In this document: positions 1 through 64,000 of the stretch, piece after piece
How positions within the stretch are numbered: position 1 is the first letter of the stretch
Layout of the letters: the number at the start of each line of letters is the position of its first letter
Source of the DNA: a bacterium
GTDB taxonomy: Bacteria > Patescibacteriota > Saccharimonadia > CAILAD01 > GCA-016700035
Reading direction: 5' to 3'
Assembly: GCA_020854115.1 (NCBI GenBank)
Contig: JADZGC010000011.1
Span: 5,057 to 69,056 of the forward strand
Length of the DNA: 64,000 nucleotides
Made by a program: the position numbers and the translations under genes
Notes under the pieces: generated by a model
What the model saw: the letters and a program-made list of their open reading frames with translations, nothing else
Database searches by the model: none
What the model was told of the DNA's origin: nothing

Positions 1-30
1 CGCCTGCGAGACATAACCTTCCCGAGCATT

Positions 31-576
31 GTGCGAATCATGACCTATTTTGTCATTGCTGTTGCGATGTTGGTAGCGACAAACTGGAAGAATATAATAA
101 ATGCAATTAATCAGAATGTAGTTGATAGTCAGCCGTTTTTGCAGTCTCTGCCAAATTACATTTCTGCCTATACAGACAATCAAATTGTGTCGTGGCTAAC
201 GATTGTGCTGTTTTGGGGTACGATTGGGCTTGCGGCATATACAGTTTTTTGGCTTGGCATGGCATTTTTCACCGCCGCTCGCAACGAACTCATCGTGGAG
301 ACAGCTTTTTCTAATCGAGGACATTTTTGGGAAAAAATACGGGTGCCACTTATTAAGCTCGTGATGCTCATCGCAACTGCGGTAGCGATTATCTTGACGA
401 TGCGCTACGGCATACCGGTATGGAATGATCTTTTTGCCTCTGGCTTATACCATATAGGCTCTGGATCAATGATTGCATTCGTACAATTCGCTATTGCGAT
501 ATTTGGTGCAATGGCCAACTCACATCTTATTATCACGACGGTACTCATATTTCGTCATGCAGACGGCATTTTATAA
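31..576 (+). CDS. hypothetical integral membrane protein
   Basis: 181-aa ORF with several hydrophobic helices. GTG at 31 or ATG at 40. No recognisable family. Confidence 0.5.
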   Translation: MRIMTYFVIAVAMLVATNWKNIINAINQNVVDSQPFLQSLPNYISAYTDNQIVSWLTIVLFWGTIGLAAYTVFWLGMAFFTAARNELIVETAFSNRGHFWEKIRVPLIKLVMLIATAVAIILTMRYGIPVWNDLFASGLYHIGSGSMIAFVQFAIAIFGAMANSHLIITTVLIFRHADGIL

Positions 577-602
577 GTTTACTCAGCCGATAAGAGACTA
601 GT

Positions 603-746
603 CTAGGTACCTCGAACTACGGTGGCCAGCGCTACGAGGATTGCGGCAAAAACCAGAAGTACGAGGATGAATAGGGCGAAGCTGCATCCAGGTGCTTTCA
701 CATTACTCGCGGTGTCGAGCGGTTTATTTGAGTAGATGAATGTCAT
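603..746 (-). CDS. 47-aa small hydrophobic protein directly downstream of lexA, same strand
   Basis: Hand-translated (below the 60-aa cutoff of the ORF track): MTFIYSNKPLDTASNVKAPGCSFALFILVLLVFAAILVALATVVRGT. Has a C-terminal transmembrane helix. Lies 11 nt after the lexA stop. No clear SD. Confidence 0.3.
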   Translation of the reverse strand: MTFIYSNKPLDTASNVKAPGCSFALFILVLLVFAAILVALATVVRGT

Positions 747-757
747 CTTGGGTGAGA

Positions 758-1384
758 TTAATACTTGCGGATTAGGCCGATCACAACACCCTGAATCTGC
801 AATCCCATATCTGGCGTAACATAAATTGGCTCCATAGCATCGTTTGCTGGCTGCAAGCGTACGCGTCCAGCTTCTTTGTAATAGCGTTTGAGCGTTGCTT
901 CCTGTCCATCGATCAGGGCGACAACTACTTCACCGTTTGATGGGATTTCTTTTTCTTGAACTACAACGTAATCACCGGAGTGAATGCCATCATTAATCAT
1001 CGAATTGCCTTTGACCTGCAGGACGTAGCTACTGCGCTTGCCAACCATAACTGGTGGGACTTCGAGAGTCTCTGGGTGACCGGAAATAGTCTCGATCGGG
1101 CTTCCGGCCGCAATCAAACCCATGATCGGGAGACGGACAGCTTTTTCGTCAAAGACGGCGGATTCAACTTCGCTGACTGGCATGAGCGAGCGAGCAGAGT
1201 TGTTGCCCTTAGTGAGGAGCCCTTTTGCTACCAGGGAATCGATGTGCTGTGCTACGGTGGCGACAGAATTGAGCTTCAAGCCATTGGCAATTTCGCGATA
1301 GCTTGGGGAATATCCGTGCTGCTCAATGAATGATGAAACGTAATCAAGTGTACGCTTTTGCTTCTTTGTCAGTGGCTTCTTCAT
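758..1384 (-). CDS. lexA: LexA repressor (S24 peptidase family)
   Basis: N-terminal winged HTH. C-terminal S24 domain with the Ser in the GNSM motif and the Lys in LKRYY. Confidence 0.9.
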   Translation of the reverse strand: MKKPLTKKQKRTLDYVSSFIEQHGYSPSYREIANGLKLNSVATVAQHIDSLVAKGLLTKGNNSARSLMPVSEVESAVFDEKAVRLPIMGLIAAGSPIETISGHPETLEVPPVMVGKRSSYVLQVKGNSMINDGIHSGDYVVVQEKEIPSNGEVVVALIDGQEATLKRYYKEAGRVRLQPANDAMEPIYVTPDMGLQIQGVVIGLIRKY

Positions 1385-1410
1385 AATTAGATTGCACCCT
1401 CCAAAAAATT

Positions 1411-1450
1411 ATGTTCGCCTTTTATAATATCGAACGCGAAGCGAACAGTC
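1411..1450. promoter_or_regulatory. candidate LexA operator overlapping a divergent promoter
   Basis: GTTCG at 1413-1417, TATAAT at 1423-1428, CGAAC at 1431-1435 and a second CGAAC at 1442-1446. Sits between divergent lexA and the 1497 gene. Resembles the CGAAC/GTTCG half-sites of Gram-positive SOS boxes but with atypical spacing. Confidence 0.35.
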
Positions 1451-1496
1451 AAGCTTGTTTTTGTAGTTTCTTTGGGCGTAGGATAGGGTAAGATCT

Positions 1497-2636
1497 ATGA
1501 ATATGAAGTTTCTAATGAAGGTTAGTGGCTTTATTGCTGCCGCATTCATACTCTCGCTGCTGGTCTTTCGTGTTGCGCGAGCTGATGATTCTTATGTATT
1601 AGCAAAAGACCAAGTTCATGATGGTGTGCTTGCCAAATCTGCCGAACGAATAACTATCGAAGGTACCGTCAATGGAGATCTTTGGGTGGCAGCTAGTCAG
1701 ATAGATATCACTGGTGAAGTACGAGGTAATGTCTATGCTGTCGGCAGTCGAGTGATCATACGGGGCAATGTAATGGGTAGTGTGCATGCCCTCGGATCAG
1801 AAGTGCGACTCGATCGAAGCATTGCCGGTAGCGTCTATGCTGCAGGTAGTTTGGTCGCTACTGAGGAAGGAGTACAGATAGGGAGGACGACTGGACTAGC
1901 CGGAAGTGATGTGATGATTCATGGTAAGCTAGCCGGACAGCTATTTGCCGGAGCGTCACGAATGGAGCTTCGCGGGCAGATCGGTAGTGGTGCTCGCTTG
2001 GCGGCGAGTGAAGTGGTGCTCAGTAATTCGGCGACAGTTGGCGATGACTTACGGTATACGTCCCGGCTTGATGCGGTGATCCCTAACGACAAGGCCATCA
2101 GCGGAAAGGTTATCCGCGAAATGCCACCCGAAGATCAGCGCACAGAAAATTGGAGTCAGCGTGTAGTAGACTCCTTGATAGGATTGATTATGAGCGTGGT
2201 GACGGCTGTGGCTGTGCTTGCGCTGTGGGGCGATACCCTGGTCGAACGGGCGCAGCTCTTTCGTCAGTTACCAATTCGAACTTTCGGTCGCGGTGTGTTC
2301 TTTACTATCTTAGTGCCTGTGGTGTGTCTGCTGGTTATGATCACGCTGATCGGATTACCTCTAGGGATTATCCTGGGCTTGCTATACGCTGTTGTGCTCA
2401 TGGTTGCGCCGACTGCAGCCGGTCTCGTAGTAGGATTACAGCTAATTCAGCCGCCGCATGAGAGCAGTAGGCAGCCGGCCTATGGGGCGAAGCTGCAGGC
2501 TACCGTATTGGGGCTTCTCATTATCTCGATAGTTGGGTTTGTGCCATTGCTCGGGCCGGTCTTTACGTTGTTTGTCTATCTGGTGGGAGTTGGGGTTATT
2601 ATTGCTACGTACCCTGTTCAGGGTAGTAAAGCATAA
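1497..2636 (+). CDS. membrane protein with bactofilin-like (polymer-forming beta-helical) repeat region and C-terminal transmembrane helices
   Basis: N-terminal signal/TM segment. Repeated G-x-V/I-x-G beta-strand units (VNGDLWVAASQIDITGEVRGNVYAVGSRVIIRGNV...). Four C-terminal hydrophobic helices. Divergent from lexA. Confidence 0.6.
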   Translation: MNMKFLMKVSGFIAAAFILSLLVFRVARADDSYVLAKDQVHDGVLAKSAERITIEGTVNGDLWVAASQIDITGEVRGNVYAVGSRVIIRGNVMGSVHALGSEVRLDRSIAGSVYAAGSLVATEEGVQIGRTTGLAGSDVMIHGKLAGQLFAGASRMELRGQIGSGARLAASEVVLSNSATVGDDLRYTSRLDAVIPNDKAISGKVIREMPPEDQRTENWSQRVVDSLIGLIMSVVTAVAVLALWGDTLVERAQLFRQLPIRTFGRGVFFTILVPVVCLLVMITLIGLPLGIILGLLYAVVLMVAPTAAGLVVGLQLIQPPHESSRQPAYGAKLQATVLGLLIISIVGFVPLLGPVFTLFVYLVGVGVIIATYPVQGSKA

Positions 2637-2748
2637 GTTTTTATCTGTTCATATCTGGAAGCACACAAAAACTTGCCTCACAGGTGTTGACAGGTTCGCG
2701 CTCCTGACCTAACCTGGAGACATAGTAACTAAAGGAGTGAGAATAGAT

Positions 2749-2955
2749 ATGGCACATTATCAGCACACTAACTCAAAAGGTCAGACCTACATCCTGCACC
2801 AGCGCGACGTAACCCTCAAGGGTGGCCGCCAGCAGCGCATTTACTTCTTCGCTCGCGAAGCTAAGGACGGTGCTATTGACGCATTGCCAGAGGGCTACAT
2901 GGTTGTAGAAAACACTCGCACCGGCCTTCCGATTCTCAAGAAATCTGACAAGTAA
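2749..2955 (+). CDS. small hypothetical protein (68 aa)
   Basis: AAAGGAG RBS at 2731-2737 and ATG at 2749. Followed by an intrinsic terminator. Confidence 0.5.
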   Translation: MAHYQHTNSKGQTYILHQRDVTLKGGRQQRIYFFAREAKDGAIDALPEGYMVVENTRTGLPILKKSDK

Positions 2956-2978
2956 GCTGATACAGACATACAATTGCA

Positions 2979-3008
2979 AAGCCCGCTTCAAAAAAGAGCG
3001 GGTTTTTG
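2979..3008 (+). terminator. rho-independent terminator
   Basis: GC stem GCCCGCTT / AAGCGGGC-like followed by TTTTT. Confidence 0.6.
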
Positions 3009-3101
3009 CATGGCGAACGATCTGGCGCGAGAATTGTATCTTCTGGCTATATCTGAGATACTAAAGTGGTATTAGATGAAATATAAAGGAGAAGGTGAAT
3101 T

Positions 3102-3275
3102 ATGGAAGAAACTACAACCCCGGCAGCACAGCCAGGAGACGTAACTGCTCCAGCAGCTGACGCTCCAGCTCCAGTGGCTCCAGAAGCTCCAGCAACTGAT
3201 CCAGCTCCAGCTGTAGAAGGTGCTCCAGCTGAAGCAGCTCCCGAAGCCCCAGCTGAAGAAGCTCCTGCCGCTTAA
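3102..3275 (+). CDS. small acidic Pro/Ala-rich protein (57 aa)
   Basis: Not in the ORF track (below 60 aa). AAAGGAGAAGG RBS then ATG at 3102. Translates to MEETTTPAAQPGDVTAPAADAPAPVAPEAPATDPAPAVEGAPAEAAPEAPAEEAPAA. Terminator follows. The overlapping 3072..3698 minus ORF is judged spurious. Confidence 0.45.
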   Translation: MEETTTPAAQPGDVTAPAADAPAPVAPEAPATDPAPAVEGAPAEAAPEAPAEEAPAA

Positions 3276-3297
3276 GTATTTAAGCGCAGTAAAACTA

Positions 3298-3340
3298 AGA
3301 AACGCGACAAGCATCAGGCCTGTCGCGTTTCTTAGTTTTA
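3298..3340 (+). terminator. rho-independent terminator
   Basis: AAACGCGACA ... TGTCGCGTTT stem followed by a T-rich tract. Confidence 0.55.
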
Positions 3341-3476
3341 GATCCATCGAGATAAAAATTTCAGATACAGAACAAGGATGAACAGCATTATTACTCAGTG
3401 ATTTCGGGTGTGTGGTAATGACTACTTTTTGTGCGCGCGCCATATGGTGTGTCATACTTATATCAGTAACGGGGGT

Positions 3477-4376
3477 ATGATGGGCTTTAATCCTAGTGAT
3501 ATACGGATTGTTGTGCACGGAAGTTTCCGTCAGCATTTTGACCAAATTCTCGAGACGATCGAAGTTTTTGAGAGCGCGGGGTTTACTGTGCTTGCACCCG
3601 AAGCTCGAGAGATAATCTCTATGACCGATGGCTTCGCAGTGCTCGATGGTGAACGTGACATGGATCCGCGGCATATCGAAGCACGTTATTTGCAGCACCT
3701 CAAGCGATTGGGGGGTCTAGGGTTTAGCTATTTTGTCGATCCTCGTGGGTATATTGGGCGTACAACATCATTCGAGCTTGGTATCGCACAGCTGATTGGT
3801 GTTCGATGCTTTTTCTTAGAACACCCAGCCGATCATCCTGCATTTTATTCTCATGAGTCTGTCATGGGCCCACACGCTTTGCGAGACTACATCTTCGAGC
3901 ATGAGTCGTTGCCTGCGCCGAACATACAGCCAAATGAGCGGTTTATTCATGCTTTGTGGCAGCGACTTGTGGTGCCAGGCTCAGTTGTGGCTGGCGGTGC
4001 GATCATCCACCACGGGCCTTCTGATGAATATCTTTTCGTGAAAACGCACAAGTGGGGAGGACGTTACTCGATTGTAGGAGAGAAGGTACAGCGTGGAGAG
4101 CGGCTCGATGAGGCGATTCTGCGCGGCATAAAAGAAGAGACGGGATTGCAAGCTAAGCTCGGTCGTCACATTGTGACATTCGATCAAATCAAGCAGTCCG
4201 GATTTCACAAGGCTGGCGTAAATCATATCTTTGCCGACTATATAGTCGAGGTGAACTCGCAGCGGGTAGTGCTAGATGATGAGGCCGAGGACTATGTCTG
4301 GGCGCGACGCGAGGATGCGCTGAGTTCGCTTGATCTTGAGCCAAATGCCAAGCATACATTACTTCTTGCTGAATAA
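3477..4376 (+). CDS. Nudix hydrolase fused to an N-terminal nucleoside 2-deoxyribosyltransferase-like domain
   Basis: C-terminal Nudix box GEKVQRGERLDEAILRGIKEETGL. The N-terminal approx. 150 aa resemble an NDT-like Rossmann fold by eye. ATGATG start at 3477 chosen over the 3408 extension. Confidence 0.7.
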   Translation: MMGFNPSDIRIVVHGSFRQHFDQILETIEVFESAGFTVLAPEAREIISMTDGFAVLDGERDMDPRHIEARYLQHLKRLGGLGFSYFVDPRGYIGRTTSFELGIAQLIGVRCFFLEHPADHPAFYSHESVMGPHALRDYIFEHESLPAPNIQPNERFIHALWQRLVVPGSVVAGGAIIHHGPSDEYLFVKTHKWGGRYSIVGEKVQRGERLDEAILRGIKEETGLQAKLGRHIVTFDQIKQSGFHKAGVNHIFADYIVEVNSQRVVLDDEAEDYVWARREDALSSLDLEPNAKHTLLLAE

Positions 4377-4378
4377 AA

Positions 4379-4454
4379 TGGTGGGCCCGGTTGGGTTCGA
4401 ACCAACGACCAATCGGTTATGAGCCGACTGCTCTAACCCCTGAGCTACGGGCCC
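4379..4454 (-). tRNA. tRNA with anticodon CAT (probably tRNA-Ile2, lysidine type; otherwise elongator Met)
   Basis: Reverse complement folds as a cloverleaf: GGGCCCG acceptor stem, CTCATAA anticodon loop, TTCGAAC T-loop, CCA end. Variable loop and anticodon stem resemble Ile2-type. Confidence 0.8.
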
Positions 4455-4670
4455 TGATATAAAAAATCCATTCGGTACAAAAATGTTCGTAGCTCAATAA
4501 TAAGGGTTAGGGCAGGAATTTATAAGTCCATCTTGCGGCGAACAACCCCTTAAACCACGAGCCTGCATAAAACGAACCTACTTTATTATAGATCAAAATC
4601 GATTTTGTATCCCGCTTATACCGCCATAACACTAGTCATAATTTATCAAACACGCGTATACTAATTTGGT

Positions 4671-5423
4671 ATGGCACTCATCTCAGTAAAAGATATCAAA
4701 AAATCATATGGTGACCTCGAAGCCGTCAAGGGCGTGAATTTTCAGGTTAAAAAAGGGGAAGTTTTTGGTATCTTAGGCCCGAATGGTGCAGGCAAGACGA
4801 CGACACTCGAAATGATGGAAGGCCTTCGACCGATTACGAGCGGCACGATCATAATTAATGGTGTCGATGTCGCCGAGAAGCCGTATGATGTCAAAGAAAT
4901 GATTGGTGTGCAGCTCCAGAGCTCAGCGTTCTTTGACAAGCTGAGCCTTGTCGAGGTGTTGCATCTCTTCTCAAATCTCTACGCCCAGAATAAAGACCCG
5001 AAGGTCTTACTCGAAGAAGTGGGTCTTTCAGAAAAAGCCAAAAGCTTTGTCAAGGAGCTCTCGGGTGGTCAGAAGCAACGATTCTCGATCGCGGCAGCAT
5101 TGGTGAATGATCCAGTAGTACTCTTTCTGGACGAACCGACGACCGGCCTTGACCCACAAGCAAGACGCAACCTTTGGGAGCTCGTCAAGCAAGTTCAGGA
5201 ATCGGGCAAGACCGTCATTATTACGACGCACTATATGGACGAGGCAGAGGAGCTGTGTGATCGCATCGCGATTATGGACGAAGGTAAAATCATTGCACTG
5301 GATACGCCCAAGAATCTCATTAAGTCACTTTTGAAGCGCGGCTTCAAGCCTCGTAAGGAAGTTGTGGCTGCAAATCTCGAAGACGTATTTATTGATCTCA
5401 CTGGTAAGGATTTAAGGGACTAG
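4671..5423 (+). CDS. ABC transporter ATP-binding protein
   Basis: Walker A GPNGAGKTT, signature LSGGQKQR, Walker B LFLDEPTTGLD. Confidence 0.9.
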   Translation: MALISVKDIKKSYGDLEAVKGVNFQVKKGEVFGILGPNGAGKTTTLEMMEGLRPITSGTIIINGVDVAEKPYDVKEMIGVQLQSSAFFDKLSLVEVLHLFSNLYAQNKDPKVLLEEVGLSEKAKSFVKELSGGQKQRFSIAAALVNDPVVLFLDEPTTGLDPQARRNLWELVKQVQESGKTVIITTHYMDEAEELCDRIAIMDEGKIIALDTPKNLIKSLLKRGFKPRKEVVAANLEDVFIDLTGKDLRD

Positions 5424-5424
5424 C

Positions 5425-6537
5425 ATGCAAAAGGTCTCCCGAGCCTTCACGCGTCTGCGCGCCCTAACGATAGCGAGTATCAAGATGTACGTTCGCAACG
5501 TGACGGGACTCTTCTTCACGCTATTCATTCCTGTGGTGCTAATTGCTGTCTTTGGATTTCTCTTTAAGAACAATAATTTCAAAACCGATATTGCACTGAC
5601 AAACTATAGTGATACTGAGGTGTCCAAGCAGTTCGTCGATAGTCTCAAAAAAGTCGAGGCGTTTCGTATTGAAGAGACTGATGAGGCATCGGCCGCCGAC
5701 AAGTTAGGCCGAGGCAAAATAGATTTACAAATTATTGTCCCAGAGAGCTTCGGACAGCCGGATCCGACTACCAAGAGTCTCAAGCCAGTATCGGTGCAGA
5801 CATACTACAATGAATCAAATCCGCGCAATGGACAGACTACCAATCTTATCGTCGGTCAAATCGTTTCTAGCTTTAACGCTGGAATCACCAAGGCGCCGCA
5901 AGTGTATACCGTACGGGCAGAAGGCGTTAAGACAAATAATCTTGGGCAAATTGATTTCTTTTTGCCGGGCGTGATTGCGATGTCAATTATGCAGCTTGGT
6001 ATCTTCTCGGTCGCATTTGTCTTCGTGACTTACAAGACAGCAGGACAGCTGCGACGCATCCAGGCTACTCCAACGCATCCGGTGTATTTCGTAATCGCAC
6101 AGGCAATTACTCGGGAGCTGGTTGCGGTGGCGCAGGTGGGTCTCCTGTTGGGCTTAGGTATCTGGGCATTTCAAGCCAAGATGATCGGCAGCATTGTTGA
6201 TTTTATGCTTATGGCAGCGCTTGGAGCGGCAGTGTTTCTTGCTTTTGGGTTCGCTATAGCCGGTTGGGCGCGAGATGAAAACCAAGCAACGCCACTCGCG
6301 CAGCTGATTCAATTCCCAATGCTCTTCCTCTCTGGCGTATTCTTCCCGCGTGACGGTTTGCCAGAGTGGCTACTTAAGGTCACCGACTATTTGCCACTAA
6401 CATACCTCGTCGATGGTTTACGCAAGATTGCCACCGAAGGTGCGACGCTACTTACCGTCGGACATGATGTGATTGGACTATTGGTTTGGGGAGTAGTGGT
6501 GTTCGCGATATCGGTCTTTATATTTCGTTGGGAGTAA
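5425..6537 (+). CDS. ABC-2 family transporter permease
   Basis: Six-TM membrane protein immediately after the ATPase. N-terminal TM, periplasmic loop, C-terminal TM bundle. Confidence 0.8.
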   Translation: MQKVSRAFTRLRALTIASIKMYVRNVTGLFFTLFIPVVLIAVFGFLFKNNNFKTDIALTNYSDTEVSKQFVDSLKKVEAFRIEETDEASAADKLGRGKIDLQIIVPESFGQPDPTTKSLKPVSVQTYYNESNPRNGQTTNLIVGQIVSSFNAGITKAPQVYTVRAEGVKTNNLGQIDFFLPGVIAMSIMQLGIFSVAFVFVTYKTAGQLRRIQATPTHPVYFVIAQAITRELVAVAQVGLLLGLGIWAFQAKMIGSIVDFMLMAALGAAVFLAFGFAIAGWARDENQATPLAQLIQFPMLFLSGVFFPRDGLPEWLLKVTDYLPLTYLVDGLRKIATEGATLLTVGHDVIGLLVWGVVVFAISVFIFRWE

Positions 6538-6540
6538 CAC

Positions 6541-8193
6541 ATGCGAAAGAGAAAGATCGGTCTTTGGTTGGGTATCATTGGTGGGTTGCTGGCTTTCAGT
6601 GCACTATCAGCTCCGCCGGTCGAGGCAAATGCTGGGGAGTCAATTCAGAGTTATCAAACCAATATAACCGTCAGGAGTGACGGTTCGGCCCTGATCGAAG
6701 AAACCTTGAACTATGATTTTGGCAGTGAAGATCGGCATGGAATCATTCGAGCAATTCCGCTATCCGCCAAGCTACCAAATGGTAAATACTTTAATTACGA
6801 ATTCAAGACCGAATCTGTGCAGCGCGATGGCATGACAGAACCATTCACCGAGAAAAAACAAGGCACCTATAATGAGATCAAGATTGGGAGTGCAAATAAA
6901 ACCATTGCTGGCGCCCATCGATATGTGATCATCTATACTGCGTCACGTGTTATGCAGAAGGATGAGGCTGGCGATTATTTCAACTGGGATGTGATTGGTA
7001 CTTCCTGGCCAGTCCCGATTCGTAGTTCTCGTGCCATCATTACATTTCCAGATGAGGCGCCAGTCTTGGACTCGATGCGCTGTTATGCCGGCGCGCAGGG
7101 GAGTACAGATATGGGTGGTTGCGAACTGACGAAATCCGGGCAGACCATTACGGCGTCGATCGGAGCACTGAGTGCCAATGAGGGCGCGACGGTAAATATT
7201 CTGACTGAAGCAAATAGTTTTCAGCAGTATCTCGAGGAGTCAGATGCCCCGAAAGGTGAGTCGCTCACCGACGCTGGATTACCGGGTATACTTGCAATAT
7301 TCATCTTTACGATCTTGCCATTTCTGGCTGTGCCATTGATCTTTGTGGTCATAGCTGTGGTGTATTTGCGTAATCGAGTGCAAACAAAACAACGCCAAAA
7401 ACAACAAACCGTCATCGCTCAATATGAGGCGCCTGACAACCTGACGCCAGCACAACTCGGACTCCTTCAAGATAGTGTAGCTGGCATGACCGAAATAACC
7501 GCGACCCTTATTGACCTTGCGGTACGAGGATTCATCAAGATTACAAATGTCACGAAAGGTAGCTTCATCAAGACTATTGATTACCAGTTTGATCTCTTGA
7601 AGTCTACGAGCGATAAAGAACTACAGGGGTACGAACAGCAGCTTCTCTTGGCAATGTTTGGTGGTCATAAGCAGATTAATCTTCGCAAGATAGATCGCAT
7701 GTCTATGTCGACTGCCGTTGCGGCGATTGCTAAGCAGCTGAAGCAGGAGCTACAACAACGCGGATACTTCGCGCAAAAACTCAAGTGGCTGAATGATCCG
7801 GACAATGTGACGCCAGATGGATATAAGGCGTGGGCGCGAGTTGAGGGCTTCAAGCTATTCTTGAGCGTGACGGAAAGAGATCGATTGAAGTTTACGGACG
7901 CACCAGCAAAGAACCCCGAACAATTTAGTAGGCTCCTACCATATGCGATAGCGCTTGGAGTCGAGAAAGAATGGGCGGCACAATTTGCTGGTATGGATGT
8001 AGCGCAGAATCTTAGTTGGTACAGTGATCCATCGAGCACGAGATTCAATAGCGTACTGCTCGTGAATAATCTGAGTGGCAGTTTCTCCACAGCTGTTTCG
8101 AGTGGGTTTTCTTCACCTAGCTCAAGTGGCGGCTCAAGTGGCGGTGGCTTCTCTGGTGGCGGTGGTGGCGGTGGCGGTGGCGGAAGCTGGTAG
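6541..8193 (+). CDS. DUF2207-like membrane protein with Gly-rich C-terminal tail
   Basis: Signal peptide, conserved N-terminal YQTNITVRSDGS...YDFG..HGI.R.IP pattern, central TM pair, terminal GGGFSGGGGGGGGGG tail. Confidence 0.7.
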   Translation: MRKRKIGLWLGIIGGLLAFSALSAPPVEANAGESIQSYQTNITVRSDGSALIEETLNYDFGSEDRHGIIRAIPLSAKLPNGKYFNYEFKTESVQRDGMTEPFTEKKQGTYNEIKIGSANKTIAGAHRYVIIYTASRVMQKDEAGDYFNWDVIGTSWPVPIRSSRAIITFPDEAPVLDSMRCYAGAQGSTDMGGCELTKSGQTITASIGALSANEGATVNILTEANSFQQYLEESDAPKGESLTDAGLPGILAIFIFTILPFLAVPLIFVVIAVVYLRNRVQTKQRQKQQTVIAQYEAPDNLTPAQLGLLQDSVAGMTEITATLIDLAVRGFIKITNVTKGSFIKTIDYQFDLLKSTSDKELQGYEQQLLLAMFGGHKQINLRKIDRMSMSTAVAAIAKQLKQELQQRGYFAQKLKWLNDPDNVTPDGYKAWARVEGFKLFLSVTERDRLKFTDAPAKNPEQFSRLLPYAIALGVEKEWAAQFAGMDVAQNLSWYSDPSSTRFNSVLLVNNLSGSFSTAVSSGFSSPSSSGGSSGGGFSGGGGGGGGGGSW

Positions 8194-8297
8194 CTGATAA
8201 AACGCTGGCGACCCGGGGTATACTGCTTATGCTTGTCCGGACAAACTGTGTAGAATACAGCTATGCACGTAAATCAATATAGGGTTGCCGGCTCGCA

Positions 8298-9035
8298 ATG
8301 GCGCAAGTAAACTCTTCGCAAAGTCAGACAAGCGGTGATTCGCGCTTGGATACGTTGCACGTCACGCTCGATATTGTAGATGAGCAGGTGATCGATGAGC
8401 CGACTGCCTCAGAAAAAATTGCATTCTTTCTGAGTTTTCTACCGCTTGTGGGATACGTTGGAGCGGCGATGGCTGCATTTGCAGTGCGCAATCATCATCG
8501 TGCAGGCACGAAGACACATGGCCTGACCTATGCTGCACTCGCTCTGCAAGTCTTTTATACGCTTCTTATGCTTACAGGTCTGGTGGTGAGTATGCAAATC
8601 CAGCAGTCTAGTCTTGCGCCAACGAAGCCAGCTGAAGCAACTGCACAGAGCTTCATAACTACAGTTCAAGCGAGTAACTTCACTGCGGCAAGGGCGTATT
8701 TTGCAAACCAAGTCAGTAATGCGCCTGAAGTCACATTGCCTATGTATCGGGCAGCCATGACGGGCACACCCTTGCTTGTAGAGAGTCGTATGATCGAGAA
8801 ACCGACTTTTCAAGACCAATCATTCAGTGCGTATACAGACATGCCATTGAGCTATCAGCTTTGGCATATTGGTACGATAGAGACTAATTCTCAGTATCTG
8901 ATAATAATCTTGTCGGAAGTTGCGCGTGATGATTGGCGGATCATCCAGGTGCAGAGTCTCGAGGCACCTGGTGACTCGAGTGCTAAGTCCGCAATCGATC
9001 AGGTGGTTGGTGCATTGCTGGCACCTGCTACGTAG
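8298..9035 (+). CDS. hypothetical membrane protein
   Basis: 245-aa ORF with two hydrophobic helices. No recognisable family. Confidence 0.5.
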   Translation: MAQVNSSQSQTSGDSRLDTLHVTLDIVDEQVIDEPTASEKIAFFLSFLPLVGYVGAAMAAFAVRNHHRAGTKTHGLTYAALALQVFYTLLMLTGLVVSMQIQQSSLAPTKPAEATAQSFITTVQASNFTAARAYFANQVSNAPEVTLPMYRAAMTGTPLLVESRMIEKPTFQDQSFSAYTDMPLSYQLWHIGTIETNSQYLIIILSEVARDDWRIIQVQSLEAPGDSSAKSAIDQVVGALLAPAT

Positions 9036-9058
9036 CTCAAGCGTGATACAATCTAGTC

Positions 9059-9460
9059 GTGCAGCCGAGTATGAAACATCGGATTTTTGATTATACGCGC
9101 TTAGCCTTTTGGGTAGGGCTGATTGCGACTATGTATGTGTGTGTGGCACTGATTGATATAAGTGCACGTAATACTACTCTGCGCGAACGAGCTGATCAGC
9201 TCGAAGAGGATACGGTGAGGCTAGAGACTGAGATCGAGATCTTGCAGGCGCAAATTACATACTTCAAGACAGATGAGTTTCAGGAGCGATTAGTGCGCGA
9301 GAAGCTCGGTTTACAAGCTCCAGGCGAGCAGGTTGTGATTGTTGGTCGAGGCGACAGCGAACTTGGCGCAGAAGCGAATAGGAAGAATGAAACGGCACTT
9401 CTGCCGGAGACATCGCACGTGGATGAATGGATGACATTTTTGTTTGGCGAAGCTGAGTAG
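9059..9460 (+). CDS. septum formation initiator-like protein (FtsB/DivIC/FtsL family)
   Basis: Single TM followed by a coiled coil (RERADQLEEDTVRLETEIEILQAQITYFKTDEFQERLVREKLGL). Start is ambiguous (GTG at 9059 or ATG at 9071). Confidence 0.6.
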   Translation: MQPSMKHRIFDYTRLAFWVGLIATMYVCVALIDISARNTTLRERADQLEEDTVRLETEIEILQAQITYFKTDEFQERLVREKLGLQAPGEQVVIVGRGDSELGAEANRKNETALLPETSHVDEWMTFLFGEAE

Positions 9461-9511
9461 CTTTCGATTTCTTGACCATTTCTCTATAACAGGATAGAAT
9501 ATACGTTGCGC

Positions 9512-9587
9512 CGCGGGGTGGAGCAGTTGGCAGCTCGTCAGGCTCATAACCTGAAGGTCGCTGGTTCGAGTCCAGCCCCCGCTACCA
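9512..9587 (+). tRNA. initiator tRNA-fMet (anticodon CAT)
   Basis: CGCGGGG 5' end with a C1-A72 mismatch. Three consecutive G-C pairs close the CTCATAA anticodon loop. CCA end. Confidence 0.9.
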
Positions 9588-9650
9588 GAAATGTACTTTT
9601 TCGGAAATCGTCGCCCGTATGGGCGGCTTTTTCCGAAAAAGTACATTTCT
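9588..9650. terminator. nested hairpin terminator within a perfect 20-bp inverted repeat
   Basis: GAAATGTACTTTTTCGGAAA ... TTTCCGAAAAAGTACATTTC arms enclose an inner CGCCCGTATGGGCGGC hairpin plus a T-tract. Lies between the tRNA and the convergent high-GC gene. Confidence 0.6.
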
Positions 9651-9739
9651 GGTGGAGCTGTTGAGACTTCTCTCGAACAAGAACCGAACGATCTGATGCG
9701 CAGGGCTGCGCCGAGAGGCACATTGCGCTCACAGCCCGA

Positions 9740-10426
9740 TCAGCACACGCTCACCGCAGGGTCGACGAACGGTGTTCCCACCAGCGATCCGGAGGTCTGC
9801 CCATTGTTGTAAAACGCGTCTGCAGACACGTAGAAGGTGTCGTTCCACGGGCTCGATGCGATTCGATACCACCATGTGTTGCCGTCCTGGACGCGGAACC
9901 CCTCGACCCGACACCTGATCTGCACGGTCGTGTACGCCGGGATGCTGGGCCCCTGTGTCCCGCCGGCGGTGAGATAGTCGGTCCAGGTCGCTGCATCTCC
10001 ACCGGTGGTCTCGGCGAACGTGCCCGGCGGAGACGGTGCGGCACTTGTGGTCGGTGACACCACCGTGGGCGGTGGGTTGGTAGACGCAGGCGGTCCTCCG
10101 GAGTTCGATGTCGTCGGGGATGGTGGCGGTCGCGGTGGGGCGACTGAGGTTGGCTTGGTGGATTGCGTCTCGCCGAGCGAAGTCGACGGCACGGCCTGCG
10201 TCGTTGAGGGACCGGGGGCGCTCGTCGGCCCAGCGACGACTGCTCCCCGAGACGTCGTCGGACGCGAGACCGGAGGTACCGCGCCGGTAGCCCGGTCCCT
10301 CACGTTCTGCTCTCCGCCGTCCGTAAGTACGAACGACAGGCCGGCGACGAGCAGCACGAACGCGACGGCGGCGAACGCAAACGCACCCCTCGGCCTTGAA
10401 TTTGTGACGGCGAACGACTTGAGCAA
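9740..10426 (-). CDS. secreted/membrane-anchored Pro/Thr-rich protein with C-terminal SH3b-like domain (island gene A)
   Basis: N-terminal TM (AFAFAAVAFVLLVAGLSFVL), PT-rich linker, and a C-terminal W/Y-rich domain (TTVQIRCRVEGFRVQDGNTWWYRIASSPWNDTFYVSADAF). GC-rich codons. Confidence 0.65.
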   Translation of the reverse strand: MLKSFAVTNSRPRGAFAFAAVAFVLLVAGLSFVLTDGGEQNVRDRATGAVPPVSRPTTSRGAVVAGPTSAPGPSTTQAVPSTSLGETQSTKPTSVAPPRPPPSPTTSNSGGPPASTNPPPTVVSPTTSAAPSPPGTFAETTGGDAATWTDYLTAGGTQGPSIPAYTTVQIRCRVEGFRVQDGNTWWYRIASSPWNDTFYVSADAFYNNGQTSGSLVGTPFVDPAVSVC

Positions 10427-10457
10427 GCTCTACGCTCCCTTGACACGTTCCGGACGC

Positions 10458-10799
10458 ATGCGCTCGTTCTACTGGAACCCCGACCCAGGGGAACGGGCAC
10501 TGATCGCGAGCGGCCTCTTCCCTTCGCTTCCGGCCGACGATCTAACCGAGCTCACCAAACACTTTTCCGATCAGCCAATCAGCTTCCTAGCCGATATCGC
10601 GAGCCATCACCTGACCCTTGTGCTGGGCGCTGAGATCGACGCCAACGACTTCCCGACGGTCCTTGCGAATGTGCGTCTCGGAGAGTACGACGACTTTGCC
10701 TCGGGATTGTCACTAGAGCAATTGATCTCAATTGGTGATTCGTATCGCAATTCCTACATCTATCAGAGCTACCTTTCCCTGGAGGGATCCGCATCATGA
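10458..10799 (+). CDS. hypothetical protein (island gene B, 113 aa)
   Basis: ATG at 10458 chosen. The 10005 extension overlaps gene A and looks like a high-GC artefact. Its stop overlaps the gene C start (ATGA). Confidence 0.5.
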   Translation: MRSFYWNPDPGERALIASGLFPSLPADDLTELTKHFSDQPISFLADIASHHLTLVLGAEIDANDFPTVLANVRLGEYDDFASGLSLEQLISIGDSYRNSYIYQSYLSLEGSAS

Positions 10800-11353
10800 C
10801 CGCTACCATGACGTACGCCGTCACTGCGTCCGCGACCACGACTCGCCTGCGTGCTATCGAATACCAGATTCGTTACTCGCTCAAGTCGATGGCTCAGATT
10901 GATAGCGACTACCTCGACCGCATAATTAGGGCCATTCGGATGCAGTTCTGTTCCGAAGTTTGGATCTACGCAGTTGATCCATTGAGCGGCGCCTGTGACC
11001 AGGCGGCACGATTGCGACTCGACTGGGAACGACATGAAGCCCTGAACATGGAAACCCCAACCATCGACCTTCGCGAAGCATACTACGGCAAGGAACTCGC
11101 GCCGACGCTTGAGGCGCTGATTGAGAGCTTCCTTGAAGGGCGTCGGCCCAATCATGAGATCGAGGTCCAACTGGGCGACATCATGCCGAAGTTCCGCAGC
11201 AATAAGGAGCTTCTCGATCGCACTCTCAGCGAACTTGGCTTCCGACTCTGTGACGCGCCGCCTTGGGCAGTAGGCGAAGTCGATTCAGAGGACGCCAAAG
11301 TGCTGCGCCTCGAGGAGATGTCTGGAGCACTGTATTGGGTCAAAGCAGGATGA
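10796..11353 (+). CDS. hypothetical protein (island gene C, 185 aa)
   Basis: Translationally coupled to gene B. Balanced amino-acid composition. No recognisable family. Confidence 0.55.
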   Translation: MTATMTYAVTASATTTRLRAIEYQIRYSLKSMAQIDSDYLDRIIRAIRMQFCSEVWIYAVDPLSGACDQAARLRLDWERHEALNMETPTIDLREAYYGKELAPTLEALIESFLEGRRPNHEIEVQLGDIMPKFRSNKELLDRTLSELGFRLCDAPPWAVGEVDSEDAKVLRLEEMSGALYWVKAG

Positions 11354-11549
11354 CGAGCCTGCTCCCGGGTCAAGCCAGCTGTTCGATTGACATTCTCCGC
11401 GGCTGTGGTACACTATAGAACTATGTTTCGAGGGCGGCTGCGGCGGCATTTGTAATGCGGATCTGCCGGAGCCGCGCTCGATCACGAAATCGAGACCGGA
11501 AGCACATCTGTGTGCTTTCGAGTAGTTCCGCGGCAGAAGGTGACCGGCC

Positions 11550-11768
11550 ATGGCAGGCTCGTCGCAAGCCGAGCAGTCTCGACGGGAGGTCGCAGTCCCC
11601 CTTGAGAGAATGCTCCACCGAGTTCGATCCGGAGAATCACCTCAAATGGAGGTTGAGACTCTCACGAGCGAACTGTGGGATTTGGCCCACCGGGCGTTTG
11701 GCATCAGCCAGTCTCCAGTCGACTCGTTTCGGGATCGGCTGGAGGAGATCGACGCACGACAGGCCTAG
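11550..11768 (+). CDS. small hypothetical protein (island gene D, 72 aa)
   Basis: GAAGGTGA RBS before ATG 11550. Acidic helical protein. Followed by a perfect 12-bp hairpin. Possible TTGACA/TACACT promoter at 11387-11414. Confidence 0.45.
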   Translation: MAGSSQAEQSRREVAVPLERMLHRVRSGESPQMEVETLTSELWDLAHRAFGISQSPVDSFRDRLEEIDARQA

Positions 11769-11775
11769 CAGAGGG

Positions 11776-11804
11776 TCCGACGAGTGCATGACGCACTCGT
11801 CGGA
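11776..11804. terminator. perfect 12-bp stem hairpin between convergent island genes D and E
   Basis: TCCGACGAGTGC-ATGAC-GCACTCGTCGGA. No U-tract, as is common for high-GC terminators. Confidence 0.4.
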
Positions 11805-11895
11805 CTCACACTTCCAATTACGGCAGGGCAGACCCTGGGGAGCAGGACGCCGCCAGGCGATCTCGGCGGGGACGGAATCTTGGCGTCAGTCATTT

Positions 11896-12501
11896 TCAGA
11901 TCAGTCCGCGGCGCTCTAGATCGTGCATCTCCCGAAGCAGTGCGACAACAAGCATGATCGCAACTAGCGCGTTGACCTTGGTGTACTGCGTATCGCAGAC
12001 ATGGTGGAGCGATGCGTGGCGGTTGTAGGCATCGGGCACTGCATCCCCGCGATTCGGCCAGAACGTGCCGAGTACCGGAGGAATACAACTCGTGATGAGG
12101 GCCGCCCGGAACATGTCTGAAGCGACTTCGCCAGGGTCCTGCACGAGAGATTCCGCCGCCTCGCGGAGCGTGTCGTATCCCATGTGCGCCTGGAGGATCG
12201 TGGTGACCAGCGCCGCAGCGAGTGCCTGACCCGAGGCGGTGTGGCCGGCTCGAATCGCTCCAGCCGCATCGGACGCGAATGGCACGAGTGGCGAGAAGCC
12301 GCCGGTGACCTCGCCAAGCAACCGATCGCAGGCATCGAGCAAGGGGAGCTCGGCAAGCGCATCGAGCGCCGTATCGCGGCAATCGATGCAGCCATGGTCA
12401 GTCTGCCGGAGTCGCTCCGCCCGGAGGACGGCTGGGACTACCAGGCGCTTGTGAGCGTCAACGGGGTCTCGGTCGGAGATGGTGACTCGTGGGTCAACCA
12501 C
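11896..12501 (-). CDS. hypothetical protein (island gene E; 5' extent uncertain)
   Basis: The minus ORF runs 11896..12816, but its upstream part is antisense to ORF F and Arg/Ala/Val-rich. The protein-like part covers at least 11896-12393. Possible starts are ATG 12183 and GTG 12501. No family recognised. Confidence 0.35.
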   Translation of the reverse strand: MVDPRVTISDRDPVDAHKRLVVPAVLRAERLRQTDHGCIDCRDTALDALAELPLLDACDRLLGEVTGGFSPLVPFASDAAGAIRAGHTASGQALAAALVTTILQAHMGYDTLREAAESLVQDPGEVASDMFRAALITSCIPPVLGTFWPNRGDAVPDAYNRHASLHHVCDTQYTKVNALVAIMLVVALLREMHDLERRGLI

Positions 12502-12756
12502 GCCGAACCGTTCGACGAACACTGCGAAGGCCGCGATGCTCAAGTTGTGTACGCCGTTCCGGCTGCCGACGGCGAACTGGTGGCCCTCGCTTACTACAAG
12601 TGGGGCTACTGGAACGTCAACCTCCGCTGGCGCGAGACGACCGACAGCTCGCCTGTCGCGACTCACGCCTCGGAGGAGTCGGCATCCGCCACCGAGCCTG
12701 TTGACATGGAGGACGCCTTGCAACGCCTCCAGGACAGATTCGGTCCGAACCGGTAA
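12394..12756 (+). CDS. hypothetical protein (island gene F, 120 aa)
   Basis: ATG 12394. Hand count on 12481-12660 gives GC3 about 78%, GC1 about 68%, GC2 about 45%, favouring this frame over the antisense ORF. Acidic C-terminus. The stop coincides with the GC drop. Confidence 0.4.
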   Translation: MVSLPESLRPEDGWDYQALVSVNGVSVGDGDSWVNHAEPFDEHCEGRDAQVVYAVPAADGELVALAYYKWGYWNVNLRWRETTDSSPVATHASEESASATEPVDMEDALQRLQDRFGPNR

Positions 12757-12964
12757 ACGACTATAACTATCCTTGAACCCAACAAGGTAAAAAATCTTGC
12801 AGGTAACTGCAAGCATGAAGCCTCAAGGTTTTGTGAGGGGAAGCTCATCGCGGTAGGCGAGCTAAAGTGTACGTTCCAATGCAAGGTGGAGTATGGCACA
12901 GAACCGTCCGGTTTCTCTCGAACCCGGGTCTGATCTGAAGAGATAAGACGAAGTTGAGAGATAC

Positions 12965-13033
12965 GCCCCAACCAACGCTTGCCGTCCAGGCAAGCTCCGA
13001 AAGGAGTAAAGATTGGTTGGGGCGTTTTTCTTT
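12965..13033 (+). terminator. structured element / terminator: 11-bp outer stem enclosing two hairpins, then a U-tract
   Basis: Outer stem GCCCCAACCAA...TTGGTTGGGGC. It encloses GCTTGCC-GTCCA-GGCAAGC and CTCC-GAAA-GGAG (GNRA tetraloop), followed by GTTTTTCTTT. Confidence 0.45.
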
Positions 13034-13616
13034 GTCTATCCTTGAGACCCTTTGCGCAAAGTGTGTGTCTCTTTTGCGATTGAGATGTGGTCGGCTTAGC
13101 TGCATCTATCGGATTGCGCGCTCGTGCAGATGACTTTGTCGATCAGGCATTTGATAATACTCTTGCTGGGCACATCGTAAACAGTATGAGTAATATTGAG
13201 GATGTAAATACTGGAGATGCTAACACCGATGGGGTGCCCGACAAGAATCAATCATCGGTCATGTCATTCTTGTTGCAGACACCTGGAACAGGTACTCGCA
13301 TGACGTTTGTTAGCTCCGGTTGCACCGATACGGCATGAGCAGATGCGATTGACGCACACATATTTTGATTATCTCCGTCACAAACGACCACTTGTCGCCG
13401 AAAACCCACGTATACATTACACATTTTGACATCACCTCAGGGTCGTAACCTTCCCAATCTTGCGCTACAAGATCTCATTTGTGATCGAGCGACAAGACAC
13501 GCGATAGGGCTAGATTTGTATCGTCCAATCTGGTATAACTACATAACGTGCAAGAGGGGAAATAGTGCTTCTCCTTTAGTCGTGCCGACAAGTACTTTAC
13601 ACTAAGATAGTCGTAT

Positions 13617-13693
13617 GGCTGCGTAGCTCAGTTGGTTAGAGCAATGGACTCATAAGCCAGAGGTCGGTGGTTCAAATCCACCCGCAGCCACCA
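13617..13693 (+). tRNA. tRNA-Met (anticodon CAT), elongator-type
   Basis: GGCTGCG acceptor stem pairs with CGCAGCC. CTCATAA anticodon loop. GGTGG-TTCAAAT-CCACC T-arm. CCA end. Anticodon stem has two non-WC pairs. Confidence 0.8.
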
Positions 13694-14064
13694 ACGAGAC
13701 AGCTTTAGAACCCCGGTCAATGGAACATTGGTCGGGGTTCTTGAGTTCTCGAACCAGTTCGTCGGCGAGGTCGGCGTGATGGTTATGGGCTGATCGACCG
13801 CTCGAGCTATACAGTTCATTCTGTGTAGCTCATCTTTTCTCGCGTTCCCAACCTGGGGGGTACGAGGATGTTTTTTATGCTTACAGTATATTGACAAAAT
13901 AATATATAAGTAGTAGAGTGATACATTAACTTCGGGTGTTGACGACTTACTAACCATAAGCAAACAGAGCCCGTCCGCCATAAGTTAATGTTCGTCTTTT
14001 GTCATCTAGGATTAATATATTGAGAGAGGTTAGAATGCGAAACAGGTATACGAAGGGGGGCATC

Positions 14065-15888
14065 ATGAAAAAAGTTTTGGGTTTGGCCGCAGTCATAGCG
14101 CTAGCTGTTGGCGTGCTTGCGCCTGTCTCGACTGAGGCGAGTGCAAATTTGATTGCCAATAATTCGTTTGAGACTGCCTCGGGCAATAGTGCTCCAAACT
14201 GGACTATAGGGACGTGGGGTACAAACACATCCACCGCCAGAATCATGACGTCTGGCTCACAGTCTGGTACGCGGTCTGGGCGCGTTACGATCTCGAGCTA
14301 CACGAACGGCGATGCCAAGTGGCGTTTTAAACCAGTCGTAGTCACTTCGGGCAAAACGTATACATTTAGTAATTGGTATAAGTCCAATGCTGTGACAGAG
14401 CTGGATGCGGAAGTCATTATGCAAGATGGTTCGACGCAGTATCTTTGGCTCGCAACCGTGCCGGCCAGCTCGGCCTGGAAGCAAAATGCGCTGACATTTA
14501 CAGCTCCCGTGAATGCAAAAAAGGTTTCGATTATACATATTTTGTACTCGACCGGATGGCTGCAGACCGACAATTACTCATTGATCGCTCAAGATGCGCC
14601 GTCGCCAACGACGACCGTTACGCCTCCAACTACCACGGTCACACCACCTACCACTACCCCACCCTCTCCGACGGTTGTGCCTCCGACTACCACTGTGCAG
14701 CCACCAGCACCATCGACTAATCTCATACCAAATGCATCAGTCGATGAGGGTGCGGCCAATGTGATTAATGGTTGGCTGGCAGGGTATTGGGGCTCACTGA
14801 CTGCGCAATTCACCACTCCGACGCAAGGTGCGCAATCTGGATCGCGCTATGCGCGAGTTGATGTTATTAACTATACTAGCGGTGATGCGAAATGGCTCAC
14901 ACCGGCAATTACTGTGACTGCTGGCAAAACCTATACATTCTCCAGCTACTATCGAGCCAACGTCTCTACGGCTGTTGACGTTGAAGTAACGTTCAATGAT
15001 GGGAGCGTGCAGTATGGCTGGCTTGGTGACACGCCTGCACAATCGACTTGGACGAAATTTACAGCACATTACCAAGCGCCTGCAAATGTAAAGTCAGTCC
15101 GCTTCTTCCACGTCATCAACAAAAACGGCTGGCTTGAAACCGATACCTATAGCCTAGTCGACTCTACGGCCACAACTCCACCTACTCCGCCTCCTGATCC
15201 TGGACATGCACCATTCTCGCGTCCACTGGTATCGATCGAATTTGATGATGGTTGGGCGAGTGCATATCAGTATGGTCTGCCGGCGGTCGAGAGCTTCGGC
15301 TGGAAGCCGACACAATACATCATCACCAATACTGTTTTGAATAACGACAACTATGGTGGTGCATACATGACCGCGGCACAGGTCAAAGACTGGAATGCTC
15401 GCGGTGATATCGGCAGTCATAGTCTCGACCATAGCCACATACCGACTTTGTCCTATGATCAAATAGTTGCGCAGCTGACTCAAAGTAAGTCATATCTCGA
15501 TAGCCTCCTTGGCGAGCCAACCAGCCTCTATGTGTCGCCTTATTGCGAATCAAGCGCTCAGGTGGTGAGTGTTGCTCGGGCGCTCTATCAGAGCGTACGA
15601 AACTGTGACAGCTACACCAACTATAAGGCGTCGTTTGATCGTTGGAACTTGCATAGCTTTATCATTCTCAGTACAACAACCGATACAGAGATCGTGCAAG
15701 CACTCAATAATGCTAAGGCTACCAATGGCTGGCTGATTCTTGTCTGGCACGAAGTTGCTGGAGATGACCCCTCGAAGCTGTATAGCGTGAGTCAGTCCAA
15801 GCTTCTGCGTCAGCTGCAGCTCGTAAAAGACAGCGGCATTCATGTAACGACTACGCAGGCAGCCCTCAACGAATCGCTGGGGCAGTAA
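14065..15888 (+). CDS. secreted protein: two CBM4/9-like carbohydrate-binding modules, PT-rich linker, polysaccharide deacetylase (CE4/NodB) domain
   Basis: Signal peptide from ATG 14065 (GAAGGGGGG RBS). Two repeats beginning NLI(A/P)N.SFE/VDEG. NodB motifs EFDDGW, HSLDHSH, VSPY. Confidence 0.75.
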   Translation: MKKVLGLAAVIALAVGVLAPVSTEASANLIANNSFETASGNSAPNWTIGTWGTNTSTARIMTSGSQSGTRSGRVTISSYTNGDAKWRFKPVVVTSGKTYTFSNWYKSNAVTELDAEVIMQDGSTQYLWLATVPASSAWKQNALTFTAPVNAKKVSIIHILYSTGWLQTDNYSLIAQDAPSPTTTVTPPTTTVTPPTTTPPSPTVVPPTTTVQPPAPSTNLIPNASVDEGAANVINGWLAGYWGSLTAQFTTPTQGAQSGSRYARVDVINYTSGDAKWLTPAITVTAGKTYTFSSYYRANVSTAVDVEVTFNDGSVQYGWLGDTPAQSTWTKFTAHYQAPANVKSVRFFHVINKNGWLETDTYSLVDSTATTPPTPPPDPGHAPFSRPLVSIEFDDGWASAYQYGLPAVESFGWKPTQYIITNTVLNNDNYGGAYMTAAQVKDWNARGDIGSHSLDHSHIPTLSYDQIVAQLTQSKSYLDSLLGEPTSLYVSPYCESSAQVVSVARALYQSVRNCDSYTNYKASFDRWNLHSFIILSTTTDTEIVQALNNAKATNGWLILVWHEVAGDDPSKLYSVSQSKLLRQLQLVKDSGIHVTTTQAALNESLGQ

Positions 15889-15951
15889 CCACTCATTCTA
15901 ATAGAATAAATACACCCTTTAGTGAGGTGTAGTTTGGTATATACTAATAGC

Positions 15952-18363
15952 ATGAGTAAGATAACAAAGCAGGCGCTCATTTTCTTTTGTTTCGTGAATG
16001 CTGTGCTTTTTATCTTTACACACCTCCCGCTCAATAAAGCTCGAGCTGTCGGTACGACACTGACAGTCAGCTCAATCAATGATGGCGACGATGCGAATGC
16101 TGGCGACGGCATCTGTGAGACGTCTACGCCGGGCGAATGCACCTTGCGGGCCGCTATTACTGAGTCAAATGCTAATACGGGCACCGATACGATTGAATTC
16201 AACATTTCGGGCGGCGGCGTGAAAACAATAGGTCTTACAGATGAATTACCCGCAATCACTGAGCAGATAGTGATCGATGGATATACACAGACTGGAGCAA
16301 GTGAGAATACTGCACAGGCGCCTTTGGCGATTAATAGTGTTATTACTATCGCAATTAATGGGAGTACACTTGGCCAGAACAAACTTGGTCTTCGGGTGGG
16401 TGGTGCGAATTCTGTCATTAAGGGCCTTTCGATATCGGGCTTTGATGCAAGTGATGGTCAGCATGGTAATTTACTGATATCGGCAAACAATGTGCAGATC
16501 AAGGGCTGCTACATCGGTGCCGATGCTAGTGGAAATGCATATGGTGCTGGTGATAACAAGGCTGGTATCGGGGTCGTAAATGCTACGGGTGTAGAAATCG
16601 GTGGGATTAATCCAGCCGATAGAAATGTTGTGATCAATAACCACCAAGACTACTCTGCTACAGCGGCAGGCATCATGGTATTACCAGGCTCAGAAGCAAT
16701 AATACAAGGGAATATTGTAGGCCTTGGAAAAGATGGTAGTACTGATTTGGGCGGGTATTATGGAATCATACTTCTCGGAAGTAACAGCCAGATTGGCGGG
16801 TCAAGTAATGGGGAGCAGAATATTGTTTCAGGAGCTCATTCTGCTCAAATCTTGCTCATTAGCTCAGGAACCGTTTCTGGCAATGTGGTGCAAGGAAATT
16901 ATGTAGGTCCTGGAGCAGGGGGTGAAATCAAGCCTAGCATAGATAGTGGCGCAGGCATTGCCTTGGTTGGGGCTGGTGGATCACTAGTCGATAATCTAAT
17001 TGGTGGAGACAACCAAGGTGAGGGGAATACGATACGAGCCGTAAAGGGGATAGGTATTGCAGTACAGGAGATGAATGATCCGGCTCCAAATAAAAACGCA
17101 ATTCTAGGAAACTCTATTTATGACATTAAGGTTAATGAATACTTTAGCGATTTTACGTCTATCAACCAAGGTATTGATCTGTTTAGGCTAACAAGTGTCA
17201 ATCCATATTCATTCTCGGCCCAAGGGGTTACAGGTAATGACATTAATGACACAGACACAGGGGCTAACGACTACATTAACTCGCCCACGCTTCGCACCGC
17301 TCAGCAGGTTAATAACACAATTACTATCACGCTCGATTTAGATGCTAGTGATAGCCCGTCAAATAGTTATCGTATCGAGTTCTTTGCTAACGATGAGGCA
17401 TCTGTTTTTGGCGCTGGACCGGGACAAGAATTTATTGGTAGCCAAGTCATAAGCCCTGGCAGCAATCAGCCAGTTGTATTGAATGTGTCTGGTAATTATA
17501 GCTTCAAGTCACTATCGGCTACTACGACAGCGATTGATAATACCACGAGCACTGGATTCGGCTCTACATCCGAATTCGCGAGAAATATTTCCATAGGTAG
17601 TGCGGAGGATACTGATGCTGATGGAATTATTAATAGTGTCGAAGATGCTGCACCAAATAGCGGCGACACGAATGACGATTCGATTGCAGATCGCTTGCAG
17701 CCAGCCATAACAGCCTTTAAGTCGGGCGACGACAGCACCTGGCAAACAGTGATGACATCTGGTTGTAGCGAAAATAGCTCCGTTTCTTCACTGGGGCCAA
17801 ACGCCTTTCCTAAGCAAGATGCAAACCATAACTATCCCTTTGGCCTGACTGATTTCACTTTGCGCTGTTCGAAGGGTGATACTGCAAATGTGACAATCTA
17901 TTATTTTACTGATCAGGGTGTTGACTCACTCCATCCACGCAAGCTCTTGACCGGTACTGAAGAGTACGTTGATTTGCCAAATGCTACCTTGCAGCAGGCG
18001 CAACTCGGTGGTCAAAATGTCCTGAAGCTCACATATAGTATCCAGGACGGCAGTGCGTTTGATGATGATGGAGGGCTCAATGGGCTAATTCATGATCCAG
18101 TTGGTCTGGCTACCAATAATGCAAACGCTACCTTGCCAACCGTTGGCGCACCCCACGTCCTCTTGCCGGTCGGCTTAGCGATACTCGTGACCTTGATCTA
18201 TGCCTACTACGACTACATGCGTCACAAGAAACCGCTAGTCGCAGAAAACCCACACATTCACTATACTTTCTGGCATCATCTGCGCGTCGTAACGCTACCA
18301 ATTATGAAATATCGGTTTTCGATCGTGGTAGAACGACGAGACTCGGCGCCGATAGCTAGCTAG
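15952..18363 (+). CDS. large surface protein with right-handed parallel beta-helix repeats and C-terminal TM anchor
   Basis: Signal peptide. Many GxNxVxGN beta-helix repeats. Asp-rich calcium-binding-like segment. Hydrophobic anchor VLLPVGLAILVTLIY near the C-terminus. ATG 15952 preferred. Confidence 0.7.
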   Translation: MSKITKQALIFFCFVNAVLFIFTHLPLNKARAVGTTLTVSSINDGDDANAGDGICETSTPGECTLRAAITESNANTGTDTIEFNISGGGVKTIGLTDELPAITEQIVIDGYTQTGASENTAQAPLAINSVITIAINGSTLGQNKLGLRVGGANSVIKGLSISGFDASDGQHGNLLISANNVQIKGCYIGADASGNAYGAGDNKAGIGVVNATGVEIGGINPADRNVVINNHQDYSATAAGIMVLPGSEAIIQGNIVGLGKDGSTDLGGYYGIILLGSNSQIGGSSNGEQNIVSGAHSAQILLISSGTVSGNVVQGNYVGPGAGGEIKPSIDSGAGIALVGAGGSLVDNLIGGDNQGEGNTIRAVKGIGIAVQEMNDPAPNKNAILGNSIYDIKVNEYFSDFTSINQGIDLFRLTSVNPYSFSAQGVTGNDINDTDTGANDYINSPTLRTAQQVNNTITITLDLDASDSPSNSYRIEFFANDEASVFGAGPGQEFIGSQVISPGSNQPVVLNVSGNYSFKSLSATTTAIDNTTSTGFGSTSEFARNISIGSAEDTDADGIINSVEDAAPNSGDTNDDSIADRLQPAITAFKSGDDSTWQTVMTSGCSENSSVSSLGPNAFPKQDANHNYPFGLTDFTLRCSKGDTANVTIYYFTDQGVDSLHPRKLLTGTEEYVDLPNATLQQAQLGGQNVLKLTYSIQDGSAFDDDGGLNGLIHDPVGLATNNANATLPTVGAPHVLLPVGLAILVTLIYAYYDYMRHKKPLVAENPHIHYTFWHHLRVVTLPIMKYRFSIVVERRDSAPIAS

Positions 18364-18406
18364 GCTTTGCACCAAGTAACCTTCAGGCCGTACAATAGTA
18401 GCTAGT

Positions 18407-19729
18407 ATGCTTGAGCGTTTTGTACAACAGCTAGAGGAGCGTGATTTGCTGCCCGCGCACAAAACATATATCGTCGCCGTTTCTGGCGGGGTAGATTCGA
18501 TGGTCTTGCTTGATCTTTTATCGCGTTTGGCGCCAAACTGGGGGTGGATGCTCATTGTGGCCCACCTAGATCATGCGCAGCGACCAGGATCAGATCAGGT
18601 AGCGATGTATGTCGGGGCTACGGCCGATCAATATGGACATAAATTTGTGACCAATCGACTGCGTGCGGCTGCCTTGAGTGAAAGCGCCATGCGTGATAGG
18701 CGTTATGCCTGGCTTCGCGAAATGCAGAAGGCACATGATGCCCTAGCGATTGTTACGGCGCATCATGCCAATGATCGGCTCGAGACGGCGATTTGGCATG
18801 CGATTCGTGGAAGTGGTCGGCATGGATTGACCAGCTTGCGAGCAAGACATACCGACATCATTCGACCAATTATGGCATTTCGCAGAGGAGACATCCTGCT
18901 TTATGCGCATCAGCGCGACTTACAGTGGCGAGAAGATCCATCTAATGCCGACACTGCATACACGCGCAATCTGATCCGTCACGAGCTGTTGGGTCAAGTG
19001 CCGCAGTGGGATCCTTATTATCATCATAATCTTACGAACTGGCTGAATCATCTTGAGGCAGTCAACCGGCGAGTAGATAACTTGCTTGACCAGGTATTGG
19101 ATCAGGTCGGTAGCGAGCATGGTACGGGCTATAGTTTTCGACTAGCTGCCTTACAGCAACTTACTTCACCAGTACTCACAGAGCTATTGGCGTATGTTGC
19201 ACGCCGATTACATGCCGGAAAAGGTCTTACGCAGCGCAATCTTCGAGCGGCTGAGCAATGGGTGCGTACTGCCCCGACCGGCAGCTTTACGGAGGCTTTG
19301 CCTGGCTTGATGCTGACCCGAGAATATGATAGAGTGAACCTCGTTGTCAGTACTGCGCCGGTTGATATTGAGCTTATCGATGACCACTTACCGCTCATGG
19401 CGCAAAAACCTGTCGCATTTGGTCGATTCATCCTACACATGATGCCAAGTCATCGAGCAGATGATGAAGCTTATCACTTAGCTGCTGGTGAATATTATGT
19501 CCGTCGTTGGCAAGCTGGTGATAGAGTACAGCCTTTAGGCATGGCCGGCTCGAAAAAAGTACAGGACATTTTTGTTGATAATAAAGTGCCACGAAGTGAT
19601 CGATTGGTGTGGCCGCTGATTGTTTCGACTACAAACGATATCGCGCTCATCCCGGGTCTTGTACGTGATCGACGATACGCGGTTGTGCCGGACAAAGATA
19701 CGTTGGCAGTAGCAGTGAAAGGGGTATAA
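18407..19729 (+). CDS. tilS: tRNA(Ile)-lysidine synthetase
   Basis: PP-loop SGGVDS near the N-terminus. TilS C-terminal domain. Directly precedes ftsH, as in many bacteria. Confidence 0.85.
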   Translation: MLERFVQQLEERDLLPAHKTYIVAVSGGVDSMVLLDLLSRLAPNWGWMLIVAHLDHAQRPGSDQVAMYVGATADQYGHKFVTNRLRAAALSESAMRDRRYAWLREMQKAHDALAIVTAHHANDRLETAIWHAIRGSGRHGLTSLRARHTDIIRPIMAFRRGDILLYAHQRDLQWREDPSNADTAYTRNLIRHELLGQVPQWDPYYHHNLTNWLNHLEAVNRRVDNLLDQVLDQVGSEHGTGYSFRLAALQQLTSPVLTELLAYVARRLHAGKGLTQRNLRAAEQWVRTAPTGSFTEALPGLMLTREYDRVNLVVSTAPVDIELIDDHLPLMAQKPVAFGRFILHMMPSHRADDEAYHLAAGEYYVRRWQAGDRVQPLGMAGSKKVQDIFVDNKVPRSDRLVWPLIVSTTNDIALIPGLVRDRRYAVVPDKDTLAVAVKGV

Positions 19730-21586
19730 ATGATGCAATTCTTGAAGCGCATTCCACGTAACACGTGGTATATCATTATCGCACTCGTCGTGCTGGTCAT
19801 GCTGGGAATAGTTGGTGACGGTACTCAATCGAAGCCACAATCCGTCTCGATTTCAAAAGTTATCGAACAGGTGAATCAAGGACAAGTTGATAAGATTGAG
19901 TTGAATGGCGATAAGCTAACGATCTTCCTTAAGGGGGGAGGGAAGCAGGAGGCTTTTAAAGAAAGCTCAGCATCACTCAAAGATTATGGGGTTGATTATT
20001 CTAAGGTTACCGTCGAGCCCAAAAATCCGGATGATGGCTCAAGTCGTTGGCTAGATGCTGTCTTTACTTTCTTGCCGGTCGTGATGATCATTGGGTTCTT
20101 CTGGTTTGTCATGCGTCAGGCGCAAGGTCAGAATAATGCAGCTATGAGCTTCGGCAGATCCAAAGCGCGCGTAGCTGGTATCGAGAAAGAAAAAGTAACT
20201 TTTACAGAAGTGGCTGGTGCGAACGAAGCCAAGCAAGAGCTGTCAGAGATCGTGGAATTCTTGAAGTGGCCACAGAAGTTTGAAGCGCTCGGCGCCAAGA
20301 TTCCGAAGGGGGTGCTGTTGTTTGGCTCGCCGGGTACTGGTAAAACACTTCTGGCGCGAGCTGTCGCCGGTGAGGCTGGCGTCCCGTTCTTCTCTATTTC
20401 CGGCTCGGAGTTTGTCGAAATGTTTGTTGGCGTTGGTGCAAGTCGTGTGCGAGATCTGTTTGCGAAGGCTAAGAAAAACTCACCGTGTATTATATTTATT
20501 GATGAAATTGATGCGGTTGGACGCCAGCGTGGTACCGGCCTGGGTGGCGGTCATGATGAACGCGAACAAACACTCAACCAGATTTTGGTAGAGATGGACG
20601 GGTTTGAGCAGGGTACAAACGTGATCGTGATGGCTGCGACTAACCGACCGGATGTACTAGATCCAGCTCTTTTGCGACCAGGTCGTTTTGACCGCCGTGT
20701 GACGATTGACTTGCCGGACATGAATCAGCGCGCAGAAATTCTCGAAGTGCATACCAAGCAAAAACCGCTTGATAGTTCAGTAGACCTGATGGAGATTGCT
20801 CGCAAAACACCAGGCGTGTCGGGTGCTGACTTGGCAAACATTACGAACGAGGCTGCGATTTTTGCGGCTCGCCAGGATCGCAAGAAGATCCAGCAGTCTG
20901 ACTTCCATGAAGCTGTTGAGAAAGTTGCCCTTGGTCCGGAGCGCAAGAGCCATGTGCTCAATGATACCGAGAAGAAAATCACCGCCTATCACGAAGCCGG
21001 TCATGCACTGTTGTCACACTTGCTTCCTAACTGCAACCCAGTACATAAGGTGTCAATCGTATCACGTGGCATGGCTGGTGGTGTGACGTGGAGCTTGCCA
21101 ATCGAGGATAAGCATATGCATTCGGTGGCTGACTTCTTAGACGATATCACGATGAGTCTTGGTGGTCGCACGGCTGAGAAGATCATCTTCGGTGACATCA
21201 CGACCGGTGCCGAGTCTGACCTCAAGCACGCGAACGGCTTAGCTCGCCGCATGATAACCGAATATGGTATGGGCGTAACACTTACCAACCAAGTTTTCGG
21301 ACACCCTGAAGGCTCGGTGTTCTTAGGCAAATCATTCTCCGAGGGGAGGAATTACTCAGAGCAAACTCAAGATAAGATTGACGACGAAGTTCAGAAGATT
21401 ATCATTGATGCCTCGAAGCGCGCCGAAGAGACAATTGCCAAGCATCGCAAGAAACTCGATTTGATTGCCGAGAAACTAATGAAAGAGGAGACTATTGAAG
21501 GCCCAGAATTCGCGAAACTCTTTGAGTCACTTGAGAAGAAAAAGAAGGACCCAAAGGGAGTAGCTGCGGTGGAGGGTGAAGTTTAG
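19730..21586 (+). CDS. ftsH: ATP-dependent zinc metalloprotease FtsH
   Basis: Two N-terminal TM helices, AAA+ Walker [19 protein letters not shown] zinc motif. Start overlaps the tilS stop. Confidence 0.95.
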
Positions 21587-21676
21587 GATCATCGCAGATT
21601 CTTCGGAGAAACGCTAGCCGACCCGAGATGATCGAGGTACAATAGTAAGGAAAGTGCATGAGATTCATGCGAGAGG

Positions 21677-21718
21677 TTGGTCGCCAGTCACTGTGCGTGA
21701 CGTATAAAGGGCGACCAA
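21677..21718 (+). other. nested hairpin in the ftsH-murJ spacer
   Basis: TTGGTCGCC ... GGCGACCAA 9-bp arms enclose GTCAC-TGTGC-GTGAC. No U-tract. Confidence 0.3.
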
Positions 21719-21783
21719 TCTTCGTATGAGCTAAAAAACTTATGCTCACACGGTATCTTTGTGTGCGCTTCCAAAGAAAAACT

Positions 21784-23388
21784 ATGAGAAACTCCGTCAA
21801 AGCCATCATCAATCGCATCAATAAGCAGCGCTCTATTTCTATGGCGGCGCTGCTTATCTCGCTGTCGTATCTGACGAGTCGATTACTCGGTCTGGTACGA
21901 GATCGATTATTGGCTTCAAACTTTGGCTTGTCTGCTCAGACAGATGCGTATTCGGCTGCGTTTAGGATCCCAGACCTATTATTTACTTTGTTAGTGTCTG
22001 GTGCTTTCGCAGTGTCGTTTATTCCGGTTTTCGTCGGCTACATCGAGCGCAAGAAAATTGACGAAGCCTGGGAAGTTGCGAGTATTGTACTCAATCTCAT
22101 CATTATCCTCACCATTATTCTAGGTCTAGCGACCTTCATTTGGACTGAGCCGCTGGTGCGTATCATTGCTCCGGGATTTGATCCTGAACGGTTTCACCTG
22201 ACTGTCAATCTGACGCGCATTATGCTGGTCACGCCTTTATTGTTTGGGATATCGTCTGTACTGGGGGCGATCCAGCAGTCGTTTCAGCGTTTTATTCTTT
22301 TCGCGCTGGCGAGCGTGTTTTATAACGTCGGTATCATAATAGGAATTGTATTTTTTGAGCAGTTTTTTCAGACTCCAATATATGGCGTCGCGTATGGTGT
22401 GGTTGCGGGCACGGCGCTGCAAGCCATTATGCAGTTCATTGGCATTATAGGTCTTGGTTTTCGTTATCATTTGTCCGTGAAATTGTGGCACCCAGCAGTA
22501 ATGCGAATATTCAAACTGATGGTACCTCGGTCGCTCGATCTCGGCCTCGAACAGATCAATACAATAGTCGTCACTGCGATTGGTTCACAGCTTGCGGCAG
22601 GGTCACTGACTAGTTACTACTACGCGAATAATCTCAAGAATGTGCCCCTCGGCTTGTTTGGTGGAGCTATCTCCACGGCGGTCTTTCCGTCGTTGATCCG
22701 GGCGGCGAAGTCAAAAAATAAATCACGATTGCCATCGCAAATTGTGCAAACGATTCGTTTCGTGCTCTTTTTTGTGCTGCCGTCGGCTGCGATCGCGATC
22801 ATTATGCGCGGATATATCGTTCGCTTGTTGTTGGGCTTTGGTGATCAAACGACTGCAGATGTGCTGGGCTGGCTAGCCGCGGTGATTGTATCGCAAAGCG
22901 TGTTCTTTATTGTGGCTCGTATTTTTTATGCGCTTGAAGACACTAAGACGCCGCTCTATACGAGCTTGGCAACCTTTGGCTTCAATATTATTCTTTGTTA
23001 CATTTTGTCTGCTGAGTATGGGGTGCTTGGGCTCGCCATGTCATTGTCGACTGTCACAACACTGGAGCTGATCATCTTGCTACTCTTACTGCGCCGAAAG
23101 ATCGGTAGCTTTGGTTTACGCAACATCATTCAGGGTGGAGTACGTATGGTTATGGCGTCGATCGCCATGGCGGGGGTGATGTACATATTGATCACGAATT
23201 ACTTCCCATTATTCCGTGATGAGCGTGGCTGGCGAGTGCTTGGACCGAAGTTCCTCATCGTTTCGCTTGTCGGACTCGGAGCGTACTTATTGGTTTGCTG
23301 GCTCCTGCGCTTGGATGAAATACGGACGGTCGTGCGCTATACTCAGCGTAGGTATTTGAATCGCTTGCGTCGGAATATTGGTGCCTAA
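21784..23388 (+). CDS. murJ: lipid II flippase MurJ (MviN family)
   Basis: Polytopic membrane protein. N-terminal SRLLGLVRDRLLASNFG motif typical of MurJ. Confidence 0.85.
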   Translation: MRNSVKAIINRINKQRSISMAALLISLSYLTSRLLGLVRDRLLASNFGLSAQTDAYSAAFRIPDLLFTLLVSGAFAVSFIPVFVGYIERKKIDEAWEVASIVLNLIIILTIILGLATFIWTEPLVRIIAPGFDPERFHLTVNLTRIMLVTPLLFGISSVLGAIQQSFQRFILFALASVFYNVGIIIGIVFFEQFFQTPIYGVAYGVVAGTALQAIMQFIGIIGLGFRYHLSVKLWHPAVMRIFKLMVPRSLDLGLEQINTIVVTAIGSQLAAGSLTSYYYANNLKNVPLGLFGGAISTAVFPSLIRAAKSKNKSRLPSQIVQTIRFVLFFVLPSAAIAIIMRGYIVRLLLGFGDQTTADVLGWLAAVIVSQSVFFIVARIFYALEDTKTPLYTSLATFGFNIILCYILSAEYGVLGLAMSLSTVTTLELIILLLLLRRKIGSFGLRNIIQGGVRMVMASIAMAGVMYILITNYFPLFRDERGWRVLGPKFLIVSLVGLGAYLLVCWLLRLDEIRTVVRYTQRRYLNRLRRNIGA

Positions 23389-23396
23389 GGGGGCTT

Positions 23397-25175
23397 ATGA
23401 AGAATATTAGAAACTTTTGTATAATTGCCCATATTGATCATGGGAAGTCGACCCTGGCTGACCGCCTGCTTGAAGAGACGGGTACTGTCGCGGGTCGAGA
23501 CATGCGTGCGCAGTTGCTCGATACAATGGAACTCGAGCAGGAGAAGGGTATCACCATTAAGCTCCAGCCGGCGCGGATGCAGTGGAAGGATCATGAGCTC
23601 AATCTAATTGATACGCCTGGGCACGTTGACTTTAGTTATGAGGTCAGTCGATCGCTTGAGGCTGTCGAAGGTGCGATCTTGGTCGTCGATGCAACGCAGG
23701 GGATACAGGCTCAAACACTCGCAAATGTATACATGGCCATCGAAGCTGGGCTCAAGATTATTCCGGTTGCAAATAAGATCGATCTACCTGCTGCCGAGCC
23801 AGATCGCGTGGCTGCCGAGATTGGACAGTTGCTCGGTGTTGAGCCGTCGACAGTCAGTAAGATCTCCGCCAAAACGGGCGAGGGTATTCACGAGCTGCTC
23901 GATCGACTGGTGGATGAAGTGCCAGCACCAAAAGGTGACGTAGATGCGCCGACGCAAGCACTTGTCTTTGACTCGCTTTACGACGGCTATCGTGGCGTTA
24001 TTCTCTATGTACGCATCATGAATGGACAGATTAAGAAGAACCAAGAAATACGCTTGATCCAATCCGGAAGCGCGTCATTGGCGCTCGAGGTTGGGCACTT
24101 CACTCCGGCTCGCGTCGAAGATCCGGCACTGACTACCGGACAAGTAGGGTTTATTACGACCAATATTAAGTCGGTGCAGTTCGCTCGCGTCGGCGATACG
24201 GTGACGCTTGGTTTGACCCCGAAGACTGAGGCTCTGCCGGGATACAAAAAAGTCCAGCCGCTGATTTTTGCTAGTCTCTACCCAACGAGCCAAGAAGAAT
24301 ATCCGAAGCTCAAAGATTCGCTTGAAAAGCTGGCACTGAGTGATGCGTCGCTGACGTTTACGACCGAAAACTCAGCAGCGCTCGGGTTTGGTATGCGCAT
24401 TGGTTTTCTCGGACTCTTACATCTCGAGATTATCAAGGAGCGTCTGGAGCGAGAGTTTGATCTTGATTTGATCGTGACGAGTCCAAGTGTGAGCTATAAG
24501 GTGAAGCTTACGAATGGGGATGAGCTGACGATTGAGCAGGCGAGCGCACTGCCAGATGCGAGCGCTATTGATTCGATCGCTGAGCCTTGGGTGAAGGGCG
24601 AAGTTGTGACGCCAGCAGAGTATATTGGCGGCATCCTGCAGCTTGTTATCGATGCGCGTGGGCGGCAGACGAAGCTAGAATATCTTGATCCGACACGTGC
24701 TGTGGTTGGCTTTACGGCACCGCTGGCGGAGATTATTACCGACTTCTATGATGACCTGAAGAGTCAGACATCGGGTTTTGCGAGCTTAAGTTATGAGTGG
24801 GACGAATATCATGAGGGTGATCTGGTGCGCGTTGATATCTTGCTTGCCGGTGAGCGAGTTGACTCGCTGGGTGCAATCGTGGCGCGCTCGAAGTCAGAGG
24901 TGTTTGGTCGCAAACTATGCGAACGGCTCAAAGAACTCATTCCGCGCCAAAACTTCGAAGTGGCGGTGCAGGCAGCGATTGGTGCGAAGTTTATTGCTCG
25001 CGAAAACATCTCGGCGCTGCGTAAGGATGTGACCGCCAAGCTCTATGGAGGTGACGTATCACGTAAGAAGAAACTCTTGGAGAAGCAGAAGAAAGGTAAG
25101 GCACGCATGAAGCAGATTGGAAAAGTTTCGATCCCGAGTGATGTGTTTATGCAACTTATTAAGAAGGGTGACTAG
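23397..25175 (+). CDS. lepA: elongation factor 4 (LepA)
   Basis: GTPase G1 AHIDHGKST, DTPGH, NKID motifs. LepA-specific C-terminal domain. Confidence 0.95.
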   Translation: MKNIRNFCIIAHIDHGKSTLADRLLEETGTVAGRDMRAQLLDTMELEQEKGITIKLQPARMQWKDHELNLIDTPGHVDFSYEVSRSLEAVEGAILVVDATQGIQAQTLANVYMAIEAGLKIIPVANKIDLPAAEPDRVAAEIGQLLGVEPSTVSKISAKTGEGIHELLDRLVDEVPAPKGDVDAPTQALVFDSLYDGYRGVILYVRIMNGQIKKNQEIRLIQSGSASLALEVGHFTPARVEDPALTTGQVGFITTNIKSVQFARVGDTVTLGLTPKTEALPGYKKVQPLIFASLYPTSQEEYPKLKDSLEKLALSDASLTFTTENSAALGFGMRIGFLGLLHLEIIKERLEREFDLDLIVTSPSVSYKVKLTNGDELTIEQASALPDASAIDSIAEPWVKGEVVTPAEYIGGILQLVIDARGRQTKLEYLDPTRAVVGFTAPLAEIITDFYDDLKSQTSGFASLSYEWDEYHEGDLVRVDILLAGERVDSLGAIVARSKSEVFGRKLCERLKELIPRQNFEVAVQAAIGAKFIARENISALRKDVTAKLYGGDVSRKKKLLEKQKKGKARMKQIGKVSIPSDVFMQLIKKGD

Positions 25176-25177
25176 AT

Positions 25178-25702
25178 ATGAAAGTACGTATCGCACTCTT
25201 GCCTAAGTCCGAACAAAGTGAGCGGCTTACGCAATATTCGCAAGCACTTCCGATGAAGGGGGACGGCTATCGTCTTGATGCGGATCATTTGCCGCACATT
25301 ACACTTGTTGCCTGGGAGGTTGATGGTGCGGCCAGCGCTGAAGAAGTTTGGCACTTGCTCGATGATGTATTTTTACCTGAAGTACATTGCGCAGTCGAGG
25401 GGATAGTATACGAAAATGAAGGCGCAAATGGCGGTTACATTATGGCTCGTATCGAAGGGCCCGATGAGCTGAAGGCATTCACTAGAACTGTACACGAGGC
25501 AATAACTTCGAAGGTCGGTCAGACTGATCTCGACAAATATACACAACGTACGCCTCATCTCACTATTGGCGTAGATATGCTGGGTGTGTCGGAGCTCCCG
25601 CCGTCACCGATAAAAGCTTTAGAATTTGATCGCATTGCGCTGGTTGAGTCAGGGGGTTTCGGCGCTGCGACCCGGATTATTTACGAGCAGCCATTGGCGT
25701 AA
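25178..25702 (+). CDS. 2H phosphoesterase family protein (LigT-like RNA 2',3'-cyclic phosphodiesterase)
   Basis: Two H-x-T motifs (HITL, HLTI) about 80 aa apart. Confidence 0.7.
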   Translation: MKVRIALLPKSEQSERLTQYSQALPMKGDGYRLDADHLPHITLVAWEVDGAASAEEVWHLLDDVFLPEVHCAVEGIVYENEGANGGYIMARIEGPDELKAFTRTVHEAITSKVGQTDLDKYTQRTPHLTIGVDMLGVSELPPSPIKALEFDRIALVESGGFGAATRIIYEQPLA

Positions 25703-25746
25703 TCTCTCTAAGCGAGTAGACTCATAGTCATAAGAGGAATCTACGT

Positions 25747-26472
25747 ATGTTTTCAATAAAGAATACTCATCGCTATAAACCGTACGGCGAGGCATCAATG
25801 CTTATAATCATTGTACTTATACTAATAATAATTGGCCTGGTCGTCTGGTATGCCTTTTGGGGTAAGCCAAAAGCTGCCGCACCTTCGACGGATCCGGCGG
25901 CTGGCGTAATGGCAACTCCGACTTCAGGCCCATACTCCGGTTGGAAGAGCATGACTCTCAAGTATGAAAAGTTTAGCCTCAAGTATCCGGCTGATTGGAA
26001 AGTCGTTGATACTTCGGCGGTTGATCCAAGCATAGGCAGTTACGATAAGGTGACTCTGACATCGCCGGACGGGTTTGCTGTCACTGTGCGTACGAATGTC
26101 TGGGGGATTGGCGGGTCATGTGAAGACTGTAAGGCATTTGAAACTACGTATACCACAATTCTTGGAGAGAAGACAGGCGTGAGCATTTTTGGTACCTCTC
26201 AGGGCGCAAGTGGTATCGGTGCTATGCGAGCCGATCTCGATGGGCAGACTATATATGAATGCATCGGCCTTTGTACGCTGCCCGGTAAGAATAGTACAAA
26301 CAAATTAAACAACAATCAGCCGGGACTCATTATGGCTACGGGCGGCTACCCGCTGTCTGAAGCGGACGCTATCAAGCTGGGATCGACTAGTAAGTTCATG
26401 GGCTATGACACCTTCAAGAATGATCCAAATGTTGCAACAGCTCGTAAGATTTTCGAGTCGTTTAGCTACTAG
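25747..26472 (+). CDS. hypothetical secreted/membrane-anchored protein
   Basis: N-terminal TM (MLIIIVLILIIIGLVVWYAFWG). No recognisable family. Confidence 0.5.
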   Translation: MFSIKNTHRYKPYGEASMLIIIVLILIIIGLVVWYAFWGKPKAAAPSTDPAAGVMATPTSGPYSGWKSMTLKYEKFSLKYPADWKVVDTSAVDPSIGSYDKVTLTSPDGFAVTVRTNVWGIGGSCEDCKAFETTYTTILGEKTGVSIFGTSQGASGIGAMRADLDGQTIYECIGLCTLPGKNSTNKLNNNQPGLIMATGGYPLSEADAIKLGSTSKFMGYDTFKNDPNVATARKIFESFSY

Positions 26473-26686
26473 TCCATCATTCTGCTCCATGCTTGCGCGC
26501 AAATTGCTTGAGCTCGCACAATAGAAAGAATATGAAAATTCGCTGGCTCTTTTTGGCTGCGCTTTGCTTACTGTATTACACCTATGTACGTGATACAGCT
26601 GATCTTGCAATGATACGCTTATCAAATCTCCAGCAAATGTACGCCAATTCGCTTGCAAGCTATAACGAACCAATCGGCACGCTACC

Positions 26687-27376
26687 TTAGTAGATGTAGT
26701 TGAATTCAGACTCGTCAGCCCAGCGGTAGCTCAAGCGATTCCAGCCGACATAATTCATTTCACTGACGTAGACTTTGCCCTCCTGCACTTGTTCGACGTA
26801 TGCGACATGACCGTAGCGTCCGACGGTGGTCTGAGCGATTGCGCCTGGTCGGGCGTACTCTCCGGTGGTGAACCCAGCCGCTTGCGCCCTACGAAGCCAG
26901 TCGCGAGCATTGCCCCAGTTTTGTGGGATCGGACGGCGCTTGGATACATACATGGTGCAGTGGCCGTAGGAATATCCGCTGGCAGTATATTGCATACCGG
27001 TACTTGGTTTGTCTTCACTCGGCTTATCGGTGGCGGGGAGTGTGAGGGCATCGGCGTAGGTACTTGATTCGGACGGGCTCGGAGTCGGGGTTACAGATCG
27101 GGTGACTACTCGGGTACTTGGCACAGACTGACTTGTCTGGAGGTTATTCGCCTCGAGGTATTTGGAAGTAGTTTGCTCAAAGTCAGCTCGACTGGTTTGG
27201 AATGATACAGCGAATACAACGAAGTACACCATGATCATAAGGGTGGCCTTGATGCGAGTATTCTCTGCAAAGAAGTTTTGGATACGGCGAATCGGCCCGT
27301 CCTGACGACGGTGCAGTGAGAGCTCATATTGCCTGAGCAGCTCGCGCTGTTCCTGGGATGCGGTGTTCGATTGCAT
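26687..27376 (-). CDS. CHAP-domain peptidoglycan hydrolase-like protein with N-terminal TM anchor
   Basis: C-terminal SGYSYGHCTMYV...GHVAYV pattern (Cys/His CHAP). N-terminal membrane anchor and Ser/Thr-rich linker. Confidence 0.7.
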   Translation of the reverse strand: MQSNTASQEQRELLRQYELSLHRRQDGPIRRIQNFFAENTRIKATLMIMVYFVVFAVSFQTSRADFEQTTSKYLEANNLQTSQSVPSTRVVTRSVTPTPSPSESSTYADALTLPATDKPSEDKPSTGMQYTASGYSYGHCTMYVSKRRPIPQNWGNARDWLRRAQAAGFTTGEYARPGAIAQTTVGRYGHVAYVEQVQEGKVYVSEMNYVGWNRLSYRWADESEFNYIY

Positions 27377-27524
27377 TATATATAAACTCCACTCAAATAA
27401 GCAGAATTGACTATAGTATCACTTTATTGAGTATTTTACAATGTTTATTCGCTACTTTTGGTGGCGGTTGAGAATGAGCTGAAGATGCTTATGTTATAAT
27501 TTCAGTGATTAATAGGTATGTACC

Positions 27525-28115
27525 ATGAGGAAACCACCTGGGCTTGCGCATCTAGCAATAATTATCGTTATCGTCCTCGTAGTGATCGGCGGGCTGGCGT
27601 ACTACGCGCTGCGACCAAAACAGAGTGCCCAGCTTGAACAGCAGCTAGAAGCTACAGTTTTACCCTCTTTGGCGCCTAATTCAAATCAGGATGGTTTTCA
27701 AAGAATTACGAAGAACAACTTTAGTATCTCTATTCCTCTCGGGTGGAGAGAGGTTAGACCTAGTGGGGTTGCCGGCGATGAATACGCAGGCTTTGAATCG
27801 GAAGCTGGTGATTTTATCACGATTGACATACAATCTGGCGGCAGGGGTTTTATCGCAGATGCGACGTGGAGATATGGCTACAACGAAGATGGCACAATTT
27901 TCTTGATTGAAGAACAGAAGGATACTGTGTGCGACCGGTCGCAGGATGAAGGGGTCTTCTGTGGCTATAAAGATGGCAAGCTAGACCTGCACATCTCACT
28001 TCCAGGTGAGGGCTATCGAGGTAAATGGGCATCTATTTTTGCTGGCAATACGAAGAACGAACAGGCCGATCGACAGGTATTTCGTGATATATTAGCTACA
28101 TTTAAACAAAATTAG
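27525..28115 (+). CDS. hypothetical secreted protein
   Basis: N-terminal TM/signal. No recognisable family. Confidence 0.5.
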   Translation: MRKPPGLAHLAIIIVIVLVVIGGLAYYALRPKQSAQLEQQLEATVLPSLAPNSNQDGFQRITKNNFSISIPLGWREVRPSGVAGDEYAGFESEAGDFITIDIQSGGRGFIADATWRYGYNEDGTIFLIEEQKDTVCDRSQDEGVFCGYKDGKLDLHISLPGEGYRGKWASIFAGNTKNEQADRQVFRDILATFKQN

Positions 28116-28126
28116 AAGATTGCAAG

Positions 28127-28153
28127 TTAGCACTCTTGACATGGGAGTGCTAA
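28127..28153 (+). promoter_or_regulatory. CIRCE operator (HrcA binding site), perfect
   Basis: TTAGCACTC-N9-GAGTGCTAA matches the canonical CIRCE inverted repeat. Confidence 0.85.
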
Positions 28154-28172
28154 CTTTTTTACAATGATTGTG

Positions 28173-28199
28173 TTGGCACTCGACTACAATTAGTGCTAA
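28173..28199 (+). promoter_or_regulatory. second, imperfect CIRCE-like operator
   Basis: TTGGCACTC-N9-TAGTGCTAA, 20 nt downstream of the first. Confidence 0.6.
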
Positions 28200-28309
28200 T
28201 ATGTGTGTAGCGTTTGGGTAGAAAAGCGCGAGACTGGCCTAGTGCACTGCTTAAAACCATCCTCCAAGTAGGTTTTTGCGCGGTTAGTCTCGGCCCAAAC
28301 TCACAAGTT

Positions 28310-29008
28310 ATGATGACACCACGCCAAGTAGCAATTTTGACCGAAATTATTCGTCAGTATTCAGAGAGTGCTGAGCCGGTGAGTTCGCATGCTCTACTGA
28401 AGAAATTTGATGTGTCATCCGCGACGATTCGCTCCGAAATGGCAGCCTTGGAGCGAGATGGCTACATCTATCAGCCCCACATTTCGGCTGGACGAGTTCC
28501 TACAGATAAAGGCTATCGTTTTTATGTAAACAATCTTGCCGAGCCAGATGCGAAGCCTCGATATGAGTTGACGGTAGAGAAGCGCGTAGCAAGCTTACGG
28601 GATCATGTGGATCGAGCGGTGAAGATCGCTACCGAAACACTCTCAGAGATGACCGGTAACACTGCTTTTGCAACGCTCTCCGACACCGTTTATTTTCATA
28701 GTTTGCACCAACTCTTCTCGCAGCCAGAATTCGCTGATAGCTTGAGAGCAGCATCGGCCGCACGGTATCTTGATTCTCTCTCGTCCTGGCTCTTAGAGCA
28801 AAGTCCGGATGAAGATCTGGCAATCTTCATCGGTCGCGAAAATCCATTTGCGCGTACCAGTGGGATGGCGATGGTGGTGGCACGATTCGAGAGCCCATAT
28901 AGCTTGCATAGCGCGATCGGTATCGTCGGGCCTACTCGCCAGGACTATGCCAAAGTTACAGCGCTCGTCGAACTGACCGGTAAGAAACTAGAGGAGGTTC
29001 TCCAATAA
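28310..29008 (+). CDS. hrcA: heat-inducible transcription repressor HrcA
   Basis: N-terminal winged helix (PRQVAILTEIIRQYSESAEPVSSHALL...), HrcA C-terminal domain. ATGATG at 28310 preferred over the 28214 extension. Confidence 0.85.
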   Translation: MMTPRQVAILTEIIRQYSESAEPVSSHALLKKFDVSSATIRSEMAALERDGYIYQPHISAGRVPTDKGYRFYVNNLAEPDAKPRYELTVEKRVASLRDHVDRAVKIATETLSEMTGNTAFATLSDTVYFHSLHQLFSQPEFADSLRAASAARYLDSLSSWLLEQSPDEDLAIFIGRENPFARTSGMAMVVARFESPYSLHSAIGIVGPTRQDYAKVTALVELTGKKLEEVLQ

Positions 29009-29532
29009 TGAAACCAGATAAGAACAAGCCTGCAGCAAAGGCACCGAAACTCCCGAAGAAAGACCCGATGGCGGAGTTGACGGCTGATCTCCAGCGCGTG
29101 CAAGCAGACTTCGAAAACTACAAGAAGCGAGTCGCCAGTGAGCGCGCAGAGCTCATGAATAGTGCGAAGCTTGCGGTACTCACGGATCTGCTGCCCGCGC
29201 TCGACAACTTTGATCGAGCGGCTACACACCTACCAGACCATTTGCAGAATGACCCGTGGGCACAGGGGATGAGCTATGTCGGTACTCAGCTCGAGCAGAT
29301 CCTCGATGATATGGGGGTCAAGAAATTCACCCCGCAGATCGGTGAGGAATTTAATCATGAGACGATGGATGCTCTCGAGCGCATAGCTTCGGATCATCCG
29401 CCGGAGACTATCGCTGAAGTTCTCACGCCGGGCTATCAGATACAGGGACAGACCGTTCGCCCGGCTAGCGTGAAGGTATCGCAAGGAAATGAAAATGAGC
29501 AAAAAGAAGCTAAGCAAGAAGGAGAAAAATAA
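29008..29532 (+). CDS. grpE: nucleotide exchange factor GrpE
   Basis: Coiled-coil N-terminus and conserved GrpE C-terminal beta domain. Overlaps the hrcA stop. Confidence 0.9.
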
Positions 29533-31448
29533 TGGCAAAGATTATCGGAATTGACCTCGGTACAACGAACTCAGCAATGGCTGTGATGGAAGGTGGCGAC
29601 CCAACCGTCATCACTAATATTGAAGGTGCGCGCACCACTCCATCGATCGGTGCTGTGAACAAAAATGGCGAGCGCCTCGCCGGACAAGTGGCGAAGCGCC
29701 AGGCCGTGATTAACCCAGACAACACGATCTTCTCAGTCAAGCGCCTTATCGGCCGCACGATCGATGACCCAGAGATCAAGCGCGACATGGAACTCATGCC
29801 ATACGAGATCGTCAAGGCAGATGGCCATGTGAAGGTGAAGATGGGCGATAAAGATTATACGCCAGAAGAAGTCAGCGCCATGATTCTCGCTAAGCTCAAA
29901 GCAGATGCTGAGAAATATCTCGGCGATACTGTGACTGAGGCTGTGATCACTGTCCCAGCGTACTTCAATGACGCACAGCGCCAGGCAACGAAGGACGCTG
30001 GTAAGATCGCTGGTCTCGAAGTGAAGCGCATTATTAACGAGCCAACCGCTGCTGCATTAGCGTACGGACTCGATAAGAAAAAAGAAGAAAAGATCGTAGT
30101 CTACGACCTCGGTGGCGGTACCTTTGACGTGTCGGTGCTTGAGCTCGGTGACGGTGTCTTTGAAGTAAAGTCCACCAACGGCGACACGCACCTCGGCGGT
30201 GACGACTTTGATATCGCGATCATCAACTGGCTGGTTGAAGAATTTCAAAAAGATCAGGGTATCGATCTCAAGCAGGACAAGGCTGCGATGCAGCGCTTGA
30301 AGGAAGCTGCTGAGAAAGCAAAGATCGAGCTCTCGACTACCCAAGAATCAGAGATTAACATCCCATTCATCACGGCCGATGCGAGCGGACCGAAGCATAT
30401 GAATCTCACACTTTCACGCGCGAAGCTCGAGGAACTGGTCGGTAAGCTTGTCGAAGATACTCTCAAGCCATGTGAAGCTGCGCTCAAAGATGCGGGCCTT
30501 AATAAGGGTGCCATCAATGAAGTGATTCTCGTCGGCGGCATGACTCGTATGCCGCTCGTACAGAAGAAAGTCGAAGAATTTTTCGGCAAGAAGCCACTCC
30601 AGGGTGTGAACCCAGACGAAGTTGTGGCTATTGGTGCTGCGATCCAGGGTGGTGTGCTTGGTGGTGAAGTGAAGGACGTTCTCCTCCTAGATGTAACCCC
30701 ACTCTCACTTGGGATCGAGACGATGGGCGGTGTTATGACCAAGCTCATTGATCGCAACACGACCATCCCGACTAGTAAGACGCAGGTCTTCTCGACCGCC
30801 AGTGACAACCAGCCGAGCGTAGAGATCGTTGTGCTACAAGGCGAGCGCGAGATGGCTGCTGATAACAAGATCCTCGGTCGCTTCCAGCTCGATGGTATAC
30901 CGCCAGCTCCTCGTGGCGTACCGCAGATTGAAGTCAGCTACAACATCGATGCTAATGGTATCGTCAGTGTAACCGCTAAGGATAAAGCAACCAATAAAGA
31001 ACAGCACATTACGATCCAGAACTCGAGTAACTTGAGTGATGATGAAATCAAAAAGATGCAGGCAGATGCCGAGGCTCATGCTGAGGAGGACAAGAAGAAA
31101 AAAGAGCAGGTCGAAGCTAAGAACCACGCTGACACCATGATCTACACCGCCGAGAAAAGTCTGAAAGACGCTGGTGACAAAGTCGACGAGACCGTGAAGA
31201 AAGATGTCGAGGGGGCTGCTAAAGTACTGAAGGATAAGCTGGGCGAGAATGAACCAGATGTCGAGGAGCTCAAGAAGCTGACCCAAGATCTCTCAGATAA
31301 GCTCACGAAGATCGGTGAAGCTATGTACAAAGCCGAAGAAGCTGCTGCATCGGCTGGTGAGGGTGACAAGAGTGACAAAGACGGCGAAAAGAAGGATGAT
31401 AAGACTGACGACGCCGAAGAAGGCGAAATCGTCGACGATAAGAAGTAA
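29532..31448 (+). CDS. dnaK: molecular chaperone DnaK (Hsp70)
   Basis: [18 protein letters not shown], full substrate-binding domain and acidic C-terminal tail. Confidence 0.97.
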
Positions 31449-31453
31449 CCCGC

Positions 31454-31927
31454 ATGTCAATCACAGCTGCACCAGCATTTCGCGACTTCCTTGCCTACGT
31501 AGGAGAGGCTGGTTATGCAAACGAACAACCTCCGACGAAGCATCTTCCCGATGGCTCGCATGATATCGTGCTGGAGCGAGACGGCTGGAAATACCACGAT
31601 AACTGGTTTGGCGGCGAACCATTCGGCGGAATGGAAGTAATCAGCAAAGGCGAGAAGCCGTTTTGGATGATGGTGTATTTTGGAGCCATCATCGATCCGA
31701 GCGAGGAGCCGGCTGATGTCTATACCGCACTCAAAGAAGCACTGCGCCAGCCAGACGCGGCGATGCCGGTACGCGGTCAGCGCAAGCTGGCAGCATCGAA
31801 TGGGTACTCGTATGCCTTCATATGGACAGGTGATCTAGATCGTTTTCAAGGCCAGGAGAATATTTGCAATCCGCAAGGCGCACTGATCTATAAATCTGAA
31901 GTGAGCGGAGGCTTGATCAACCAATGA
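31454..31927 (+). CDS. hypothetical protein inserted between dnaK and dnaJ
   Basis: 157-aa soluble protein. No recognisable family. Confidence 0.5.
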   Translation: MSITAAPAFRDFLAYVGEAGYANEQPPTKHLPDGSHDIVLERDGWKYHDNWFGGEPFGGMEVISKGEKPFWMMVYFGAIIDPSEEPADVYTALKEALRQPDAAMPVRGQRKLAASNGYSYAFIWTGDLDRFQGQENICNPQGALIYKSEVSGGLINQ

Positions 31928-32250
31928 GATCGGTTGTTGCTCTGTCTGCCGCCGTACTGCTCGCTGCGCTTGGGGTGTTGCTACTGCGCACGACGATCAA
32001 TGAAAAAGTAGCCCAGTCTTGTGCTCGTGGTGAGGAGATGAATTCGTTTCAAAGCGTACAGCGGGATGTGTACTTCGTCTGGCAGTGGCTGCCTAGTAGG
32101 GATGACAGCAAAAGCTTCATCGATTGTGTCGGTCCGGCCACGTACATTAGCTACCGTCCCTATGACGGCGCCGCTCTAGCATGGCTCGGCACGGTGCTAG
32201 CTCTGTCGGTAGGGCTGCGCGATGAAAGGAAAGGAAACAAACAGGCATGA
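31924..32250 (+). CDS. hypothetical small secreted/membrane protein
   Basis: 108 aa with an N-terminal hydrophobic segment. Start overlaps the upstream stop. Confidence 0.45.
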   Translation: MRSVVALSAAVLLAALGVLLLRTTINEKVAQSCARGEEMNSFQSVQRDVYFVWQWLPSRDDSKSFIDCVGPATYISYRPYDGAALAWLGTVLALSVGLRDERKGNKQA

Positions 32251-33077
32251 AAACAATCATCTTCATCGATGGCGAGAATTTCGTCTACCAGCTCCGCGAT
32301 ATGCTCGCCAAGCGCCGCTTAGTAAAATACCGCGATGAGCTGGTGCGGGTTGATATACGTAAGATGCTCGCCGACGTCATCCAAAATGATTCGGTGAAAA
32401 CTGCAAAGATTGAATATTATGCTGCTAAAGTGCATATTATCGATCGCACGCCTGAGCTAAAGGAGCGTACTGAGCGTTATGCCAAGGATGCAGATGCCTG
32501 GGAAAAAGCACTCATAAGCCAGAACATCAACTACGTCCAGGCGGGACATTTGCTGGTCCGTGACGGTAAGCCCTGCCAGGTGTGTGGGCATGCTGAGCCA
32601 GTGCTAGTCGAGAAAGGTGTTGATCTTAGATTCGCCACAGATGTAATTCGTGCATCTGGAGAGAATGTGCGCATCATTCTCTTGAGTTCGGATGGTGACA
32701 TGGTGCCAGCGATCGAAGAATCTAAGCGACGTGGGGCTGAGCTCTGGTACGTCGGATTTCGTGGGGTAAGTAATGCGGCGCTGGCGCGCACGGCGACGCG
32801 CAAGTTTACGATTCTCGCGAAGCACGCGGCTGCTGCGCTCGGGCCAAAGCCACAAAAATACGAGAGCCAAGATCGGGATAAGAAGCCCGAGCATGCGCAG
32901 TACCAGAGGCATAAGACAGGCGATCAACAGCCATCTGGTGCAGTGACTGGTTCGCGCTTGGCAAGCATGTTGTTGCCGCAATCAACCACGAGCAAAGTGC
33001 AAGCGAAAGAAGCTCCGGAGCGTGTTACTCGATCGCGTGCAGTTCGCAGGTCTCGCATGCCGAAGAAGGAATCATAA
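32247..33077 (+). CDS. NYN-domain (LabA-like, PIN-related) protein with basic C-terminal tail
   Basis: IFIDGENF ... LLSSDGD motifs typical of NYN nucleases. Confidence 0.7.
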   Translation: MKTIIFIDGENFVYQLRDMLAKRRLVKYRDELVRVDIRKMLADVIQNDSVKTAKIEYYAAKVHIIDRTPELKERTERYAKDADAWEKALISQNINYVQAGHLLVRDGKPCQVCGHAEPVLVEKGVDLRFATDVIRASGENVRIILLSSDGDMVPAIEESKRRGAELWYVGFRGVSNAALARTATRKFTILAKHAAAALGPKPQKYESQDRDKKPEHAQYQRHKTGDQQPSGAVTGSRLASMLLPQSTTSKVQAKEAPERVTRSRAVRRSRMPKKES

Positions 33078-33080
33078 TCT

Positions 33081-33995
33081 ATGGCTGACAAGCGTGATTA
33101 CTATGAAGTTTTAGGCGTCTCCAAGGGCGCAAGTCAAGATGAGATTAAATTGGCCTTCAAGAAGGCAGCACTCAAGCACCATCCGGACCGTGAAGGTGGT
33201 GATGAGGCAAGATTTAAAGAAGTTAGTGAAGCCTACGAAGTATTGTCAGACGAGAAGCGTCGCGCTGCCTACGATCAGTTTGGCCACGCTGCAGGCGCTG
33301 CAAACGCTGGCGGCCCTGGGGGCAATCCATTTGGCGGCTTCTCTGGTGGGCAAGGTTTTGATTTTGGCAATGTGCAGTTTGATTTCTCTGGGGCTGGTGG
33401 CTTCGGCGATATTTTCTCGGAGATCTTCGGTGGTATGCGCGGCCGACCACGTGATGTACAGGTCGCCGTGGCGATTGATTTTGATGAAGCCGTGAAGGGC
33501 ACCACGCGTGAGCTGACGTTACGGGTCATGGATCGGGCGAGCGGCGAGCGCAGGAGTGAGACTGTAAAAGTAAAAATTCCGGCTGGCATTGATGATGGTC
33601 AGTCAGTGCGATTGAGTGGTAAAGGTGAATACGGTGCGCAAGGCCAGCGAGGTGACTTGTATGTCGAAGTGCATGTCCGTCCGAGCAAAGACTTCGAACG
33701 CCAAGGCCATCATCTCATTTCGCGTATCAAAGTCGATATCGCTGACGCCGCTCTCGGAAGTGAGGCAGATATTAAGACGCTTGAAGGAAATGTCACAATC
33801 AAGGTCCCTGCTGGTACACAGTCAGGTAAGGTGCTTAAACTCAGCGGCAAAGGCATGCCGGTGCCTGGCACTAATCGTCATGGGGATCATCTCGTGGAAG
33901 TGACGGTCGAAGTGCCACATAAGCTGAGCGCCAAGCAGCGAGCCGCTCTCGAAGAATATCGCAAGGCGAGCAAGAAAAAAGGTCTGTTTCATTAA
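33081..33995 (+). CDS. J-domain co-chaperone (DnaJ/CbpA-like; lacks the Cys-rich zinc finger)
   Basis: J-domain with HPD, Gly/Phe-rich region and two C-terminal beta domains, but no CxxCxGxG repeats. Confidence 0.85.
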
Positions 33996-34046
33996 AAAGC
34001 CTTCCGTCACAGAGACTGAAGGATGTGGCGGTAGTCACGATACGGG

Positions 34047-34262
34047 CTATATGCTCATGGCAGTTTCGGGAACAAACTCGAACTCTTGCCCAACTGCCTT
34101 GACGAGCCCAGTGGCAGCATCGTTGAGCATCGTGTGCTGACAGACCGTGTTCTCGACGAAATGGGGTAGGTACGGCGGTATGATGCTGGTGAATACTATG
34201 TTTGGTCCCGCTAGTTTTGAGTCAAACCAGGGCGCGCTATCAATGTGTTCGATGAGCGTCAT
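34047..34262 (-). CDS. small hypothetical protein (71 aa) convergent with dnaJ
   Basis: ORF only. The frame stays open another approx. 30 codons upstream without an ATG. Confidence 0.25.
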   Translation of the reverse strand: MTLIEHIDSAPWFDSKLAGPNIVFTSIIPPYLPHFVENTVCQHTMLNDAATGLVKAVGQEFEFVPETAMSI

Positions 34263-34413
34263 GCTGTATTTGAGGAGGTCCTCAGGCCCGTTGATCTTGA
34301 TGATGTCATCAGGTACGGAAGAACGCCACCTTAGGTGTTTTGTGGGACTATTTTACCCTAAAATCAGGCAGAAATCAATATGTATCTATGGCTGTCTAGC
34401 GTATAATAAGCAC

Positions 34414-34941
34414 ATGTACTTTGGATCTCTTACCTTGGATGCAAATTTTTTTGTATTTGCTGTACTTGGCCTGTTTTTGGGCTGTGGGATTTTGTTTGGT
34501 GAAGCGCGTTTGAAACGTGTTGTGACGGGGGCTCTTATTGGGCTGTTTGCTGCTGATCAGCTCGCTGACTTTGTGGCGACACAGCTGAGTAATGCAAAAG
34601 TGGACATAGATGACCAGGCAGTGCTAAAAATCGCGCTGCTGCTTATCGTTGCTATTCCACTATCGCTGGGCAAAGCACCGTCGGTTGGTGGGAGGTTCTC
34701 AATTCGCTCGATAGTGTTAGCGGTGTTTGCGGCGATGACCGTCATCGCATTTGTGAGTAATTTCTTGTCCGATACCTTGCTTGGAGAATTAGAGACAGAA
34801 TATAACCTCATCGCGCTTGCAACCGACAACCGTTCGTGGTGGTTGGCTGGCTTGTTGCTCTGGCTCGTCATCTTGCATGTCTGGAAACCAAAGTCGAAGG
34901 ATGACGATGATGGCAAGGGTAAGCGAGGCAAGAAGAAATAA
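34414..34941 (+). CDS. hypothetical polytopic membrane protein with Lys/Asp-rich C-terminus
   Basis: TATAAT at 34402-34407 then ATG 34414. Several TM helices. The 34147 extension overlaps a minus-strand ORF. Confidence 0.55.
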   Translation: MYFGSLTLDANFFVFAVLGLFLGCGILFGEARLKRVVTGALIGLFAADQLADFVATQLSNAKVDIDDQAVLKIALLLIVAIPLSLGKAPSVGGRFSIRSIVLAVFAAMTVIAFVSNFLSDTLLGELETEYNLIALATDNRSWWLAGLLLWLVILHVWKPKSKDDDDGKGKRGKKK

Positions 34942-35024
34942 GGGTTCAGAATAGTGTTATGGGTTGCATTTTTGGACCCAAAAGACTAGTATGTACACCT
35001 GTAAATTACAATAATTAATTACGT

Positions 35025-35456
35025 ATGCAAATCCAGCCACATCCATTGCCTTTGATCGGCCGCAAGACGAAAGTCGAGCTGGTCGATCTTGGTGTAAAAA
35101 ACGTCGCAGCGAAGGTTGACACCGGCGCGTATCACAACGCAATTCACTGCTCCGACGTTGTCTTGCACAAAGAAGACGGTAAGAAATTCTTGACCTTCAA
35201 GGTACTCGATAATGACCATCCGAGCTTTAAGAAACGTACGATCACCGTACACCGCTTCGGTAAGCGTCGTGTCAAGAATTCATTTGGCGTGTACCAGATG
35301 CGCTACCTCGTCCGTCTGGCAATTCGCGTCGAAGGCTCCACGAAGCTGTATAAAGTCCATTTTACATTGGCTGATCGTAGCCGTATGCGAACCCCTGTTC
35401 TCTTGGGGCGAAAGTTCTTGAAGCACCGCTTCCTGGTTGACGTGCGTCATTCATGA
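35025..35456 (+). CDS. RimK-associated retropepsin-like aspartic protease (DUF785 family)
   Basis: About 140-aa protein with a VDTGA-like motif (AKVDTGAYH). Sits immediately upstream of rimK, a conserved pairing. Confidence 0.7.
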   Translation: MQIQPHPLPLIGRKTKVELVDLGVKNVAAKVDTGAYHNAIHCSDVVLHKEDGKKFLTFKVLDNDHPSFKKRTITVHRFGKRRVKNSFGVYQMRYLVRLAIRVEGSTKLYKVHFTLADRSRMRTPVLLGRKFLKHRFLVDVRHS

Positions 35457-35472
35457 CCTATACAGTAAAGAT

Positions 35473-36378
35473 ATGAAAATCGCTATCTTATCCAAGGGTA
35501 GGAATAACTACTCGACCGCACGACTCGCTGACGCCGCTCGCAAGGCCGGTCACACGCCACTGATTGTTGACTATACGAAGGCCTACATGGGCATCGAAAG
35601 CATGGCGCCAACTGTACATATCGAAGGGCACGCCATCGATGATGTGCGGGCGGTTATCCCTCGTATAGCTGCTAGTTATACCTCATACGGGACGGCTGTT
35701 GTGAGGCAGTTTGAAATGATGCGCGCCTATGCGTCGGTCAGCTCGCTGTCGCTCGTGCGTTCGCGCGATAAGTTGCGCTCCATGCAGCTCTTGGCGCGTG
35801 CCGGTGTCGGGATTCCGAAGACGGTCTTCGCCTATGCAAGTTCAGATGCGCAGGAACTCATCGATCTCGTCGGCGGTGCACCGGTTGTAGTCAAGCTCCT
35901 CGAGAGCACACAGGGTAAGGGTGTGGTGCTGGCAGAGACTAAGAAAGCTGCTAAGTCGGTGGTTGAGGCGTTCAATTCGATTAGTGCCAGCTTCATCATC
36001 CAGGAATTCATCGAAGAAGCTGATGGCTCTGATATTCGTGTCATTGTAGTGGGGGATCAGATCGTTGGCGCAATGATGCGCAAGGGTGCAGAGGGCGAAT
36101 TCCGCAGCAATACGCATCGTGGAGGGGAGCCAATCGCAGTTGAACTCACGAAGAAAGAGCAGAATATCGCGCTTAAATCGGCTCGTACACTCGGCATGTC
36201 GATCGCCGGTGTGGACATTATTCGCTCGAAGCGCGGACCGTTGGTGCTCGAGGTGAATAGCTCGCCATCATTGCGTGGTACGGAGCTCGTGACGAAGCAA
36301 GACATTGCCGGGGCTATGATCGACTACGTCGCGAAGCGAGCAATGGGTAAGCGCAAGAAGGACAAGATCGGCGCTTAG
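35473..36378 (+). CDS. rimK: RimK-family ATP-grasp alpha-L-glutamate ligase
   Basis: ATP-grasp fold and RimK-like motifs (MKIAILS..., SMQLLARAGVGIPKT, VVVKLLESTQGKGVVL, GEFRSNTHRGG). ATG 35473 preferred. Confidence 0.85.
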   Translation: MKIAILSKGRNNYSTARLADAARKAGHTPLIVDYTKAYMGIESMAPTVHIEGHAIDDVRAVIPRIAASYTSYGTAVVRQFEMMRAYASVSSLSLVRSRDKLRSMQLLARAGVGIPKTVFAYASSDAQELIDLVGGAPVVVKLLESTQGKGVVLAETKKAAKSVVEAFNSISASFIIQEFIEEADGSDIRVIVVGDQIVGAMMRKGAEGEFRSNTHRGGEPIAVELTKKEQNIALKSARTLGMSIAGVDIIRSKRGPLVLEVNSSPSLRGTELVTKQDIAGAMIDYVAKRAMGKRKKDKIGA

Positions 36379-36488
36379 TCTCTCGATAGAAATCTAGTAA
36401 GCATAAGAAAATGAGCATTGACAAAGTGCTCATTTTTTGGTAATATAAACAGGTTCTATTCGTACCCCTACAGAAAGAGATCAGGCAC

Positions 36489-37799
36489 ATGCCTACGACC
36501 AAGACCGAACCCGTCTGGAAAGACGCGGAATACGCGACGATCGCTAAACGGACGAATCGCAGCTTGATTGCTGCCTTCAGGCCGAGTAAAGAGAGTGAAG
36601 CTGAACAGCGCGGCTTGTTCCTGGCTGGTGAACGGCCAGTACCGAATTTTTCGTGTCCCAAGCTGGAATCAACTGCCTATAAGCCTACGACCGATGAACT
36701 TGAGTCGTTATTGGCCGACTGGAAGGACGATTCGCCGCTAGGACGTATCTACCAGCGATTCTTGGGCGAGAACTTTCTCGTCAATGTCATCGCTGATGCG
36801 GCCAAGAAGGGCGACATGCGACTTTTTCGTCGAACCAATCAGATGCTGGGCTACGTGCCGGATGGGAAGCTATTCCGCTCGATCGTGGCTGACATTCGTC
36901 GACGTGCTGAAGCCACTCTCGATGACACAGCAATTCGTCCCCTCGCAAATGCGCTCCTCGATACTCTGCCGAACGCAAGTGAAGCAGACATCTTGTTGCC
37001 ATCGGAGGAGCACGTGCGTGCTGCTTTCCCTGCTATGCTGGCATTGTGTGAGTCCCTCCATCTCCCTACGGACGTCGACTTCGATGCGGTGTGGGATGCA
37101 TATGAGCTAGCTCGGGTACTGCAGGCATCACTCGATACAGCAGGCGCCACTGGGTGGTCGGTCATAGTGACCGATGAGCAGCAACGCATCTCGGTTTCGC
37201 GTACTGACAAGCTAGCGAAGATCCCCGTCACGCGAAAGCTGCATGGTCGAGATGCTTATGCTGTCATCGCGCACGAGCGTTTGCATATCGAGCGCGGCCT
37301 GCGTGGTGCTGCGAGCGGTTACTACTTCCTGCAGTCAGGAACAGCTGGTTACATCGAAGGCGAGGAAGGGACAACTCTCGCTCTAGAGCAGGCTCTCAAG
37401 GGACGAGCCAACCGCCATGCGCGTGAGGACTACTACCTCGCGATCGCGGCTGCCAATGGATTCGTCACGAATGGCTTCATGACTTTCGAGCAGGTCCATC
37501 GGCTGATGCGCACGTATTACGAGTTCGTTGCCGAGGAGCCGGATCGTGAGCGAGAGTCTACGGAGAGTCCCGAAGAAATGGCTTGGATTCAGACTCTACG
37601 TACGTTCCGTGGTACGGATTGTAAGGGCAATGGCGCCTACTACGGCAAAGATATCGTCTATGCCAAGGGTAATCTTGGTATCTGGCAGCTGCTCATCGAG
37701 GATCCTTCAGCGGCGCAGACCTTCATGGTCGGGAAGTTCAACCCAATGAATCCGGACGATGTTCGGGATCTGACCGAGCTCGGACTTATCGCGACCTAG
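36489..37799 (+). CDS. DUF1704-like zincin (HExxH) protein, putative carboxypeptidase
   Basis: HERLH motif. Family resemblance to the tyrosine/phenylalanine carboxypeptidase-type DUF1704 proteins that neighbour RimK-like ligases. Slightly elevated GC by eye. Confidence 0.6.
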   Translation: MPTTKTEPVWKDAEYATIAKRTNRSLIAAFRPSKESEAEQRGLFLAGERPVPNFSCPKLESTAYKPTTDELESLLADWKDDSPLGRIYQRFLGENFLVNVIADAAKKGDMRLFRRTNQMLGYVPDGKLFRSIVADIRRRAEATLDDTAIRPLANALLDTLPNASEADILLPSEEHVRAAFPAMLALCESLHLPTDVDFDAVWDAYELARVLQASLDTAGATGWSVIVTDEQQRISVSRTDKLAKIPVTRKLHGRDAYAVIAHERLHIERGLRGAASGYYFLQSGTAGYIEGEEGTTLALEQALKGRANRHAREDYYLAIAAANGFVTNGFMTFEQVHRLMRTYYEFVAEEPDRERESTESPEEMAWIQTLRTFRGTDCKGNGAYYGKDIVYAKGNLGIWQLLIEDPSAAQTFMVGKFNPMNPDDVRDLTELGLIAT

Positions 37800-37847
37800 T
37801 GACGTATGCCGCATTCTCACTTCTTGTGGGAGTGCGGCAGTTTTTAT

Positions 37848-38540
37848 TTATCCACGCTTTTGTGAGTAAAAATTACGAAAGATCGTGTACTTTACCCACG
37901 GTCGATACAGACGCTTGGCGCTGTATGGGTGGACGAAGAATCGGTCGGGCGTTTCTTGTTTGACACGTCGCCAAATGGTGCGCAGGGTTTGGCGCGGAGT
38001 CTTCTCGGGATGGAATTGCATACCGAAGACTGGCTTGCTCTCATGCTCGTAGGCCTCAATCGTGCAGCGCTTGCTACTACCGATGACCCTGAAGCCGTGC
38101 GGCAGGCGCTTGATGTGGCCCGAGTGATTTGCGAATGATACGAAGCGCGAAGGCAGCCCCTCGAAGAGGCGACTTGGTCCGTTGCGCATGATTTCGATCC
38201 AGCCGATTTCTTGTTGATCATGGCGCTCGAGGTCGCTTAAGCCAAGGAGGCTCGTGATGATCAGCTCGTGTCCCAGGCAGATACCAAGCATCGGAATGTT
38301 TTCTTTGTAGGCTTTGCGAATGAGTTTCTGAATGCGCTTGTAGACTTTCAAGTCATCCATCGATGAGACGATATTCCCTCCAGTGAGGATGATGTGCGTG
38401 AAGCTATCGAGTTCGGTAGGCAGTTCTTCTTCGGTAGGGCGGACAACCGTTGCGCGAGTCAGCTTGCGAGGGCGAAATGCCATACAGTGCTTACAAGGGC
38501 GGACGTGGTTGTTATCGATAATGAGGACATGTCGGCGCAT
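37848..38540 (-). CDS. class I glutamine amidotransferase-like protein (peptidase C26/gamma-glutamyl hydrolase-like)
   Basis: Nucleophile elbow GICLGHE, HSGH and FGMQFHPE motifs. ATG at 38540 (MRRHVLIIDNNH) preferred. Confidence 0.75.
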   Translation of the reverse strand: MRRHVLIIDNNHVRPCKHCMAFRPRKLTRATVVRPTEEELPTELDSFTHIILTGGNIVSSMDDLKVYKRIQKLIRKAYKENIPMLGICLGHELIITSLLGLSDLERHDQQEIGWIEIMRNGPSRLFEGLPSRFVSFANHSGHIKRLPHGFRVIGSSKRCTIEAYEHESKPVFGMQFHPEKTPRQTLRTIWRRVKQETPDRFFVHPYSAKRLYRPWVKYTIFRNFYSQKRG

Positions 38541-38738
38541 AGTTCTTATAGTAACGTATCGGAGCGATTCGGGCGACACAGATTGACTTGTGGCTGATTT
38601 TCAGGTTAAATAATATGGTTCTTATGAGCCATTAGCTTAAGTTAGTTGTTGTGCTTTAGTGCGCCTTCCATCTTTGCCACAAGGCAGGTGTTTATGGCTA
38701 GAAAACGAAACATCTACATGGCTGTATAATCAGCATGT

Positions 38739-38815
38739 GGGCCATTAGCTCAGTTGGTTAGAGCACCTGCCTTTTAAGCAGGGTGTCCTGGGTTCGAGCC
38801 CCAGATGGCCCTCCA
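38739..38815 (+). tRNA. tRNA-Lys (anticodon TTT)
   Basis: GGGCCAT acceptor stem, CTTTTAA anticodon loop, TTCGAGC T-loop, CCA end. TATAAT at 38725-38730 just upstream. Confidence 0.9.
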
Positions 38816-38821
38816 CTTACT

Positions 38822-39436
38822 ATGACTACCAATGACACATTTTTTCAATCTAAGATTGAGGAGTACCAAGAGAAATTTCGAGAGCATCAAGGCTCACCTC
38901 AGTCTTTGAAATGGACAGATCGCGTATCTGCAGAAGCGCGATATGCACAGCTTGTTGCAGACATTGATTTTAATGGGAAAACCATCCTTGATGTAGGTTG
39001 CGGGTTTGGTGATATCTCTGAATTCATCTCGAGCAAAGCAGGTAATTATACGTATGTAGGTATCGATATGGTGCCTGAATTTATTGAGGTCGCAAAGCAG
39101 CGTTATCCTGAGCATACATTTATCGAAGGGAATTATTTCTTAGAGCCGTTGCCTGATATGCATGATATTGTGATGTGTTGCGGAGCGCTCAATTCAAACA
39201 TGGATGATCCGATCGGCTTTCGTAAGCAAGCAATTCAGACGATGTGGCAGCATGCCAACGAGGCGGTTGTATTCAATATGGCAGGGCGGCATCCTAGGCC
39301 AAATTATTCTGCAAAGAGCTCAATATATTATGCTGATTCGCTTGAGATTCTAGACTTCTGCACTACGCTCACAACAAAGGTAATACTTCGACAACACTAC
39401 TCCAAAAAAGATTTCACGATCGTTCTTTATAAATAG
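38822..39436 (+). CDS. class I SAM-dependent methyltransferase
   Basis: Motif I ILDVGCGFGDIS. ATG 38822 chosen because the longer ORF overlaps the tRNA. Confidence 0.75.
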   Translation: MTTNDTFFQSKIEEYQEKFREHQGSPQSLKWTDRVSAEARYAQLVADIDFNGKTILDVGCGFGDISEFISSKAGNYTYVGIDMVPEFIEVAKQRYPEHTFIEGNYFLEPLPDMHDIVMCCGALNSNMDDPIGFRKQAIQTMWQHANEAVVFNMAGRHPRPNYSAKSSIYYADSLEILDFCTTLTTKVILRQHYSKKDFTIVLYK

Positions 39437-39450
39437 CGAATTGTATTTAG

Positions 39451-39708
39451 GTGGGTGGGTCGTCTAATCTGCTATCCTCTCATATCTCTCGTGAAATAAG
39501 GCACGCCTTAAGCGGTTTTGCTAGGCGAGGGTTTGGCTCCGTAAGGGTCACGGTCATAGTGCAGGGAGTGGCATGGAAGACGTCAATATTTCCCGATTCG
39601 AAGGAGGGGGCATATATCCTACCTATCAAGAAAGACGTGCGCAAGCAGATCGGTGTTGATGTAGGTGATAACGCCGAGTTTCGCCTGATTATTGATGATA
39701 TTCAATAA
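39451..39708 (+). CDS. DUF1905-like small protein
   Basis: 85-aa pattern VRVTVIVQGVAWKTSIFPD...YILPIKKDVRKQIGVDVGD typical of DUF1905. Family call is from memory. Confidence 0.5.
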   Translation: MGGSSNLLSSHISREIRHALSGFARRGFGSVRVTVIVQGVAWKTSIFPDSKEGAYILPIKKDVRKQIGVDVGDNAEFRLIIDDIQ

Positions 39709-39752
39709 TAGTACGAACAAATACCGCATCTTTCCGCTATACTAGTAAGCCT

Positions 39753-41024
39753 ATGAGACAAGACTTGGCACTCAAGATTATGCTTGATGGTGAATCGGTG
39801 CTCCTTACGGGTGCAGCGGGTTCGGGCAAGACATACGTGCTACAAAAATTCATTAAGCAGGTGCGCAAGCAGGGCAAGAGTGTCGCAGTGACAGCTACTA
39901 CTGGGTTGGCTGCTACGCACCTCAATGGCAGTACTATTCACTCCTGGAGCGGGATTGGCATTCATCACATTTTGTCGCCGAAGTTTGCCGAGACGCTGTC
40001 AAGATCGCGCCGTGACACCATCCAAAAAGCCGATGTACTGATTATCGATGAGATCTCGATGCTGCATGATTATCGACTCGATATGGTTGATGATGTCTGT
40101 CGGGCGGTGCGTGAGTCCGCCGAACCTTTTGGCGGTTTGCAGGTTATTCTGTGCGGTGATTTCTTCCAGCTACCACCGATCAATCGATCGGGCGAGCGCG
40201 AAGGGAGATTTGTCATCAATGCCTTTGTGTGGGAGGAACTTAATCCTGTGATTTGTTATCTCGATGAGCAGCACCGTCAGAATGAAGGGATGTTTCTCGA
40301 GATTCTCAATGCGATGCGCGCAGGAGATGTGCGGCGAAATCACGCCGAGAGTTTGATGGAGCGCCAGTTTGCCGAGCTTGGCTATGGTGTTGATGTGACC
40401 GAGCTACATACGGTAAATGTGGATGTCGATCGCATCAATGCTGATAAATTGGCTGAGCTTGAGACGGAATCGCGTACTTTTACTGCTACGCCATCTGGAT
40501 CGGCGCAGTATTTGGAGACCCTGCGTCGATCATGCTTGGCAAGCGATGAGCTTGAGCTCAAGGTTGGTGCGCTGGTAATGTGTATCCGTAATAGTCAGGA
40601 TAAGAAGTATGTAAATGGCTCGCTTGGTACGGTAGTGGGGTTTGAGAAGGCAACTCACTGGCCTGAGGTAAAATTGCACTCCGGCAAGACGGTGACGATC
40701 GGCCCTGAAACGTGGGAGCTCCGTGATGGCGAGAAGCTGCGTGCATCGCTGGCACAAATACCACTACGTTTGGCGTGGGCGATCACTGTCCACAAGAGTC
40801 AGGGGATGACGCTCGATGCCGCACGGATTAATCTCAAGCGAGCATTTGTCGAAGGGATGGGCTATGTCGCGCTGTCACGTGTGCGATCACTTGGAGCATT
40901 AAGCCTTACAGGTATCAACAATATGGCACTGCGGGTGAGCCCTGATGCATTACGTATCGATACTGATCTACGTGCGGCGTCCGAGCAGGCGGTTGCTGAG
41001 TATAGCTCCTCGGCTGCATCGTAA
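39753..41024 (+). CDS. PIF1/RecD-like SF1 DNA helicase
   Basis: Walker A GAAGSGKTY, LIIDEISM, QLPPI and the C-terminal VHKSQGMTLD motif. Confidence 0.85.
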   Translation: MRQDLALKIMLDGESVLLTGAAGSGKTYVLQKFIKQVRKQGKSVAVTATTGLAATHLNGSTIHSWSGIGIHHILSPKFAETLSRSRRDTIQKADVLIIDEISMLHDYRLDMVDDVCRAVRESAEPFGGLQVILCGDFFQLPPINRSGEREGRFVINAFVWEELNPVICYLDEQHRQNEGMFLEILNAMRAGDVRRNHAESLMERQFAELGYGVDVTELHTVNVDVDRINADKLAELETESRTFTATPSGSAQYLETLRRSCLASDELELKVGALVMCIRNSQDKKYVNGSLGTVVGFEKATHWPEVKLHSGKTVTIGPETWELRDGEKLRASLAQIPLRLAWAITVHKSQGMTLDAARINLKRAFVEGMGYVALSRVRSLGALSLTGINNMALRVSPDALRIDTDLRAASEQAVAEYSSSAAS

Positions 41025-41290
41025 GCTATTCAGGCCTTATAAAACGCTCATGGTACAATGAGCGTGATATGCAGCGAGTTCATCGCATACCTGGGATGAT
41101 ATTCTGGCCGTGCTCTGTAGCAGTACTTTTTTGTTGGCTGTATCTGGTGGCATGGTTGGTTTTGCATTACTTTGGTGTGGCAGATGTGGGGAATAACCCC
41201 TTCGAAGCTATACCTCGACTCTGGCAGAACACAGCTTTTTCTAATTAGTTGTGCTTGCGAGCACAGATTGACAATCTGTAGCATACAGAC

Positions 41291-42697
41291 ATGAAGCGAA
41301 CACATATCCTGGTTGCGGCTGTCTTGGCGTGGCTGAGCGGTATCGTGTTTGCTGCGAACTACATTACTCAGGTGAAAGTATGGCAGGTAACGATTGTAGT
41401 GATTTTCGCGGTCGTGGCGTCGAGAATCCTTTCGAATCGGCTCATCGTATGGCCTGTCATTTTGCTCGGGGTGATTCTTGGGATTATGCGAGGACAGATG
41501 TACTTTACCGATCAGCGATGGTATGACGTCTCGGATGTGGTGGGCCGGCGTGCGACAGTAACTGGTCGTGTGGCCGACGAGCCAGGATGGAATGATGACC
41601 GACTCTATGAATTTTATCTCGCTGATTTACGGGTGGATGGTCGAGCAACCCCGGGTCTACTCAAAATTAAGTCGCAGGTGGGTAATGTGCAGGAAGGTCA
41701 GTGGCTCGAAGTGCAGGGCAAGATCGGGAAGGCGCTGGGTCGGGCGCCGGCGCAAATATGGTACGCCAAAGTCGTCGTTATTGATTCGCGTCAACCATAT
41801 CCCATCCGCCTGAAGCAGACATTATCTCAGGGTCTGGCAGCGGCACTGTCACGTGAGCAGGCTGGACTTGTGCGTGGATTGTTGTTTGGGGGTCGCGCTG
41901 GCATTTCAGATTCGCTCGAGAGCGACATGCGGATTGATGGACTGTCGCATATTGTTGCCGTCTCAGGGTATAATCTCACGATTATAGTTGCAGCCTTGAT
42001 GCTGATCATGAAACGAAAATCACCGATCAGTCTCATCGCATCGCTGGCGGCAATCGGCTTCTATGTTGTTATGACCGGCTTCGCGGCGTCGATTGTACGC
42101 GCGGCAATTATGGGTACGGTGATTTTGGTGGCTGCGCATGTGCGCAGACAAGTCTCTCTGTGGTCGGCGCTGGTGGTGACGGTGTGGGTGATGACGGCAT
42201 ATGCGCCAAATTATCTCCTCGGCGATATGAGTTGGCAGCTTTCGGTTTTGGCGCTTGTTGGAGTATTGGCAGTCGTGCCACGCATCGAGAATGCCGTGGG
42301 GTGGCGAGCGCTGATTGGCGAATTTTTTATCGTGTCCTGCGCGGCTCACCTGGCAACAGCGCCATTGATCGCATATCGCTTTGGTACGATGTCGTTGATA
42401 TCTCCCATCACCAACCTTGTGATCCTGCCCTGGATACCACTTTTAATGCTTGGGGGTGTGATTGTGGCGTCGATTGGAGTAATAGCTCCGTTGTCGGCAT
42501 TTACGCTCTCCTGGCCGCTACGAATGCTGCTCGATGTAGTTCTGCGGCTCATCAAATGGTTTGCACAATGGCCATATGCTCAGCTGACGTTTGGCGAAAT
42601 CAGTCTCGCAGGAGTGCTACTAAGCTATGTCTGCCTATGCAGCATCTTAGCAATATCGCTCATACACTCTAGAAAAAGAGCCTCAAAAACGGTATAA
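41291..42697 (+). CDS. comEC: ComEC/Rec2-family DNA uptake channel protein (no metallo-beta-lactamase domain)
   Basis: DUF4131-like N-terminus and the competence domain (LVRGLLFGGRAGISDSLESDMRIDGLSHIVAVSGYNLTII). Ends after the membrane domain. Confidence 0.75.
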   Translation: MKRTHILVAAVLAWLSGIVFAANYITQVKVWQVTIVVIFAVVASRILSNRLIVWPVILLGVILGIMRGQMYFTDQRWYDVSDVVGRRATVTGRVADEPGWNDDRLYEFYLADLRVDGRATPGLLKIKSQVGNVQEGQWLEVQGKIGKALGRAPAQIWYAKVVVIDSRQPYPIRLKQTLSQGLAAALSREQAGLVRGLLFGGRAGISDSLESDMRIDGLSHIVAVSGYNLTIIVAALMLIMKRKSPISLIASLAAIGFYVVMTGFAASIVRAAIMGTVILVAAHVRRQVSLWSALVVTVWVMTAYAPNYLLGDMSWQLSVLALVGVLAVVPRIENAVGWRALIGEFFIVSCAAHLATAPLIAYRFGTMSLISPITNLVILPWIPLLMLGGVIVASIGVIAPLSAFTLSWPLRMLLDVVLRLIKWFAQWPYAQLTFGEISLAGVLLSYVCLCSILAISLIHSRKRASKTV

Positions 42698-42756
42698 TAC
42701 ACCTGATATGGTCAAGTAATTTGAGTGGTCAACATGGAGATAAATAGGAACGAAAC

Positions 42757-43497
42757 ATGAGCGGACACAGTAAGTGGCACAGTATTAAGCACAAAAAAGG
42801 TGCAGCTGACGCGAAGCGTGGCAAAATATTTACGAAGCTTGGCAACGAGATAGCGCTGGCGGCACGAGATGGCGCTGATCCAGAAATGAACTTCCGGTTG
42901 CGTTTGGCTGTAACGAAGGCCAAGCAGGCTAACATGCCAGCTGCAAACATAGAGCGCTCTATTGCGCGCGGTGCAGGCACAGCTGGTGGAGCAGCTTTAG
43001 AAGAGCTGACGTATGAAGGCTATGGTCCCGCTGGTATTGCTGTCATGGTGCAGGCTTTGACAGATAATCGCAATCGCACAGCCGCAGATGTGAAGGCTGC
43101 CTTCTCGAAGCATGGTGGGTCGCTAGGCGGGCAGGGCAGCGTTGCATATATGTTCGAGTCAAAAGGCGTGATTTATTGCAAAGAATCTGCTGACAAGGAC
43201 GAGCTGAGCCTGGTTGCAATCGAAGCCGGCGCTTCGGACATTGATGATTCAGGCGATCAGCTGGTCGTCTATACGGCTCCTCAAAGCTTGGAGGCCGTGA
43301 AGACCGCAGTTGGCGAACATAATGTAGAGTCAGCTGATGTCGAGCAGATTGCCAGTCAGACGGTTGCAGTTGATGATGAACAAAAAGCTCGCACAATCAT
43401 GCGTCTGATGGATGCTCTGGAAGAACTCGATGATGTGGCAAATGTAACGGCCAACTTTGATATCCCAGAAGAAGTTCTGGAGCGCGTTAGCGCTTAA
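42757..43497 (+). CDS. yebC: YebC/PmpR family DNA-binding transcriptional regulator
   Basis: MSGHSKWHSIKHKKG...RGKIFTKL conserved N-terminus. Confidence 0.9.
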   Translation: MSGHSKWHSIKHKKGAADAKRGKIFTKLGNEIALAARDGADPEMNFRLRLAVTKAKQANMPAANIERSIARGAGTAGGAALEELTYEGYGPAGIAVMVQALTDNRNRTAADVKAAFSKHGGSLGGQGSVAYMFESKGVIYCKESADKDELSLVAIEAGASDIDDSGDQLVVYTAPQSLEAVKTAVGEHNVESADVEQIASQTVAVDDEQKARTIMRLMDALEELDDVANVTANFDIPEEVLERVSA

Positions 43498-44352
43498 TTG
43501 ACTCTGCTCATACAGTGCTTATGCTTGAAGTTTGACTTAAAAATCGGGATAACCAGGACGTCCTATCCGCACCTCCTACCCCGAAGGTAGTCCATGGATG
43601 TTCTGCCTACCCTGATTGTCCCCCAAGAACCACTCCACGAGCAGCGTGGCTGGGTCGAAATGACCTATCGACGACACAAGCGTAGACTCAAGCATCTGTC
43701 GGTTACCAGATACCGCATCGACTGTTGTGTGTAGCGGGCGAACGCATTGATCCTGGATCGGTGTGTCTCTACATCGGTAGTAGAGAGATTTTCTGTATCA
43801 ATCAGGATTTTGTTCGCAAAGTTTCGCCGCTTCCAGAGGCTTGCTGCCCGTCTGGGCGCACGAACTAGAAAGGGATTAAGCATGCTTGAATCGCCATGGC
43901 CAGACCTCACAAGAGAGGAGATCGTAGCTCAGTTTGAGGCTATCTCACGCTTGCGGAGCACCAAGAAATTCTCGACTTCGAACTCGACGGCGAGGATACG
44001 CTTGGAGCAGTCTGTGCTACTCTGGTTGATAAGGGGCTTGACTGTGATGTCATCCTTGAACAAGTCGGCGCTCACGTCGTAATTCCGCGCCTAAGCCAAT
44101 AAGGAGATCTAATGGTTGCGCCGCCTGCAGAGATCAAGCGCAAGTTACGGCGATATATCGATGCAGAGGATTTTGGGATCGCTGTCGGGGAGATGGGGAT
44201 CCAGAAGAGACCCTAGCTATGGCATATGAATATCTGGCAGATAGCGGCTACGGTGCTGAGATAGTCTTGCGAGAGGTTGGTCTTTGGACAGAAACTTTGC
44301 GCCTTTCCGAATGGGTAGGGCGTTTTTAATTGAAACGAGTATACTTAGGGGC

Positions 44353-44811
44353 ATGGTTATTATTGGTATCGATCCCGGCACGGCGACGACGGGTTTCGGC
44401 GTGATAGAAGTTGATGGACACACGCGTCGCGCGATTGATTATGGAGTGATTTCGACTGACAAGTCTCTCGAACACGCCAAGCGTCTGCAGATTTTGTACC
44501 GGGACTTACAGCATTTACTGAACAAGCACGCACCGAGTATCGCCGGGGTAGAGAAACTGTATTTTTCGACCAATGTGACGACGGCCATGAAGGTCGGTGA
44601 GGCACGCGGTGTGGTGCTGCTTGCCTTACAACAGGCAGGTGTATTAGTGCATGAGTTTACGCCATTGCAAATTAAGCAGGCTACCACGGGTTATGGTCGG
44701 GCAAAGAAGCCGCAGATGCAGCAGATGGTACAACGCCTTCTGGGGCTCGATGCAATACCGAAGCCCGATGATGCTGCTGACGCACTAGCTATAGCCCTAG
44801 CTGCAGCATAA
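44353..44811 (+). CDS. ruvC: crossover junction endodeoxyribonuclease RuvC
   Basis: IIGIDPGTATTGFGVI N-terminus, catalytic Asp/Glu, C-terminal ...DDAADALAIAL. Confidence 0.9.
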   Translation: MVIIGIDPGTATTGFGVIEVDGHTRRAIDYGVISTDKSLEHAKRLQILYRDLQHLLNKHAPSIAGVEKLYFSTNVTTAMKVGEARGVVLLALQQAGVLVHEFTPLQIKQATTGYGRAKKPQMQQMVQRLLGLDAIPKPDDAADALAIALAAA

Positions 44812-44815
44812 AAAA

Positions 44816-44841
44816 CCACGTTAATTGATGTATCAACGTGG
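44816..44841 (-). terminator. hairpin terminator (U-tract on the minus strand)
   Basis: CCACGTT-N12-AACGTGG flanked by AAAAA on the plus strand, i.e. TTTTT on the minus strand. Confidence 0.4.
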
Positions 44842-44988
44842 CTAAAGAAGAATTGGGCGCGATTTTTTAGTAGCGTCTAAGCAAGTAGGCCTCGCGTAGT
44901 CGTTGAGGTCGCTTGAGAATTCGCTCGAGGAGCTGCCGGTGTGCCTGCTCGGTGCACTTGCTGGTGTGTGCTGAGTTGGAGATCAGTA

Positions 44989-45255
44989 TCATGAGACATT
45001 AGACAGGTTGGCTGTCGAATGGGTCGTCCGTCTCTGTCGGCGAATCCATCGCCGTTCTTGTTCGCTCATGCCGCCCCATATACCGGATCTCTCACCAGAT
45101 GAGAGGGCAAACTCCAGGCAATCCTTGCGAACGGCGCAACCTCGACAGATACTCTTGGCTTCCGCGGTGCTGGCACCTCGTTCTGGAAAGAACAGGTCTG
45201 GGTCGGTGCCAGAACAGTTACTAGCCAGTCTCCAGCTATCTTTTATTACAGTCAT
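44989..45255 (-). CDS. WhiB-like (Wbl) Fe-S cluster transcription factor
   Basis: Four Cys in C-x(n)-C-x2-C-x5-C arrangement (NCSG ... CRGCAVRKDC), the GIWGG turn and a basic tail (RRWIRRQRR). Confidence 0.8.
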   Translation of the reverse strand: MTVIKDSWRLASNCSGTDPDLFFPERGASTAEAKSICRGCAVRKDCLEFALSSGERSGIWGGMSEQERRWIRRQRRTTHSTANLSNVS

Positions 45256-45371
45256 ACATGCTCCCTAGGTACAGCGGGTTAAATCGCCAATGGGCTTATA
45301 TGTAGATTACCTAAAAAATACAGGTGAGACAAGACTGCCGTTTATGTAAAACGTTCGGTATAATAGAAGGG

Positions 45372-45935
45372 ATGTTAGCTTTGCTACAGGGTGAGGTGGT
45401 TTTGCGAGAGGGCGACGAGATCGTGCTCATGGTTGGTGGTGTGGGCTATGAAGTGAGCGTACCGATGCGGGTCTTGAGTGATCTTGTTGAGGGTGAGGTG
45501 GTGACGCTTTATATTGCTGAGAACATCCGAGAGGATGCATATGAGCTCTTTGGGTATACGACAGCAGAAGATAAGCGTTTGCATAAAAAACTCGTGGGGG
45601 TACAGGGCGTGGGCGCTAAACTTGCGCACGCTATACTTTCACATTATGACGCTGAAACTTTGCGCGAGCTGATTGAAGGCGAGGATCTGGTGCGGCTTGG
45701 GATGGTGAGCGGGGTTGGGAAGAAAACTGCTCAACGCATTCTCCTCGACCTTAGGGGTAAGCTCGTCACTACAACGACGAGTACATCGCGTGCTGAAGCG
45801 AACGATCCAGCACTCTTGGCACTCTTGCAGCTCGGATTCTTGCGCGAGCAGGCTGAGCAGGCACTGCTGGAAGTTGATAGTGAATTAGAGACAGGCGAGA
45901 GGATACGACAGGCCTTGAAAGGAATGGGGCGATGA
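45372..45935 (+). CDS. ruvA: Holliday junction branch migration protein RuvA
   Basis: OB-fold N-terminus ([10 protein letters not shown]), two HhH motifs ([17 protein letters not shown]), C-terminal RuvB-interacting domain. ATG 45372 preferred. Confidence 0.9.
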
Positions 45936-47005
45936 TCGAACGGCTGCACGAAAAAGACGAGGCCGTACTGCGTGACGTTCGACCTGATGTTGGTGATGTC
46001 GAAGAAAAACGTCTTGAGGAGACATTGAGACCTCGGAGCTTCGATCAATATGTTGGTCAGCGACAAGCTATCGATGCGCTCAAGGTAGCGATTGCGGCAG
46101 CAAAGCAACGAGGCGAGGCGCTCGATCACGTACTGTTGTATGGGCCCCCAGGACTCGGGAAGACCACCCTGGCGCACATTGTGGCAAATGAAATGGGTGC
46201 ACAGCTCAAAGTTACCTCAGGGCCAGCCATCGAGCGTGCTGGAGATCTGGCAAGCCTGCTGACGAATCTAAATGCCGGTGACATATTGTTTATTGACGAA
46301 ATTCACCGGCTTGGTCGGACGGTCGAAGAGATTCTGTATCCAGCAATGGAAGACTTCGCGATCGATATTATGCTTGGCAAAGGTCCGGCTGCTCAATCGT
46401 TGCGCCTTGACCTGCCCCGCATCACGATTATTGGTGCGACTACACGATATGGGACTTTGTCGAGCCCATTGCGTGATCGATTTGGCATTGTGCACCGGCT
46501 GGAATTCTATACACCGGTCGAAGTCGCTCAGATCCTGCGGCGCTCGTCCGATCTCTTACGTGTTCAGATACAAGACGATGCACTGGCGGTACTGGCAGAA
46601 CGTTCACGATTAACTCCGCGTATAGCGAACCGACTCATCAAGCGGGTGCGGGATTACGCAGAAGTGCACAATCGCGGTGTGGTGGATAGTGCGATGCTTG
46701 AAGCAGCCTTAAGCCTATTGGAGATCGATGAGCTCGGCCTTGATAGCTCTGACCGACGACTTTTGATCACATTGATCGAATACTATGATGGTGGACCAGC
46801 GGGCGTAGCAGCTCTGGCTGCAGCCCTGTCTGAGGAGCAGCAGACTATCGAAGATGTCATAGAACCATATCTCATTCAGATCGGGCTCTTGAAGCGGACG
46901 ACGCGGGGGAGAATGGCGAGCGAACGCGCTTGGCAGCATGTTGGCAAGACTCCAAAGTCGCCTCCAAAATCTTCTTCACAGGCCTCGCTCAATCTGGAAG
47001 AATAG
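45932..47005 (+). CDS. ruvB: Holliday junction branch migration ATPase RuvB
   Basis: AAA+ Walker [12 protein letters not shown], Walker [11 protein letters not shown], winged-helix C-terminus. ATGA overlap with ruvA. Confidence 0.95.
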
Positions 47006-47019
47006 AGTACACTAGTGCC

Positions 47020-47628
47020 ATGTCACACATGTTTCCAGGTCAAGATGATAGCGAAATAGTCCAGCGAGTAGTCTATAAGCATATTTTTTCGGTGCTCCCG
47101 TTTTTATTGGTAGCATTGTTATTGTTTTTTGTAGGTTTGTTCCTGGTGTATGCTGGCGCTGCCGATCTTATTAAGTTTCCTGTCACAGTGCTAAAAGGTC
47201 TGCCAGATAGCAGCTTTCAACTGCCATATGCTGCGATAGGGATGATATTTGTCGCCATGGCGGTGTTTTTGTGGTTGGCGAGTATATACGTCTGGCGCCA
47301 AAACCAAATGATATTGACCGATGAGAATGTTGTCGATGTTGATCAGCGCGGCATATTTCAAAAACATATCTCTACGCTACGTCTGAGCCGAGTCCAAGAT
47401 ATATCTGTGATTGTAAAGGGCCCCATGCAAACCATTTTTCGCTATGGCACTATACATATCCAGACTGCAGGAGCGGTGGAGAATTTTGAATTCGATTATG
47501 TACCTGATCCTTATGAGGTGAAGGCGTATATGGTGAATCTATTTGAGAAATTCGTAGAGAAGAAAAGGCATGAAGGGGACGGTACGCGCGATCGGACGCT
47601 TTCGGCACACGGTTCAGAAGAAGAGTAG
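47020..47628 (+). CDS. membrane protein with bacterial PH (bPH_2/DUF304-like) domain
   Basis: Two TM helices then a PH-like region (ILTDENVVDVDQRGIFQKHISTLRLSRVQDISV). Confidence 0.55.
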   Translation: MSHMFPGQDDSEIVQRVVYKHIFSVLPFLLVALLLFFVGLFLVYAGAADLIKFPVTVLKGLPDSSFQLPYAAIGMIFVAMAVFLWLASIYVWRQNQMILTDENVVDVDQRGIFQKHISTLRLSRVQDISVIVKGPMQTIFRYGTIHIQTAGAVENFEFDYVPDPYEVKAYMVNLFEKFVEKKRHEGDGTRDRTLSAHGSEEE

Positions 47629-47721
47629 AGAGAACGTATAAAAGCGCTTGTGCTTTAAAGCGCTTACGCCTATAATCAGGCTTGTATTCATGCACTATTT
47701 ATTAAGGAGAAATCTCTCAAC

Positions 47722-48138
47722 ATGCAACTCTCACTTCGTCGACAAAAAGGGTTCACATTGCTCGAGCTCTTGATTGTCATTGTCATTATCGGTATCCTCA
47801 TTGCGCTTGTGCTGCCAAATCTTATTTCGGGACCAGCTCGCGCGCGTGATAGCAAGCGTAAGACCGACTTGCGCGATATCCGGAATGGTCTTGAGCAATA
47901 CTACAACGATAACTCAAGCTATCCAGCTGATCTCATCACACTCACCCAGGGCTCAACCCCATACGTGAAGTCGCTCGCCAAGGATCCAAAGACCGGCACA
48001 GACTATACCTACACCCCCTCACCATCAGGGGGCCCAACCTACTCAAGCTATGTCTTGCAGGCGACACTCGAGAACGCAAACGACAAGGATATCAAGTCGG
48101 GTACGACAGATACCTACGAAATCACTAACGCCCAGTAA
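47722..48138 (+). CDS. type IV pilin / pseudopilin (GspG/ComGC-like)
   Basis: Prepilin peptidase site G|FTLLELLIVIVIIGIL and the GspG-like segment ARDSKRKTDLRDIRNGLEQYYNDN. AAGGAG RBS. Confidence 0.85.
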   Translation: MQLSLRRQKGFTLLELLIVIVIIGILIALVLPNLISGPARARDSKRKTDLRDIRNGLEQYYNDNSSYPADLITLTQGSTPYVKSLAKDPKTGTDYTYTPSPSGGPTYSSYVLQATLENANDKDIKSGTTDTYEITNAQ

Positions 48139-48162
48139 GTACTGGAATAAGAGATTAATTCT

Positions 48163-48186
48163 AAAAGGCGCCTTATGGCGCCTTTT
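48163..48186 (+). terminator. rho-independent terminator after the pilin gene
   Basis: AAAAGGCGCC-TTAT-GGCGCCTTTT. Confidence 0.7.
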
Positions 48187-48272
48187 AGAATAGAGGCCAT
48201 ATGTCATAAAAAGATGAAAAAGCTTGATACAATAGAAAGATAAGCATAGGCATTATATAAAATCTTCATGTT

Positions 48273-49346
48273 ATGAAGTTTCCACTTATCGAAAAACGAC
48301 AGCCAGTTTTTGGTCTTGATATCGGGTATAAAGAGGCTAAATTTGTGCAGGTTAAAAGTACTAAATCGGGGCACCGCTTGCTTGGTATGGGAGCTGCAGC
48401 ATTGAGTGACGGTATGGTGATCGATGGGGTGATTGCTGAACCAGAAGATCTCGCGCACGTTATAAATGCAAGTTTGCATCGGGCAGCTCGCGGCAAGATC
48501 ACTGCACGATCGGTTGTCATTGGCTTGCCGCAGTCGCATCTTTTTTCACGTATCATTACTACCCCTGCACTAGCCGAGGACAAATTGGCCGACGCCGTAT
48601 TATGGGAGGCTCAACAGTATATCCCGATGCCAGTCAACGACCTGTATACTGATCACCAGATAGTCGAGAGGCAAAAAGATGAATCTGGGATAGTGCATGA
48701 ATATGCTGTACTGTTGGTAGCGGCTCCGCGCTCGATTGTGGATAGCTATCTCAAGCTCTGTGATTTGGCGCATCTTGTGCCGCGGTCGATGGAGATGAGC
48801 TTAATGGCAAACATTCGAGCTCTACGACCAACTGTCGAGGAACAGACAGCGACATTGATAATCGACGCCGGTGCACTAGCTACCGATATGGCAATCGTGA
48901 CAGATACAATACGTGTAACGACTACGGTTAATATAGGCGGTGAGTCATTTACAAATGCGATTGCCACCAAGCTCAGGGTTACGTTTCACGAGGCGGAAGA
49001 GATGAAGATCAAATTTGGTATCACGCAATCTGACCTTCAGCCAAAGATTCGGGTAGCGTTGAGCACTCACCTCAAAAAGATCCTGCAAGAAATCACGAAG
49101 CTTATCAAATACTATGAGGAGCGTACAAAAGGTACCACGCGCTCAACTGTCAAGCGGATTATGATGACCGGAGGTAACTCGCGTATGCCTGGGTTGGCGC
49201 ATCTGATCTCGCATACGACGAATTTGCCGGTTGATATCTCAGCGGGGTGGGACCGCCATCCAACATCTGGTGTTGATGGTGTGCCAAAAAATCTCGGACC
49301 AATTTACAACACAGCATTTGGCCTCGCCTGTCGAGGGTGGGAGTAG
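48273..49346 (+). CDS. pilM: type IV pilus assembly protein PilM
   Basis: Actin-like ATPase fold and PilM N-terminus (FGLDIGYKEAKFVQVK). Confidence 0.85.
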   Translation: MKFPLIEKRQPVFGLDIGYKEAKFVQVKSTKSGHRLLGMGAAALSDGMVIDGVIAEPEDLAHVINASLHRAARGKITARSVVIGLPQSHLFSRIITTPALAEDKLADAVLWEAQQYIPMPVNDLYTDHQIVERQKDESGIVHEYAVLLVAAPRSIVDSYLKLCDLAHLVPRSMEMSLMANIRALRPTVEEQTATLIIDAGALATDMAIVTDTIRVTTTVNIGGESFTNAIATKLRVTFHEAEEMKIKFGITQSDLQPKIRVALSTHLKKILQEITKLIKYYEERTKGTTRSTVKRIMMTGGNSRMPGLAHLISHTTNLPVDISAGWDRHPTSGVDGVPKNLGPIYNTAFGLACRGWE

Positions 49347-49349
49347 TCG

Positions 49350-49907
49350 ATGATCGATCTATTGCCGCCGACTATCAAAACACATAAACATTATGCGTCA
49401 TTAAATCGGCGATTAGTGCGATTAATCCAAGTTGCTCTCAGTTTGGTGATTCTAGTGGTAGGAATCTTTGGAGCGAGCTGGTATTTCTTAGATAAGGCAA
49501 CTGTTACGGCTAATAGTGACCTTCAGGCAGCAAAAGAAAAATCAGCGGTGTACCAATCAATCGAAAAGGACGCCAAAGCCCTAGCCGACCGGCTCACGAG
49601 CATCGAGGCGGTACAAAATCAGCAGGCTCATTACACAAAGCTTTTACAAGAAGTGTCAAATACGTTGCCTGCTGGTGTATATATCTATTCTCTGCAGGTA
49701 AATAGCGCAAATCCGCCTACTATGCAGATAACAGCTTATGCCCAGACAAGTGAAGCGGTGGCGGCCTTCAAGCGGGCGCTCGAAGCCTCGCCGCGCTTCG
49801 GTGCAGCTGCTCTATCTGGCGTTGATCAAGACCGGGATCCGTATACAGGTCAGCCGACGAATCGCATCAATCTCCAAGTTGGGTTGAAGCCAGGAGCATT
49901 ACAATGA
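49350..49907 (+). CDS. pilN: type IV pilus assembly protein PilN-like
   Basis: Single N-terminal TM then periplasmic domain. Position after pilM. Confidence 0.7.
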   Translation: MIDLLPPTIKTHKHYASLNRRLVRLIQVALSLVILVVGIFGASWYFLDKATVTANSDLQAAKEKSAVYQSIEKDAKALADRLTSIEAVQNQQAHYTKLLQEVSNTLPAGVYIYSLQVNSANPPTMQITAYAQTSEAVAAFKRALEASPRFGAAALSGVDQDRDPYTGQPTNRINLQVGLKPGALQ

Positions 49908-50464
49908 AGTCGTCACGAGTACTATTCTTTGTGCTGATTGGGTTCTTGAGTGTCATTTTGCTCGCAGGGGGGTATGGATATGTGTGGGCACGACAAGCGC
50001 TGCTCGACAAAAAACAATCAGTCGAGAAGACGCATCTGGAAGTAATTGATGAACAGAAGCGCACAGAACAGCTCGTCACGCTGAGTCGTCGCTATACCGA
50101 AGCGAAAGCCAAGCTTGATGAAATCAATCGCGCCCTACCGCGCGACTCACAGCAGACCGAGATATTACTCGCTATCCAGAGTGCGGCAAATGAATCGGGC
50201 GTGCTCCTACCAAGTGTCCAATTCACAGGTGCAGCCCAACTGACGAATCCGCAGCTCAATCAAGCATCACCATCTCAGGGCTTCTATGTTGTGCCACTGA
50301 GCTTGAAGTTGAGTGGTGCATACGACCAGCTACAAACTTTCCTAGACAAACTTGAGCGTCTGAGCCGCTACAATTCCGTTTCGACACTCTCCCTGACGAA
50401 GACCTTAGCGGACAAGAATAAGCTCGACGTGTCGTTAACACTTAATGCATACTTAAAGCCATAG
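49904..50464 (+). CDS. pilO: type IV pilus assembly protein PilO-like
   Basis: Single TM, coiled coil, PilO-like C-terminus. Overlapping start. Confidence 0.7.
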   Translation: MKSSRVLFFVLIGFLSVILLAGGYGYVWARQALLDKKQSVEKTHLEVIDEQKRTEQLVTLSRRYTEAKAKLDEINRALPRDSQQTEILLAIQSAANESGVLLPSVQFTGAAQLTNPQLNQASPSQGFYVVPLSLKLSGAYDQLQTFLDKLERLSRYNSVSTLSLTKTLADKNKLDVSLTLNAYLKP

Positions 50465-50467
50465 CCT

Positions 50468-50776
50468 ATGAATCTAAATATGAAGCTCACACTCGATGGA
50501 AATATTGGCGCTCTCTTTAAAAAGATCGCAGCGCATCTTCATATTATGTTGGTAATATTCTTCTGTGGCGTACTGGCTTATAGTACCTACTTTGCCGTAA
50601 ATCTCTTCTATGCCAAAGATGATCTCGATACGCTAGCCAATCAACAGGCGACGAGTGAGCGCAGTAAGCAGATTCGCTTTAATGAGAAGACCCTTCAATC
50701 CCTGGATCAGCTCTTGCCGGCACGTAGTCAACCTAGTGTGCCAACGGGTGGTCGCACCAACCCGTTTAATCCATAA
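50468..50776 (+). CDS. small membrane protein following pilO (possible PilP analogue)
   Basis: 102 aa with one TM helix. Operon position only. Confidence 0.4.
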   Translation: MNLNMKLTLDGNIGALFKKIAAHLHIMLVIFFCGVLAYSTYFAVNLFYAKDDLDTLANQQATSERSKQIRFNEKTLQSLDQLLPARSQPSVPTGGRTNPFNP

Positions 50777-50781
50777 GCTAG

Positions 50782-51993
50782 CTAAAACGATCCGGTTAGT
50801 TGGTAGAGCGGTCCGATGACAGAGATGATGATAAACCCAACTAGTGAGCCCATGATGATGAGCATCAAAGGCTCAATGACACTGGACAAATTCGCTACCA
50901 ATGAACTAACTTCCTTGTCATAGAAGTCAGCAAGCTTTTCGAGAATCTTCTCAAGCTCGCCGGTCTCTTCACCGACTGCAATCATTTCGGGGACTATCGA
51001 AGGAAAGACGTGACTTGTACTTAGGGCATGGGCGAGTGTAGATCCGTTCTTGACCCCACGGCTCACGCGGTGCATCTCATCGTGGATGACTAGATTCGTA
51101 ATTGAGTCGCCAACGACTTGCAGGGCTTCGAGCACTGGGATGCCCGAACCAAGCAATGATCCGAGCGTACGCGCAAAACGGGCAAGATTTATCTTGGTCA
51201 ATATTGCGGAGAGCACAGGAATCTTCAGCTCCAGCGCGTGGACTTGCTTGCGTGCCTTGCTATTTGCCTTGATGTATCGAAAGCCAGCAATAGCAGCCAC
51301 AACGAGACCTATCGCGATCATGAATCCATATCGCTGCGAAACCTTTGATATCTCGATCAGCAATTTCGTGTTCCATGGTAGATCTGTATTGATTTGATCA
51401 AAGACGGTAATTAGCTGCGGTACGACGACCGTCATAATAAAGGCAAACGAGAATATCATGACGCAGAAAATGAGACCCGGATAGACCATGGCTCCGCGGA
51501 CTTTGCTGATTAGCTCTGCGTCTTTTTCCATCTGGTCAGCTAGGCGCTCGAGGACCTGATCAAGGATACCGCCAATCTCACCGGCATGCACCATAGATAC
51601 ATATATTGGCGTAAAAATCTTGGGGTATTTCGCAAGACTTTGTGAGAGTGTCTTACCGCCCTCGACGTCTTTGCTTATATGTGTGAGTGCTGTCTTGAGT
51701 ATCGGGTTTTCAGTCTGTTTTTTAAGAACATTGATTGCTCGCACGATCGGAATGCCCGCGGAAATCATCGTGGCAAACTGGCGACTGAATAGAACCCGCT
51801 CGCGCATTGGCACTCCGCGCCTGATGTTCACTAAGTTTTTTGCGGCACGAATTTTGCCGGCAGACTCAATCGTGATGGGAGTTAAGTCCTTTGCAAATAG
51901 TCCATCTGCTACAGCCTTGCGAGACTCGGCTTCTTGTTCGCCGTCGAGTATGGCTCCACTGCGACTACGGGCTTGATAGCGAAAACGCTCCAT
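50782..51993 (-). CDS. pilC: type IV pilus assembly platform protein PilC (GspF family)
   Basis: Two GspF repeats and three TM segments. Confidence 0.9.
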   Translation of the reverse strand: MERFRYQARSRSGAILDGEQEAESRKAVADGLFAKDLTPITIESAGKIRAAKNLVNIRRGVPMRERVLFSRQFATMISAGIPIVRAINVLKKQTENPILKTALTHISKDVEGGKTLSQSLAKYPKIFTPIYVSMVHAGEIGGILDQVLERLADQMEKDAELISKVRGAMVYPGLIFCVMIFSFAFIMTVVVPQLITVFDQINTDLPWNTKLLIEISKVSQRYGFMIAIGLVVAAIAGFRYIKANSKARKQVHALELKIPVLSAILTKINLARFARTLGSLLGSGIPVLEALQVVGDSITNLVIHDEMHRVSRGVKNGSTLAHALSTSHVFPSIVPEMIAVGEETGELEKILEKLADFYDKEVSSLVANLSSVIEPLMLIIMGSLVGFIIISVIGPLYQLTGSF

Positions 51994-52009
51994 TATAATT
52001 GTCCTGTCA

Positions 52010-54058
52010 TTATTCGCGTGTGACGCGCATAATTTCTTCTATCGTAGTCAGCCCCTGCAAGGCTTTCGCAAAGCCGTCCTCTTGCATTGTGACCATGCCT
52101 TGCTTGACTGCCTGGGCTTGGATATCAGCTGAAGTGGCCTTGCTGGTGATGAGGTGAGCGATCTCGGTGGTAATATCGAGTACTTCGTAAATCCCCATGC
52201 GGCCGGTATAGCCCGTCATATCGCATTGAGGGCAACCGACAGCTCGGTAGAGTGTAACCTCTTGGGTGGTCGTAAAAGTTTTCGGGCTAGTGTCGGCTAC
52301 TGCAGGCGTGGCAGCTATTGGGGTTGGCGCGGCTCCGGGCTGAGGTATCTGGGTAGGAGGTGTCGGTAGATTGAACTCTTCGTCGAATGGATCATCAAAC
52401 GATGAAGCCTGATCATTCGACGGCCGATTGACGAGTGTGGGGTCGGCAGCGATTTTATCGAGGATACTGGTGCGTGACAGGTTGAGGTCTGCAGGCACAG
52501 GAATGACCTTGCGCGTTTCGCCGGTGTCTCGCACGCGCGGCTCTTCCGTAGGTTTTTGCACGGCAGGTGTTGGGCTGGTCGGCACGGCAGGCTGTGCCAT
52601 TAGCTCTGCGAAGTCGATTCCTTTTTCGATGCTGAAGTTTGTTCGTAGCTCTTGGAGCAGTTGGCCGGTAGCAGGGTATGCCTCGCGACACTGCGGGCAC
52701 AGTTTACGGACAAGCCGTTGTGCCACAACGGTATTGACGGTCGTCGAAATGAGAAATGGCTCGATCTGCATGTCTAGGAGGCGGGGTAGAGCAGTGGCGG
52801 CATTATTGGTGTGCAGTGTAGACAAGACGACATGACCGGTCAGTGCTGCCTGTACTGCGAGATTTGCTGTCTCGGAATCACGAATCTCTCCAACCATAAT
52901 GATGTTAGGGTCTTGGCGTAAGAGTGCGCGCAGTCCGTTTGCAAATGTCATGCCAGCCTGCGTGTTGACTTGTGTTTGGTTGGCTCCCGCGATACGGTAT
53001 TCGACGGGGTCTTCAATGGTGCTGATATTTACCCCCGGAGTATTGAGCTGGGTTAGTACAGAATAAAGAGTGGTAGATTTGCCGGCGCCGGTTGGCCCCG
53101 TCACGAGGGTCATCCCATGCGGCTGCTTCATGGCTTCATGTAGTGAGTTGAGTGCTTGATCAGCAAAGCCCAGCTCCTCAAGCGTGGCGGCTTTGGTAGT
53201 TTCATCGAGTAGACGCATAACAACCTTCTCGCCCTCCATAACAGGTAGTGTAGAGACACGAACGGCGATGGTCTTCGACCCAATGACGGCCTTAAATCTG
53301 CCGTCTTGTGGCAAGCGGTGCTCGTCTATCTTGAGATTTGCCATAATCTTGATGCGGCTTACAACGGCTGGCAGGAGTTGCTTCGGCAGGGTCATGGATT
53401 CTTTGAGGACGCCATCGATGCGGTAGCGGATTTGGACGATATTTTCGCGGGGCTCAATGTGGATGTCTGAGGCTCTGGCTTTCAAGGCTGATTCGAGGAC
53501 AATATTGACGGTTTTGGCAATCGGAGCGTCGCTAGTGAGTTCATCGGCCGACACATTCTCGGAGGCGGTAGCGGTCTTTTCGTTGCTTGAACTGTCCTTG
53601 ATGGCTTGATTAATCTCTGTATCAAGGCCGGCGCGGTATTGGTCGAGAACAGCCAAGATATCACTGGTGGTGGCGACGTTGATTTGTACCGCACCACCGA
53701 GCTGCTTCTCAATGGCGTCGATTGCCTGAATATCCTCAGGGTCGGCCATCGCCAGCTGCCACTTGGTGTTTTTTTGACCGAAGATGACAGCCTGGTAGCG
53801 TTTGGCGATACGCTCCGGGATTTTGATTAAGAGCTCGCGTGGGATTTTGACATTAGCCAGATTCACGTAGGGGAGACTGAGACTGGCGGCGTATTGAGCA
53901 ACGAGCTCACGCTCGCCAATCATACGGCGCTGAATCAATACCCGATCAAGCGGCTCGTTCGTCTGGGCAGCAATCGTCTCGGCTTGCTTCAACAGATCGG
54001 GGGAGAGTTTGCCGCTCTTGGTGAGCAGGGTTTTGAGGGCATCGGCTGAAATATGCAT
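52010..54058 (-). CDS. pilB: type IV pilus assembly ATPase PilB (GspE family) with a long insert in the zinc-binding motif
   Basis: GSPII_E N-domain, Walker A GPTGAGKSTT, Asp box, His box. Tetracysteine CPQC ... CPQC separated by about 150 aa of Pro/Thr-rich low complexity. Confidence 0.9.
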   Translation of the reverse strand: MHISADALKTLLTKSGKLSPDLLKQAETIAAQTNEPLDRVLIQRRMIGERELVAQYAASLSLPYVNLANVKIPRELLIKIPERIAKRYQAVIFGQKNTKWQLAMADPEDIQAIDAIEKQLGGAVQINVATTSDILAVLDQYRAGLDTEINQAIKDSSSNEKTATASENVSADELTSDAPIAKTVNIVLESALKARASDIHIEPRENIVQIRYRIDGVLKESMTLPKQLLPAVVSRIKIMANLKIDEHRLPQDGRFKAVIGSKTIAVRVSTLPVMEGEKVVMRLLDETTKAATLEELGFADQALNSLHEAMKQPHGMTLVTGPTGAGKSTTLYSVLTQLNTPGVNISTIEDPVEYRIAGANQTQVNTQAGMTFANGLRALLRQDPNIIMVGEIRDSETANLAVQAALTGHVVLSTLHTNNAATALPRLLDMQIEPFLISTTVNTVVAQRLVRKLCPQCREAYPATGQLLQELRTNFSIEKGIDFAELMAQPAVPTSPTPAVQKPTEEPRVRDTGETRKVIPVPADLNLSRTSILDKIAADPTLVNRPSNDQASSFDDPFDEEFNLPTPPTQIPQPGAAPTPIAATPAVADTSPKTFTTTQEVTLYRAVGCPQCDMTGYTGRMGIYEVLDITTEIAHLITSKATSADIQAQAVKQGMVTMQEDGFAKALQGLTTIEEIMRVTRE

Positions 54059-54187
54059 ATTCAGATACTATTTTAGCATAAGCAAGATTGTGAATGGGTG
54101 ATTGATGAAATAAACTGCATACGCTTTACTTTCGGTTTTGCGGCTATGTATGATGTTTGGCAATAACTAATATTTGAACAGGGGGAT

Positions 54188-55495
54188 GTGCCTATGAAGC
54201 GAGTAGTGGCCGTATGGAATATAGGTATTGTTGGATTGTTGAGTTTTATGCCACTTCAATCATTCGCCGTCGGGAGTCCGTCGCTGGTGATTCGTGAGGT
54301 TTATCTGGGTAGCCCAATCGATGCGACCGATGAATACGTGGTGATCCACAATAATAGCAATGATGTGGTTGATTTGCAGGGTGTGGAGTTAGAGTATAAG
54401 TCGGCGACTGGGAAGAGCTGGACTCGTAAGGCGTTCGTTGCCGATCCACTGTCCCTGTCTGGTCATAGCGACGCACTGTTTGCGACCAAGCGCGACCGTC
54501 AAGTTGCAATGAGCGATGGGTTAGCTCAGGCTGGTGGAAATCTGCATGTTACTGTGAATGGAGCAGTAATCGACCGGCTGGCTTGGGGTACTGGCGATAG
54601 TCCCGAGGGTGTATCCATCTCGGCACCAAAAGCTGGCATTGCCCTGGAGAGGGAGTGCTCGGATGATGATGGGGTCTGTGTTGACTCGGATAATAATAGT
54701 CAAGATTTTTCCGAAAAGTTAGTGGATGCATCTGCTTCTCAGGGGAATGTTCCGGTAAATAACCCTACTGGCACAGGTCAGCCTGGCAAAGGCAGTGTTG
54801 ATAGTGTGGTTATCGAAGATTATGCGATTGAAATCACGGAGCTATTGCCGGATCCAACAAGCCCACAGACTGATGCAAAGGACGAATTTATCGAGATATA
54901 CAACGCTGGATCAGGCACTGCCACATTGACAGGATGGAAGTTGTCGGATGGGAAACACTCTTTTTCACTTGACAGTGTGAACCTAGGCGCCGGTGAGTAT
55001 CGTGCATTGTATTCGCGCGATACGAAACTATCACTCAACAATGATGGCGATCAGATTTTGCTTTTGCGACCAAGCGGCGAGACGGAATTTATAACGCCGA
55101 ATTATGGTAAGGCGAAGACTGCCACGTCGTTTGGTGCGACCGAAACTGGCTGGGGATGGCTAGAGAGCGCAAGTCCAGGTAGTGTGAACGCGGGGTTAAG
55201 TCTTGACCAGAGCCCGAGTAAGGCGAAAACAAGCACGAGCAGCAAGTCTAAGGGAGGTGTTAAGAAGTCATCTGCCAAATCGGCAAGTGCAGCAAAGACC
55301 GGTAAGCTGGCAGATGGAGGTGTTCAGTCCGAGACGAATTCAGATGCTTCGGCTGAAGATCGACCAGGTGTCCCATGGTCATGGATACTAGCCGGATTGG
55401 GTTCTCTTACGGTAGGATATGGTGCATATGAATACAGACCAGAAATTCTTAGTTTCTTCACAAAGCTCCGAGCAAAGCTTGGCGCTGGGAAGTAA
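54188..55495 (+). CDS. secreted protein with two lamin-tail domains (LTD), Ser/Lys-rich tail and C-terminal TM anchor
   Basis: Signal peptide. Two LTD-like repeats (LVIREVYLGSPIDATDEYVVIHNNS...DLQGV ; VVIEDYAIEITELLPDPTSP...EFIEIYNAG...LTGWKLSDG). Confidence 0.7.
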   Translation: MPMKRVVAVWNIGIVGLLSFMPLQSFAVGSPSLVIREVYLGSPIDATDEYVVIHNNSNDVVDLQGVELEYKSATGKSWTRKAFVADPLSLSGHSDALFATKRDRQVAMSDGLAQAGGNLHVTVNGAVIDRLAWGTGDSPEGVSISAPKAGIALERECSDDDGVCVDSDNNSQDFSEKLVDASASQGNVPVNNPTGTGQPGKGSVDSVVIEDYAIEITELLPDPTSPQTDAKDEFIEIYNAGSGTATLTGWKLSDGKHSFSLDSVNLGAGEYRALYSRDTKLSLNNDGDQILLLRPSGETEFITPNYGKAKTATSFGATETGWGWLESASPGSVNAGLSLDQSPSKAKTSTSSKSKGGVKKSSAKSASAAKTGKLADGGVQSETNSDASAEDRPGVPWSWILAGLGSLTVGYGAYEYRPEILSFFTKLRAKLGAGK

Positions 55496-55946
55496 GTTCG
55501 CAAGCATTCTGAAGCCTGGAGACGTAGTTAAGTTTATCGGCGATCTTGGTGGCGGTAAGACCACCTTTATCAAAGGGCTCGCGAAGGGGCTCGGCATCGA
55601 ACAAACTGTGACGAGCCCGACCTACAACATTCAGCGCTCCTACAAAATTCCTTCCGGAGGCACACTCGAACACTATGATCTGTACCGGCTAGGAGACGAC
55701 AAGGTTCTCTTACAAGAGATGAAAGAAATTATTGCTGCTCAGGATGCGATTATTGTGATCGAATGGGCGGATCATTTCACCCAACATCTCACACAAGATC
55801 GCTTCGTCATCAAGGCAGAATATATTGATGAGCAGACACGTCGGTATGAGCTTATAGCAACTGGAGAATCGACTGCTGCACGTTTGAGTACAATTAAAGC
55901 GCGCCTGGAGAGACTGTTCAATGATTCTTGCATTGCGTACGGATAA
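55419..55946 (+). CDS. tsaE: tRNA threonylcarbamoyladenosine biosynthesis protein TsaE
   Basis: P-loop GDLGGGKTTF and SPTYNI motif. The start overlaps the 3' end of the upstream ORF, so its exact position is uncertain. Confidence 0.8.
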   Translation: MVHMNTDQKFLVSSQSSEQSLALGSKFASILKPGDVVKFIGDLGGGKTTFIKGLAKGLGIEQTVTSPTYNIQRSYKIPSGGTLEHYDLYRLGDDKVLLQEMKEIIAAQDAIIVIEWADHFTQHLTQDRFVIKAEYIDEQTRRYELIATGESTAARLSTIKARLERLFNDSCIAYG

Positions 55947-56313
55947 GCCGGAGGCCGAGCTATACCTCATCGATAACGCCGGGCATGGGGTGTCGAAGCA
56001 TACTTGGGAGGCGCATCGTCAGCTTGCTGGCACGCTCGTAAGTACTGTCCAGTCATTTTTGCACGCAAACGATCTTGAGGCTAGCAAGCTAACAGGTCTG
56101 GTTATTTTTACTGGCTCAGGATCGTTTACTGGGCTACGCATTGGTACGACGGTTGCAAACACACTCGCCTATGCACATGCCTTACCGATAGCTAGCGGTG
56201 AAGGAGATGATTGGCTTGCAGATGGGCTAAAACGATTACAGGCAGCTCAGCCGGGTCAGTACGCGACCCCGAAGTACGGCAAAGAGCCAAATATCACGAA
56301 GTCAAAAGCTTAA
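55921..56313 (+). CDS. tsaB: tRNA threonylcarbamoyladenosine biosynthesis protein TsaB (short form)
   Basis: ILALRTD...LYLI and GSGSFTGLRIG motifs. Only the N-terminal domain is present. Confidence 0.75.
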   Translation: MILALRTDKPEAELYLIDNAGHGVSKHTWEAHRQLAGTLVSTVQSFLHANDLEASKLTGLVIFTGSGSFTGLRIGTTVANTLAYAHALPIASGEGDDWLADGLKRLQAAQPGQYATPKYGKEPNITKSKA

Positions 56314-56753
56314 TATTTCGTATCGAGGATCTTTTTCAATGCATCAAAGAAGTCTACTGGGCTTGACCAGGTTTCTTCTGCTGGATCAGACTTTGCAAAT
56401 TCATCAACCCCAATATAGTTCGTTTCGAAATACGACTTAAGGATTTCTACTGTGCTGAGTTTCGCGCGATATATGATCCATAATGCTTGCTGTTGATATG
56501 TGCGGTTGATAGCTGGCACGATCAGAATTGGCTGCGCTTCGATAACCGCATCGCATCCGAGCTCTTCACGTATCTCGCGTCGCAGTGCACTATGCAGATC
56601 CTCGCCCCATTCCAAGCCGCCGCCCGGCATATCCCAGCTGTCGCGTTCTCGCACAACAAGTAGTTGATTATGTTCGTTTGTGATAAGTGCTTTCACACTG
56701 ACTCGGTAATAGCAGTTTGGTACATCTGGGCCCATCTTCATAAAACACATCAT
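56310..56753 (-). CDS. Nudix hydrolase
   Basis: Nudix box GGGLEWGEDLHSALRREIREELG. The upstream part of the long minus ORF overlaps the divergent ABC gene start, so ATG near 56753 is preferred. Confidence 0.7.
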   Translation of the reverse strand: MMCFMKMGPDVPNCYYRVSVKALITNEHNQLLVVRERDSWDMPGGGLEWGEDLHSALRREIREELGCDAVIEAQPILIVPAINRTYQQQALWIIYRAKLSTVEILKSYFETNYIGVDEFAKSDPAEETWSSPVDFFDALKKILDTKY

Positions 56754-56829
56754 ACGATCCGGACGTACATTCGTCAAAGGTCTGAAGCGAGTGTGTGATC
56801 CACCTATCGTCTGGGTATATAATAAGAGT

Positions 56830-57711
56830 ATGAAGCGCTCTGCCTCAGCGATTAGTATCAAGAAGCTCAACAAGTCGTTTGGCAGTAAGCATGCTCTCAA
56901 AGACGTGAGCTTCGCAATTCCCGAAGGACAGATATCGGGTTTTTTGGGGCCGAATGGTGCTGGCAAGACCACAACTATCAGATGTCTGATGGATTTTATT
57001 CGTGGCGATAGCGGAGAGATCAAAGTTTTGGGGATGGACGCGCGCGAGGATAGTGTGGCGCTCAAAGCGAAGATCGGTTACGTCCCCTCTGATCATCAGC
57101 TCAACGAAAAATGGACAGGGGAACAGCATATCACATATATCTCCCAAGCTCGCGGTGTATCGGGTACTGCGCCAGAGATTGTGGAGAGAATGCATCTTGA
57201 TGTGGGATCAAAAGTAAAGAATCTCTCGAGTGGTAATAAGCAAAAACTTTCCATCATTCTTGCGCTTATCGGCAACCCATCATTACTCGTGCTAGATGAA
57301 CCTACGCAAGGGCTCGACCCGCTGTTTCAAAACGAAATTTATGAGATCTTGCGTGATTTTCAACAAACAGGTGGTACTGTCTTGATCTCGTCACATAATC
57401 TCAGTGAGGTACAGCGTCTGTGTAGCCGAGTTGTGATTATCCGCGATGGCCAAATTATTGCTGAAGAGCCACTCGATAGTTTGCGTGCGCTCAATACCCA
57501 TGAAATAACAGTCCGGTTTGCCAAGAAAGTATCCCCGAAAGTATTTGAGCGAGATGGTGTTGTTGTGACAGCTCACGCACCAACAGAAATATCCATGAAA
57601 GTGCGTGGCGGCCTGGATGCTGTTGTGAAGCAACTCGCAGCCTACTCTGTGGTCGACTTGCAAGTTACTCATGCGTCACTAGAAGAAGTCTTTATGGAGA
57701 TGTATCAATAA
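56830..57711 (+). CDS. ABC transporter ATP-binding protein
   Basis: Walker A GPNGAGKTT, signature LSSGNKQKL, Walker B LLVLDEPTQGLD. Confidence 0.9.
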   Translation: MKRSASAISIKKLNKSFGSKHALKDVSFAIPEGQISGFLGPNGAGKTTTIRCLMDFIRGDSGEIKVLGMDAREDSVALKAKIGYVPSDHQLNEKWTGEQHITYISQARGVSGTAPEIVERMHLDVGSKVKNLSSGNKQKLSIILALIGNPSLLVLDEPTQGLDPLFQNEIYEILRDFQQTGGTVLISSHNLSEVQRLCSRVVIIRDGQIIAEEPLDSLRALNTHEITVRFAKKVSPKVFERDGVVVTAHAPTEISMKVRGGLDAVVKQLAAYSVVDLQVTHASLEEVFMEMYQ

Positions 57712-58511
57712 TGTATTTGCTCGCACGCACATTGAAGAACCGACTTGTATCGAGTATTGTCTATATTCTTTCTGGAGTAGGTTTTCTGGAGTTGTATATC
57801 GCCCTCTATCCATCACTCTCCAAGGAGATTCAGGCATACGATCAACTGGCGAAGGCGTTTCCTGAGGCACTGATGAAGGCCTTTGGTATTGAGGAGCTGA
57901 TCTTCACGTCGTTTGAGGGATATGTCGCGACTGAGCACTTCAGTTTTATCTGGCCGCTGCTGATTATTTTTATGACTCTAGGATTTGCTGCATCTACATT
58001 GGCGGGCGAAATTGAGCGTAGGACATTGGGCCTTACTTTGTCGCAACCAATCTCTCGAACCAGCATATATTTCACTAAGTATCTGGCTGGCGTACTTATA
58101 ATACTAGCGTTTACGCTAGCCAGTATCTATTCTGTGGTGCCGCTAGCGGCACTGCATGGTGTATCAATTCAGGTCAGTCACTTCTGGAGTATGACCGTGC
58201 TTGGCTTCTGTTTTGGGCTCTGCATGTTGTCGCTTGGTTTTGCGATGAGCGCCATCTTTAGTGAGCGCTCGCATGTGTCGATGGCTGCAGGCGGCCTACT
58301 GGTCGGCATGTATGTTTTGCGTATCGTCGCTGGTCTCAAGGACAGCTGGAAAGATATTGAATACGCATCGATTTTTCATTATCTCAACACCTCGAAAGCA
58401 CTTCTGCGTGGTGAGTTGGTAGGTCAAGATATAGCTGTTCTCCTTGGTGCCTCAGTTCTCCTCACACTACTAGGATGGGTGATATTTGTCCAACGTGATG
58501 TAGCTGTGTAG
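57711..58511 (+). CDS. ABC-2 type transporter permease
   Basis: Six-TM membrane protein translationally coupled to the ATPase. Confidence 0.75.
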   Translation: MYLLARTLKNRLVSSIVYILSGVGFLELYIALYPSLSKEIQAYDQLAKAFPEALMKAFGIEELIFTSFEGYVATEHFSFIWPLLIIFMTLGFAASTLAGEIERRTLGLTLSQPISRTSIYFTKYLAGVLIILAFTLASIYSVVPLAALHGVSIQVSHFWSMTVLGFCFGLCMLSLGFAMSAIFSERSHVSMAAGGLLVGMYVLRIVAGLKDSWKDIEYASIFHYLNTSKALLRGELVGQDIAVLLGASVLLTLLGWVIFVQRDVAV

Positions 58512-58672
58512 ATCGCTCAAGCTTGCTTAAGTACTAGCGAAAAGCGCACAATATATGTATTCCGATTCAGATTACGGAATGTACTGAACACTAAATGTAT
58601 TGCATTTAATATGAAGACCACGGGTGTGTGCACTTCAGCGCCGTGGTGCTATAAGAAAGAGGTGAAAACGCT

Positions 58673-60187
58673 ATGGATCCAATTACAATTGGCGCCGTAA
58701 TTGTCGCGCTAGCCGCCGGCGTGGGCGCAAAAACTGTCTATGATCAAACTCAAACTAAGGCAAAAAAAGGCGAGGCAAGCAAGATTATCGATGAGGCTAA
58801 GGCCAAGGCAAAAGAAGAAGTCTTGAAGGCAAAAGAAGACGCTGTGAAGGTTTTGGAAGACGCTAAAGCAGAAGAAAAGAAGATTCGTGAACGGCTTGAT
58901 GAAGCTGAGAAACGTGTTGCAAATCGAGAAACGTCGCTGGATGCAAAATTCTCAGAGCTCGAGCGTAAGAGCGACGCGCTCAAAGAAAACGAAAAAGAAA
59001 TCGAAGCGATTAAGGATGAGTTGCGTGCTATCCGGGCGAAGCAGGAGGAAAACCTCGAAAAAATTGCCAAGATGAAGAAGGCCGATGCGGCCGCTAAGAT
59101 CATGGAAATGACTGAGAAGGAAATTAAGCATGACCTCACGGAACTTATCGAGAAGCGTAAACGCGAAGCAAAAGAACTTGCTGATCATAATGCGACCGAG
59201 ATCATGGTCGAGGCGATGGAACGGATGGCGACCGAAGTTGCGACTGAGCGTGTCGTGACGACGGTGCCGTTGCCGAGCGATGACGTGAAGGGTCGCATTA
59301 TCGGGAAGGAAGGACGAAACATCCAGGCGCTTGAGCGAGCGACGGGTGTTGATATTCTTGTCGACGAAACACCAGGAGTCGTCGTAGTTTCTGGCTTTGA
59401 CCCAGTGCGTCGGCAGGTGGCTCGCGTAGCGCTTGAGAAGCTCATCAAAGATGGCCGGATCCATCCGGCTCGTATCGAAGAGGTTGCCAAGAAGGCTCAT
59501 GGTGAGATCGAAAACGAGATCAAAAAAGCCGGTGAAGAAGCTGGTCGCGAAGCTGGGGTAGTTGGCTTGCCGCCAGAGATCGTGCGCCTCATGGGTTCGA
59601 TGAAATTCCGTACAAGCTATTCGCAGAATGTGCTCAAGCACTCAGTCGAGATGGCTCACCTCGCGGCGATGATTGCCGAAGAAGTTGGAGCGGATGTACG
59701 TATTTCTCGTCGCGCTGCCTACCTGCACGACCTCGGTAAGGCTGTCACGCATGAGATGGAAGGTAAGCATCATCACTTGACGCGCGTACTTCTCGAGAAA
59801 TACGGGCTAGATGAGCCAACTATTCATGCTGCAGAAGCCCATCATGACGACATCGAAGCTACCACACCAGAGGCTGTCATCGTGCGCGCGGTGGATGCAC
59901 TCTCGGCAGGTCGTCCGGGCGCTCGCGGTGATAGTGTTGAAAACTTCGCTAAGCGCATGACTGATCTAGAAAACATCACCAAGACGTTTCCGGGACTTGA
60001 GAAGGTCTATGCTATGTCGGCCGGTCGCGAGATTCGCGTATTTGTGAAGCCTGCGGAGATCGATGATCTATCGGCGATTCGACTGGCGCGAGATATTGCC
60101 AATAAGATCGAAGCAACACTCAAATATCCAGGTACGATCAAGGTGAATGTGATTCGTGAGACTCGGGCTGAGGAATATGCCAAGTAG
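58673..60187 (+). CDS. rny: ribonuclease Y
   Basis: N-terminal TM, long coiled coil, KH domain (GRIIGKEGRNIQALE), HD domain (HDLGKA). Confidence 0.95.
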   Translation: MDPITIGAVIVALAAGVGAKTVYDQTQTKAKKGEASKIIDEAKAKAKEEVLKAKEDAVKVLEDAKAEEKKIRERLDEAEKRVANRETSLDAKFSELERKSDALKENEKEIEAIKDELRAIRAKQEENLEKIAKMKKADAAAKIMEMTEKEIKHDLTELIEKRKREAKELADHNATEIMVEAMERMATEVATERVVTTVPLPSDDVKGRIIGKEGRNIQALERATGVDILVDETPGVVVVSGFDPVRRQVARVALEKLIKDGRIHPARIEEVAKKAHGEIENEIKKAGEEAGREAGVVGLPPEIVRLMGSMKFRTSYSQNVLKHSVEMAHLAAMIAEEVGADVRISRRAAYLHDLGKAVTHEMEGKHHHLTRVLLEKYGLDEPTIHAAEAHHDDIEATTPEAVIVRAVDALSAGRPGARGDSVENFAKRMTDLENITKTFPGLEKVYAMSAGREIRVFVKPAEIDDLSAIRLARDIANKIEATLKYPGTIKVNVIRETRAEEYAK

Positions 60188-60295
60188 ATCACGTGAGTAA
60201 GTAGACTTGTGCAATACAGTTTGATGCATTACCATAAGCGAGATACTATTAGCACATAAGCTCTGATCAGAAAAAGATCCAGAAGGAAAGATACT

Positions 60296-60508
60296 ATGCC
60301 GCGGAAAACATCAAAACAAACGAAGGGCCCACGACCAATACGTTCGGGGAGGAATGCCGTAAAGCGCACTCCTAAAGCTGATGTTAGTATTACGAGACGC
60401 ACCATCAATGAACCAGTTTGGATCTGGGTTCTTATAGCAGCTCTGATTATGTTTATTGTCTGGTATATATGGGCATGGCTGACACCTAGCGCTCCGTATG
60501 TAGGTTAG
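60296..60508 (+). CDS. small basic membrane protein
   Basis: AGAAGGAAAG RBS. 70 aa with a Lys/Arg-rich N-terminus and one TM helix. Confidence 0.5.
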   Translation: MPRKTSKQTKGPRPIRSGRNAVKRTPKADVSITRRTINEPVWIWVLIAALIMFIVWYIWAWLTPSAPYVG

Positions 60509-60582
60509 ACAGCGTTGAGCTCGAAACCCATCGTAGCTCAATACCTGGACTTACAGCTAAAAAAAGACTATAATTATCCCTT

Positions 60583-61377
60583 ATGAAAATCCTCCACATA
60601 GGTGATGTAGTGGCTCGGCACGGTCGACGTGTCGTCCAGAAATTACTCCCAGGCTTGATAGAAGAGTATGGGATTGATTTTGTGATCGCCCAGTCTGAGA
60701 ATATGGCGACTGGCAACGGCTTAACAGTCAAGGCTGTGCAAGAACTACAAAAAGCAGGTGTAGATTTCTTCACTGGGGGTAATCATAGCTTCAAGAAGCC
60801 AGCATTTGATGAGCAGTTTAATGACGCTAGCGTGCCTGTTGTTCGCCCGGGCAACTATGCACACGACAAGCCTGGTCGTGGTCATGCCGTGATCGACACG
60901 CCCTATGGAAAGGTGTTGATCGTGAATGTGATTGGCAATCTCTACAATGGTCTCGAGGTCGACAATCCATTGCAGTATGTCGACGAAGTACTCGCGAGAT
61001 ACGAGCACGAAACATTTGCCGCTCGCATTGTGGACTTCCATGCTGAGCTTACGAGCGAGAAGATCGCACTCGGCTATTATCTCGATGGGCGAGTGACGAC
61101 GGTGGTCTCGAGTCACACCCATGTACCGACCGCTGATGCTCGAGTGCTGCCTGGCGGGACTGCGACAATCTCTGATCTTGGTATGACTGGACCGGCGAAT
61201 GAAGTATTAGGTGTTAAGAAGGAAATCATCATCGAAGTAATGCGAACTGGCAAGATGCGACCTTTTGAACGGCCAGAAAAGGGACCGGGTGTCTTGCAGG
61301 GTCTCCTGGTGGATGCTGATCCGACTACAGGCAAAGCTCGTTCGGTAGAGCAGGTTTTAGAATCTATCGATATATAA
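60583..61377 (+). CDS. ymdB: YmdB-family metallophosphoesterase (2',3'-cyclic-nucleotide 2'-phosphodiesterase)
   Basis: MKILHIGDVV...GNH motif set of the TIGR00282 family. Classic rny-ymdB linkage. Confidence 0.85.
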   Translation: MKILHIGDVVARHGRRVVQKLLPGLIEEYGIDFVIAQSENMATGNGLTVKAVQELQKAGVDFFTGGNHSFKKPAFDEQFNDASVPVVRPGNYAHDKPGRGHAVIDTPYGKVLIVNVIGNLYNGLEVDNPLQYVDEVLARYEHETFAARIVDFHAELTSEKIALGYYLDGRVTTVVSSHTHVPTADARVLPGGTATISDLGMTGPANEVLGVKKEIIIEVMRTGKMRPFERPEKGPGVLQGLLVDADPTTGKARSVEQVLESIDI

Positions 61378-61420
61378 TCGCTAGCGTTTTACCGTAGGCT
61401 TGATACAATAAGTTTAAGCT

Positions 61421-62743
61421 ATGGAAGAGCTCGAAAAGTCGATCGAAAAAACCCTCGAACAGCCCGTCAAATGGTCGCGCATTCGTCGCTTCTTCAAGCG
61501 GCTTGGTCCAGGCTTGGTAACCGGAGCGGCTGACGATGATCCATCAGGGATCGGCACGTATTCTCAGACTGGTGCCCAGTTTGGCTATCACTTAGTCTGG
61601 ATGATGCCATTTATGCTGCCACTCATGACGGCTGTACAGGAGATGGCAGGGCGAATCGGACTTGTGACTGGCAAGGGGTTGGCGCAAGTCATCAAAGAAA
61701 ACTACAATCGGTGGTTCTTATATATCGCTGTGTTTTGTTTGGTATTTGCGAATGTCGTGAATATCGGTGTCAATATCGGCGCTATGGCGGCATCTGCAAG
61801 ACTCATTGTCGATCTGCCGTTCGTGTGGTTAACGCTGTTCTTTACGGTTGCGATAGTTATTCTCGAATTAGTCATCCCATATAAACGATATGCGAAGGTC
61901 CTGAAGTGGTTATGCCTATCGCTTTTTGCCTATGTTGTTACAGTTTTTCTCGTGGCCGTACCGTGGCCTGAGGTGTTTGGGCATGTGGTATGGCCACATT
62001 TTGAGCTAAATAAAGAATTTGTCATGGCAATGGTTGCGCTGCTCGGCACTACTATTTCGCCATATCTGTTCTTTTGGGAGCCAAGTCAAATAGTAGAGGA
62101 GGAGATCGAGCATCGGTGGACGGGTATTACAACTGATGAGGTGAAGTTATCACCGGGCAAAGTACGGCGCTTTCGGGTAGATAATTTCACAGGCATGTTT
62201 ATCTCGCAGATGATTGCATTCTTTATCTTAGTAACCGCCGCCGCGACACTGCATGCATCAGGGATTACGAGTATCGAGACTGCCGACCAAGCCGCTAAGG
62301 CTCTCGAGCCACTGGTTACTGCCTTCCCAAATTCGGGCCAGTTTGCATCATGGATCTTTGCAATCGGCATTATTGGCACCGGTCTCCTCGCCGTACCTGT
62401 ATTGGCGGGCTCAGCTGCGTATGCAGTCAGTGAGGCGGTGGGTGCCAAGGAAGGTCTATTTCGCAAGGTAAAGCGTGCGCCGGTTTTTTATGGTGTTATT
62501 GCACTCGCCACGCTGATGGGTCTGCTCATCAATTTTGTCGGTATCCCGCCAATTACGGCACTCTATCTCTCAGCGGTTATTAATGGTGTAATGGCGGTAC
62601 CGTTGATCTTCATTATTCTGAAGGTCGGCTCAAATAAGAAGATCATGAAAGATTACGTGAACGGTCCGTGGTCAAAAACTATCACGACGATTGCATTGGT
62701 TGTGATGCTCACTGCTGCTTTGTTGATGTTTGTGCTTAGGTAG
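61421..62743 (+). CDS. mntH: NRAMP-family divalent metal cation transporter
   Basis: Eleven or so TM helices. GPGLVTGAADDDPSGIGTYSQ and MPFMLPLMTAVQEMAGRIG motifs. Confidence 0.75.
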   Translation: MEELEKSIEKTLEQPVKWSRIRRFFKRLGPGLVTGAADDDPSGIGTYSQTGAQFGYHLVWMMPFMLPLMTAVQEMAGRIGLVTGKGLAQVIKENYNRWFLYIAVFCLVFANVVNIGVNIGAMAASARLIVDLPFVWLTLFFTVAIVILELVIPYKRYAKVLKWLCLSLFAYVVTVFLVAVPWPEVFGHVVWPHFELNKEFVMAMVALLGTTISPYLFFWEPSQIVEEEIEHRWTGITTDEVKLSPGKVRRFRVDNFTGMFISQMIAFFILVTAAATLHASGITSIETADQAAKALEPLVTAFPNSGQFASWIFAIGIIGTGLLAVPVLAGSAAYAVSEAVGAKEGLFRKVKRAPVFYGVIALATLMGLLINFVGIPPITALYLSAVINGVMAVPLIFIILKVGSNKKIMKDYVNGPWSKTITTIALVVMLTAALLMFVLR

Positions 62744-62749
62744 AAGATT

Positions 62750-63478
62750 GTGACTTTCCCGCTATACTCTGCAGGTCCGATTTGCACCGGGTATGACTGT
62801 TTATTGTTTACTATTCCATTTTATATCGACCAATACGCTTGGCTTGTCGTTGGAGTTATTGCTTTATGTATTGCTTTTGGTCGCTTAGTCTTCACGAAGC
62901 GTGTTGATCGAATTGTTGGCATCTTTCTCGCCGCAGGTGTTTGTGTGCTACTAATTGGCTGGTATCGTTCGTATACTCACCGGCATCGATTTGACGCCCA
63001 GAGCCGATCTGCAATTACATTACTTGGATCAGACGCACTATGGCCTTCATCGTTACCAGATGGCTGGAGGCTAACACGACTTGTCAGTGAGGTATATGGC
63101 AAGGAGCCTCAGTCGGCGTATGTTTATGCAACATTTCAGGTCAAGGGGGACGATGCACCACATACGCTGCACGAATTTAATGAGAAACATACCAATAATG
63201 AGGGATACGCTTGCGGCTACGTTACGCCAGAAGATAGTTTGAGCCAGAACACAAATAGGGCGAGTCTGGATGTCGGGTGCAGCGAGTTATATACCCTACC
63301 CTCCAATAGAGTGGTGTACAAAAGACCGATATCAAATTCTCGTCGAGTAGAATATTTTATGCGCCAAGATGGTTTAGTTGTTGTGCTTGAATCGAAAGCC
63401 GACGAGAATCACATCAAGGCCTTCTTTGCCCGCCTCGAGAAGACACCTGCCGACAAGTTGCCATTTATAGCTGAGTAA
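62750..63478 (+). CDS. hypothetical membrane protein
   Basis: Two N-terminal TM helices then a soluble domain. No family recognised. Confidence 0.45.
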   Translation: MTFPLYSAGPICTGYDCLLFTIPFYIDQYAWLVVGVIALCIAFGRLVFTKRVDRIVGIFLAAGVCVLLIGWYRSYTHRHRFDAQSRSAITLLGSDALWPSSLPDGWRLTRLVSEVYGKEPQSAYVYATFQVKGDDAPHTLHEFNEKHTNNEGYACGYVTPEDSLSQNTNRASLDVGCSELYTLPSNRVVYKRPISNSRRVEYFMRQDGLVVVLESKADENHIKAFFARLEKTPADKLPFIAE

Positions 63479-63495
63479 GGCATGATAGGTCAGAT

Positions 63496-64000
63496 ATGAA
63501 TATGCGACCAAATTTTGCGCTTATTACCGGTGCGTCATCAGGTATCGGTCTAGAACTCGCTCACGTCTACGCATCCCGGGGGTACAATCTCGTAATTGTT
63601 GCTCGTGATCAGGATAAGCTGTACAAAGTTGCCAAGACACTGACTCGTGAATACGGCCAACAGGTTGAAGCAATCACGCTCGATCTGACGGCTCCAAAGG
63701 CAATCGATACATTGATGCGGCATTTGCACAAAGAAAAAATTCAAATTGATACATTGATTAATAACGCTGGCTTTGGACTCTTTGGTGCGGCGATTGATAC
63801 TGACTTCAAGGTTGAACGGGATATTGTCGAGCTCAACGTATTAGCTGTGACCGAGCTATGCAAACGCTTTGGGGCGCTCATGGCAGAGCGTGGTCAGGGT
63901 GGTATTATGAATGTCGCTTCTACGGCGAGCTTCTTCCCAGGGGTTAATATGAGCGTCTATTATGCGACCAAGGCTTATGTTTTGAGTTACTCTCTGGCCT
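63496..64000 (+). CDS. SDR-family oxidoreductase (3' end beyond the window)
   Basis: Read directly from the sequence: MNMRPNFALITGASSGIGLELA... (TGxxxGxG), NNAG and the catalytic YxxxK (YYATKAY) are present before the window ends. Confidence 0.8.
   Translation, partial: MNMRPNFALITGASSGIGLELAHVYASRGYNLVIVARDQDKLYKVAKTLTREYGQQVEAITLDLTAPKAIDTLMRHLHKEKIQIDTLINNAGFGLFGAAIDTDFKVERDIVELNVLAVTELCKRFGALMAERGQGGIMNVASTASFFPGVNMSVYYATKAYVLSYSLA

Follow-up and report, generated by a model that had tools for sequence, protein, structure and literature searches.

Actinomycetota is the host phylum of cultivated Saccharibacteria. Transfers between Patescibacteria epibionts and hosts, for example those of Ca. 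Lutisaccharimonas and Ca. Phosphoribacter, have been used to infer partners (bioRxiv 10.64898/2026.09.16.751625), and acquisition of arginine deiminase has been described in Saccharibacteria (PMC8764695). The reported epibiont transfers are backed either by a named partner with DNA identity above 90-99% or by an entire metabolic pathway. Genomic islands and islets next to tRNA genes are a second point of reference, being marked by the tRNA neighbour, by deviant GC, codon, and tetranucleotide composition, and by absence from relatives, and often carrying defence and surface-protein genes. We analysed a 64-kb stretch of DNA (here called the window) from a Patescibacteria/CPR-like genome and found a 3.08-kb block of foreign, high-GC DNA (positions 9680 to 12756) that shares all these island features. 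In contrast to tRNA-targeting islands, however, the block shows neither an integrase nor an att repeat from the tRNA 3′ end, measures just 3.1 kb, and is put together from pieces of truncated genes that face each other head to head. With the reported epibiont transfers it has in common a CPR genome holding both competence genes and DNA nearest to Actinomycetota, but a single gene points to that phylum here and the cargo is mostly broken. Our results indicated that the block is probably a horizontally acquired high-GC mosaic, which entered between two tRNA-Met genes after the split from the sister lineage.

The block was delimited by GC, codon-position, and tetranucleotide statistics. Its GC content is 57-67%, versus ~49% in the background. 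In 1-kb windows, GC amounts to 0.59-0.62 over 10-13 kb and to 0.45-0.55 in the rest of the 64 kb, and at a 300-bp resolution it goes up at ~9.7 kb and down at ~12.76 kb. GC3 ranges from 0.64 to 0.79 in the ORFs of the block, compared with 0.527±0.043 in host genes (n=20; maximum, 0.606), and the top four tetranucleotide outlier windows of the 64 kb (robust z, 5.9-6.8) are all located inside 9.5-13.0 kb. Sliding-window GC, GC3, and tetranucleotide z-scores all agree on the composition break placed at ~9.7 and ~12.76 kb by an earlier note on this DNA. Furthermore, GC varies from piece to piece within the block (0.667, 0.565, 0.605, 0.639, and 0.645), the flanking segments being at 0.466 and 0.495.

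The same locus was then compared between relatives. In the sister lineage (L139/L140, whose FtsH falls into a shared 90%-identity cluster, with the closest sister ~73% identical in DNA), tRNA-fMet is followed by a native gene of 819 aa, with a GC content like that of the host, and then by tRNA-Met, with no block. Homology to the sister ends at 9591 (blastn against L139) and resumes at ~13027-13046; the missing segment, 9592 to ~13026, slightly exceeds the GC-rich block. In three distant relatives (L011, L052, and L137), the two tRNA-Met genes lie 79, 58, and 48 bp apart, respectively, after DivIC. Thus, deviant composition, absence in the sister, and adjacent tRNA-Met genes in three distant relatives all showed the block to be foreign to this genome, as had been proposed. 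As for the accompanying question of whether tRNA-fMet joins directly to the 12.8-kb sequence in relatives, the sister has the 819-aa gene there instead.

An abrupt change in composition beside a tRNA gene, a branching point of de Bruijn graphs, could also arise if a high-GC fragment of a co-occurring actinobacterium had been misjoined into the CPR contig during assembly or binning, and many Logan contigs do end within the tRNA, at 9532-9581. Such an artefact is extremely improbable, because three different assemblies cross both junctions with identical sequence: the NCBI MAG contig (72 kb), ENA MEGAHIT k141_1050462, and Logan SRR29708232 (33 kb). Seven further contigs span the right junction, and the island is present on every contig that contains the right flank. 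The junction support that had been sought against a chimera is therefore provided by at least three independent assemblies, which effectively refute chimeric assembly. The block is 99.9-100% identical across contigs of at least 10 samples; in the sampled populations it is fixed and nearly invariant, with 2 SNP sites in 3.4 kb.

The left anchor of this variable locus is an initiator-type tRNA-Met(CAT) gene (9512-9587, + strand; ARAGORN and Rfam), in which the acceptor begins with C and closes with A, in line with the initiator expectation. The right anchor, a second tRNA-Met(CAT) gene (13617-13693, + strand), is 92% identical to the sister copy. The nested hairpin noticed earlier after tRNA-fMet is a 70-nt palindrome (9584-9653) with 33-nt arms of 91% complementarity, which begins within the ACCA end of the tRNA and encloses a G+C-rich, terminator-like hairpin at 9610-9627; a shorter, different hairpin occupies this position in the sister lineage. 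The left copy of the 11-mer TTCTCTCGAAC (9668-9678, + strand) lies 81 bp downstream of the tRNA, immediately ahead of the GC rise. As previously described, the block is bracketed by the 11-mer. No further copy exists in the window: two (9668 and 12913) were found versus 0.07 expected by chance, or ~0.01 expected across the two junction zones, judged post hoc.

The right copy (12913-12923) is located 155 bp past the GC break, in a structured ~50%-GC segment (12757-13031) that is absent in the sister lineage. This segment contains a terminator-like hairpin at 12796-12813 (− strand) and, at 12957-13036 (+ strand), a long hairpin with a T-run behind it, with fold z-scores of −4.75 and −5.6 for the + and − strands, respectively; it yielded no Rfam match and no copy elsewhere. 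The two edges of low GC (9592-9679 and 12757-13031) may represent native spacer that has diverged rather than DNA that arrived with the block. Native DNA resumes in a collapsed remnant of the 819-aa surface-protein gene (13045-13504, + strand), to which residues 6-60, 585-623, and 768-819 of the L139 protein aligned by tblastn at 13045-13236, 13207-13323, and 13349-13504, respectively. An 83-aa ORF (13087-13338) lies inside this remnant, and CTTTGCGCAAAG upstream of it is common to the window and the sister.

A position directly downstream of a tRNA gene, a bracketing 11-mer, defence-type cargo typical of mobile islands, and gene truncation compatible with decay would all suit a tRNA-targeting integrative element or prophage in decay, with its integrase and the bulk of the cargo gone and TTCTCTCGAAC as leftover attL/attR. 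We consider this unlikely. Searches of the ORFs in 9592-13031 against Pfam, PHROGs, NCBIfam, and PADLOC gave no integrase, transposase, excisionase, relaxase, or phage structural family, which agrees with the earlier report of a block lacking integrase, transposase, and phage structural genes, and no relatives were present in IMG/VR or INPHARED. The repeat does not stem from the tRNA or its 3′ end, a repeat search revealed no copy of the tRNA sequence at the far end of the block, and the right 11-mer falls outside the GC-rich DNA. Moreover, simple decay leaves the head-to-head, 5′-truncated genes unexplained. As a conceivable attachment or target-duplication site, the 11-mer hints at a more specific mechanism, one that is not needed by the best explanation, i.e., acquisition of a mosaic.

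We then examined the genes of the block. Its leftmost gene (9740-10426, − strand) encodes the TM-anchored, Pro/Thr-rich, SH3b-like protein that had been recognized before. In this 228-aa protein, a short N-terminal tail precedes one TM helix, after which come a ~100-aa Pro/Thr-rich linker and a C-terminal 93-aa Cys-bracketed domain (9743-10021) with an SH3-like beta-barrel fold. No curated SH3b family in Pfam or NCBIfam matched the protein at E ≤ 0.1, nor did any Pfam SH3 family match the homologues P0076 and P0053 at E ≤ 10. Nevertheless, the domain is 63-81% identical to domains in 600+ proteins, the named ones being from Solirubrobacterales; its plasmid matches are from Streptomyces only, and it shows 71-78% nucleotide identity to a 66%-GC, 2.5-Mb contig. 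Hundreds of homologues carry this domain on the C-terminal side of CHAP (PF05257) or NlpC/P60 (PF00877), after a Pro/Thr-rich linker. It is therefore like the SH3b wall-binding domains of lysostaphin, endolysins, and GH24 muramidases (8b2s/8b2g) in being a targeting module of peptidoglycan hydrolases in its homologues, but it differs from them in having no Pfam SH3 match and no hydrolase domain: the copy in the window lacks a catalytic domain and is tethered by a TM anchor instead, an architecture shared with P0076. All invariant residues of the family are present. Judged by its sequence, it is an actinobacterial-type, putative cell-wall-binding domain in which every hallmark residue is kept. 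The gene has a good ribosome-binding site, and no promoter-like site was found for it. Since its first ~9 codons, TTG start included, lie antisense to the neighbouring AAA+ remnant, the native 5′ end has been replaced.

That neighbour is what is left, on the 3′ side, of a gene for a Rubisco-activase-like AAA+ ATPase (10401-10799, + strand), equivalent to residues ~151-278 of a ~280-aa protein. Searching PDB with phmmer retrieved Rubisco activase (RCA; 3t15_A residues 154-226, E = 1.6e-11; also 6z1d and 4w5w), and the C-terminal RCA-type helical region (GRM-x-FYW-xP...) is present. L151 and L152 are full-length homologues, and both start to align at 10404 (L151: residues 151-274, 41% identity, E = 9e-27; L152: residues 152-275); L151 also matches PF21228. 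Hence the RCA, L151, and L152 alignments all open at residue ~151-154, the half with Walker A/B is missing, and the in-frame sequence upstream is the antisense of the SH3b gene. At this first joint (~10400), the SH3b and AAA+ genes stand head to head, and both have lost their 5′ ends.

The next gene (10796-11353, + strand; 185 aa) is intact, with a GGAGGG ribosome-binding site and an ATGA overlap with the AAA+ remnant. Its product exhibits a HORMA fold with the C-terminal safety-belt region, the top structural match being a CBASS HORMA protein. Thus, the coupling of an ATGA-linked 113/185-aa pair held, but the 113-aa ORF (10458-10799) turned out to be a fragment of the AAA+ gene and the 185-aa product a HORMA protein. 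In intact relatives, which are found in defence or mobile settings, HORMA shows translational coupling to an AAA+ ATPase of ~280 aa; at the L151 locus, genes for an NYN-RNase, the AAA+ ATPase, and HORMA adjoin PD-Lambda-5, and L152 is plasmid-like. Type III CBASS (Cap7/Cap6; PDB 6p8r and 6u7b) resembles this arrangement in the HORMA fold and in the AAA+ coupling of the intact relatives. By contrast, the partner ATPase here belongs to the Rubisco-activase clade (PF21228; PDB matches to RCA only) rather than to TRIP13/Pch2, it is truncated in the window, the gene order is AAA+ followed by HORMA, there is no CD-NTase, and PADLOC and Pfam returned no matches. The L151 locus has an NYN/Zc3h12a RNase and an unknown 359-aa protein in place of CD-NTase. 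No CD-NTase family matched the upstream genes of L151 and L152 (Pfam and precomputed Pfam calls), PADLOC matched none of the L151 genes, and no CD-NTase, sensor, or effector gene lies beside HORMA in the window. The full-length AAA+/HORMA relatives are found on one 57%-GC soil contig and one 39%-GC plasmid-like contig. Accordingly, the Actinomycetota-type origin that had been assigned to the whole block is shown for the SH3b piece and is not supported for the block in its entirety.

A small stand-alone unit follows (11387-11805, + strand), comprising a promoter, a ~135-nt leader, a 72-aa ORF, and a hairpin. The promoter-like site noted previously was confirmed as a sigma-70-like TTGACA-16-TACACT at 11387-11414; the ORF (11550-11768) is preceded by an GAAGGTGA ribosome-binding site, and the hairpin (11775-11805) is a perfect one of 13 bp. 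The homology searches made yielded no relatives of the 72-aa product, and its coding status is uncertain because GC3 is not above GC1.

Further to the right lies the 3′ part of a gene of an unnamed family (11896-12390, − strand). Its sole homologue is P0003 (332 aa), of which only the C-terminal half aligns (residues 166-314) and whose gene adjoins ThiF/E1, Multi_ubiq, and BubE genes, a Bub-like defence context. An RHxxxH (Rx4H) motif, which would suit the Rx4-6H motif of a HEPN ribonuclease, is conserved between the two, as RHASLH here and as RHGTVH in the homologue, and Pfam, PADLOC, and PDB gave no match to HEPN or any other profile. No convincing start codon or ribosome-binding site was found. 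On the basis of this single homologue, the gene has probably lost its 5′ half. In the public annotation, the call for this gene runs too far, at 306 aa (11896-12816); codon-position GC was among the evidence on the gene. Head to head with this gene, across a second joint at ~12342-12394, is an orphan ORF of 120 aa (12394-12756, + strand), which has the highest GC3 of the block (0.79) and whose TAA stop is the end of the GC-rich DNA. The homology searches detected no relatives of it, and since it has no ribosome-binding site, it may itself be a 3′ fragment.

Overall, two, and probably three, genes of the block are 5′-truncated remnants joined head to head. The view of six ORFs without a nameable family was revised by the SH3b protein, the Rubisco-activase-like AAA+ remnant, and the HORMA protein identified among them. 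The same truncations, together with an AAA+/HORMA pair devoid of the Walker A/B half, speak against the uncharacterised functional module proposed in the earlier note. Could the small ORFs, the SH3b protein, and the HORMA protein without its partner still all be expressed and kept for a benefit to the epibiont, such as host attachment or interference with the HORMA signalling of host or phage? Four ORFs are intact, the HORMA, 72-aa, and SH3b ORFs possess good ribosome-binding sites, one sigma-70-like promoter exists, the SH3b domain retains its invariant residues, and the block is fixed. However, near-zero polymorphism is equally compatible with a recent acquisition, the ATPase partner of HORMA lacks Walker A/B, sensor, CD-NTase, and effector genes are missing, two gene remnants are without starts or promoters, and the SH3b gene is without a promoter-like site. 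We therefore regard a retained functional module as improbable.

Taken together, the block is probably a mosaic with gene-cutting joints, in which at least three or four pieces were combined, and neither a mobile element nor a coherent operon. Operons of defence islands would have left the debris seen in the AAA+ and P0003-like remnants and in the intact HORMA gene. The mosaic may have been built in a donor or vector before one transfer, or assembled by several insertions in the recipient. The window encodes ComEC/Rec2 and a PilB-like type IV pilus ATPase, and natural competence has been demonstrated for Saccharibacteria (PMC10633639). The Patescibacteria/CPR-like nature of the recipient is supported, whereas the Saccharibacteria-like identity considered earlier is no more than a candidate within CPR. 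Environmental or host DNA may thus have been imported through ComEC and the type IV pilus, the competence apparatus of the recipient, and integrated by illegitimate or microhomology-mediated recombination; the target would have been a dispensable, already variable locus with a decaying native surface-protein gene. No donor sequence of near-identical DNA turned up, so that composition and one domain only indicate from where, and in which direction, the transfer took place. This patchwork of cut-off anti-phage-type genes and one intact SH3b gene points to a real transfer rather than to a working module. The membrane-anchored SH3b protein is its sole piece with a plausible present function.

GC fractions computed in 1-kb windows were 0.59 to 0.62 at 10 to 13 kb versus 0.45 to 0.55 in the rest of the 64 kb; at 300-bp resolution, GC rose at ~9.7 kb, peaked at 0.71, and fell back at ~12.76 kb. 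GC3 was 0.64 to 0.79 for the ORFs of this block versus 0.527 ± 0.043 for host genes (n = 20; maximum, 0.606), and the top four tetranucleotide outliers among 1.5-kb windows (robust z, 5.9 to 6.8) all lay within 9.5 to 13.0 kb. The composition break claimed in the earlier note is real. The block itself is uneven, with GC contents of 0.667, 0.565, 0.605, and 0.64 for its successive pieces.

A chimeric assembly is excluded, because three independent assemblies cross both junctions: an NCBI MAG contig (72 kb; proteins MCC75434xx), an ENA MEGAHIT contig, and a Logan contig of 33 kb. At least 12 contigs, drawn from several studies and at least 10 samples, encode the exact 185-aa product of the block, each with 99.9 to 100% identity to the window, and the block is present on every contig bearing the right flank. 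Many Logan contigs break inside the tRNA, the left ones ending at ~9558 and the right ones beginning at 9532 to 9581. Coexisting island-plus and island-minus strains were considered as a cause and dropped, because the tRNA is where the ends of left and right contigs overlap; the breaks are an ordinary graph branch at a conserved tRNA and no evidence for an empty site. Exact-protein look-up of both flanks yielded no island-free variant of the same species, and the contigs of two FtsH variants (P0133 and P0134) stop short of the locus. Across all sampled populations the foreign 3.4 kb carries only two SNP sites, and 15 sites differ between the ENA contig L001 and the window in the 5-kb left flank. 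The block is fixed in all sampled populations.

Two further observations concern the left side. L001 and the window show 21 differences, of which 12 are concentrated at 8043-9346, a stretch covering the end of the DUF2207 gene, a 245-aa gene, and DivIC, and none falls in the 3.4-kb foreign segment; the cluster could reflect recombination across a tract of the left flank or a relaxed constraint there. In L005 (Logan SRR34420819_52476), nucleotides 1 to 23 (AGTTTCGAGCGTAGTCGTAAAAG) are unmatched in the window, which the contig joins at 9581, in the last bases of tRNA-fMet; they may be an assembly tip or another upstream context in that sample.

The recipient is CPR-like. The GTDB-representative relatives of the flanking DUF2207 protein are all Patescibacteria/CPR MAGs (identity of ≤32%), and the window encodes ComEC/Rec2, a PilB-like type II/IV secretion ATPase, FtsH, DnaK, LepA, and RNase Y. 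The gene order DivIC, tRNA-fMet, tRNA-Met is kept in three distant relatives, in which the two tRNA genes lie 79 bp (L011), 58 bp (L052), and 48 bp (L137) apart, versus 4,029 bp in the window; FtsH follows the tRNA pair directly in L011 and L052. When metagenomes were scanned with a degenerate tRNA-fMet pattern, 104 loci came back, mostly unrelated, of which only L052 and L137 were informative.

The sister lineage (contigs L139 and L140; GC content of 0.498) has FtsH in the same 90%-identity cluster and DNA that is ~73% identical. Its order is DivIC, tRNA-fMet, an 819-aa gene of host-like GC, tRNA-Met, a CBM/deacetylase gene, an 813-aa gene, TilS, and FtsH. Nucleotide homology with the sister ends at 9591, 4 nt past the tRNA, and restarts at ~13027-13046, at a T-run and a shared CTTTGCGCAAAG. 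Hence everything from 9592 to ~13026 lacks a sister counterpart, namely, a palindrome, the GC-rich block (9680-12756), and a 275-bp structured segment of 50% GC. Beyond this point, residues 6 to 60, 585 to 623, and 768 to 819 of the sister 819-aa protein map to window positions 13045-13236, 13207-13323, and 13349-13504, respectively. An 83-aa ORF at 13087-13338 is therefore a collapsed remnant of a native gene, part of a pseudogene (13045-13504) of a secreted or surface protein whose intact copy lies between the tRNA-Met genes of the sister (L139 499-2958). The block is foreign and was acquired once this lineage had parted from its sister, and the claim of foreign DNA behind the initiator tRNA of a CPR-like genome holds, given the deviant composition and the absence from the sister. 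In the comparison of the tRNA-fMet locus among relatives proposed earlier, the block is absent from the sister, whose site is filled by the native 819-aa gene, and the tRNAs are adjacent in the three distant relatives.

The L139 819-aa protein is a paralogue, 40% identical, of the product of the window's 813-aa gene (15922-18363). Relative to L011 and L052, window and sister alike carry ~6 kb extra after the second tRNA-Met and before FtsH (13694-19729), comprising a CBM_4_9/polysaccharide deacetylase gene, the 813-aa surface protein gene, and TilS. As those relatives lack it, the stretch from the tRNA pair to FtsH is a gene-gain hot spot in the clade.

On the left, the block is preceded by an initiator-type tRNA-Met(CAT) at 9512-9587, which has the C and A of an initiator at its first and last acceptor positions, and by a 70-nt palindrome at 9584-9653 (33-nt arms; GC content of 0.47) with a terminator-like hairpin inside. 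The palindrome, the paired 11-mer TTCTCTCGAAC, and a promoter-like TTGACA-16-TACACT site (11387-11414) confirm features described in the earlier note. The 11-mer occurs at 9668 and 12913 only; ~0.01 such pairs would be expected between the two junction zones, a figure judged post hoc. An integron-cassette/attC reading of the palindrome was dropped, there being neither integrase nor array. On the right, the structured segment (12757-13031) is host-like in GC (0.50) and, on either strand, is far more stably folded than its shuffled controls (z = −4.75 and −5.6). The minus strand has a terminator-like hairpin at 12796-12813, and the plus strand has a long hairpin with a T-run at 12957-13036. The segment had no Rfam match, and neither the window nor the fetched loci contained a second copy; a small RNA gene and a miniature element are both conceivable identities. 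Apart from tRNAs, no RNA family in Rfam matched within 8.5 to 14.5 kb.

With their initial boundaries, the six ORFs had no significant hits in Pfam, PADLOC, PHROGs, or NCBIfam. The one read as a 113-aa gene is in fact an AAA+ remnant (10401-10799, plus strand), the 3′ part of a Rubisco-activase-like gene. Translated from 10356, it matches residues 154 to 226 of Rubisco activase (E = 1.6e-11), and two full-length AAA+ relatives (278 and 287 aa) align only from their own residue ~151 on, starting at window position 10404. The Walker A/B half is absent, and the in-frame upstream sequence is the antisense of a neighboring gene for an SH3b surface protein; the 113-aa reading was thus rejected. In turn, the SH3b gene begins on the antisense strand of the AAA+ remnant, with its first ~9 codons, its TTG start among them, and an AGGGAG Shine-Dalgarno-like motif. 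Two 5′-truncated genes have therefore been fused head to head at ~10400.

The AAA+ remnant overlaps by ATGA with an intact HORMA gene (10796-11353, plus strand) that has a GGAGGG ribosome-binding site. A word-indexed protein search found no relatives of its 185-aa product; exhaustive HMMER alone recovered 17 colinear ones (~175 to 181 aa; 20 to 30% identity). In the soil contig L151, an operon encodes an uncharacterised 359-aa protein, a 441-aa NYN/Zc3h12a RNase, a 278-aa AAA+ protein (PF00004 plus PF21228, RuBisCO_activase_AAA_helical), and a 180-aa HORMA protein, near a PD-Lambda-5 defence gene, a P63C-domain gene, and an HTH gene. The same pair occurs in L152, a plasmid-like contig (GC content of 0.39) with relaxase, ParAB, and PriCT_2 genes. 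From these defence and plasmid contexts we concluded that the AAA+/HORMA pair is a mobile, defence-associated module, and it is not tied to Actinomycetota. The HORMA part matched no PADLOC or Pfam model. The conserved pair (L151 2339-6103; L152 6165-8546) joins a Rubisco-activase-like AAA+ protein (~280 aa, PF21228) to a HORMA-fold protein of ~180 aa and is a candidate uncharacterised defence module, absent from PADLOC 2.0 (2023) and Pfam. It differs from the TRIP13-HORMA pair of CBASS in that its ATPase is Rubisco-activase-like. A 73-aa ORF in L151 showed no homology to the 72-aa ORF of the island.

Downstream lies a small unit (11387-11805) consisting of the promoter-like site, a ~135-nt leader, the 72-aa ORF with the ribosome-binding site GAAGGTGA, and a perfect 13-bp hairpin; no relatives of the 72-aa product were found, and the coding status of the ORF is uncertain. 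On the minus strand, 11896-12390 is homologous to residues 166 to 314 only of the 332-aa protein P0003 (35% identity), with which it has an RHxxxH motif in common. Having no credible start codon and no ribosome-binding site, this gene is probably another 3′ remnant, as judged from the alignment with one homologue. P0003 itself sits with ThiF/E1, Multi_ubiq, and BubE (Bub-like ubiquitin-type) genes and an HTH/M78 peptidase pair, a defence-island context on a 60%-GC contig (L023 1579-4650). The last ORF (120 aa; 12394-12756, plus strand) has the best codon-position signature of the block (GC3 of 0.79 > GC1 of 0.69 > GC2 of 0.46), lacks a ribosome-binding site, and had no relatives in our searches. 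PDB sequence searches were negative for the P0003-like, 120-aa, and 72-aa products.

Two public protein calls at this locus look like artefacts and are corrected here. A 306-aa minus-strand "protein" (11896-12816; likewise in L001 to L010), for which a word-indexed protein search found P0003 as the one relative, runs over the 120-aa plus-strand ORF, and its GC3 is below its GC1 in the overlap. A 259/264-aa plus-strand "protein" (10005-10799; likewise in L001 to L010) is a fusion of SH3b-gene antisense with the AAA+ remnant and is called instead of the SH3b gene; because of this error, protein databases lack the real 228-aa SH3b protein.

That protein (9740-10426, minus strand) consists of a short tail, one transmembrane helix, a ~100-aa Pro/Thr linker, and, at the C terminus, a Cys-bracketed domain of 93 aa. 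The earlier guess of a membrane-anchored, Pro/Thr-rich, SH3b-like protein proved right: its SH3b domain is 63 to 81% identical to >600 proteins, in which it usually lies C-terminal to a CHAP or NlpC/P60 hydrolase with a similar linker. The two NCBI-named hits are both from Solirubrobacterales, the plasmid matches (72,556 plasmids) were confined to three Streptomyces plasmids, and the domain-coding part is 71 to 78% identical in DNA to a 2.5-Mb contig of 66% GC. An Actinomycetota-type origin thus stands for the SH3b gene but not for the other genes. A phage origin is without support: the SH3b domain matched none of 50,697 phage records (INPHARED, tblastn) and nothing in IMG/VR, and four island proteins had no IMG/VR match. 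Held out from the membrane by its anchor and long Pro/Thr stalk, the domain would be a "borrowed key," a wall-targeting domain of the CHAP and NlpC/P60 autolysins of Solirubrobacterales-like Actinomycetota, captured by the CPR epibiont and used as an adhesin for host peptidoglycan, a scenario that we regard as rather unlikely. The anchored SH3b protein is the one piece of the block that could be of biological importance; under the adhesin hypothesis, it would bind the host wall through a targeting domain of host type.

Taken together, the block is built of pieces of differing GC whose joints decapitate genes, and the uncharacterised functional module proposed earlier gives way to a stretch made up mostly of defence-operon debris. 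The mosaic may have formed in the defence island of a donor or by repeated insertions in the recipient. The block contains no integrase, transposase, or relaxase and no tRNA-derived att repeat. The simplest account would be a two-step one, in which DNA was taken up by the competence system encoded in the window and then inserted illegitimately into a dispensable, already unstable spacer. The window's ComEC/Rec2 competence channel (41291-42697, plus strand) and PilB-like type II/IV secretion ATPase (52010-54058, minus strand), both so named by NCBI, could be the uptake machinery that imported the block, and natural competence has been demonstrated in Saccharibacteria (PMC10633639).

Thus, the block is a tRNA-adjacent islet, genuinely and with good support the product of horizontal acquisition, but of an ordinary kind and not a new system. 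It documents a clean, independently assembled entry of inter-phylum DNA into the genome of an ultra-small CPR bacterium, at a variable locus that is flanked by tRNAs and has no mobility genes, the trace expected from competence uptake and illegitimate recombination, and its cargo illustrates what such scavenging yields, mainly broken pieces of defence operons. If the adhesin hypothesis is true, the SH3b gene would mediate attachment and name the host clade of this uncultured CPR lineage; intact and with named relatives only among actinobacteria, it is a testable pointer to the host. The islet is therefore instructive for CPR biology and a useful pointer to a possible host.

What the first reader, a model, noticed from the sequence alone, without database searches (positions are those of the whole stretch)
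10458..11353. Translationally coupled two-gene module (113 aa + 185 aa) of unknown function inside the island
The two ORFs share an ATGA stop/start overlap at 10,796-10,799. That is the classic signature of obligatory co-expression, seen in toxin-antitoxin, immunity and many defence or anti-defence pairs. Neither product shows a motif I recognise (no P-loop, HEPN, HTH, nuclease or NTase signature visible by eye). They are divergent from the secreted SH3b-like gene, with only about 30 bp between start codons. As the core of a foreign island next to a tRNA, this is the best candidate here for an undescribed small system.
Basis: partly seen in the sequence, partly recalled or inferred. Interest (0 to 1): 0.6.

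Follow-up and report, generated by a model that had tools for sequence, protein, structure and literature searches.

The report
Broken remnant of HORMA–AAA+ cassette
The "two-gene module" is the surviving tail of a horizontally acquired three-gene cassette: a Rubisco-activase-like AAA+ ATPase gene that has lost its front half, followed by an intact HORMA-fold switch-protein gene. This copy is probably dead, but it points to a widespread HORMA plus AAA+ cassette that I could not find described.

Summary
The two ORFs and the ATGA overlap at 10,796-10,799 are real. ORF B is not a 113-aa gene. It covers only ATPase residues ~151-280 (sensor 1, Arg-finger region, helical lid). That ATG is the invariant Met of the family's "GRM" motif. 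No Walker A/B region is found upstream in any frame.

ORF C (185 aa) is intact. It has 17 remote homologues. Its AlphaFold2 model (pLDDT 91) matches only HORMA proteins among the top 50 PDB hits: CBASS HORMA, Mad2, Rev7. Its tail has Ser/Thr at every second residue, as in CBASS HORMA tails gripped by Trip13/Pch2.

In all 16 homologous loci examined, across six phyla and often next to plasmid or phage-type genes, the C-like gene directly follows a full-length Rca-like AAA+ gene. A variable first gene precedes it: a PIN or NYN RNase, or a small helical protein.

The window copy lacks the first gene and the ATPase core, so it is most likely an inactive relic inside a GC-rich island after tRNA-fMet. 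The intact cassette has no CD-NTase and no match above a curated cut-off in Pfam, PADLOC or NCBIfam. I rate it a new variant of HORMA/AAA+ switch systems.

The parts
10404..10799 (+). 5'-truncated remnant of a Rubisco-activase-like AAA+ ATPase gene. It corresponds to ATPase residues ~151-280: sensor-1 'TAN', Arg-finger region 'PLTRSGRM', helical lid.
   Evidence: tblastn of three full-length ATPases hits only 10,401-10,778 (E 2e-16). A 14-sequence HMM matches positions 152-269 of 280 at 10,404-10,751 (i-E 7e-26), with nothing for positions 1-151 in any frame of 9,000-10,900. phmmer against PDB finds Rubisco activase 3t15 residues 161-226 and 6z1d residues 155-223 (E 1.4e-10). Alignments A3 and A5. 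PGAP aa from 10,404.
10458..10460 (+).
   Evidence: This Met is an invariant column in alignments A3, A4 and A5. Codon position read.
10401..10404 (.). Truncation junction. Similarity to the ATPase family stops here going upstream.
   Evidence: B aligns from its first residue to ATPase residue 148-160 in all 14 homologues.
10781..10786 (+). GGAGGG Shine-Dalgarno-like sequence serving the start of C.
   Evidence: Read. It lies 10 nt upstream of ATG 10,796. A similar GGAGGA precedes the ATGA junction in L096.
10796..10799 (+). ATGA stop/start overlap between the ATPase remnant and the HORMA gene.
   Evidence: The same overlap occurs in L096.
10796..11353 (+). Intact gene for a 185-aa HORMA-fold protein (NCBI IT415_01745). 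Its disordered N-terminal tail has Ser/Thr at every second residue.
   Evidence: 17 remote homologues. Alignment A2 has invariant R17, L29, D76 and W77, all present here. AlphaFold2 pLDDT 91.4, pTM 0.85. In the Foldseek PDB search all top 50 hits are HORMA proteins, best E 2.3e-5. Ser/Thr periodicity 6/7 against 1/7.
9740..10426 (-). Opposite-strand 228-aa ORF: membrane anchor, Pro/Thr-rich linker and a C-terminal domain. Its first 8 codons are antisense to the ATPase remnant. Context, not part of the cassette.
   Evidence: Residues 147-213 are 43% identical to hypothetical proteins on Streptomyces plasmids (E 2e-7). Not called by PGAP. Start context.
9592..13000 (.). GC-rich foreign island carrying the remnant. 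The left edge is exact; the right edge is approximate (12,800-13,090).
   Evidence: Composition. Synteny with related genomes L097-L099 ends at 9,591 and resumes at 13,361. The island is identical in 10 independent assemblies.
9512..9587 (+). tRNA-Met (CAT), initiator-like by eye (C1/A72 mismatch), directly bordering the island.

Best explanation
Positions 10,404-11,353 are the 3' two-thirds of a horizontally acquired three-gene cassette. The cassette order is a variable first gene, then a Rubisco-activase-like AAA+ ATPase, then a HORMA-fold protein.

How the intact cassette most likely works (inference by analogy and from conserved features): the HORMA protein acts as a peptide-binding conformational switch. 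The AAA+ hexamer grips its disordered N-terminal tail, which has Ser/Thr at every second residue, and unfolds it to reset the switch. The pair thereby controls the product of the first gene. That product is a PIN or NYN ribonuclease in two variants and a small helical protein with a hydrophobic N-terminus in most others.

What is shown for the window copy: a rearrangement removed the first gene and the ATPase core (Walker A, Walker B, pore loops). It left only ATPase residues ~151-280, joined head-to-head to an unrelated Actinobacteria-like gene. The HORMA gene with its ribosome-binding site is intact.

What is inferred for the window copy: with no ATPase, no partner and no recognisable promoter, it is a non-functional relic. 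At most it makes an orphan HORMA protein.
For: B is a fragment:
- Searches show similarity only to the C-terminal ~130 residues of 14 full-length ATPases and of solved Rubisco activases.
- The similarity starts upstream of the supposed ATG.
- No N-terminal half is found in any frame.

The intact ATPases are Rca-type:
- Pfam PF00004 plus PF21228.
- PDB 6z1d, 4w5w and 3t15 at E ~1e-68 over the full length.

C is a HORMA-fold protein:
- High-confidence model.
- All top 50 PDB matches are HORMA proteins.
- The model has a disordered N-terminus and a C-terminal beta-hairpin, as described for closed bacterial HORMA.

The tail:
- Ser/Thr occupy 75% of alternate positions against 18% in the other register, across 28 family members.
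- Ye et al. report the same periodic Ser/Thr pattern for CBASS HORMA N-termini held by Pch2/Trip13 pore loops (bioRxiv 10.1101/694695).

The cassette:
- The C-like gene lies directly after the ATPase in L011-L018, L027, L029-L035, L056 and L096.
- The small helical first gene abuts the ATPase in 11 loci.
- The first gene is a PIN protein in L032 and a NYN protein in L096.

Context of the intact loci: relaxase, ParB, Replic_Relax, CHAP lysin, P63C and toxin-antitoxin genes nearby.

Window copy:
- No promoter-like site on the + strand between 9,501 and 10,898.
- The island is a patchwork bordered by another gene remnant.
Against: - C shows no sign of decay. It is full length, keeps all invariant residues and has a good ribosome-binding site, so a retained function cannot be excluded.
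- All 10 recovered copies of the island are 99.96-100% identical, so selection on B or C cannot be measured.
- The HORMA assignment rests on a predicted structure with moderate TM-scores (0.43-0.53). There is no sequence-level match to Pfam HORMA models or to PDB sequences.
- The role of the first-gene products, and any role of the cassette in defence, are inferred, not tested.
- The promoter scan covers only sigma-70-type sites, and the host lineage is unknown.
Confidence: 0.8

Rival explanations
1. One reading: B (113 aa) and C (185 aa) form a complete, co-expressed two-gene system such as toxin-antitoxin, immunity or anti-defence.
For: ATGA overlap and a good ribosome-binding site for C. 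Coding-like codon composition in both ORFs. No hit for either protein at or above a curated cut-off, or with a significant E-value, in the family libraries.
Against: B is homologous over its whole length, and 18 codons further upstream, to the C-terminal part of ~280-aa ATPases. Its ATG is an internal conserved Met. No locus with a short B-like gene was found; all 16 have a full-length or contig-cut ATPase. No promoter-like site lies upstream.
Confidence: 0.05
2. The orphan HORMA protein C, with or without the lid fragment, is still expressed and does something in its new host. For example it could bind a host or phage peptide, or act as a decoy.
For: C is intact with all family-invariant residues and a Shine-Dalgarno sequence. 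The island is fixed and identical in at least 10 independent samples.
Against: Sequence identity among samples shows recent common origin, not selection. No partner gene, remodeller or promoter is detected. Every HORMA-family locus examined has the ATPase.
Confidence: 0.12
3. The + strand ORF of 259/264 aa (10,005/10,020-10,799), as called by some gene finders, is a real full-length protein: a new N-terminal domain fused to the ATPase lid.
For: The ORF is open over 795 nt and is called in several assemblies.
Against: Its first ~133 residues are Gly/Val/Asp-rich low complexity, mirroring the Pro/Thr-rich linker of the opposite-strand gene. They have no similarity to ATPase positions 1-151. The opposite-strand ORF carries a C-terminal domain with Streptomyces homologues. 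PGAP starts the gene at 10,404. Long shadow ORFs are expected at 68% GC.
Confidence: 0.03
4. Assembly artefact: a chimeric contig joins unrelated DNA at about 10,400.
For: There is an abrupt end of homology at 10,401-10,404 and a change in GC content around it.
Against: The same sequence across the junction appears in 10 contigs from independent ENA and Logan assemblies of different samples.
Confidence: 0.01

Closest known systems
CBASS type III HORMA plus Trip13/Pch2 module (Cap7/Cap8 with Cap6), e.g. E. coli MS115-1 and P. aeruginosa ATCC 27853
   Same: It pairs a small HORMA-fold protein with an adjacent AAA+ ATPase gene in one operon. The HORMA N-terminal tail is disordered with Ser/Thr at every second residue. 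The operon carries a nuclease-type or other effector gene and is often on mobile elements. These CBASS proteins are the best structural matches of C (6p8r, 6p8v, 6u7b).
   Different: No CD-NTase or other nucleotide cyclase was annotated in the four loci that carry precomputed Pfam listings. The ATPase is of the Rubisco-activase type, not Trip13/Pch2. The gene order is ATPase then HORMA. There is no sequence match to Pfam bacterial HORMA models or PADLOC CBASS models. The first gene is a PIN/NYN RNase or a small helical protein.
Eukaryotic HORMA proteins (Mad2, Rev7, Hop1/HTP) remodelled by TRIP13
   Same: The fold of C is the same (4aez, 1go4, 3gmh, 6kto, 4tzs among the top hits). The logic is the same: a metamorphic switch reset by an AAA+ unfoldase acting on the N-terminus.
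   Different: Sequence identity is only 6-15%. The genes form a bacterial operon, the AAA+ clade is different, and no p31comet-like adaptor is evident.
Green-type and cyanobacterial Rubisco activase (Rca; PDB 3t15, 4w5w, 6z1d)
   Same: The intact cassette ATPases match Rca over the full AAA+ module (E 1e-69) and carry the Rca-specific helical lid PF21228. The window fragment B matches Rca residues ~155-226, including 'TGNDFSTLYAPLIRDGRMEKFYW'.
   Different: No Rubisco gene was annotated in the four loci with precomputed Pfam listings. The cassette occurs in non-photosynthetic Actinomycetota, Acidobacteriota, Gemmatimonadota, Bacteroidota and Firmicutes. It is always coupled to a HORMA gene. 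The window copy lacks the whole nucleotide-binding core.
Type II toxin-antitoxin pairs
   Same: Two small overlapping ORFs on a foreign island.
   Different: Neither product resembles a known toxin or antitoxin. One ORF is a gene fragment, and the conserved unit has three genes.

Membership tests
HORMA domain superfamily (protein C) | HORMA fold: helices packed on a beta-sheet with a mobile C-terminal 'safety belt' | tested here: met
   The AlphaFold2 model has pLDDT 91.4. All 50 best PDB matches are HORMA proteins, with E 2.3e-5 to 2.8e-3 and TM 0.40-0.53. The model ends in a beta-hairpin (162-168, 175-182), like the beta8'-8'' hairpin of closed HORMA described.
HORMA domain superfamily (protein C) | Sequence match to curated HORMA models (Pfam HORMA and bacterial HORMA families) | tested here: not met
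   No Pfam hit at E<=1 to any HORMA model for C or for any of 17 family members. No PDB sequence match at E<=10 with the family profile.
HORMA domain superfamily (protein C) | Disordered N-terminal tail used as a handle by the partner AAA+ ATPase (Ser/Thr at alternate positions in bacterial 1-HORMA operons) | tested here: met
   pLDDT is below 50 for residues 4-11. Ser/Thr occupy 6/7 alternate positions in C, and 75% against 18% family-wide. The pattern is as described by Ye et al.. Engagement by the ATPase itself was not tested.
HORMA domain superfamily (protein C) | [quoted passage not shown] | not testable with these tools
   This needs binding assays or structures of complexes.
CBASS type III | CD-NTase (cGAS/DncV-like cyclase) gene in the operon | tested here: not met
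   No nucleotidyltransferase family appears among the genes of L011, L012, L013 and L096. The gene abutting the ATPase is the small helical protein, a PIN protein or a NYN protein. No PADLOC CBASS model is hit.
CBASS type III | Trip13/Pch2-type AAA+ ATPase | tested here: not met
   The ATPase carries the Rubisco-activase lid PF21228. Its best PDB matches are Rca at E 1e-69. No Trip13 appears at E<=1e-5.
Rubisco activase-type AAA+ (gene B) | AAA+ core with Walker A and Walker B | tested here: not met
   In the window only residues ~151-280 remain. HMM positions 1-151 are absent in all frames. Intact cassette homologues do have GxGKT and NDID.
Rubisco activase-type AAA+ (gene B) | Rca-type sensor/Arg-finger segment and helical lid | tested here: met
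   B matches 3t15 residues 161-226 and 6z1d residues 155-223 (E 1.4e-10 and 4e-9). Homologues hit PF21228 above the cut-off. B itself falls below Pfam thresholds.
Rubisco activase-type AAA+ (gene B) | Functional link to Rubisco (neighbouring rbc genes, photosynthetic or autotrophic host) | tested here: not met
   No Rubisco family appears among the annotated neighbours of the four loci with Pfam listings. Hosts include Streptomyces, Micromonospora and Ruminococcus. No systematic search for rbc genes was made.
Type II toxin-antitoxin | Recognisable toxin or antitoxin domain and a conserved two-gene unit | tested here: not met
   No toxin or antitoxin family, and nothing above a curated cut-off, in Pfam, NCBIfam, PADLOC or PHROGs. 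The conserved unit has three genes.

The most novel reading that the evidence does not exclude
The intact cassette (PIN/NYN RNase or small helical protein, then Rubisco-activase-clade AAA+, then HORMA) is a previously undescribed, CD-NTase-independent HORMA-based conflict or immune system. It is spread on mobile elements across at least six bacterial phyla. In it, a HORMA switch directly licenses an effector and an Rca-type AAA+ takes the role that Trip13 plays elsewhere. If so, HORMA/AAA+ switching arose or was re-wired more than once. It would also mean the Rubisco activase clade has a non-photosynthetic, protein-remodelling branch.
Probability: 0.4. Interest if true: 0.75.

Novelty: new variant of a known kind. 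Interest (0 to 1): 0.55.

Why it matters
For this genome the result is mundane. The flagged pair is a decayed piece of foreign DNA, and gene callers disagree about it because one ORF is a fragment.

The value lies in what the fragment revealed.
- It exposes a conserved operon that couples a HORMA-fold protein to a Rubisco-activase-type AAA+ ATPase and a variable, often ribonuclease, first gene.
- The operon is found in Cyanobacteria, Actinomycetota, Acidobacteriota, Gemmatimonadota, Bacteroidota and Firmicutes.
- As far as I could find, bacterial HORMA proteins have only been described as regulators of CD-NTases in CBASS, always with Trip13/Pch2.
- A second, independent HORMA/AAA+ pairing would broaden the known uses of this switch in bacteria.
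- It would offer a simple system for studying how a HORMA protein controls a nuclease.
- It would raise the question of what Rubisco-activase relatives do in non-photosynthetic bacteria.

Tried and rejected
Searches that gave no match at or above a curated cut-off (only weak sub-threshold hits, or none):
- Pfam, PADLOC, NCBIfam and PHROGs on B and C.
- The word-index protein search found only C itself and nothing for B. B-containing proteins are nevertheless in the collection.
- tblastn of C against plasmids and phages.
- The GTDB scan with C alone.
- The PDB sequence search with the C-family profile.
- Foldseek against viral structures.

- The C-family alignment was too divergent for locus scans, so the census was seeded with the ATPase. 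That biases it towards ATPase-containing loci. The six loci found through C are the unbiased set.
- The single-sequence AlphaFold2 model of the neighbour's C-terminal domain was unusable (pLDDT 36), so 'SH3b-like' stays untested.

Other dead ends:
- There are no direct repeats flanking the island, and the three tRNA-CAT genes are not repeats of each other.
- The rest of the island shares nothing with cassette-bearing loci.
- The host lineage could not be resolved beyond 'bacterium'.
- Eight literature searches found nothing on a HORMA protein paired with a Rubisco-activase-like ATPase.

Rejected explanations: toxin-antitoxin pair, a real 259/264-aa fusion protein, and assembly chimera (see rivals).

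Two N-termini (L017, L029) were extracted out of frame by my own coordinates and should be ignored.

Full report
**1. The observation**

ORF listing and direct reading confirm a + strand frame ending at TGA 10,797-10,799. They also confirm a 185-aa ORF at 10,796-11,353 that shares ATGA with it. GGAGGG lies at 10,781-10,786, 10 nt before the start of C.

Both ORFs have the GC pattern by codon position expected of coding DNA.

The region sits in a stretch of 55-68% GC within a ~48% GC genome. The stretch begins directly after a tRNA-Met(CAT) at 9,512-9,587. By eye this tRNA has the C1/A72 mismatch of an initiator.

The same DNA, 99.96-100% identical, occurs in 10 contigs from independent assemblies, so it is not a chimera.

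**2. ORF B is a gene fragment**

B and C gave no hit at or above a curated cut-off in Pfam, PADLOC, NCBIfam or PHROGs, only one weak sub-threshold match.

The break came from C. An exhaustive HMMER search found 17 remote homologues of 174-201 aa, at 26-33% identity. Their alignment has invariant R17, L29, D76 and W77 (A2).

Looking up where these homologues are encoded showed a consistent neighbour. The gene directly upstream is a 278-288-aa AAA+ ATPase with Pfam AAA (PF00004) and the Rubisco-activase helical lid (PF21228).

- Window: VTANDLSKLYAPLTRSGRMRSFYWNPDPGERALIASGLFP
- ATPases: LTGNDFTKLYEPLVRAGRMxAFEWKPTxEEKAQIISxIFP

Further evidence:
- tblastn of the full-length ATPases hits only 10,401-10,778, through ATPase residues 151-287 (E 2e-16).
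- A 14-sequence HMM matches positions 152-269 of 280 (i-E 7e-26). Nothing matches positions 1-151 in any of six frames across 9,000-10,900.
- B aligns from its first residue to residue 148-160 of all 14 homologues.
- Against solved structures, B hits only Rubisco activase: 3t15 residues 161-226, 6z1d residues 155-223, and 4w5w (E 1.4e-10 to 2.8e-8).
- The intact ATPases match Rubisco activase end to end at about E 1e-68.

B therefore retains sensor 1, the Arg-finger region and the lid. It lacks Walker A, Walker B and the pore loops.

NCBI's annotation of this MAG calls a 131-aa protein from GTG 10,404 (IT415_01740). Other callers fuse the fragment to an upstream shadow ORF, giving 259/264 aa.

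**3. ORF C is a HORMA-fold protein**

With alignment A2, AlphaFold2 gave a confident model: pLDDT 91.4, pTM 0.85. The N-terminus is disordered (residues 4-11) and the model ends in a C-terminal beta-hairpin.

In the Foldseek PDB search every one of the 50 best matches is a HORMA protein:
- bacterial CBASS HORMA2 (6p8r, E 2.3e-5)
- E. coli MS115-1 HORMA (6p8v, 6u7b)
- Mad2, Rev7 and HTP-1/2

TM-scores are moderate (0.40-0.53). There is no sequence-level match to HORMA models. The assignment is therefore at fold level.

An independent feature supports it. The tail before the invariant Arg has Ser/Thr at alternate positions. The window sequence is M-T-A-T-M-T-Y-A-V-T-A-S-A-T-T-T-R, scoring 6/7 against 1/7. 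Across 28 family members the figures are 75% against 18%.

Ye et al. describe the same two-residue Ser/Thr periodicity in CBASS HORMA N-termini. They show it is what the Pch2/Trip13 pore loops hold (bioRxiv 10.1101/694695).

**4. The conserved unit**

- All six loci found through C have the ATPase directly upstream, two of them cut by contig ends.
- A GTDB scan seeded with the ATPase found 12 more loci with a C-family gene directly downstream.
- These come from Cyanobacteria, Acidobacteriota, Gemmatimonadota, Actinomycetota (Streptomyces, Micromonospora, Thermoactinospora), Bacteroidota and Firmicutes.
- The ATPase-to-HORMA junction is an overlap or a short spacer of up to about 60 nt. It is ATGA in L096, whose C homologue P0002 is the closest relative of C.
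- A third gene abuts the ATPase start. In 11 loci it encodes a ~160-255-aa helical protein with a conserved hydrophobic N-terminal helix and a basic C-terminus.
- In Fischerella L032 the third gene is a PIN protein.
- In L096 it is a 441-aa NYN RNase-domain protein.
- No CD-NTase is annotated in the four loci with Pfam listings.
- Neighbours include relaxase, ParB, Replic_Relax, CHAP lysin, P63C, an HTH repressor and toxin-antitoxin genes.
- Nine Anaerolineales/Chloroflexota loci carry a related 302-326-aa ATPase alone, so the HORMA link holds for one clade only.
- None of the three proteins has a curated family in PADLOC or NCBIfam.
- Eight full-text searches found no description of such a cassette.

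**5. What happened in the window**

Similarity to cassette loci covers 10,404-11,326 only.

Upstream of 10,404 lies an opposite-strand ORF (9,740-10,426). It has a membrane anchor, a Pro/Thr-rich linker and a C-terminal domain 43% identical to Streptomyces plasmid proteins. Its first eight codons and its SD-like GGGAG are simply the antisense of the conserved 'KLYAPL' codons of the ATPase.

Two 5'-truncated genes therefore appear to be joined head to head. No sigma-70-like promoter is predicted on the + strand between the tRNA promoter and a site inside C.

In related genomes (L097-L099) synteny ends at 9,591 and resumes at 13,361. An intact 819-aa surface-protein gene lies between, and the window keeps only scraps of it at 13,087-13,550. 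The island is thus a patch of foreign, partly degraded DNA at a variable site next to tRNA-fMet.

**6. Mechanism**

Shown:
- the identities of the two reading frames
- the truncation
- the conserved three-gene synteny
- the periodic Ser/Thr tail

Inferred by analogy with CBASS type III and Mad2/TRIP13:
- In intact cassettes the HORMA protein is a peptide-binding switch that controls the first-gene product.
- The Rca-type AAA+ hexamer resets it by pulling on the N-terminal tail.
- From general knowledge, not checked here: Rubisco activases of this clade also act by threading a terminal tail of their substrate through the pore.

The window copy has neither the motor nor the partner. The most likely state is inactivity, with a minority chance that the orphan HORMA protein is made and does something.

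**7. Verdict**

The overlap and C are real, but B is mis-modelled.

This is a coupled pair from an unannotated conflict-type family, but here it is a broken remnant of a three-gene cassette, not a small two-gene system.

Novelty applies to the cassette family: a new variant of HORMA/AAA+ switch systems. It differs from CBASS type III in lacking a CD-NTase and in using a different AAA+ clade.

Interest is moderate, 0.55. The local feature is ordinary gene decay. The family it reveals would interest people working on HORMA signalling, phage defence and Rubisco activase evolution.

Noticed in passing
window 9,592-13,550; L097 14,211-16,806: The site after tRNA-fMet is variable. Related genomes carry an intact 819-aa surface-protein gene there, a paralogue by eye of the window's 813-aa gene at 15,922-18,363. 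The window has the GC-rich island plus N- and C-terminal scraps of that gene at 13,087-13,550.
   Followed up: partly
window 9,740-10,426 (-) against 10,005-10,799 (+): Gene callers disagree here. PGAP calls nothing on the - strand, and Prodigal-type callers call a 259/264-aa + strand ORF. The - strand ORF has a C-terminal domain with Streptomyces plasmid homologues. The 'SH3b-like' label could not be tested because the AlphaFold2 model had pLDDT 36.
   Followed up: partly
window 11,896-12,816: A second annotation conflict: 306 aa on the - strand, against PGAP's 82 aa (-) plus 190 aa (+). The - strand C-terminus contains 'NRHASLHH', an Rx4H motif that looks HEPN-like by eye. No family hit for the - strand ORF, and only a weak PHROG tail-protein match (E 0.019) for the 190-aa ORF. 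No plasmid match for the 190-aa ORF.
   Followed up: no
window 11,387-11,414: A strong promoter-like site (TTGACA, 16 nt, TG-TACACT) lies just downstream of the stop of C. It faces a 72/154-aa ORF of unknown function.
   Followed up: no
window 9,584-9,653: A 33-nt inverted repeat (91% complementary) with a terminator-like core lies immediately after tRNA-fMet, at the left edge of the island.
   Followed up: no
L019-L028 (Anaerolineales/Chloroflexota MAGs): Solitary 302-326-aa Rubisco-activase-like AAA+ genes, 49-54% identical to the cassette ATPases, in apparently non-photosynthetic bacteria. They have no HORMA gene and no first-gene partner, and their function is unknown.
   Followed up: partly
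L032 4,312-4,887; L096 3,406-4,731: The first gene of the cassette is a PIN-domain protein in Fischerella muscicola and a NYN (Zc3h12a-like) RNase-domain protein in a forest-soil contig. This suggests interchangeable ribonuclease effectors.
   Followed up: partly
window 9,533-9,582: Seven of the ten other assemblies of this organism begin their contig inside tRNA-fMet. This hints at population heterogeneity, or an assembly-graph branch, at the island's left edge.
   Followed up: no
window 4,379-4,454 (-), 9,512-9,587, 13,617-13,693: Three different tRNA genes with anticodon CAT lie within 10 kb. They are not repeats of one another (81% mean column identity).
   Followed up: yes
tool behaviour: The word-index protein search with the 113-aa query returned nothing, although 131-, 259- and 264-aa proteins containing it are in the same collection. 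Negative results from that tool for partial queries are therefore weak.
   Followed up: yes

Follow-up and report, generated by a model that had tools for sequence, protein, structure and literature searches.

The Pseudomonas RimABK (or RimBK) proteins constitute a glutamylation system for ribosomal protein S6, RpsF (PMC4741518, PMC7343187, PMC11957791). RimB, an endopeptidase whose activities have been characterised, takes glutamate off RpsF and stimulates the RimK ligase (PMC11957791); RimK also makes poly-alpha-glutamate from free glutamate, again under stimulation by RimB (PMC11957791, PMC12239564). The tails of eukaryotic tubulin undergo a cycle in which TTL/TTLL ATP-grasp ligases are paired with the MATCAP/TMCP1-2 (KIAA0895L/KIAA0895) carboxypeptidases. 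The latter act on acidic, glutamate-rich C-termini; TMCP1/2 remove C-terminal tyrosine or glutamate and shorten polyglutamate chains, and MATCAP relatives of known function have protein tails as targets (PMC10499314). In Pseudomonas aeruginosa, the RloABC system likewise includes both a retropepsin-like protease and an ATP-grasp protein (PMC12239564).

The locus described here lies in a 64,000-nucleotide stretch of DNA (the window) from a Candidatus Saccharibacteria bacterium. Saccharibacteria belong to the candidate phyla radiation (CPR), a bacterial lineage with small genomes, and the genome of this host is tiny. Four genuine genes were confirmed within positions 35025-38540, which contain the following features:

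35025..35456, plus strand: RimB-like retropepsin-type aspartic endopeptidase (143 aa, pI 10.7, DTG)
35473..36378, plus strand: RimK alpha-L-glutamate ligase (301 aa, ATP-grasp and pre-ATP-grasp domains)
36406..36446, plus strand: hairpin with overlapping sigma-70-like promoter, a conserved intergenic element
36489..37799, plus strand: MATCAP/DUF1704-family gluzincin-type metallopeptidase (436 aa, pI 5.3, PF08014)
37807..37849, no strand: terminator hairpin and T-run where the MATCAP-like and amidotransferase genes converge
37848..38540, minus strand: stand-alone class-I glutamine-amidotransferase-like hydrolase (230 aa, pI 10.2, PF00117)

Domain searches bore out all four assignments of the initial annotation (PF05618, PF08443, PF08014 and PF00117/PF07722), and the retropepsin, the RimK and the 436-aa HExxH protein are encoded on the plus strand as it had stated. 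The NCBI annotation (MCC7543435-38) gives the four genes the same names. On balance, we lean toward the view that the locus encodes an alpha-glutamate tailing system of the RimBK type to which a MATCAP-family carboxypeptidase has been added; the observations behind this view are the gene identities, the catalytic residues, the gene order, its recurrence and the strength of selection. The RimB-RimK system is already known from Pseudomonas RimABK. What is new here is the MATCAP-like partner, and this pairing suggests a function for the bacterial MATCAP/DUF1704 family.

The RimB-like protease and the RimK ligase

The 143-aa retropepsin matches PF05618 (E 8e-20, 71.6 bits against a cutoff of 27) and carries the catalytic DTG at residues 32-34 (VDTGA at 31-35). 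It is RimB-like and not a RimB equivalog, scoring 67 bits where the NCBIfam RimB model (NF052261) has a cutoff of 200. Its PDB relatives are 9g59, 9g58 and 2pma, the first two being the nearest solved structures and a point of resemblance to RloABC. However, RloA is secreted with a signal peptide and its operon encodes a 7TM inactive transglutaminase (PMC12239564); both are absent here. The N-terminus, MQIQPHPLPLIGRKTK, shows no hydrophobic signal on inspection, and the protein is predicted to be cytoplasmic, like its Pseudomonas counterpart.

The rimK ATG lies 16 nt beyond the end of the rimB-like gene. The identity initially given to the ligase stands, but the mechanical ORF start, TTG 35437, gives way to ATG 35473: solved RimK structures align with the protein from this residue on, and in relatives the gene is likewise called at 301 aa. 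The ligase matches PF08443 (E 2e-62) as well as PF18030, and exceeds the cutoffs of the “S6--L-glutamate ligase” equivalog NF007764 (349.2 bits vs 331) and of TIGR00768 (236 bits vs 143). Pseudomonas RimK (7qyr) is 52% identical to it, ungapped over 290 aa (E 9e-97), and E. coli RimK (4iwx) matches at E 4e-92. Judged by these comparisons, it is a bona fide RimK alpha-L-glutamate ligase.

A rimB-like gene directly upstream of rimK is also the arrangement of Pseudomonas RimABK. Unlike that system, the present locus has no RimA (EAL) gene, carries a MATCAP-family peptidase gene after rimK and an adjacent amidotransferase-like gene, and resides in a Saccharibacterium rather than a proteobacterium. 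The rpsF gene, sought within the 64-kb window, is absent from it. The initial annotation regarded the association of RimK with a retropepsin as one of unknown physiology, a view that the characterisation of RimB as an RpsF endopeptidase stimulating RimK has rendered outdated (PMC11957791). The dN values of rimB and rimK (0.01-0.02) are below that of dnaK (0.03), and the RimB-like protein is 99% identical in loci L001 and L003 (dN about 0.01). In genomes this reduced, such low values imply that the function is important.

One could envision that the module modifies no protein at all and instead produces free poly-alpha-glutamate, or short peptides of glutamate, and breaks them down again, using them as a glutamate or charge reserve or as an osmolyte. 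RimK would polymerise free glutamate, RimB would stimulate it and cut the polymer, the MATCAP-like enzyme would return free glutamate and the amidotransferase-like enzyme would turn imported glutamine into glutamate. This scheme agrees with the synthesis of poly-alpha-glutamate by RimK and its stimulation by RimB (PMC11957791, PMC12239564); a polyanionic product would suit the strongly basic character of three of the four proteins (pI 9.8-10.7), and small-molecule glutamate metabolism fits the glutaminase-type neighbour and the gamma-glutamyl-cyclotransferase-like (GGACT) gene found at locus L018. We nevertheless hold it to be unlikely: a transporter or storage function is not evident, the extremely low dN of rimB and rimK, lower even than that of dnaK, points to a conserved macromolecular partner such as the ribosome, and MATCAP relatives of known function act on protein tails (PMC10499314).

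The MATCAP-like zinc peptidase

The match of the 436-aa protein to PF08014 (formerly DUF1704, now MATCAP) reaches 34.8 bits, above the cutoff of 27, and is restricted to residues 359-435. Its membership is supported transitively, since family relatives at E 1e-56 score 71-109 bits; the family profile found 1101 clusters, with canonical members reaching 109 bits on PF08014. The HExxxH motif expected for the family, and present in 140 of 153 representatives, is replaced by HERLH at residues 262-266 (H262-E263-x-x-H266), an HExxH resulting from a one-residue deletion that also arose independently in P0033, P0050, P0062 and L018. The third zinc ligand is likely E292 or E293 of the GEEG motif (G291-E292-E293-G294). 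H262, E263, H266 and E293 are each at least 90% conserved, in the window clade as in an alignment of 150 family sequences. In the latter, the same holds for G294 and for R371, F373, G375, D388, Y391 and G394 of the C-terminal FRGTD / KD.xY.G blocks; E292 reaches at least 90% in a 25-sequence alignment and does not vary within the window clade.

With the tubulin-tail enzymes the protein has in common PF08014, the third-ligand EEG motif and the C-terminal blocks, as well as the pairing of an ATP-grasp amino-acid ligase with a carboxypeptidase, although here there is no tubulin and the pairing is one of adjacent genes. Human MATCAP (7z5g) is the best PDB sequence-profile match; the similarity is low (E 0.004), and the present protein has HExxH in place of HExxxH and an extra N-terminal helical region. 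When the AF2 model (pLDDT 96.5) was submitted to Foldseek, MATCAP (7z5g/7z5h) was not among the best 50 matches. The best were M32 (Taq-type) carboxypeptidases and M2/ACE gluzincins (5e3x, E 2.4e-3, probability 0.99), which share the HExxH and glutamate ligand of this predicted carboxypeptidase, but with a TM of about 0.3 and 11-15% identity the resemblance is at clan level only.

Membership of the QEGLA-motif family (TIGR02421) was considered and rejected, the protein scoring 28.9 against a cutoff of 338.65. The two belong to the same superfamily, and relatives of the L024 type, which lie beside a RimK-family-like ATP-grasp gene, score 62-102 bits. TIGR02421 and TIGR02291 genes are neighbours in Proteobacteria; unlike the ligase of that pair, the one here is a true RimK (23 bits on TIGR02291).

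The association of RimK-like ligases with DUF1704 proteins was also initially described as one of unknown physiology, but DUF1704 is now the MATCAP/TMCP family, whose carboxypeptidase and deglutamylase activities are known (PMC10499314). By analogy, the MATCAP-like protein is predicted to be a C-terminal exo-trimmer. It is because the eukaryotic enzymes remove C-terminal tyrosine or glutamate and shorten polyglutamate chains that we read the locus as a putative three-enzyme glutamate tail rheostat, made of a ligase, an endo-cutter and an exo-trimmer, with S6 as its probable target; activities, linkage type and target are all inferences on our part. RimK would use ATP to extend an acidic C-terminus, by analogy that of S6, with alpha-linked glutamates. 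A dimer of the basic RimB-like retropepsin would bind RimK and cleave inside the glutamate tail, and the zinc enzyme would remove single glutamates in succession from the C-terminus, in the manner of its eukaryotic relatives acting on tubulin tails. With one writer and two erasers that differ in cutting mode, the system would thus set tail length, and the trimmer, having its own promoter, could be regulated separately.

The MATCAP-like gene evolves much faster than its neighbours: its dN is 10-30 times that of rimB and rimK, and in comparison with L009 its ORF alone is hypervariable, with nucleotide identity of 0.45-0.67 (mostly <0.6) inside and about 0.8 outside. In addition, some RimK-adjacent members (P0015 and P0112) have lost all metal ligands, and a dead version still follows rimK at L017; the conserved role in those lineages therefore cannot be catalysis. 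These properties, and the separate conserved promoter of the gene, are what one might expect if the protein were mainly a non-catalytic or specificity partner of RimK, fast-evolving and swappable, regulating the ligase as RimA and RimB do, with catalysis secondary. We find this quite improbable for the present protein in view of the conservation of H262, E263, H266, E292 and E293. Moreover, its dN/dS, about 0.12-0.13, is indicative of a working protein under purifying selection.

Transcription signals and recurrence of the gene order

The 110-nt spacer between rimK and the MATCAP-like gene contains a promoter-like TTGACA-17-TAATAT, scored at 10/12 matches in a promoter scan (-35 at 36418-36423, a 17-nt spacer with TG, -10 at 36441-36446). 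This sigma-70-like promoter is overlapped by an A/U-rich 14-bp hairpin with a U-run (36406-36438; RNA fold z -2.35). Hairpin and hexamers are kept in L001, L003 and L009, the hexamers alone also in L010 and L011; an Rfam search of the 36406..36446 element matched no family. As the MATCAP-like gene has its own promoter-like element, the plus-strand trio is probably not transcribed as a single unit. At the other end, a terminator hairpin (37807-37839; 14 bp, 8 G-C) and its T-run separate the amidotransferase gene from the other three. The initial annotation gave the GICLGHE motif and the end at 38540 correctly, but the latter is the gene's ATG: the gene lies on the minus strand, convergent with the others. 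This gene is transcribed separately; given the hairpin, the promoter and the convergent orientation, co-transcription is not supported.

Conservation in close relatives is not independent evidence for the association, because the entire dnaK-dnaJ...comEC region is syntenic there. Among six independent lineages inspected, mostly CPR-like contigs, a RimK, another ATP-grasp ligase or a RimB-like protease adjoins the MATCAP-like gene in five. The RimB-RimK-MATCAP-like order is retained at MATCAP identities down to 36-39% (L011, L009, L010). Canonical MATCAP-like genes adjoin an LAL (L-amino-acid ligase)-type ATP-grasp gene at L013, a RimB-like gene at L022 and a RimK-family-like ATP-grasp gene at L024; the L016 lineage has no ligase nearby. 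In another Saccharibacterium (L018/L019), the same slot and flanks hold a divergent RimK-amidotransferase-MATCAP-like module (RimK 47% and MATCAP-like protein 26% identical to those of the window), accompanied by the GGACT gene and by a further two paralogues of the amidotransferase. There, at L018, an amidotransferase paralogue sits within the operon, between rimK and the MATCAP-like gene and on the same strand. The proposal of a cassette that adds and removes glutamate thus gains from comparative gene order, although membership of the amidotransferase in it is only plausible. Elsewhere, the neighbours include MurF-like and LytR genes.

The amidotransferase-like hydrolase and base composition

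The fourth protein matches PF00117 (E 1e-26, 93.8 bits vs 22.8); a weaker match to PF07722 (Peptidase_C26; E 4e-12, 46.8 bits vs 20.5) is overlapped by it. Like two-subunit GMP synthase subunit A and PuuD-like C26 enzymes, it combines the class-I amidotransferase fold with an intact Cys-His-Glu triad (C88/H177/E179, with HPE at 177-179). It differs from them in being unusually basic (pI 10.2), in having no adjacent synthase partner, domain or subunit, in the window, L001/L003 or L018, and in carrying E92 (GICLGHE, residues 86-92) where G-x-C-x-G-x-Q has a conserved glutamine. The replacement was first taken as a distinctive trait, but it is common in small CPR amidotransferase-like proteins: among 120 homologues this residue is Q in 86, E in 31 and H in 2, and E is kept in the closest homologues listed (P0154-P0163, 41-97% identity) except P0162, which has His. 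GMP-synthase-subunit-A-type glutaminases match the protein better than the C26/gamma-glutamyl hydrolases initially proposed; the solved proteins closest to it are archaeal GMP synthase subunits A with GICLGHQ, not C26 enzymes. The protein falls below every NCBIfam equivalog cutoff, and its NCBI name is “gamma-glutamyl-GABA hydrolase family”.

These features bear on whether the neighbours share a function at all. The locus could consist of an ordinary S6-modifying RimB-RimK pair, an unrelated DUF1704 peptidase serving, for example, peptide scavenging or cell-wall peptides, and a GMP-synthase-type glutaminase subunit. The separate transcription signals and the convergent amidotransferase gene are consistent with mere proximity, as are the regional synteny in close relatives, the ligase-free L016 lineage, the MurF-like and LytR neighbours, the affinity to GMP synthase subunit A and a 42%-identical amidotransferase homologue in an unrelated gene context. 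Still, we give this explanation very little credence: the association recurs with non-orthologous partners in five of the six lineages, L018 has an amidotransferase paralogue in line between rimK and the MATCAP-like gene, and the change of the conserved glutamine to glutamate argues against a standard glutaminase subunit.

In the tailing system that we favor, the amidotransferase-like hydrolase would tentatively be counted as a plausible member. It would probably belong to the same glutamate economy, perhaps by supplying RimK through glutaminase activity or by hydrolysing a glutamyl amide; this step is the least secure part of the mechanism, and the weakest link of the proposed system. A point against the favored reading is that its GGACT and C26-like neighbours suggest chemistry of the gamma-glutamyl type, which is not known for RimK.

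Finally, the GC elevation initially noticed in the DUF1704 gene is weak (0.558 vs a gene mean of 0.506 +/- 0.037), and it is not specific to that gene: rimK stands at 0.550, and the GC3 of all four genes is similarly raised (0.60-0.64 vs 0.526 +/- 0.061).

Four genes around a RimB-RimK pair

The locus consists of four genuine genes, each with a long open reading frame and a strong profile match, which bears out the four genes that the initial annotation had placed at 35025-38540, the end coordinate being exact:

35025-35456, + strand: RimB-like, retropepsin-like protein (PF05618), 143 aa; VDTGA at residues 31-35; pI 10.7; signal peptide absent
35473-36378, + strand: RimK, 301 aa, starting at ATG 35473
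36489-37799, + strand: MATCAP-like protein (PF08014, formerly DUF1704 and renamed MATCAP), 436 aa
37848-38540, - strand: class-I glutamine-amidotransferase-like protein, 230 aa; GICLGHE; triad C88/H177/E179 intact

The RimB-RimK pair is already known, and automatic annotation covers all four genes (NCBI MCC7543435-38: ATP-dependent zinc protease, S6--L-glutamate ligase, DUF1704 domain protein and gamma-glutamyl-GABA hydrolase family protein); the organism name, from a related contig, is Candidatus Saccharibacteria bacterium. What appears to be new is a third component from the MATCAP family, its HExxH variant, the hypervariable slot that it occupies and the occurrence in Saccharibacteria. Full-text literature searches found no paper joining DUF1704 with RimK, MATCAP with 'bacterial' and ATP-grasp, or Saccharibacteria with RimK; KIAA0895 with RimK gave only three irrelevant human-gene papers lacking any bacterial context.

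The window RimK scores 349 bits against a cutoff of 331 for the NCBI equivalog 'S6--L-glutamate ligase' and is 52% identical, with no gaps, to Pseudomonas RimK (7qyr). The TTG at 35437, offered as its start by an ORF lister, was ruled out in favor of the ATG at 35473; from residue 1 onward the ATG product aligns with solved RimK structures, and the calls in relatives are 301 aa long. As for base composition, the raised GC ascribed earlier to the DUF1704 gene holds weakly (0.558 against 0.506 ± 0.037) and is no peculiarity of that gene, rimK being elevated likewise. As evidence of a foreign origin of the gene, its GC was set aside: it exceeds the mean by only about 1.4 SD, and the amidotransferase-like gene behaves in the same way. 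Elsewhere in the window, which holds three tRNA-Met genes altogether, two of these (9512-9587 and 13617-13693) enclose three ORFs at 10796-12816 with a GC of 0.57-0.62 against 0.50 for the window. Pfam gave no match for five ORFs tested at 9740-12816, a stretch that may be foreign or lineage-specific DNA.

The spacer between rimK and the MATCAP-like gene measures 110 nt; in it, a hairpin (36406-36438) that is A/U-rich and has a run of U overlaps a promoter-like TTGACA-17-TAATAT. It is conserved in three relatives (L001, L003 and L009), and the promoter hexamers are retained in two others (L010 and L011). A riboswitch or other known RNA was considered for this conserved spacer and dismissed, as it matches no Rfam family. 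The predicted promoter and hairpin suggest that the putative MATCAP-like trimmer is probably expressed separately from rimBK. The amidotransferase-like gene runs toward the three others, from which a strong terminator hairpin (37807-37839) divides it.

The MATCAP-like and amidotransferase-like proteins

An exhaustive profile search (E ≤ 1e-3) gathered 1101 clusters of the MATCAP/DUF1704 family (about 1,100, counted at 50% identity), and we found no characterized bacterial member. Canonical members reach PF08014 scores of up to 109 bits. Conservation reaches at least 90% for residues H262, E263, H266, R269 and E293 in an alignment of 150 sequences, and for E292 in one of 25. The family motif, HExxxH, occurs in 140 of 153 representatives, and human TMCP1/MATCAP is reported to have the same motif with EEG as third ligand (PMC10499314). 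The window clade carries HERLH, that is, HExxH, with one residue deleted relative to HExxxH; this deletion has arisen independently in several further lineages. The AF2 model of the window protein (pLDDT 96.5) matched M32 carboxypeptidases and ACE-type gluzincins only, and weakly, in a Foldseek search of the PDB, the MATCAP fold not being listed among the 50 best matches. By sequence profile the top match is human MATCAP (7z5g), but only at E 0.004, and the score of 28.9 bits against a cutoff of 338.65 makes the protein a non-member of the QEGLA equivalog (TIGR02421). We therefore place it in the MATCAP/DUF1704 superfamily, among its divergent members.

Two RimK-adjacent homologues, P0015 and P0112, retain no metal ligand: both histidines, the EEG motif and the catalytic Glu are gone (VRL-RLTVER ... 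AGPA), so that they are probably pseudo-enzymes. P0015 (L017:298-1587) lies 3' of a RimK gene whose product is 79% identical to the window RimK in its C-terminus. A rival reading, to be weighed beside such proteins, is that the MATCAP-like protein would serve as a regulator or adaptor; the window protein itself has the HERLH described.

The amidotransferase-like protein has archaeal GMP synthase subunit A, with GICLGHQ, as its closest solved relatives, and falls below every NCBIfam equivalog cutoff. Among the closest homologues listed (P0154-P0163, 41-97% identity) all share the Gln-to-Glu change pointed out in the initial annotation, apart from P0162, which has His. Across 120 homologues the Glu variant occurs in 31 and recurs in many small amidotransferase-like proteins of the CPR; to judge from these alignments, the change is genuine and not unique. 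A 42%-identical homologue sits in an unrelated context. The gene stays beside the MATCAP-like gene, and in L018, another Saccharibacterium, three paralogues and a GGACT gene surround RimK-MATCAP, which makes its product a tentative member of the system. The enzyme may provide Glu as a glutaminase, or it may hydrolyze a glutamyl amide. The protein is unusually basic (pI 10.2), and the NCBI version is shorter (211 aa). An N-terminal P-C-K-x-C (residues 15-19) is conserved between it and the L018 paralogues P0157 and P0158.

Recurrence of the association and selection on its genes

What the sequences themselves show is the identity, motifs and order of the genes, the recurrence of their association, and the selection on them. 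Close relatives, with MATCAP identities of 63-75%, have the identical four-gene set; this is not independent evidence, since the entire dnaK-dnaJ...comEC region is syntenic there. The rival explanation that the four genes are mere neighbors without common function is to be weighed here, the more distant loci being the better evidence. The order RimB-like, RimK, MATCAP-like is maintained at MATCAP identities of 36-39% (L009, L010, L011). In L018:5689-10769 and L019:2520-7600 an alternative module occupies the same genomic slot between conserved flanks (upstream membrane protein 70%, downstream amidotransferase 79% identical). We found no RimB-like gene in this module, which contains:

RimK, 47% identical
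amidotransferase-like protein with GICLGAE, same strand, in operon
MATCAP-like protein, 479 aa, 26% identical, with HELGH
amidotransferase paralogue, convergent
GGACT-family gene, then a second convergent amidotransferase, then an Rce1-like protease

Unrelated, canonical MATCAP-like genes adjoin an LAL-type ATP-grasp in L013, a RimB-like retropepsin in L022 and a RimK-family-like ATP-grasp in L024, where a second MATCAP paralogue is present; the MATCAP-like lineage of L016 has no relevant partner in its context. A RimK, ATP-grasp or RimB-type partner thus stands beside the MATCAP-like gene in five of six independent contexts, a small sample to which no statistic is attached. Pattern scans of genome contigs and of metagenome contigs returned one locus apiece, the patterns being too clade-specific, and plasmid and viral collections yielded nothing. 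An apparent variant lacking the amidotransferase (L004) was discarded as a gene-calling artefact, the DNA of the gene being there.

Some neighbors deserve mention. In L024:5001-9691 a LytR_cpsA_psr gene and the weak RimK-family-like ATP-grasp gene lie between the two MATCAP-like paralogues, of 453 and 458 aa, a setting which hints that some family members may act on cell-envelope substrates. In L011, a more distant relative, a Mur ligase gene (3216-4526) shares 4 nt with the start of the rimB-like gene; a FolC/CapB-type gamma-glutamyl ligase was rejected for it, NCBIfam giving MurF-like at 190 bits, and it is probably an ordinary cell-wall neighbor. A small membrane protein with a Lys/Asp-rich tail and no Pfam match (window 34447-34941) is encoded 5' of the rim genes, on the same strand, wherever the locus occurs in Saccharibacteria, with the MurF-like gene intervening in L011; its identity is 48-82% across the window, L001, L003, L011 and L018.

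Nonsynonymous divergence (dN) of window genes from two close relatives, L001 and L003
rimB: ~0.01
rimK: ~0.02
dnaK: 0.03 (L003 only)
dnaJ: 0.03-0.05
amidotransferase: 0.04-0.12
MATCAP-like: 0.19-0.34 (dN/dS ~0.12-0.13)

The RimB-like protein and RimK (35025-36378) are 97-99% identical to those of L001 and L003, genomes in which DnaJ is 92-93%, ComEC 61% and a methyltransferase 66% identical. Recent horizontal transfer was rejected as the cause, because rimB and rimK show a dnaK-like nucleotide identity (84-86%) with saturated synonymous sites; their conservation reflects purifying selection. Such strong constraint is unusual where a reduced genome carries an 'accessory' modification system. 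That it exceeds, at the protein level, the constraint on DnaK in ultra-reduced Saccharibacteria implies that glutamate tailing would be central to their physiology.

The rate of evolution of the MATCAP-like gene is 10-30 times that of the ligase gene. Against L009, nucleotide identity is 0.79-0.87 over the stretch from rimK to the end of the spacer, drops to 0.44-0.67, in most places below 0.6, over the MATCAP-like ORF, and returns to 0.79 at the terminator, from 37812 on. Hypervariability is restricted to that ORF (window 36520-37811 against L009:630-1908), its product being 39% identical and the flanking RimK 96%. From these comparisons, the slot looks like a case of allelic replacement or diversification limited to one gene.

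A possible system for writing and trimming glutamate tails

RimK extends the C-terminus of S6 by alpha-linked Glu and also synthesizes poly-alpha-Glu, and RimB is a retropepsin endopeptidase that takes Glu off RpsF and stimulates RimK (PMC11957791, PMC12239564). MATCAP/TMCP enzymes remove C-terminal Tyr or Glu and shorten polyGlu chains (PMC10499314). Combining these activities, we infer that glutamate tails are most likely written by the RimK of this locus and erased by two enzymes, the RimB-like protein as endo-eraser and the MATCAP-like protein as exo-eraser; all activities of the system, its linkage type and its target are inferred in this manner. A rival reading, in which the locus serves free poly-Glu metabolism, is to be set beside the poly-alpha-Glu synthesis by RimK; neither rpsF nor another obvious substrate lies in the 64,000-nt window.

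It is tempting to extend the writer-and-erasers proposal, although we consider the extension rather unlikely as a whole. Bacterial MATCAP/DUF1704 proteins would be the exo-deglutamylases long missing from tailing systems of the RimK type, and the eukaryotic pairing of ATP-grasp ligase and MATCAP carboxypeptidase in the tubulin code would descend from a prokaryotic C-terminal-tail rheostat. The Saccharibacterial trimmer slot would be sharply bounded and swappable, with certain occupants catalytically dead; its rapid evolution would suggest a trimmer that sets specificity or undergoes conflict-driven diversification; and the small Glu-variant amidotransferase-like hydrolases and the GGACT enzyme would act as additional erasers. 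If true, the writer-and-erasers proposal would give the uncharacterized bacterial DUF1704/MATCAP family a concrete, testable function and the RimK ribosome-glutamylation (S6) switch a second, mechanistically different eraser; it would also place a tubulin-tail-trimming family beside a bacterial glutamate ligase and so bear on how the tubulin code arose.

On S6, Escherichia coli RimK extends a Glu-Glu C-terminus. Within the window, RuvB (45932-47005) ends in ...LNLEE and a bPH_2-domain membrane protein (47020-47628) in ...GSEEE, resemblances to S6 that may be incidental.

Follow-up and report, generated by a model that had tools for sequence, protein, structure and literature searches.

WhiB-like (Wbl) proteins are prevalent throughout the Actinobacteria, with several paralogues per genome (PMC6282962). 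Their established properties include an O2/NO-labile [4Fe-4S] cluster, binding to region 4 of the sigma factor and contact of a basic tail with DNA (PMC6282962, PMC13013590), and a G[V/I]WGG β-turn following the last cysteine is a hallmark of the family (PMC6282962). WhiB1 of Mycobacterium tuberculosis (class I; PDB 5OAY, 6ONO) is the paradigm for binding to sigma A region 4, which is mediated by its aromatic patch (W3, F17, F18, and W60), and WhiB of Streptomyces venezuelae (PDB 8DY7, 8DY9) is a class II protein whose structure was solved in complex with WhiA (PMC13013590). WhiB proteins of actinophages provide the precedent for Wbl genes leaving actinobacterial chromosomes (PMC8612146, PMC13013590). 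The literature up to 2026 still states, in line with the original prediction made for the DNA analyzed here, that Wbls are exclusive to the Actinobacteria and their phages (PMC6282962, PMC13013590).

The stretch of DNA under study (64,000 nucleotides; hereafter the window) carries a whiB-like gene that lies between ruvC and ruvA and is read from the opposite strand. We consider it likely that this gene encodes a functional class II Wbl that a Saccharibacterial ancestor obtained from an Acidimicrobiia/Microthrixaceae-like actinobacterium and that has been inherited vertically since. What is new is the phylum, the fixed locus between ruvC and ruvA, and the long-term selection outside the Actinobacteria; the molecule itself is a canonical class II Wbl, and the mechanism is not new. 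A full-text literature search found no paper discussing WhiB or WhiA in Saccharibacteria or Patescibacteria; NCBI automatic annotation already labels such genes in Saccharibacteria MAGs as WhiB.

The whiB product is a Wbl protein assigned to class II

The 88-residue product of the gene (MTVIKDSWRLASNCSGTDPDLFFPERGASTAEAKSICRGCAVRKDCLEFALSSGERSGIWGGMSEQERRWIRRQRRTTHSTANLSNVS; Table 1) contains four cysteines, Cys14, Cys37, Cys40, and Cys46, which by direct reading of the sequence are spaced C-x22-C-x2-C-x5-C, followed by the turn G58-I-W-G-G62 and by a basic tail in which residues 68–76 read R68 R69 W I R72 R73 Q R75 R76. The Pfam Whib family (PF02467) matches the protein with 86.4 bits (E = 1.9e-24; gathering cut-off 23.6) over profile positions 1–63 of 65, and NCBIfam holds no model that matches it. 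The full signature attributed to this 88-residue protein in the original prediction (cysteine tetrad, GIWGG turn, and Arg-rich tail) is present, and the gene is confirmed as a genuine member of the Wbl family. When 40 sequences were aligned, C14, C40, and C46 were invariant and C37 nearly so. With the aromatic-patch positions (AP1–4) defined as in PMC13013590, W8, F22, F23, and W60 of the window Wbl correspond to W3, F17, F18, and W60 of WhiB1, and all of them, like the GIWGG turn, are invariant or nearly so in the same alignment. The cysteine pattern was found once in a six-frame translation of the window, with no second Wbl or paralogue.

The protein of known structure most similar to the window Wbl is S. 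venezuelae WhiB (8DY7/8DY9 chain H; 8dy7_H), with a score of 83.7 bits, ahead of WhiB1 (66.7), WhiB4 (48.6), WhiB3 (44.4), WhiB7 (39.3), and WhiB6 (20.1). The alignment to S. venezuelae WhiB is free of gaps over residues 7–74, including the FFPE(K/R)G-ST-EAK loop. WhiB1, in contrast, which has the fold family and the aromatic patch in common with the window Wbl, can be aligned only with a five-residue gap in the loop after FFP. On the basis of the PDB ranking, the gap-free loop, and the aromatic patch, we assign the window Wbl to the class II (WhiB/WhiB2/WhcD) type. An AlphaFold2 model computed from the 40-sequence alignment was of low confidence (pLDDT 57), and a Foldseek search of the PDB with this model returned nothing meaningful; both results were dropped, and the class assignment rests on sequence.

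The window Wbl resembles the class II proteins WhiB, WhiB2, and WhcD (Streptomyces, M. tuberculosis, and Corynebacterium glutamicum) in its cysteine tetrad, loop, GIWGG turn, aromatic patch, Arg-rich tail, and comparably small size. It differs from them in that its carrier is a Saccharibacterium and not an actinobacterium, in that only about 53% of its core is identical to S. venezuelae WhiB, and in its genomic position, since the ruvC/ruvA context was not seen at actinobacterial whiB loci.

Table 1 Features of the whiB locus and lexA, in window coordinates.
Feature	Position	Strand	Basis
lexA	758..1384	−	
ruvC	44311..44811	+	Pfam RuvC, 162 bits; gene calls on identical contigs
Intrinsic-terminator-like hairpin (12-bp stem, then UUUUUUA)	44814..44843	−	Terminator scan; RNA fold
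whiB-like gene, assigned to class II (WhiB/WhiB2/WhcD) type	44989..45255	−	ORF with ATG start, 88 aa
Shine-Dalgarno-like AGGGAG, 5 nt upstream of the whiB ATG	45261..45266	−	Direct reading
Conserved block TATATGTAGATTAC (plus-strand letters) with −10-like TATAAG/CATATA for whiB; putative promoter	45295..45310	−	7-lineage alignment
Conserved non-coding block ACAAGACTGCCG(T/C); candidate operator	45329..45341	+	7-lineage whiB–ruvA intergenic alignment
TATAAT, predicted −10 box for ruvA	45359..45364	+	7-lineage alignment
ruvA	45372..45935	+	Pfam RuvA_N, HHH_5, RuvA_C; gene calls
ruvB	45932..47005	+	Pfam RuvB_N, AAA_lid_4, RuvB_C

The host is a Saccharibacterium

The whiB gene lies tail-to-tail (convergent) with ruvC and head-to-head (divergent) with ruvA, from which it is separated by a 116-bp spacer, and its placement on the opposite strand between these two genes, as originally read, is confirmed by the Pfam matches of the flanks. 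The start of ruvC is that of the gene call and may lie further downstream, at MVIIGIDPG. We used ruvB both to identify the host and to sample synteny. The closest named relatives of the window RuvB, at 65–73% identity, belong to Ca. Saccharibacteria (73%), the Patescibacteria group (72%), and Ca. Saccharimonadales (67%). This shows that the host is a Saccharibacterium (Patescibacteria/CPR) and agrees with the earlier view that it is not actinobacterial. Saccharibacteria are tiny CPR bacteria, and those in culture are obligate epibionts of Actinobacteria. The other genes of the window, which encode ComEC, YebC, a bPH_2 protein, a pilin, PilM/N/O, type II secretion E/F ATPase and platform proteins, and RNase Y, together with a compact hrcA-grpE-dnaK-dnaJ set, likewise fit a Saccharibacterial placement and not an actinobacterium.

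The described range of the Wbl family, Actinobacteria and actinophages only, does not include such a host. Taxonomic range describes distribution and is not a molecular criterion, so that the finding extends the range of the family and does not exclude the protein from membership.

That the locus is an assembly chimera or a mis-binned actinobacterial fragment, for which only the unusual taxonomy speaks, has virtually no chance of being correct, because at least six independent assemblies yielded the identical protein in the same context. The same junctions are also found in syntenic relatives, and GC is about 0.50 throughout, continuous across whiB and its flanks with no step at the gene.

Several other stretches of the window were recorded in passing. 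From yebC to ruvC, an interval of about 800 bp (43498–44310) has no ORFs except small ones that match no family, and it may have decayed or be evolving fast; relatives have pyrF/pyrE-type genes or small hypothetical genes at this interval. An 813-residue ORF without a Pfam match occupies 15922–18363 (+), a 436-residue protein with a MATCAP-like (tyrosine carboxypeptidase) C-terminus is encoded at 36489–37799 (+) adjoining a RimK ATP-grasp ligase, and a Lamin-tail-domain protein is encoded at 54188–55495 (+) next to the type IV pilus ATPase.

The ruvC/whiB/ruvA arrangement is shared by one Saccharibacterial lineage

RuvB relatives were sampled at decreasing identity to the window RuvB and their gene neighborhoods were read. 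The layout ruvC / whiB(−) / ruvA-ruvB was found in 8/8 relatives examined with RuvB 72–87% identical to that of the window. Between ruvC and ruvA, L087 (RuvB 86%), L088 (84%), L089 (79%), and L238 (72%) each carry a Whib gene on the opposite strand. In L090 (82%), the Wbl lies between the same genes on the minus strand at about 2940–3240, where the gene caller had missed it and called a spurious 128-residue ORF on the wrong strand. Two tandem Whib copies occupy the position in L091 (77%) and a degenerate Whib gene does so in L092 (76%); the copy between ruvC and ruvA in L093 (73%) is NCBI MFO0955344.1, already named ‘WhiB family transcriptional regulator [Candidatus Saccharibacteria bacterium]’. 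The interruption is therefore not peculiar to one organism, as had been supposed; Wbl genes are common at this position across the relatives examined, a distribution that the original prediction had itself set against its reading.

Further away, at 64–67% RuvB identity, ruvB is found apart from ruvA and ruvC (L094, L236, and L237), and because of this detachment the whiB position is unscorable there. The ruvCAB cluster is not universal even inside the class Saccharimonadia, and its earlier description as an otherwise universal arrangement was overstated, given these more distant Saccharimonadales. The context of ruvB in L094 and L237 is tilS-ftsH-x-ruvB-bPH, and in L236 ruvB comes after divergent IMPDH/GMP-synthase genes.

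As a negative control, 79 other metagenomic ruvA loci, mostly with distant RuvA (33–42% identity) as the search pattern was universal, were inspected, and none had a Wbl within 2.5 kb. Conversely, no ruv genes were found within 6 kb at the actinobacterial whiB loci examined. A functional tie of whiB to the adjacent recombination genes is not supported. The synteny in all eight relatives, the 79 ruvA loci devoid of Wbl, and the actinobacterial whiB loci devoid of ruv genes therefore identify the ruvC/whiB/ruvA arrangement as a shared derived trait of one Saccharibacterial lineage.

The copies in this lineage are not equally well preserved. The turn of the L090 protein reads GGIAGG, with the Trp lost, and the L092 protein (1665–2030 (−)) has no G-x-W-G-G and scores 27.7 bits while retaining the four cysteines; constraint is therefore not uniform across the lineage. 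The tandem genes of L091 are located at 2558–2893 (−) and 3042–3323 (−). The ruvC-proximal copy has a GC3 of 0.79 in a locus with a GC of 0.51, and could represent a later second acquisition or be subject to different constraints.

Nearest sequences point to an actinobacterial donor

We searched a set of 5.8 billion proteins and the GTDB species representatives. The sequences that came closest to the window Wbl without being identical were WhiBs of Acidimicrobiales, Microthrixaceae, and Iamiaceae, with about 70–77% core identity. Another shared trait of the Acidimicrobiia/Microthrixaceae proteins (for example, L055 from Acidimicrobiales STL-ACT4 and L003 from Microthrixaceae, both within this range) is the RRQRALARAA-type tail, whereas their loci differ from the window in having unrelated neighbor genes and a GC3 of 0.83 versus 0.52. 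The cores of L087 and L088 are 94% and 90% identical, respectively, to L055. In a neighbor-joining tree of the 70-residue core, for which bootstrap support was weak, all Saccharibacterial copies except that of L092 fell in or next to an Acidimicrobiia-type class II group, with S. venezuelae WhiB outside it. When the divergent Saccharibacterial Wbls were combined into a profile and run against the 5.8-billion-protein set, the matches were swamped by Actinobacteria.

Because of the nesting in the tree and the prevalence of Wbls in Actinobacteria, the direction of transfer is taken to be from Actinobacteria to Saccharibacteria. Mainly from synteny, we infer a single acquisition in the Saccharibacterial lineage, and the sequence comparisons point to a donor that was probably an actinobacterium resembling Acidimicrobiia/Microthrixaceae.

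Actinobacteriophage WhiBs belong to the same Pfam family, but the best matches on viral contigs are only 55–64% identical to the window Wbl, lower than those in cellular Actinobacteria, and no phage genes were found around whiB in the window. Gene flow from actinobacteria or actinophages had been proposed originally; the actinobacterial origin stands, with Acidimicrobiia/Microthrixaceae class II WhiBs as the nearest sequences, and no link to phages was found. The top viral hit (L095), the sole viral contig inspected in detail, is high-GC and actinophage-like. Its WhiB gene has a RuvC-like resolvase gene at a distance of about 1.6 kb (2500–2742 and 4364–4564); given the nature of the contig, this proximity was treated as coincidence and not as a link to the window.

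A further copy in a Ca. Saccharibacteria MAG (L001) is equally close to the window Wbl (71%) and has a different context, adjoining leuS. On contig CAYUUV010000037, its Wbl domain (residues 301–362) ends an uninterrupted 383-codon ORF (79–1230 (+)), and Pfam matches nothing in the 300 N-terminal residues; the ORF could correspond to a long Wbl with several domains or could have been over-extended.

The gene is ameliorated and under purifying selection

The GC3 of whiB is 0.517, compared with 0.49–0.54 for yebC, ruvC, ruvA, and ruvB and 0.83 for L055, and that of the L087 and L088 genes is 0.55 and 0.50, respectively. Between Saccharibacterial lineages and against L055, synonymous differences are saturated (pS 0.72–0.85), and nonsynonymous differences in the same comparisons are far lower (pN 0.18–0.33). 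The window Wbl is 72% identical to that of L087, 67% to that of L088, 58% to that of L089, and 33–48% to the others. Rates have been uneven, as the L087 protein, at 72% to the window Wbl, is 94% identical to an actinobacterial Wbl. The ameliorated composition and the synonymous saturation indicate that the transfer is old, and the retention of 94% and 90% core identity to L055 by L087 and L088 despite their lowered GC3 indicates that strong purifying selection has acted over a long residence. The whiB gene is thus shown to be ameliorated and under purifying selection in the Saccharibacterial lineage.

These data bear directly on the original reading, in which the gene was transferred recently, and to this organism alone, from an actinobacterial host or an actinophage. 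Such a transfer would agree with the actinobacterial identity of the nearest sequences (70–77% in the core), with the life of cultivated Saccharibacteria on Actinobacteria (PMC10633639), and with the carriage of WhiB genes by actinophages (PMC8612146). It is nevertheless very improbable, since the same gene occupies the same position in all eight relatives down to 72% RuvB identity, its GC3 equals that of its neighbors and is far from that of donors, synonymous sites are saturated relative to relatives and Actinobacteria alike, and the best viral matches are only 55–64% identical, with the contig of the top hit high-GC and actinophage-like. The comparison of composition thus turned out against a recent arrival.

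Genomes reduced to this extent rarely keep useless genes across comparable divergence. This counts against the view that the window gene is a decaying relic without function, which we regard as highly improbable even though the L092 and L090 copies are degenerate and the window copy evolves faster than that of L087: the ORF is intact, none of the defining residues is missing, pN remains far lower than pS, and a Shine-Dalgarno-like sequence, a terminator-like hairpin, and a conserved upstream block all accompany the gene (Table 1).

Proposed function

We return to the likely reading of an inherited, functional class II Wbl. In the proposed history, the ancestor would have acquired a WhiB2/WhiB-type gene from an Acidimicrobiia/Microthrixaceae-like actinobacterium, and the gene would have inserted between ruvC and ruvA in the opposite orientation and passed vertically from then on. 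By homology, the four cysteines would bind a [4Fe-4S] cluster, the aromatic patch formed by W8, F22, F23, and W60 would dock on region 4 of the primary sigma factor, and the Arg-rich C-terminal tail would touch the DNA immediately upstream of −35, so that promoter use would hinge on the intactness of an O2/NO-sensitive cluster. The [4Fe-4S] cofactor and the binding to sigma region 4 are thus attributed to the window Wbl by analogy with its characterized relatives, and cell-division genes would by the same analogy be the likeliest targets, as for class II WhiB2/WhiB. The His-Pro motif, which serves as the anchor for Wbl binding to sigma region 4, is widespread among primary sigma factors.

Our scan of window ORFs turned up no WhiA, and the primary sigma factor of the host is likewise not encoded in the window. 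For the cultivated Saccharibacterium Southlakia epibionticum, the gene tables have no entries for WhiB or WhiA, and the part of the TM7x paper supplement considered here has a WhiB entry for the host only and none for the epibiont; on the absence of an epibiont WhiA from these tables, WhiA may be missing from Saccharibacteria.

Mycobacteriophage WhiB proteins are reported to interfere with host sigma A/WhiA and division. By comparison, the epibiont might deliver its WhiB2-like protein as a mimic that disturbs sigma A/WhiA and cell division in its host. The striking retention of an actinobacterial-type core (up to 94%, in L087) and the attachment of cultivated relatives to Actinobacteria would suit such a role. 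We give it very little credence, however, as the 88-residue protein has no signal peptide or secretion-associated domain (Pfam finds Whib only), an oxygen-labile Fe-S protein is poor secretion cargo, no dedicated secretion genes are adjacent, and the divergent copies in relatives drift from the actinobacterial consensus.

For the reading that we prefer, a more far-reaching form is possible but doubtful: a WhiB2-type regulator obtained from an actinobacterial host lineage, fixed and selected lineage-wide within the transcription machinery and working with a non-actinobacterial sigma factor, possibly without WhiA, might couple the cell cycle or DNA repair (given the conserved divergent promoter region between whiB and ruvAB) to an O2/NO-responsive Fe-S switch. 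If this were true, the Wbl-sigma mechanism would be portable across phyla, the epibiont would employ the same O2/NO-sensitive Fe-S switch as its hosts, and whiB would mark past associations between Saccharibacteria and Acidimicrobiia. The locus corrects the stated range of the Wbl family, and it allows one to ask in a natural setting whether Wbl action through sigma region 4 works when the sigma factor is non-actinobacterial and WhiA is absent. As an old host-to-epibiont transfer, it would also point to Acidimicrobiia/Microthrix-like past partners of environmental Saccharibacteria.

Transcription units and the whiB–ruvA spacer

The whiB gene is predicted to be its own transcription unit, with a Shine-Dalgarno sequence, a −10-like box, and a terminator, divergent from a ruvAB promoter (Table 1). 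The terminator-like hairpin lies 145 nt past the whiB stop and has a folding energy of −15.5 kcal/mol (z = −3.2 versus shuffles). On the plus strand the hairpin directly follows ruvC and is without a U tract, so that read-through from ruvC antisense to whiB is conceivable.

About 45 nt of non-coding DNA in the spacer between whiB and ruvA are conserved despite saturated synonymous sites nearby, and this conservation indicates a functional cis-element. On the whiB side, the alignment of seven lineages suggests a putative whiB promoter in the TATATGTAGATTAC block. The ACAAGACTGCCG block lies at about −43 to −31 from the ruvA start, between the two divergent promoters, and its 13-nt consensus is matched with zero or one mismatch in 5/7 lineages, the block being absent from L091 and L093; we regard it as a candidate operator. 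The conserved intergenic motif ACAAGACTGCCGC was not enriched elsewhere in the window (28 matches with up to three mismatches versus 19 ± 4 expected).

On the ruvA side, TATAAT stands 7 nt upstream of the ATG and is present in six of the seven lineages, with TATACT in L089. A default sigma-70 scan did not call this −10 box, which is without a −35 match. Its position suggests that ruvAB is probably expressed as a leaderless transcript separate from ruvC. Within the same interval (45359–45374, from the TATAAT to the ruvA ATG), the AAGG just ahead of the ATG is too close to it for a Shine-Dalgarno role.

The anatomy of the spacer raises the question of whether the Wbl has been rewired as a local regulator of the divergent ruvAB genes (DNA repair/recombination) and of itself, and not of cell division. 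The divergent layout is kept across the lineage, the 45-nt block that includes the ruvA −10 box and the region at about −40 is conserved amid synonymous saturation, and at the ruvA promoter the −10 is perfect and no −35 is recognizable, as is often the case at activator-dependent promoters. Adjacency can equally be plain inherited synteny, L091 and L093 are without the conserved block yet carry Wbls, and the block could be an operator for LexA or another protein, as lexA is present in the window and CGTTCG is common to both promoters. We know of no Wbl that acts on ruv genes, and consider this reading unlikely.

CGTTCG abuts the −10 box in the lexA and ruvA promoters, and CGTTCGG directly precedes the ruvA TATAAT in the window (45350–45364), L087, L088, and L090. 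The hexamer may be a shared SOS-type operator half-site, which makes an SOS operator a plausible alternative to a Wbl-dependent site. The region upstream of lexA (1385–1470, minus strand) reads TTGACT-GTTCGCTTCGCGTTCGA-TATTAT...CGAAC.
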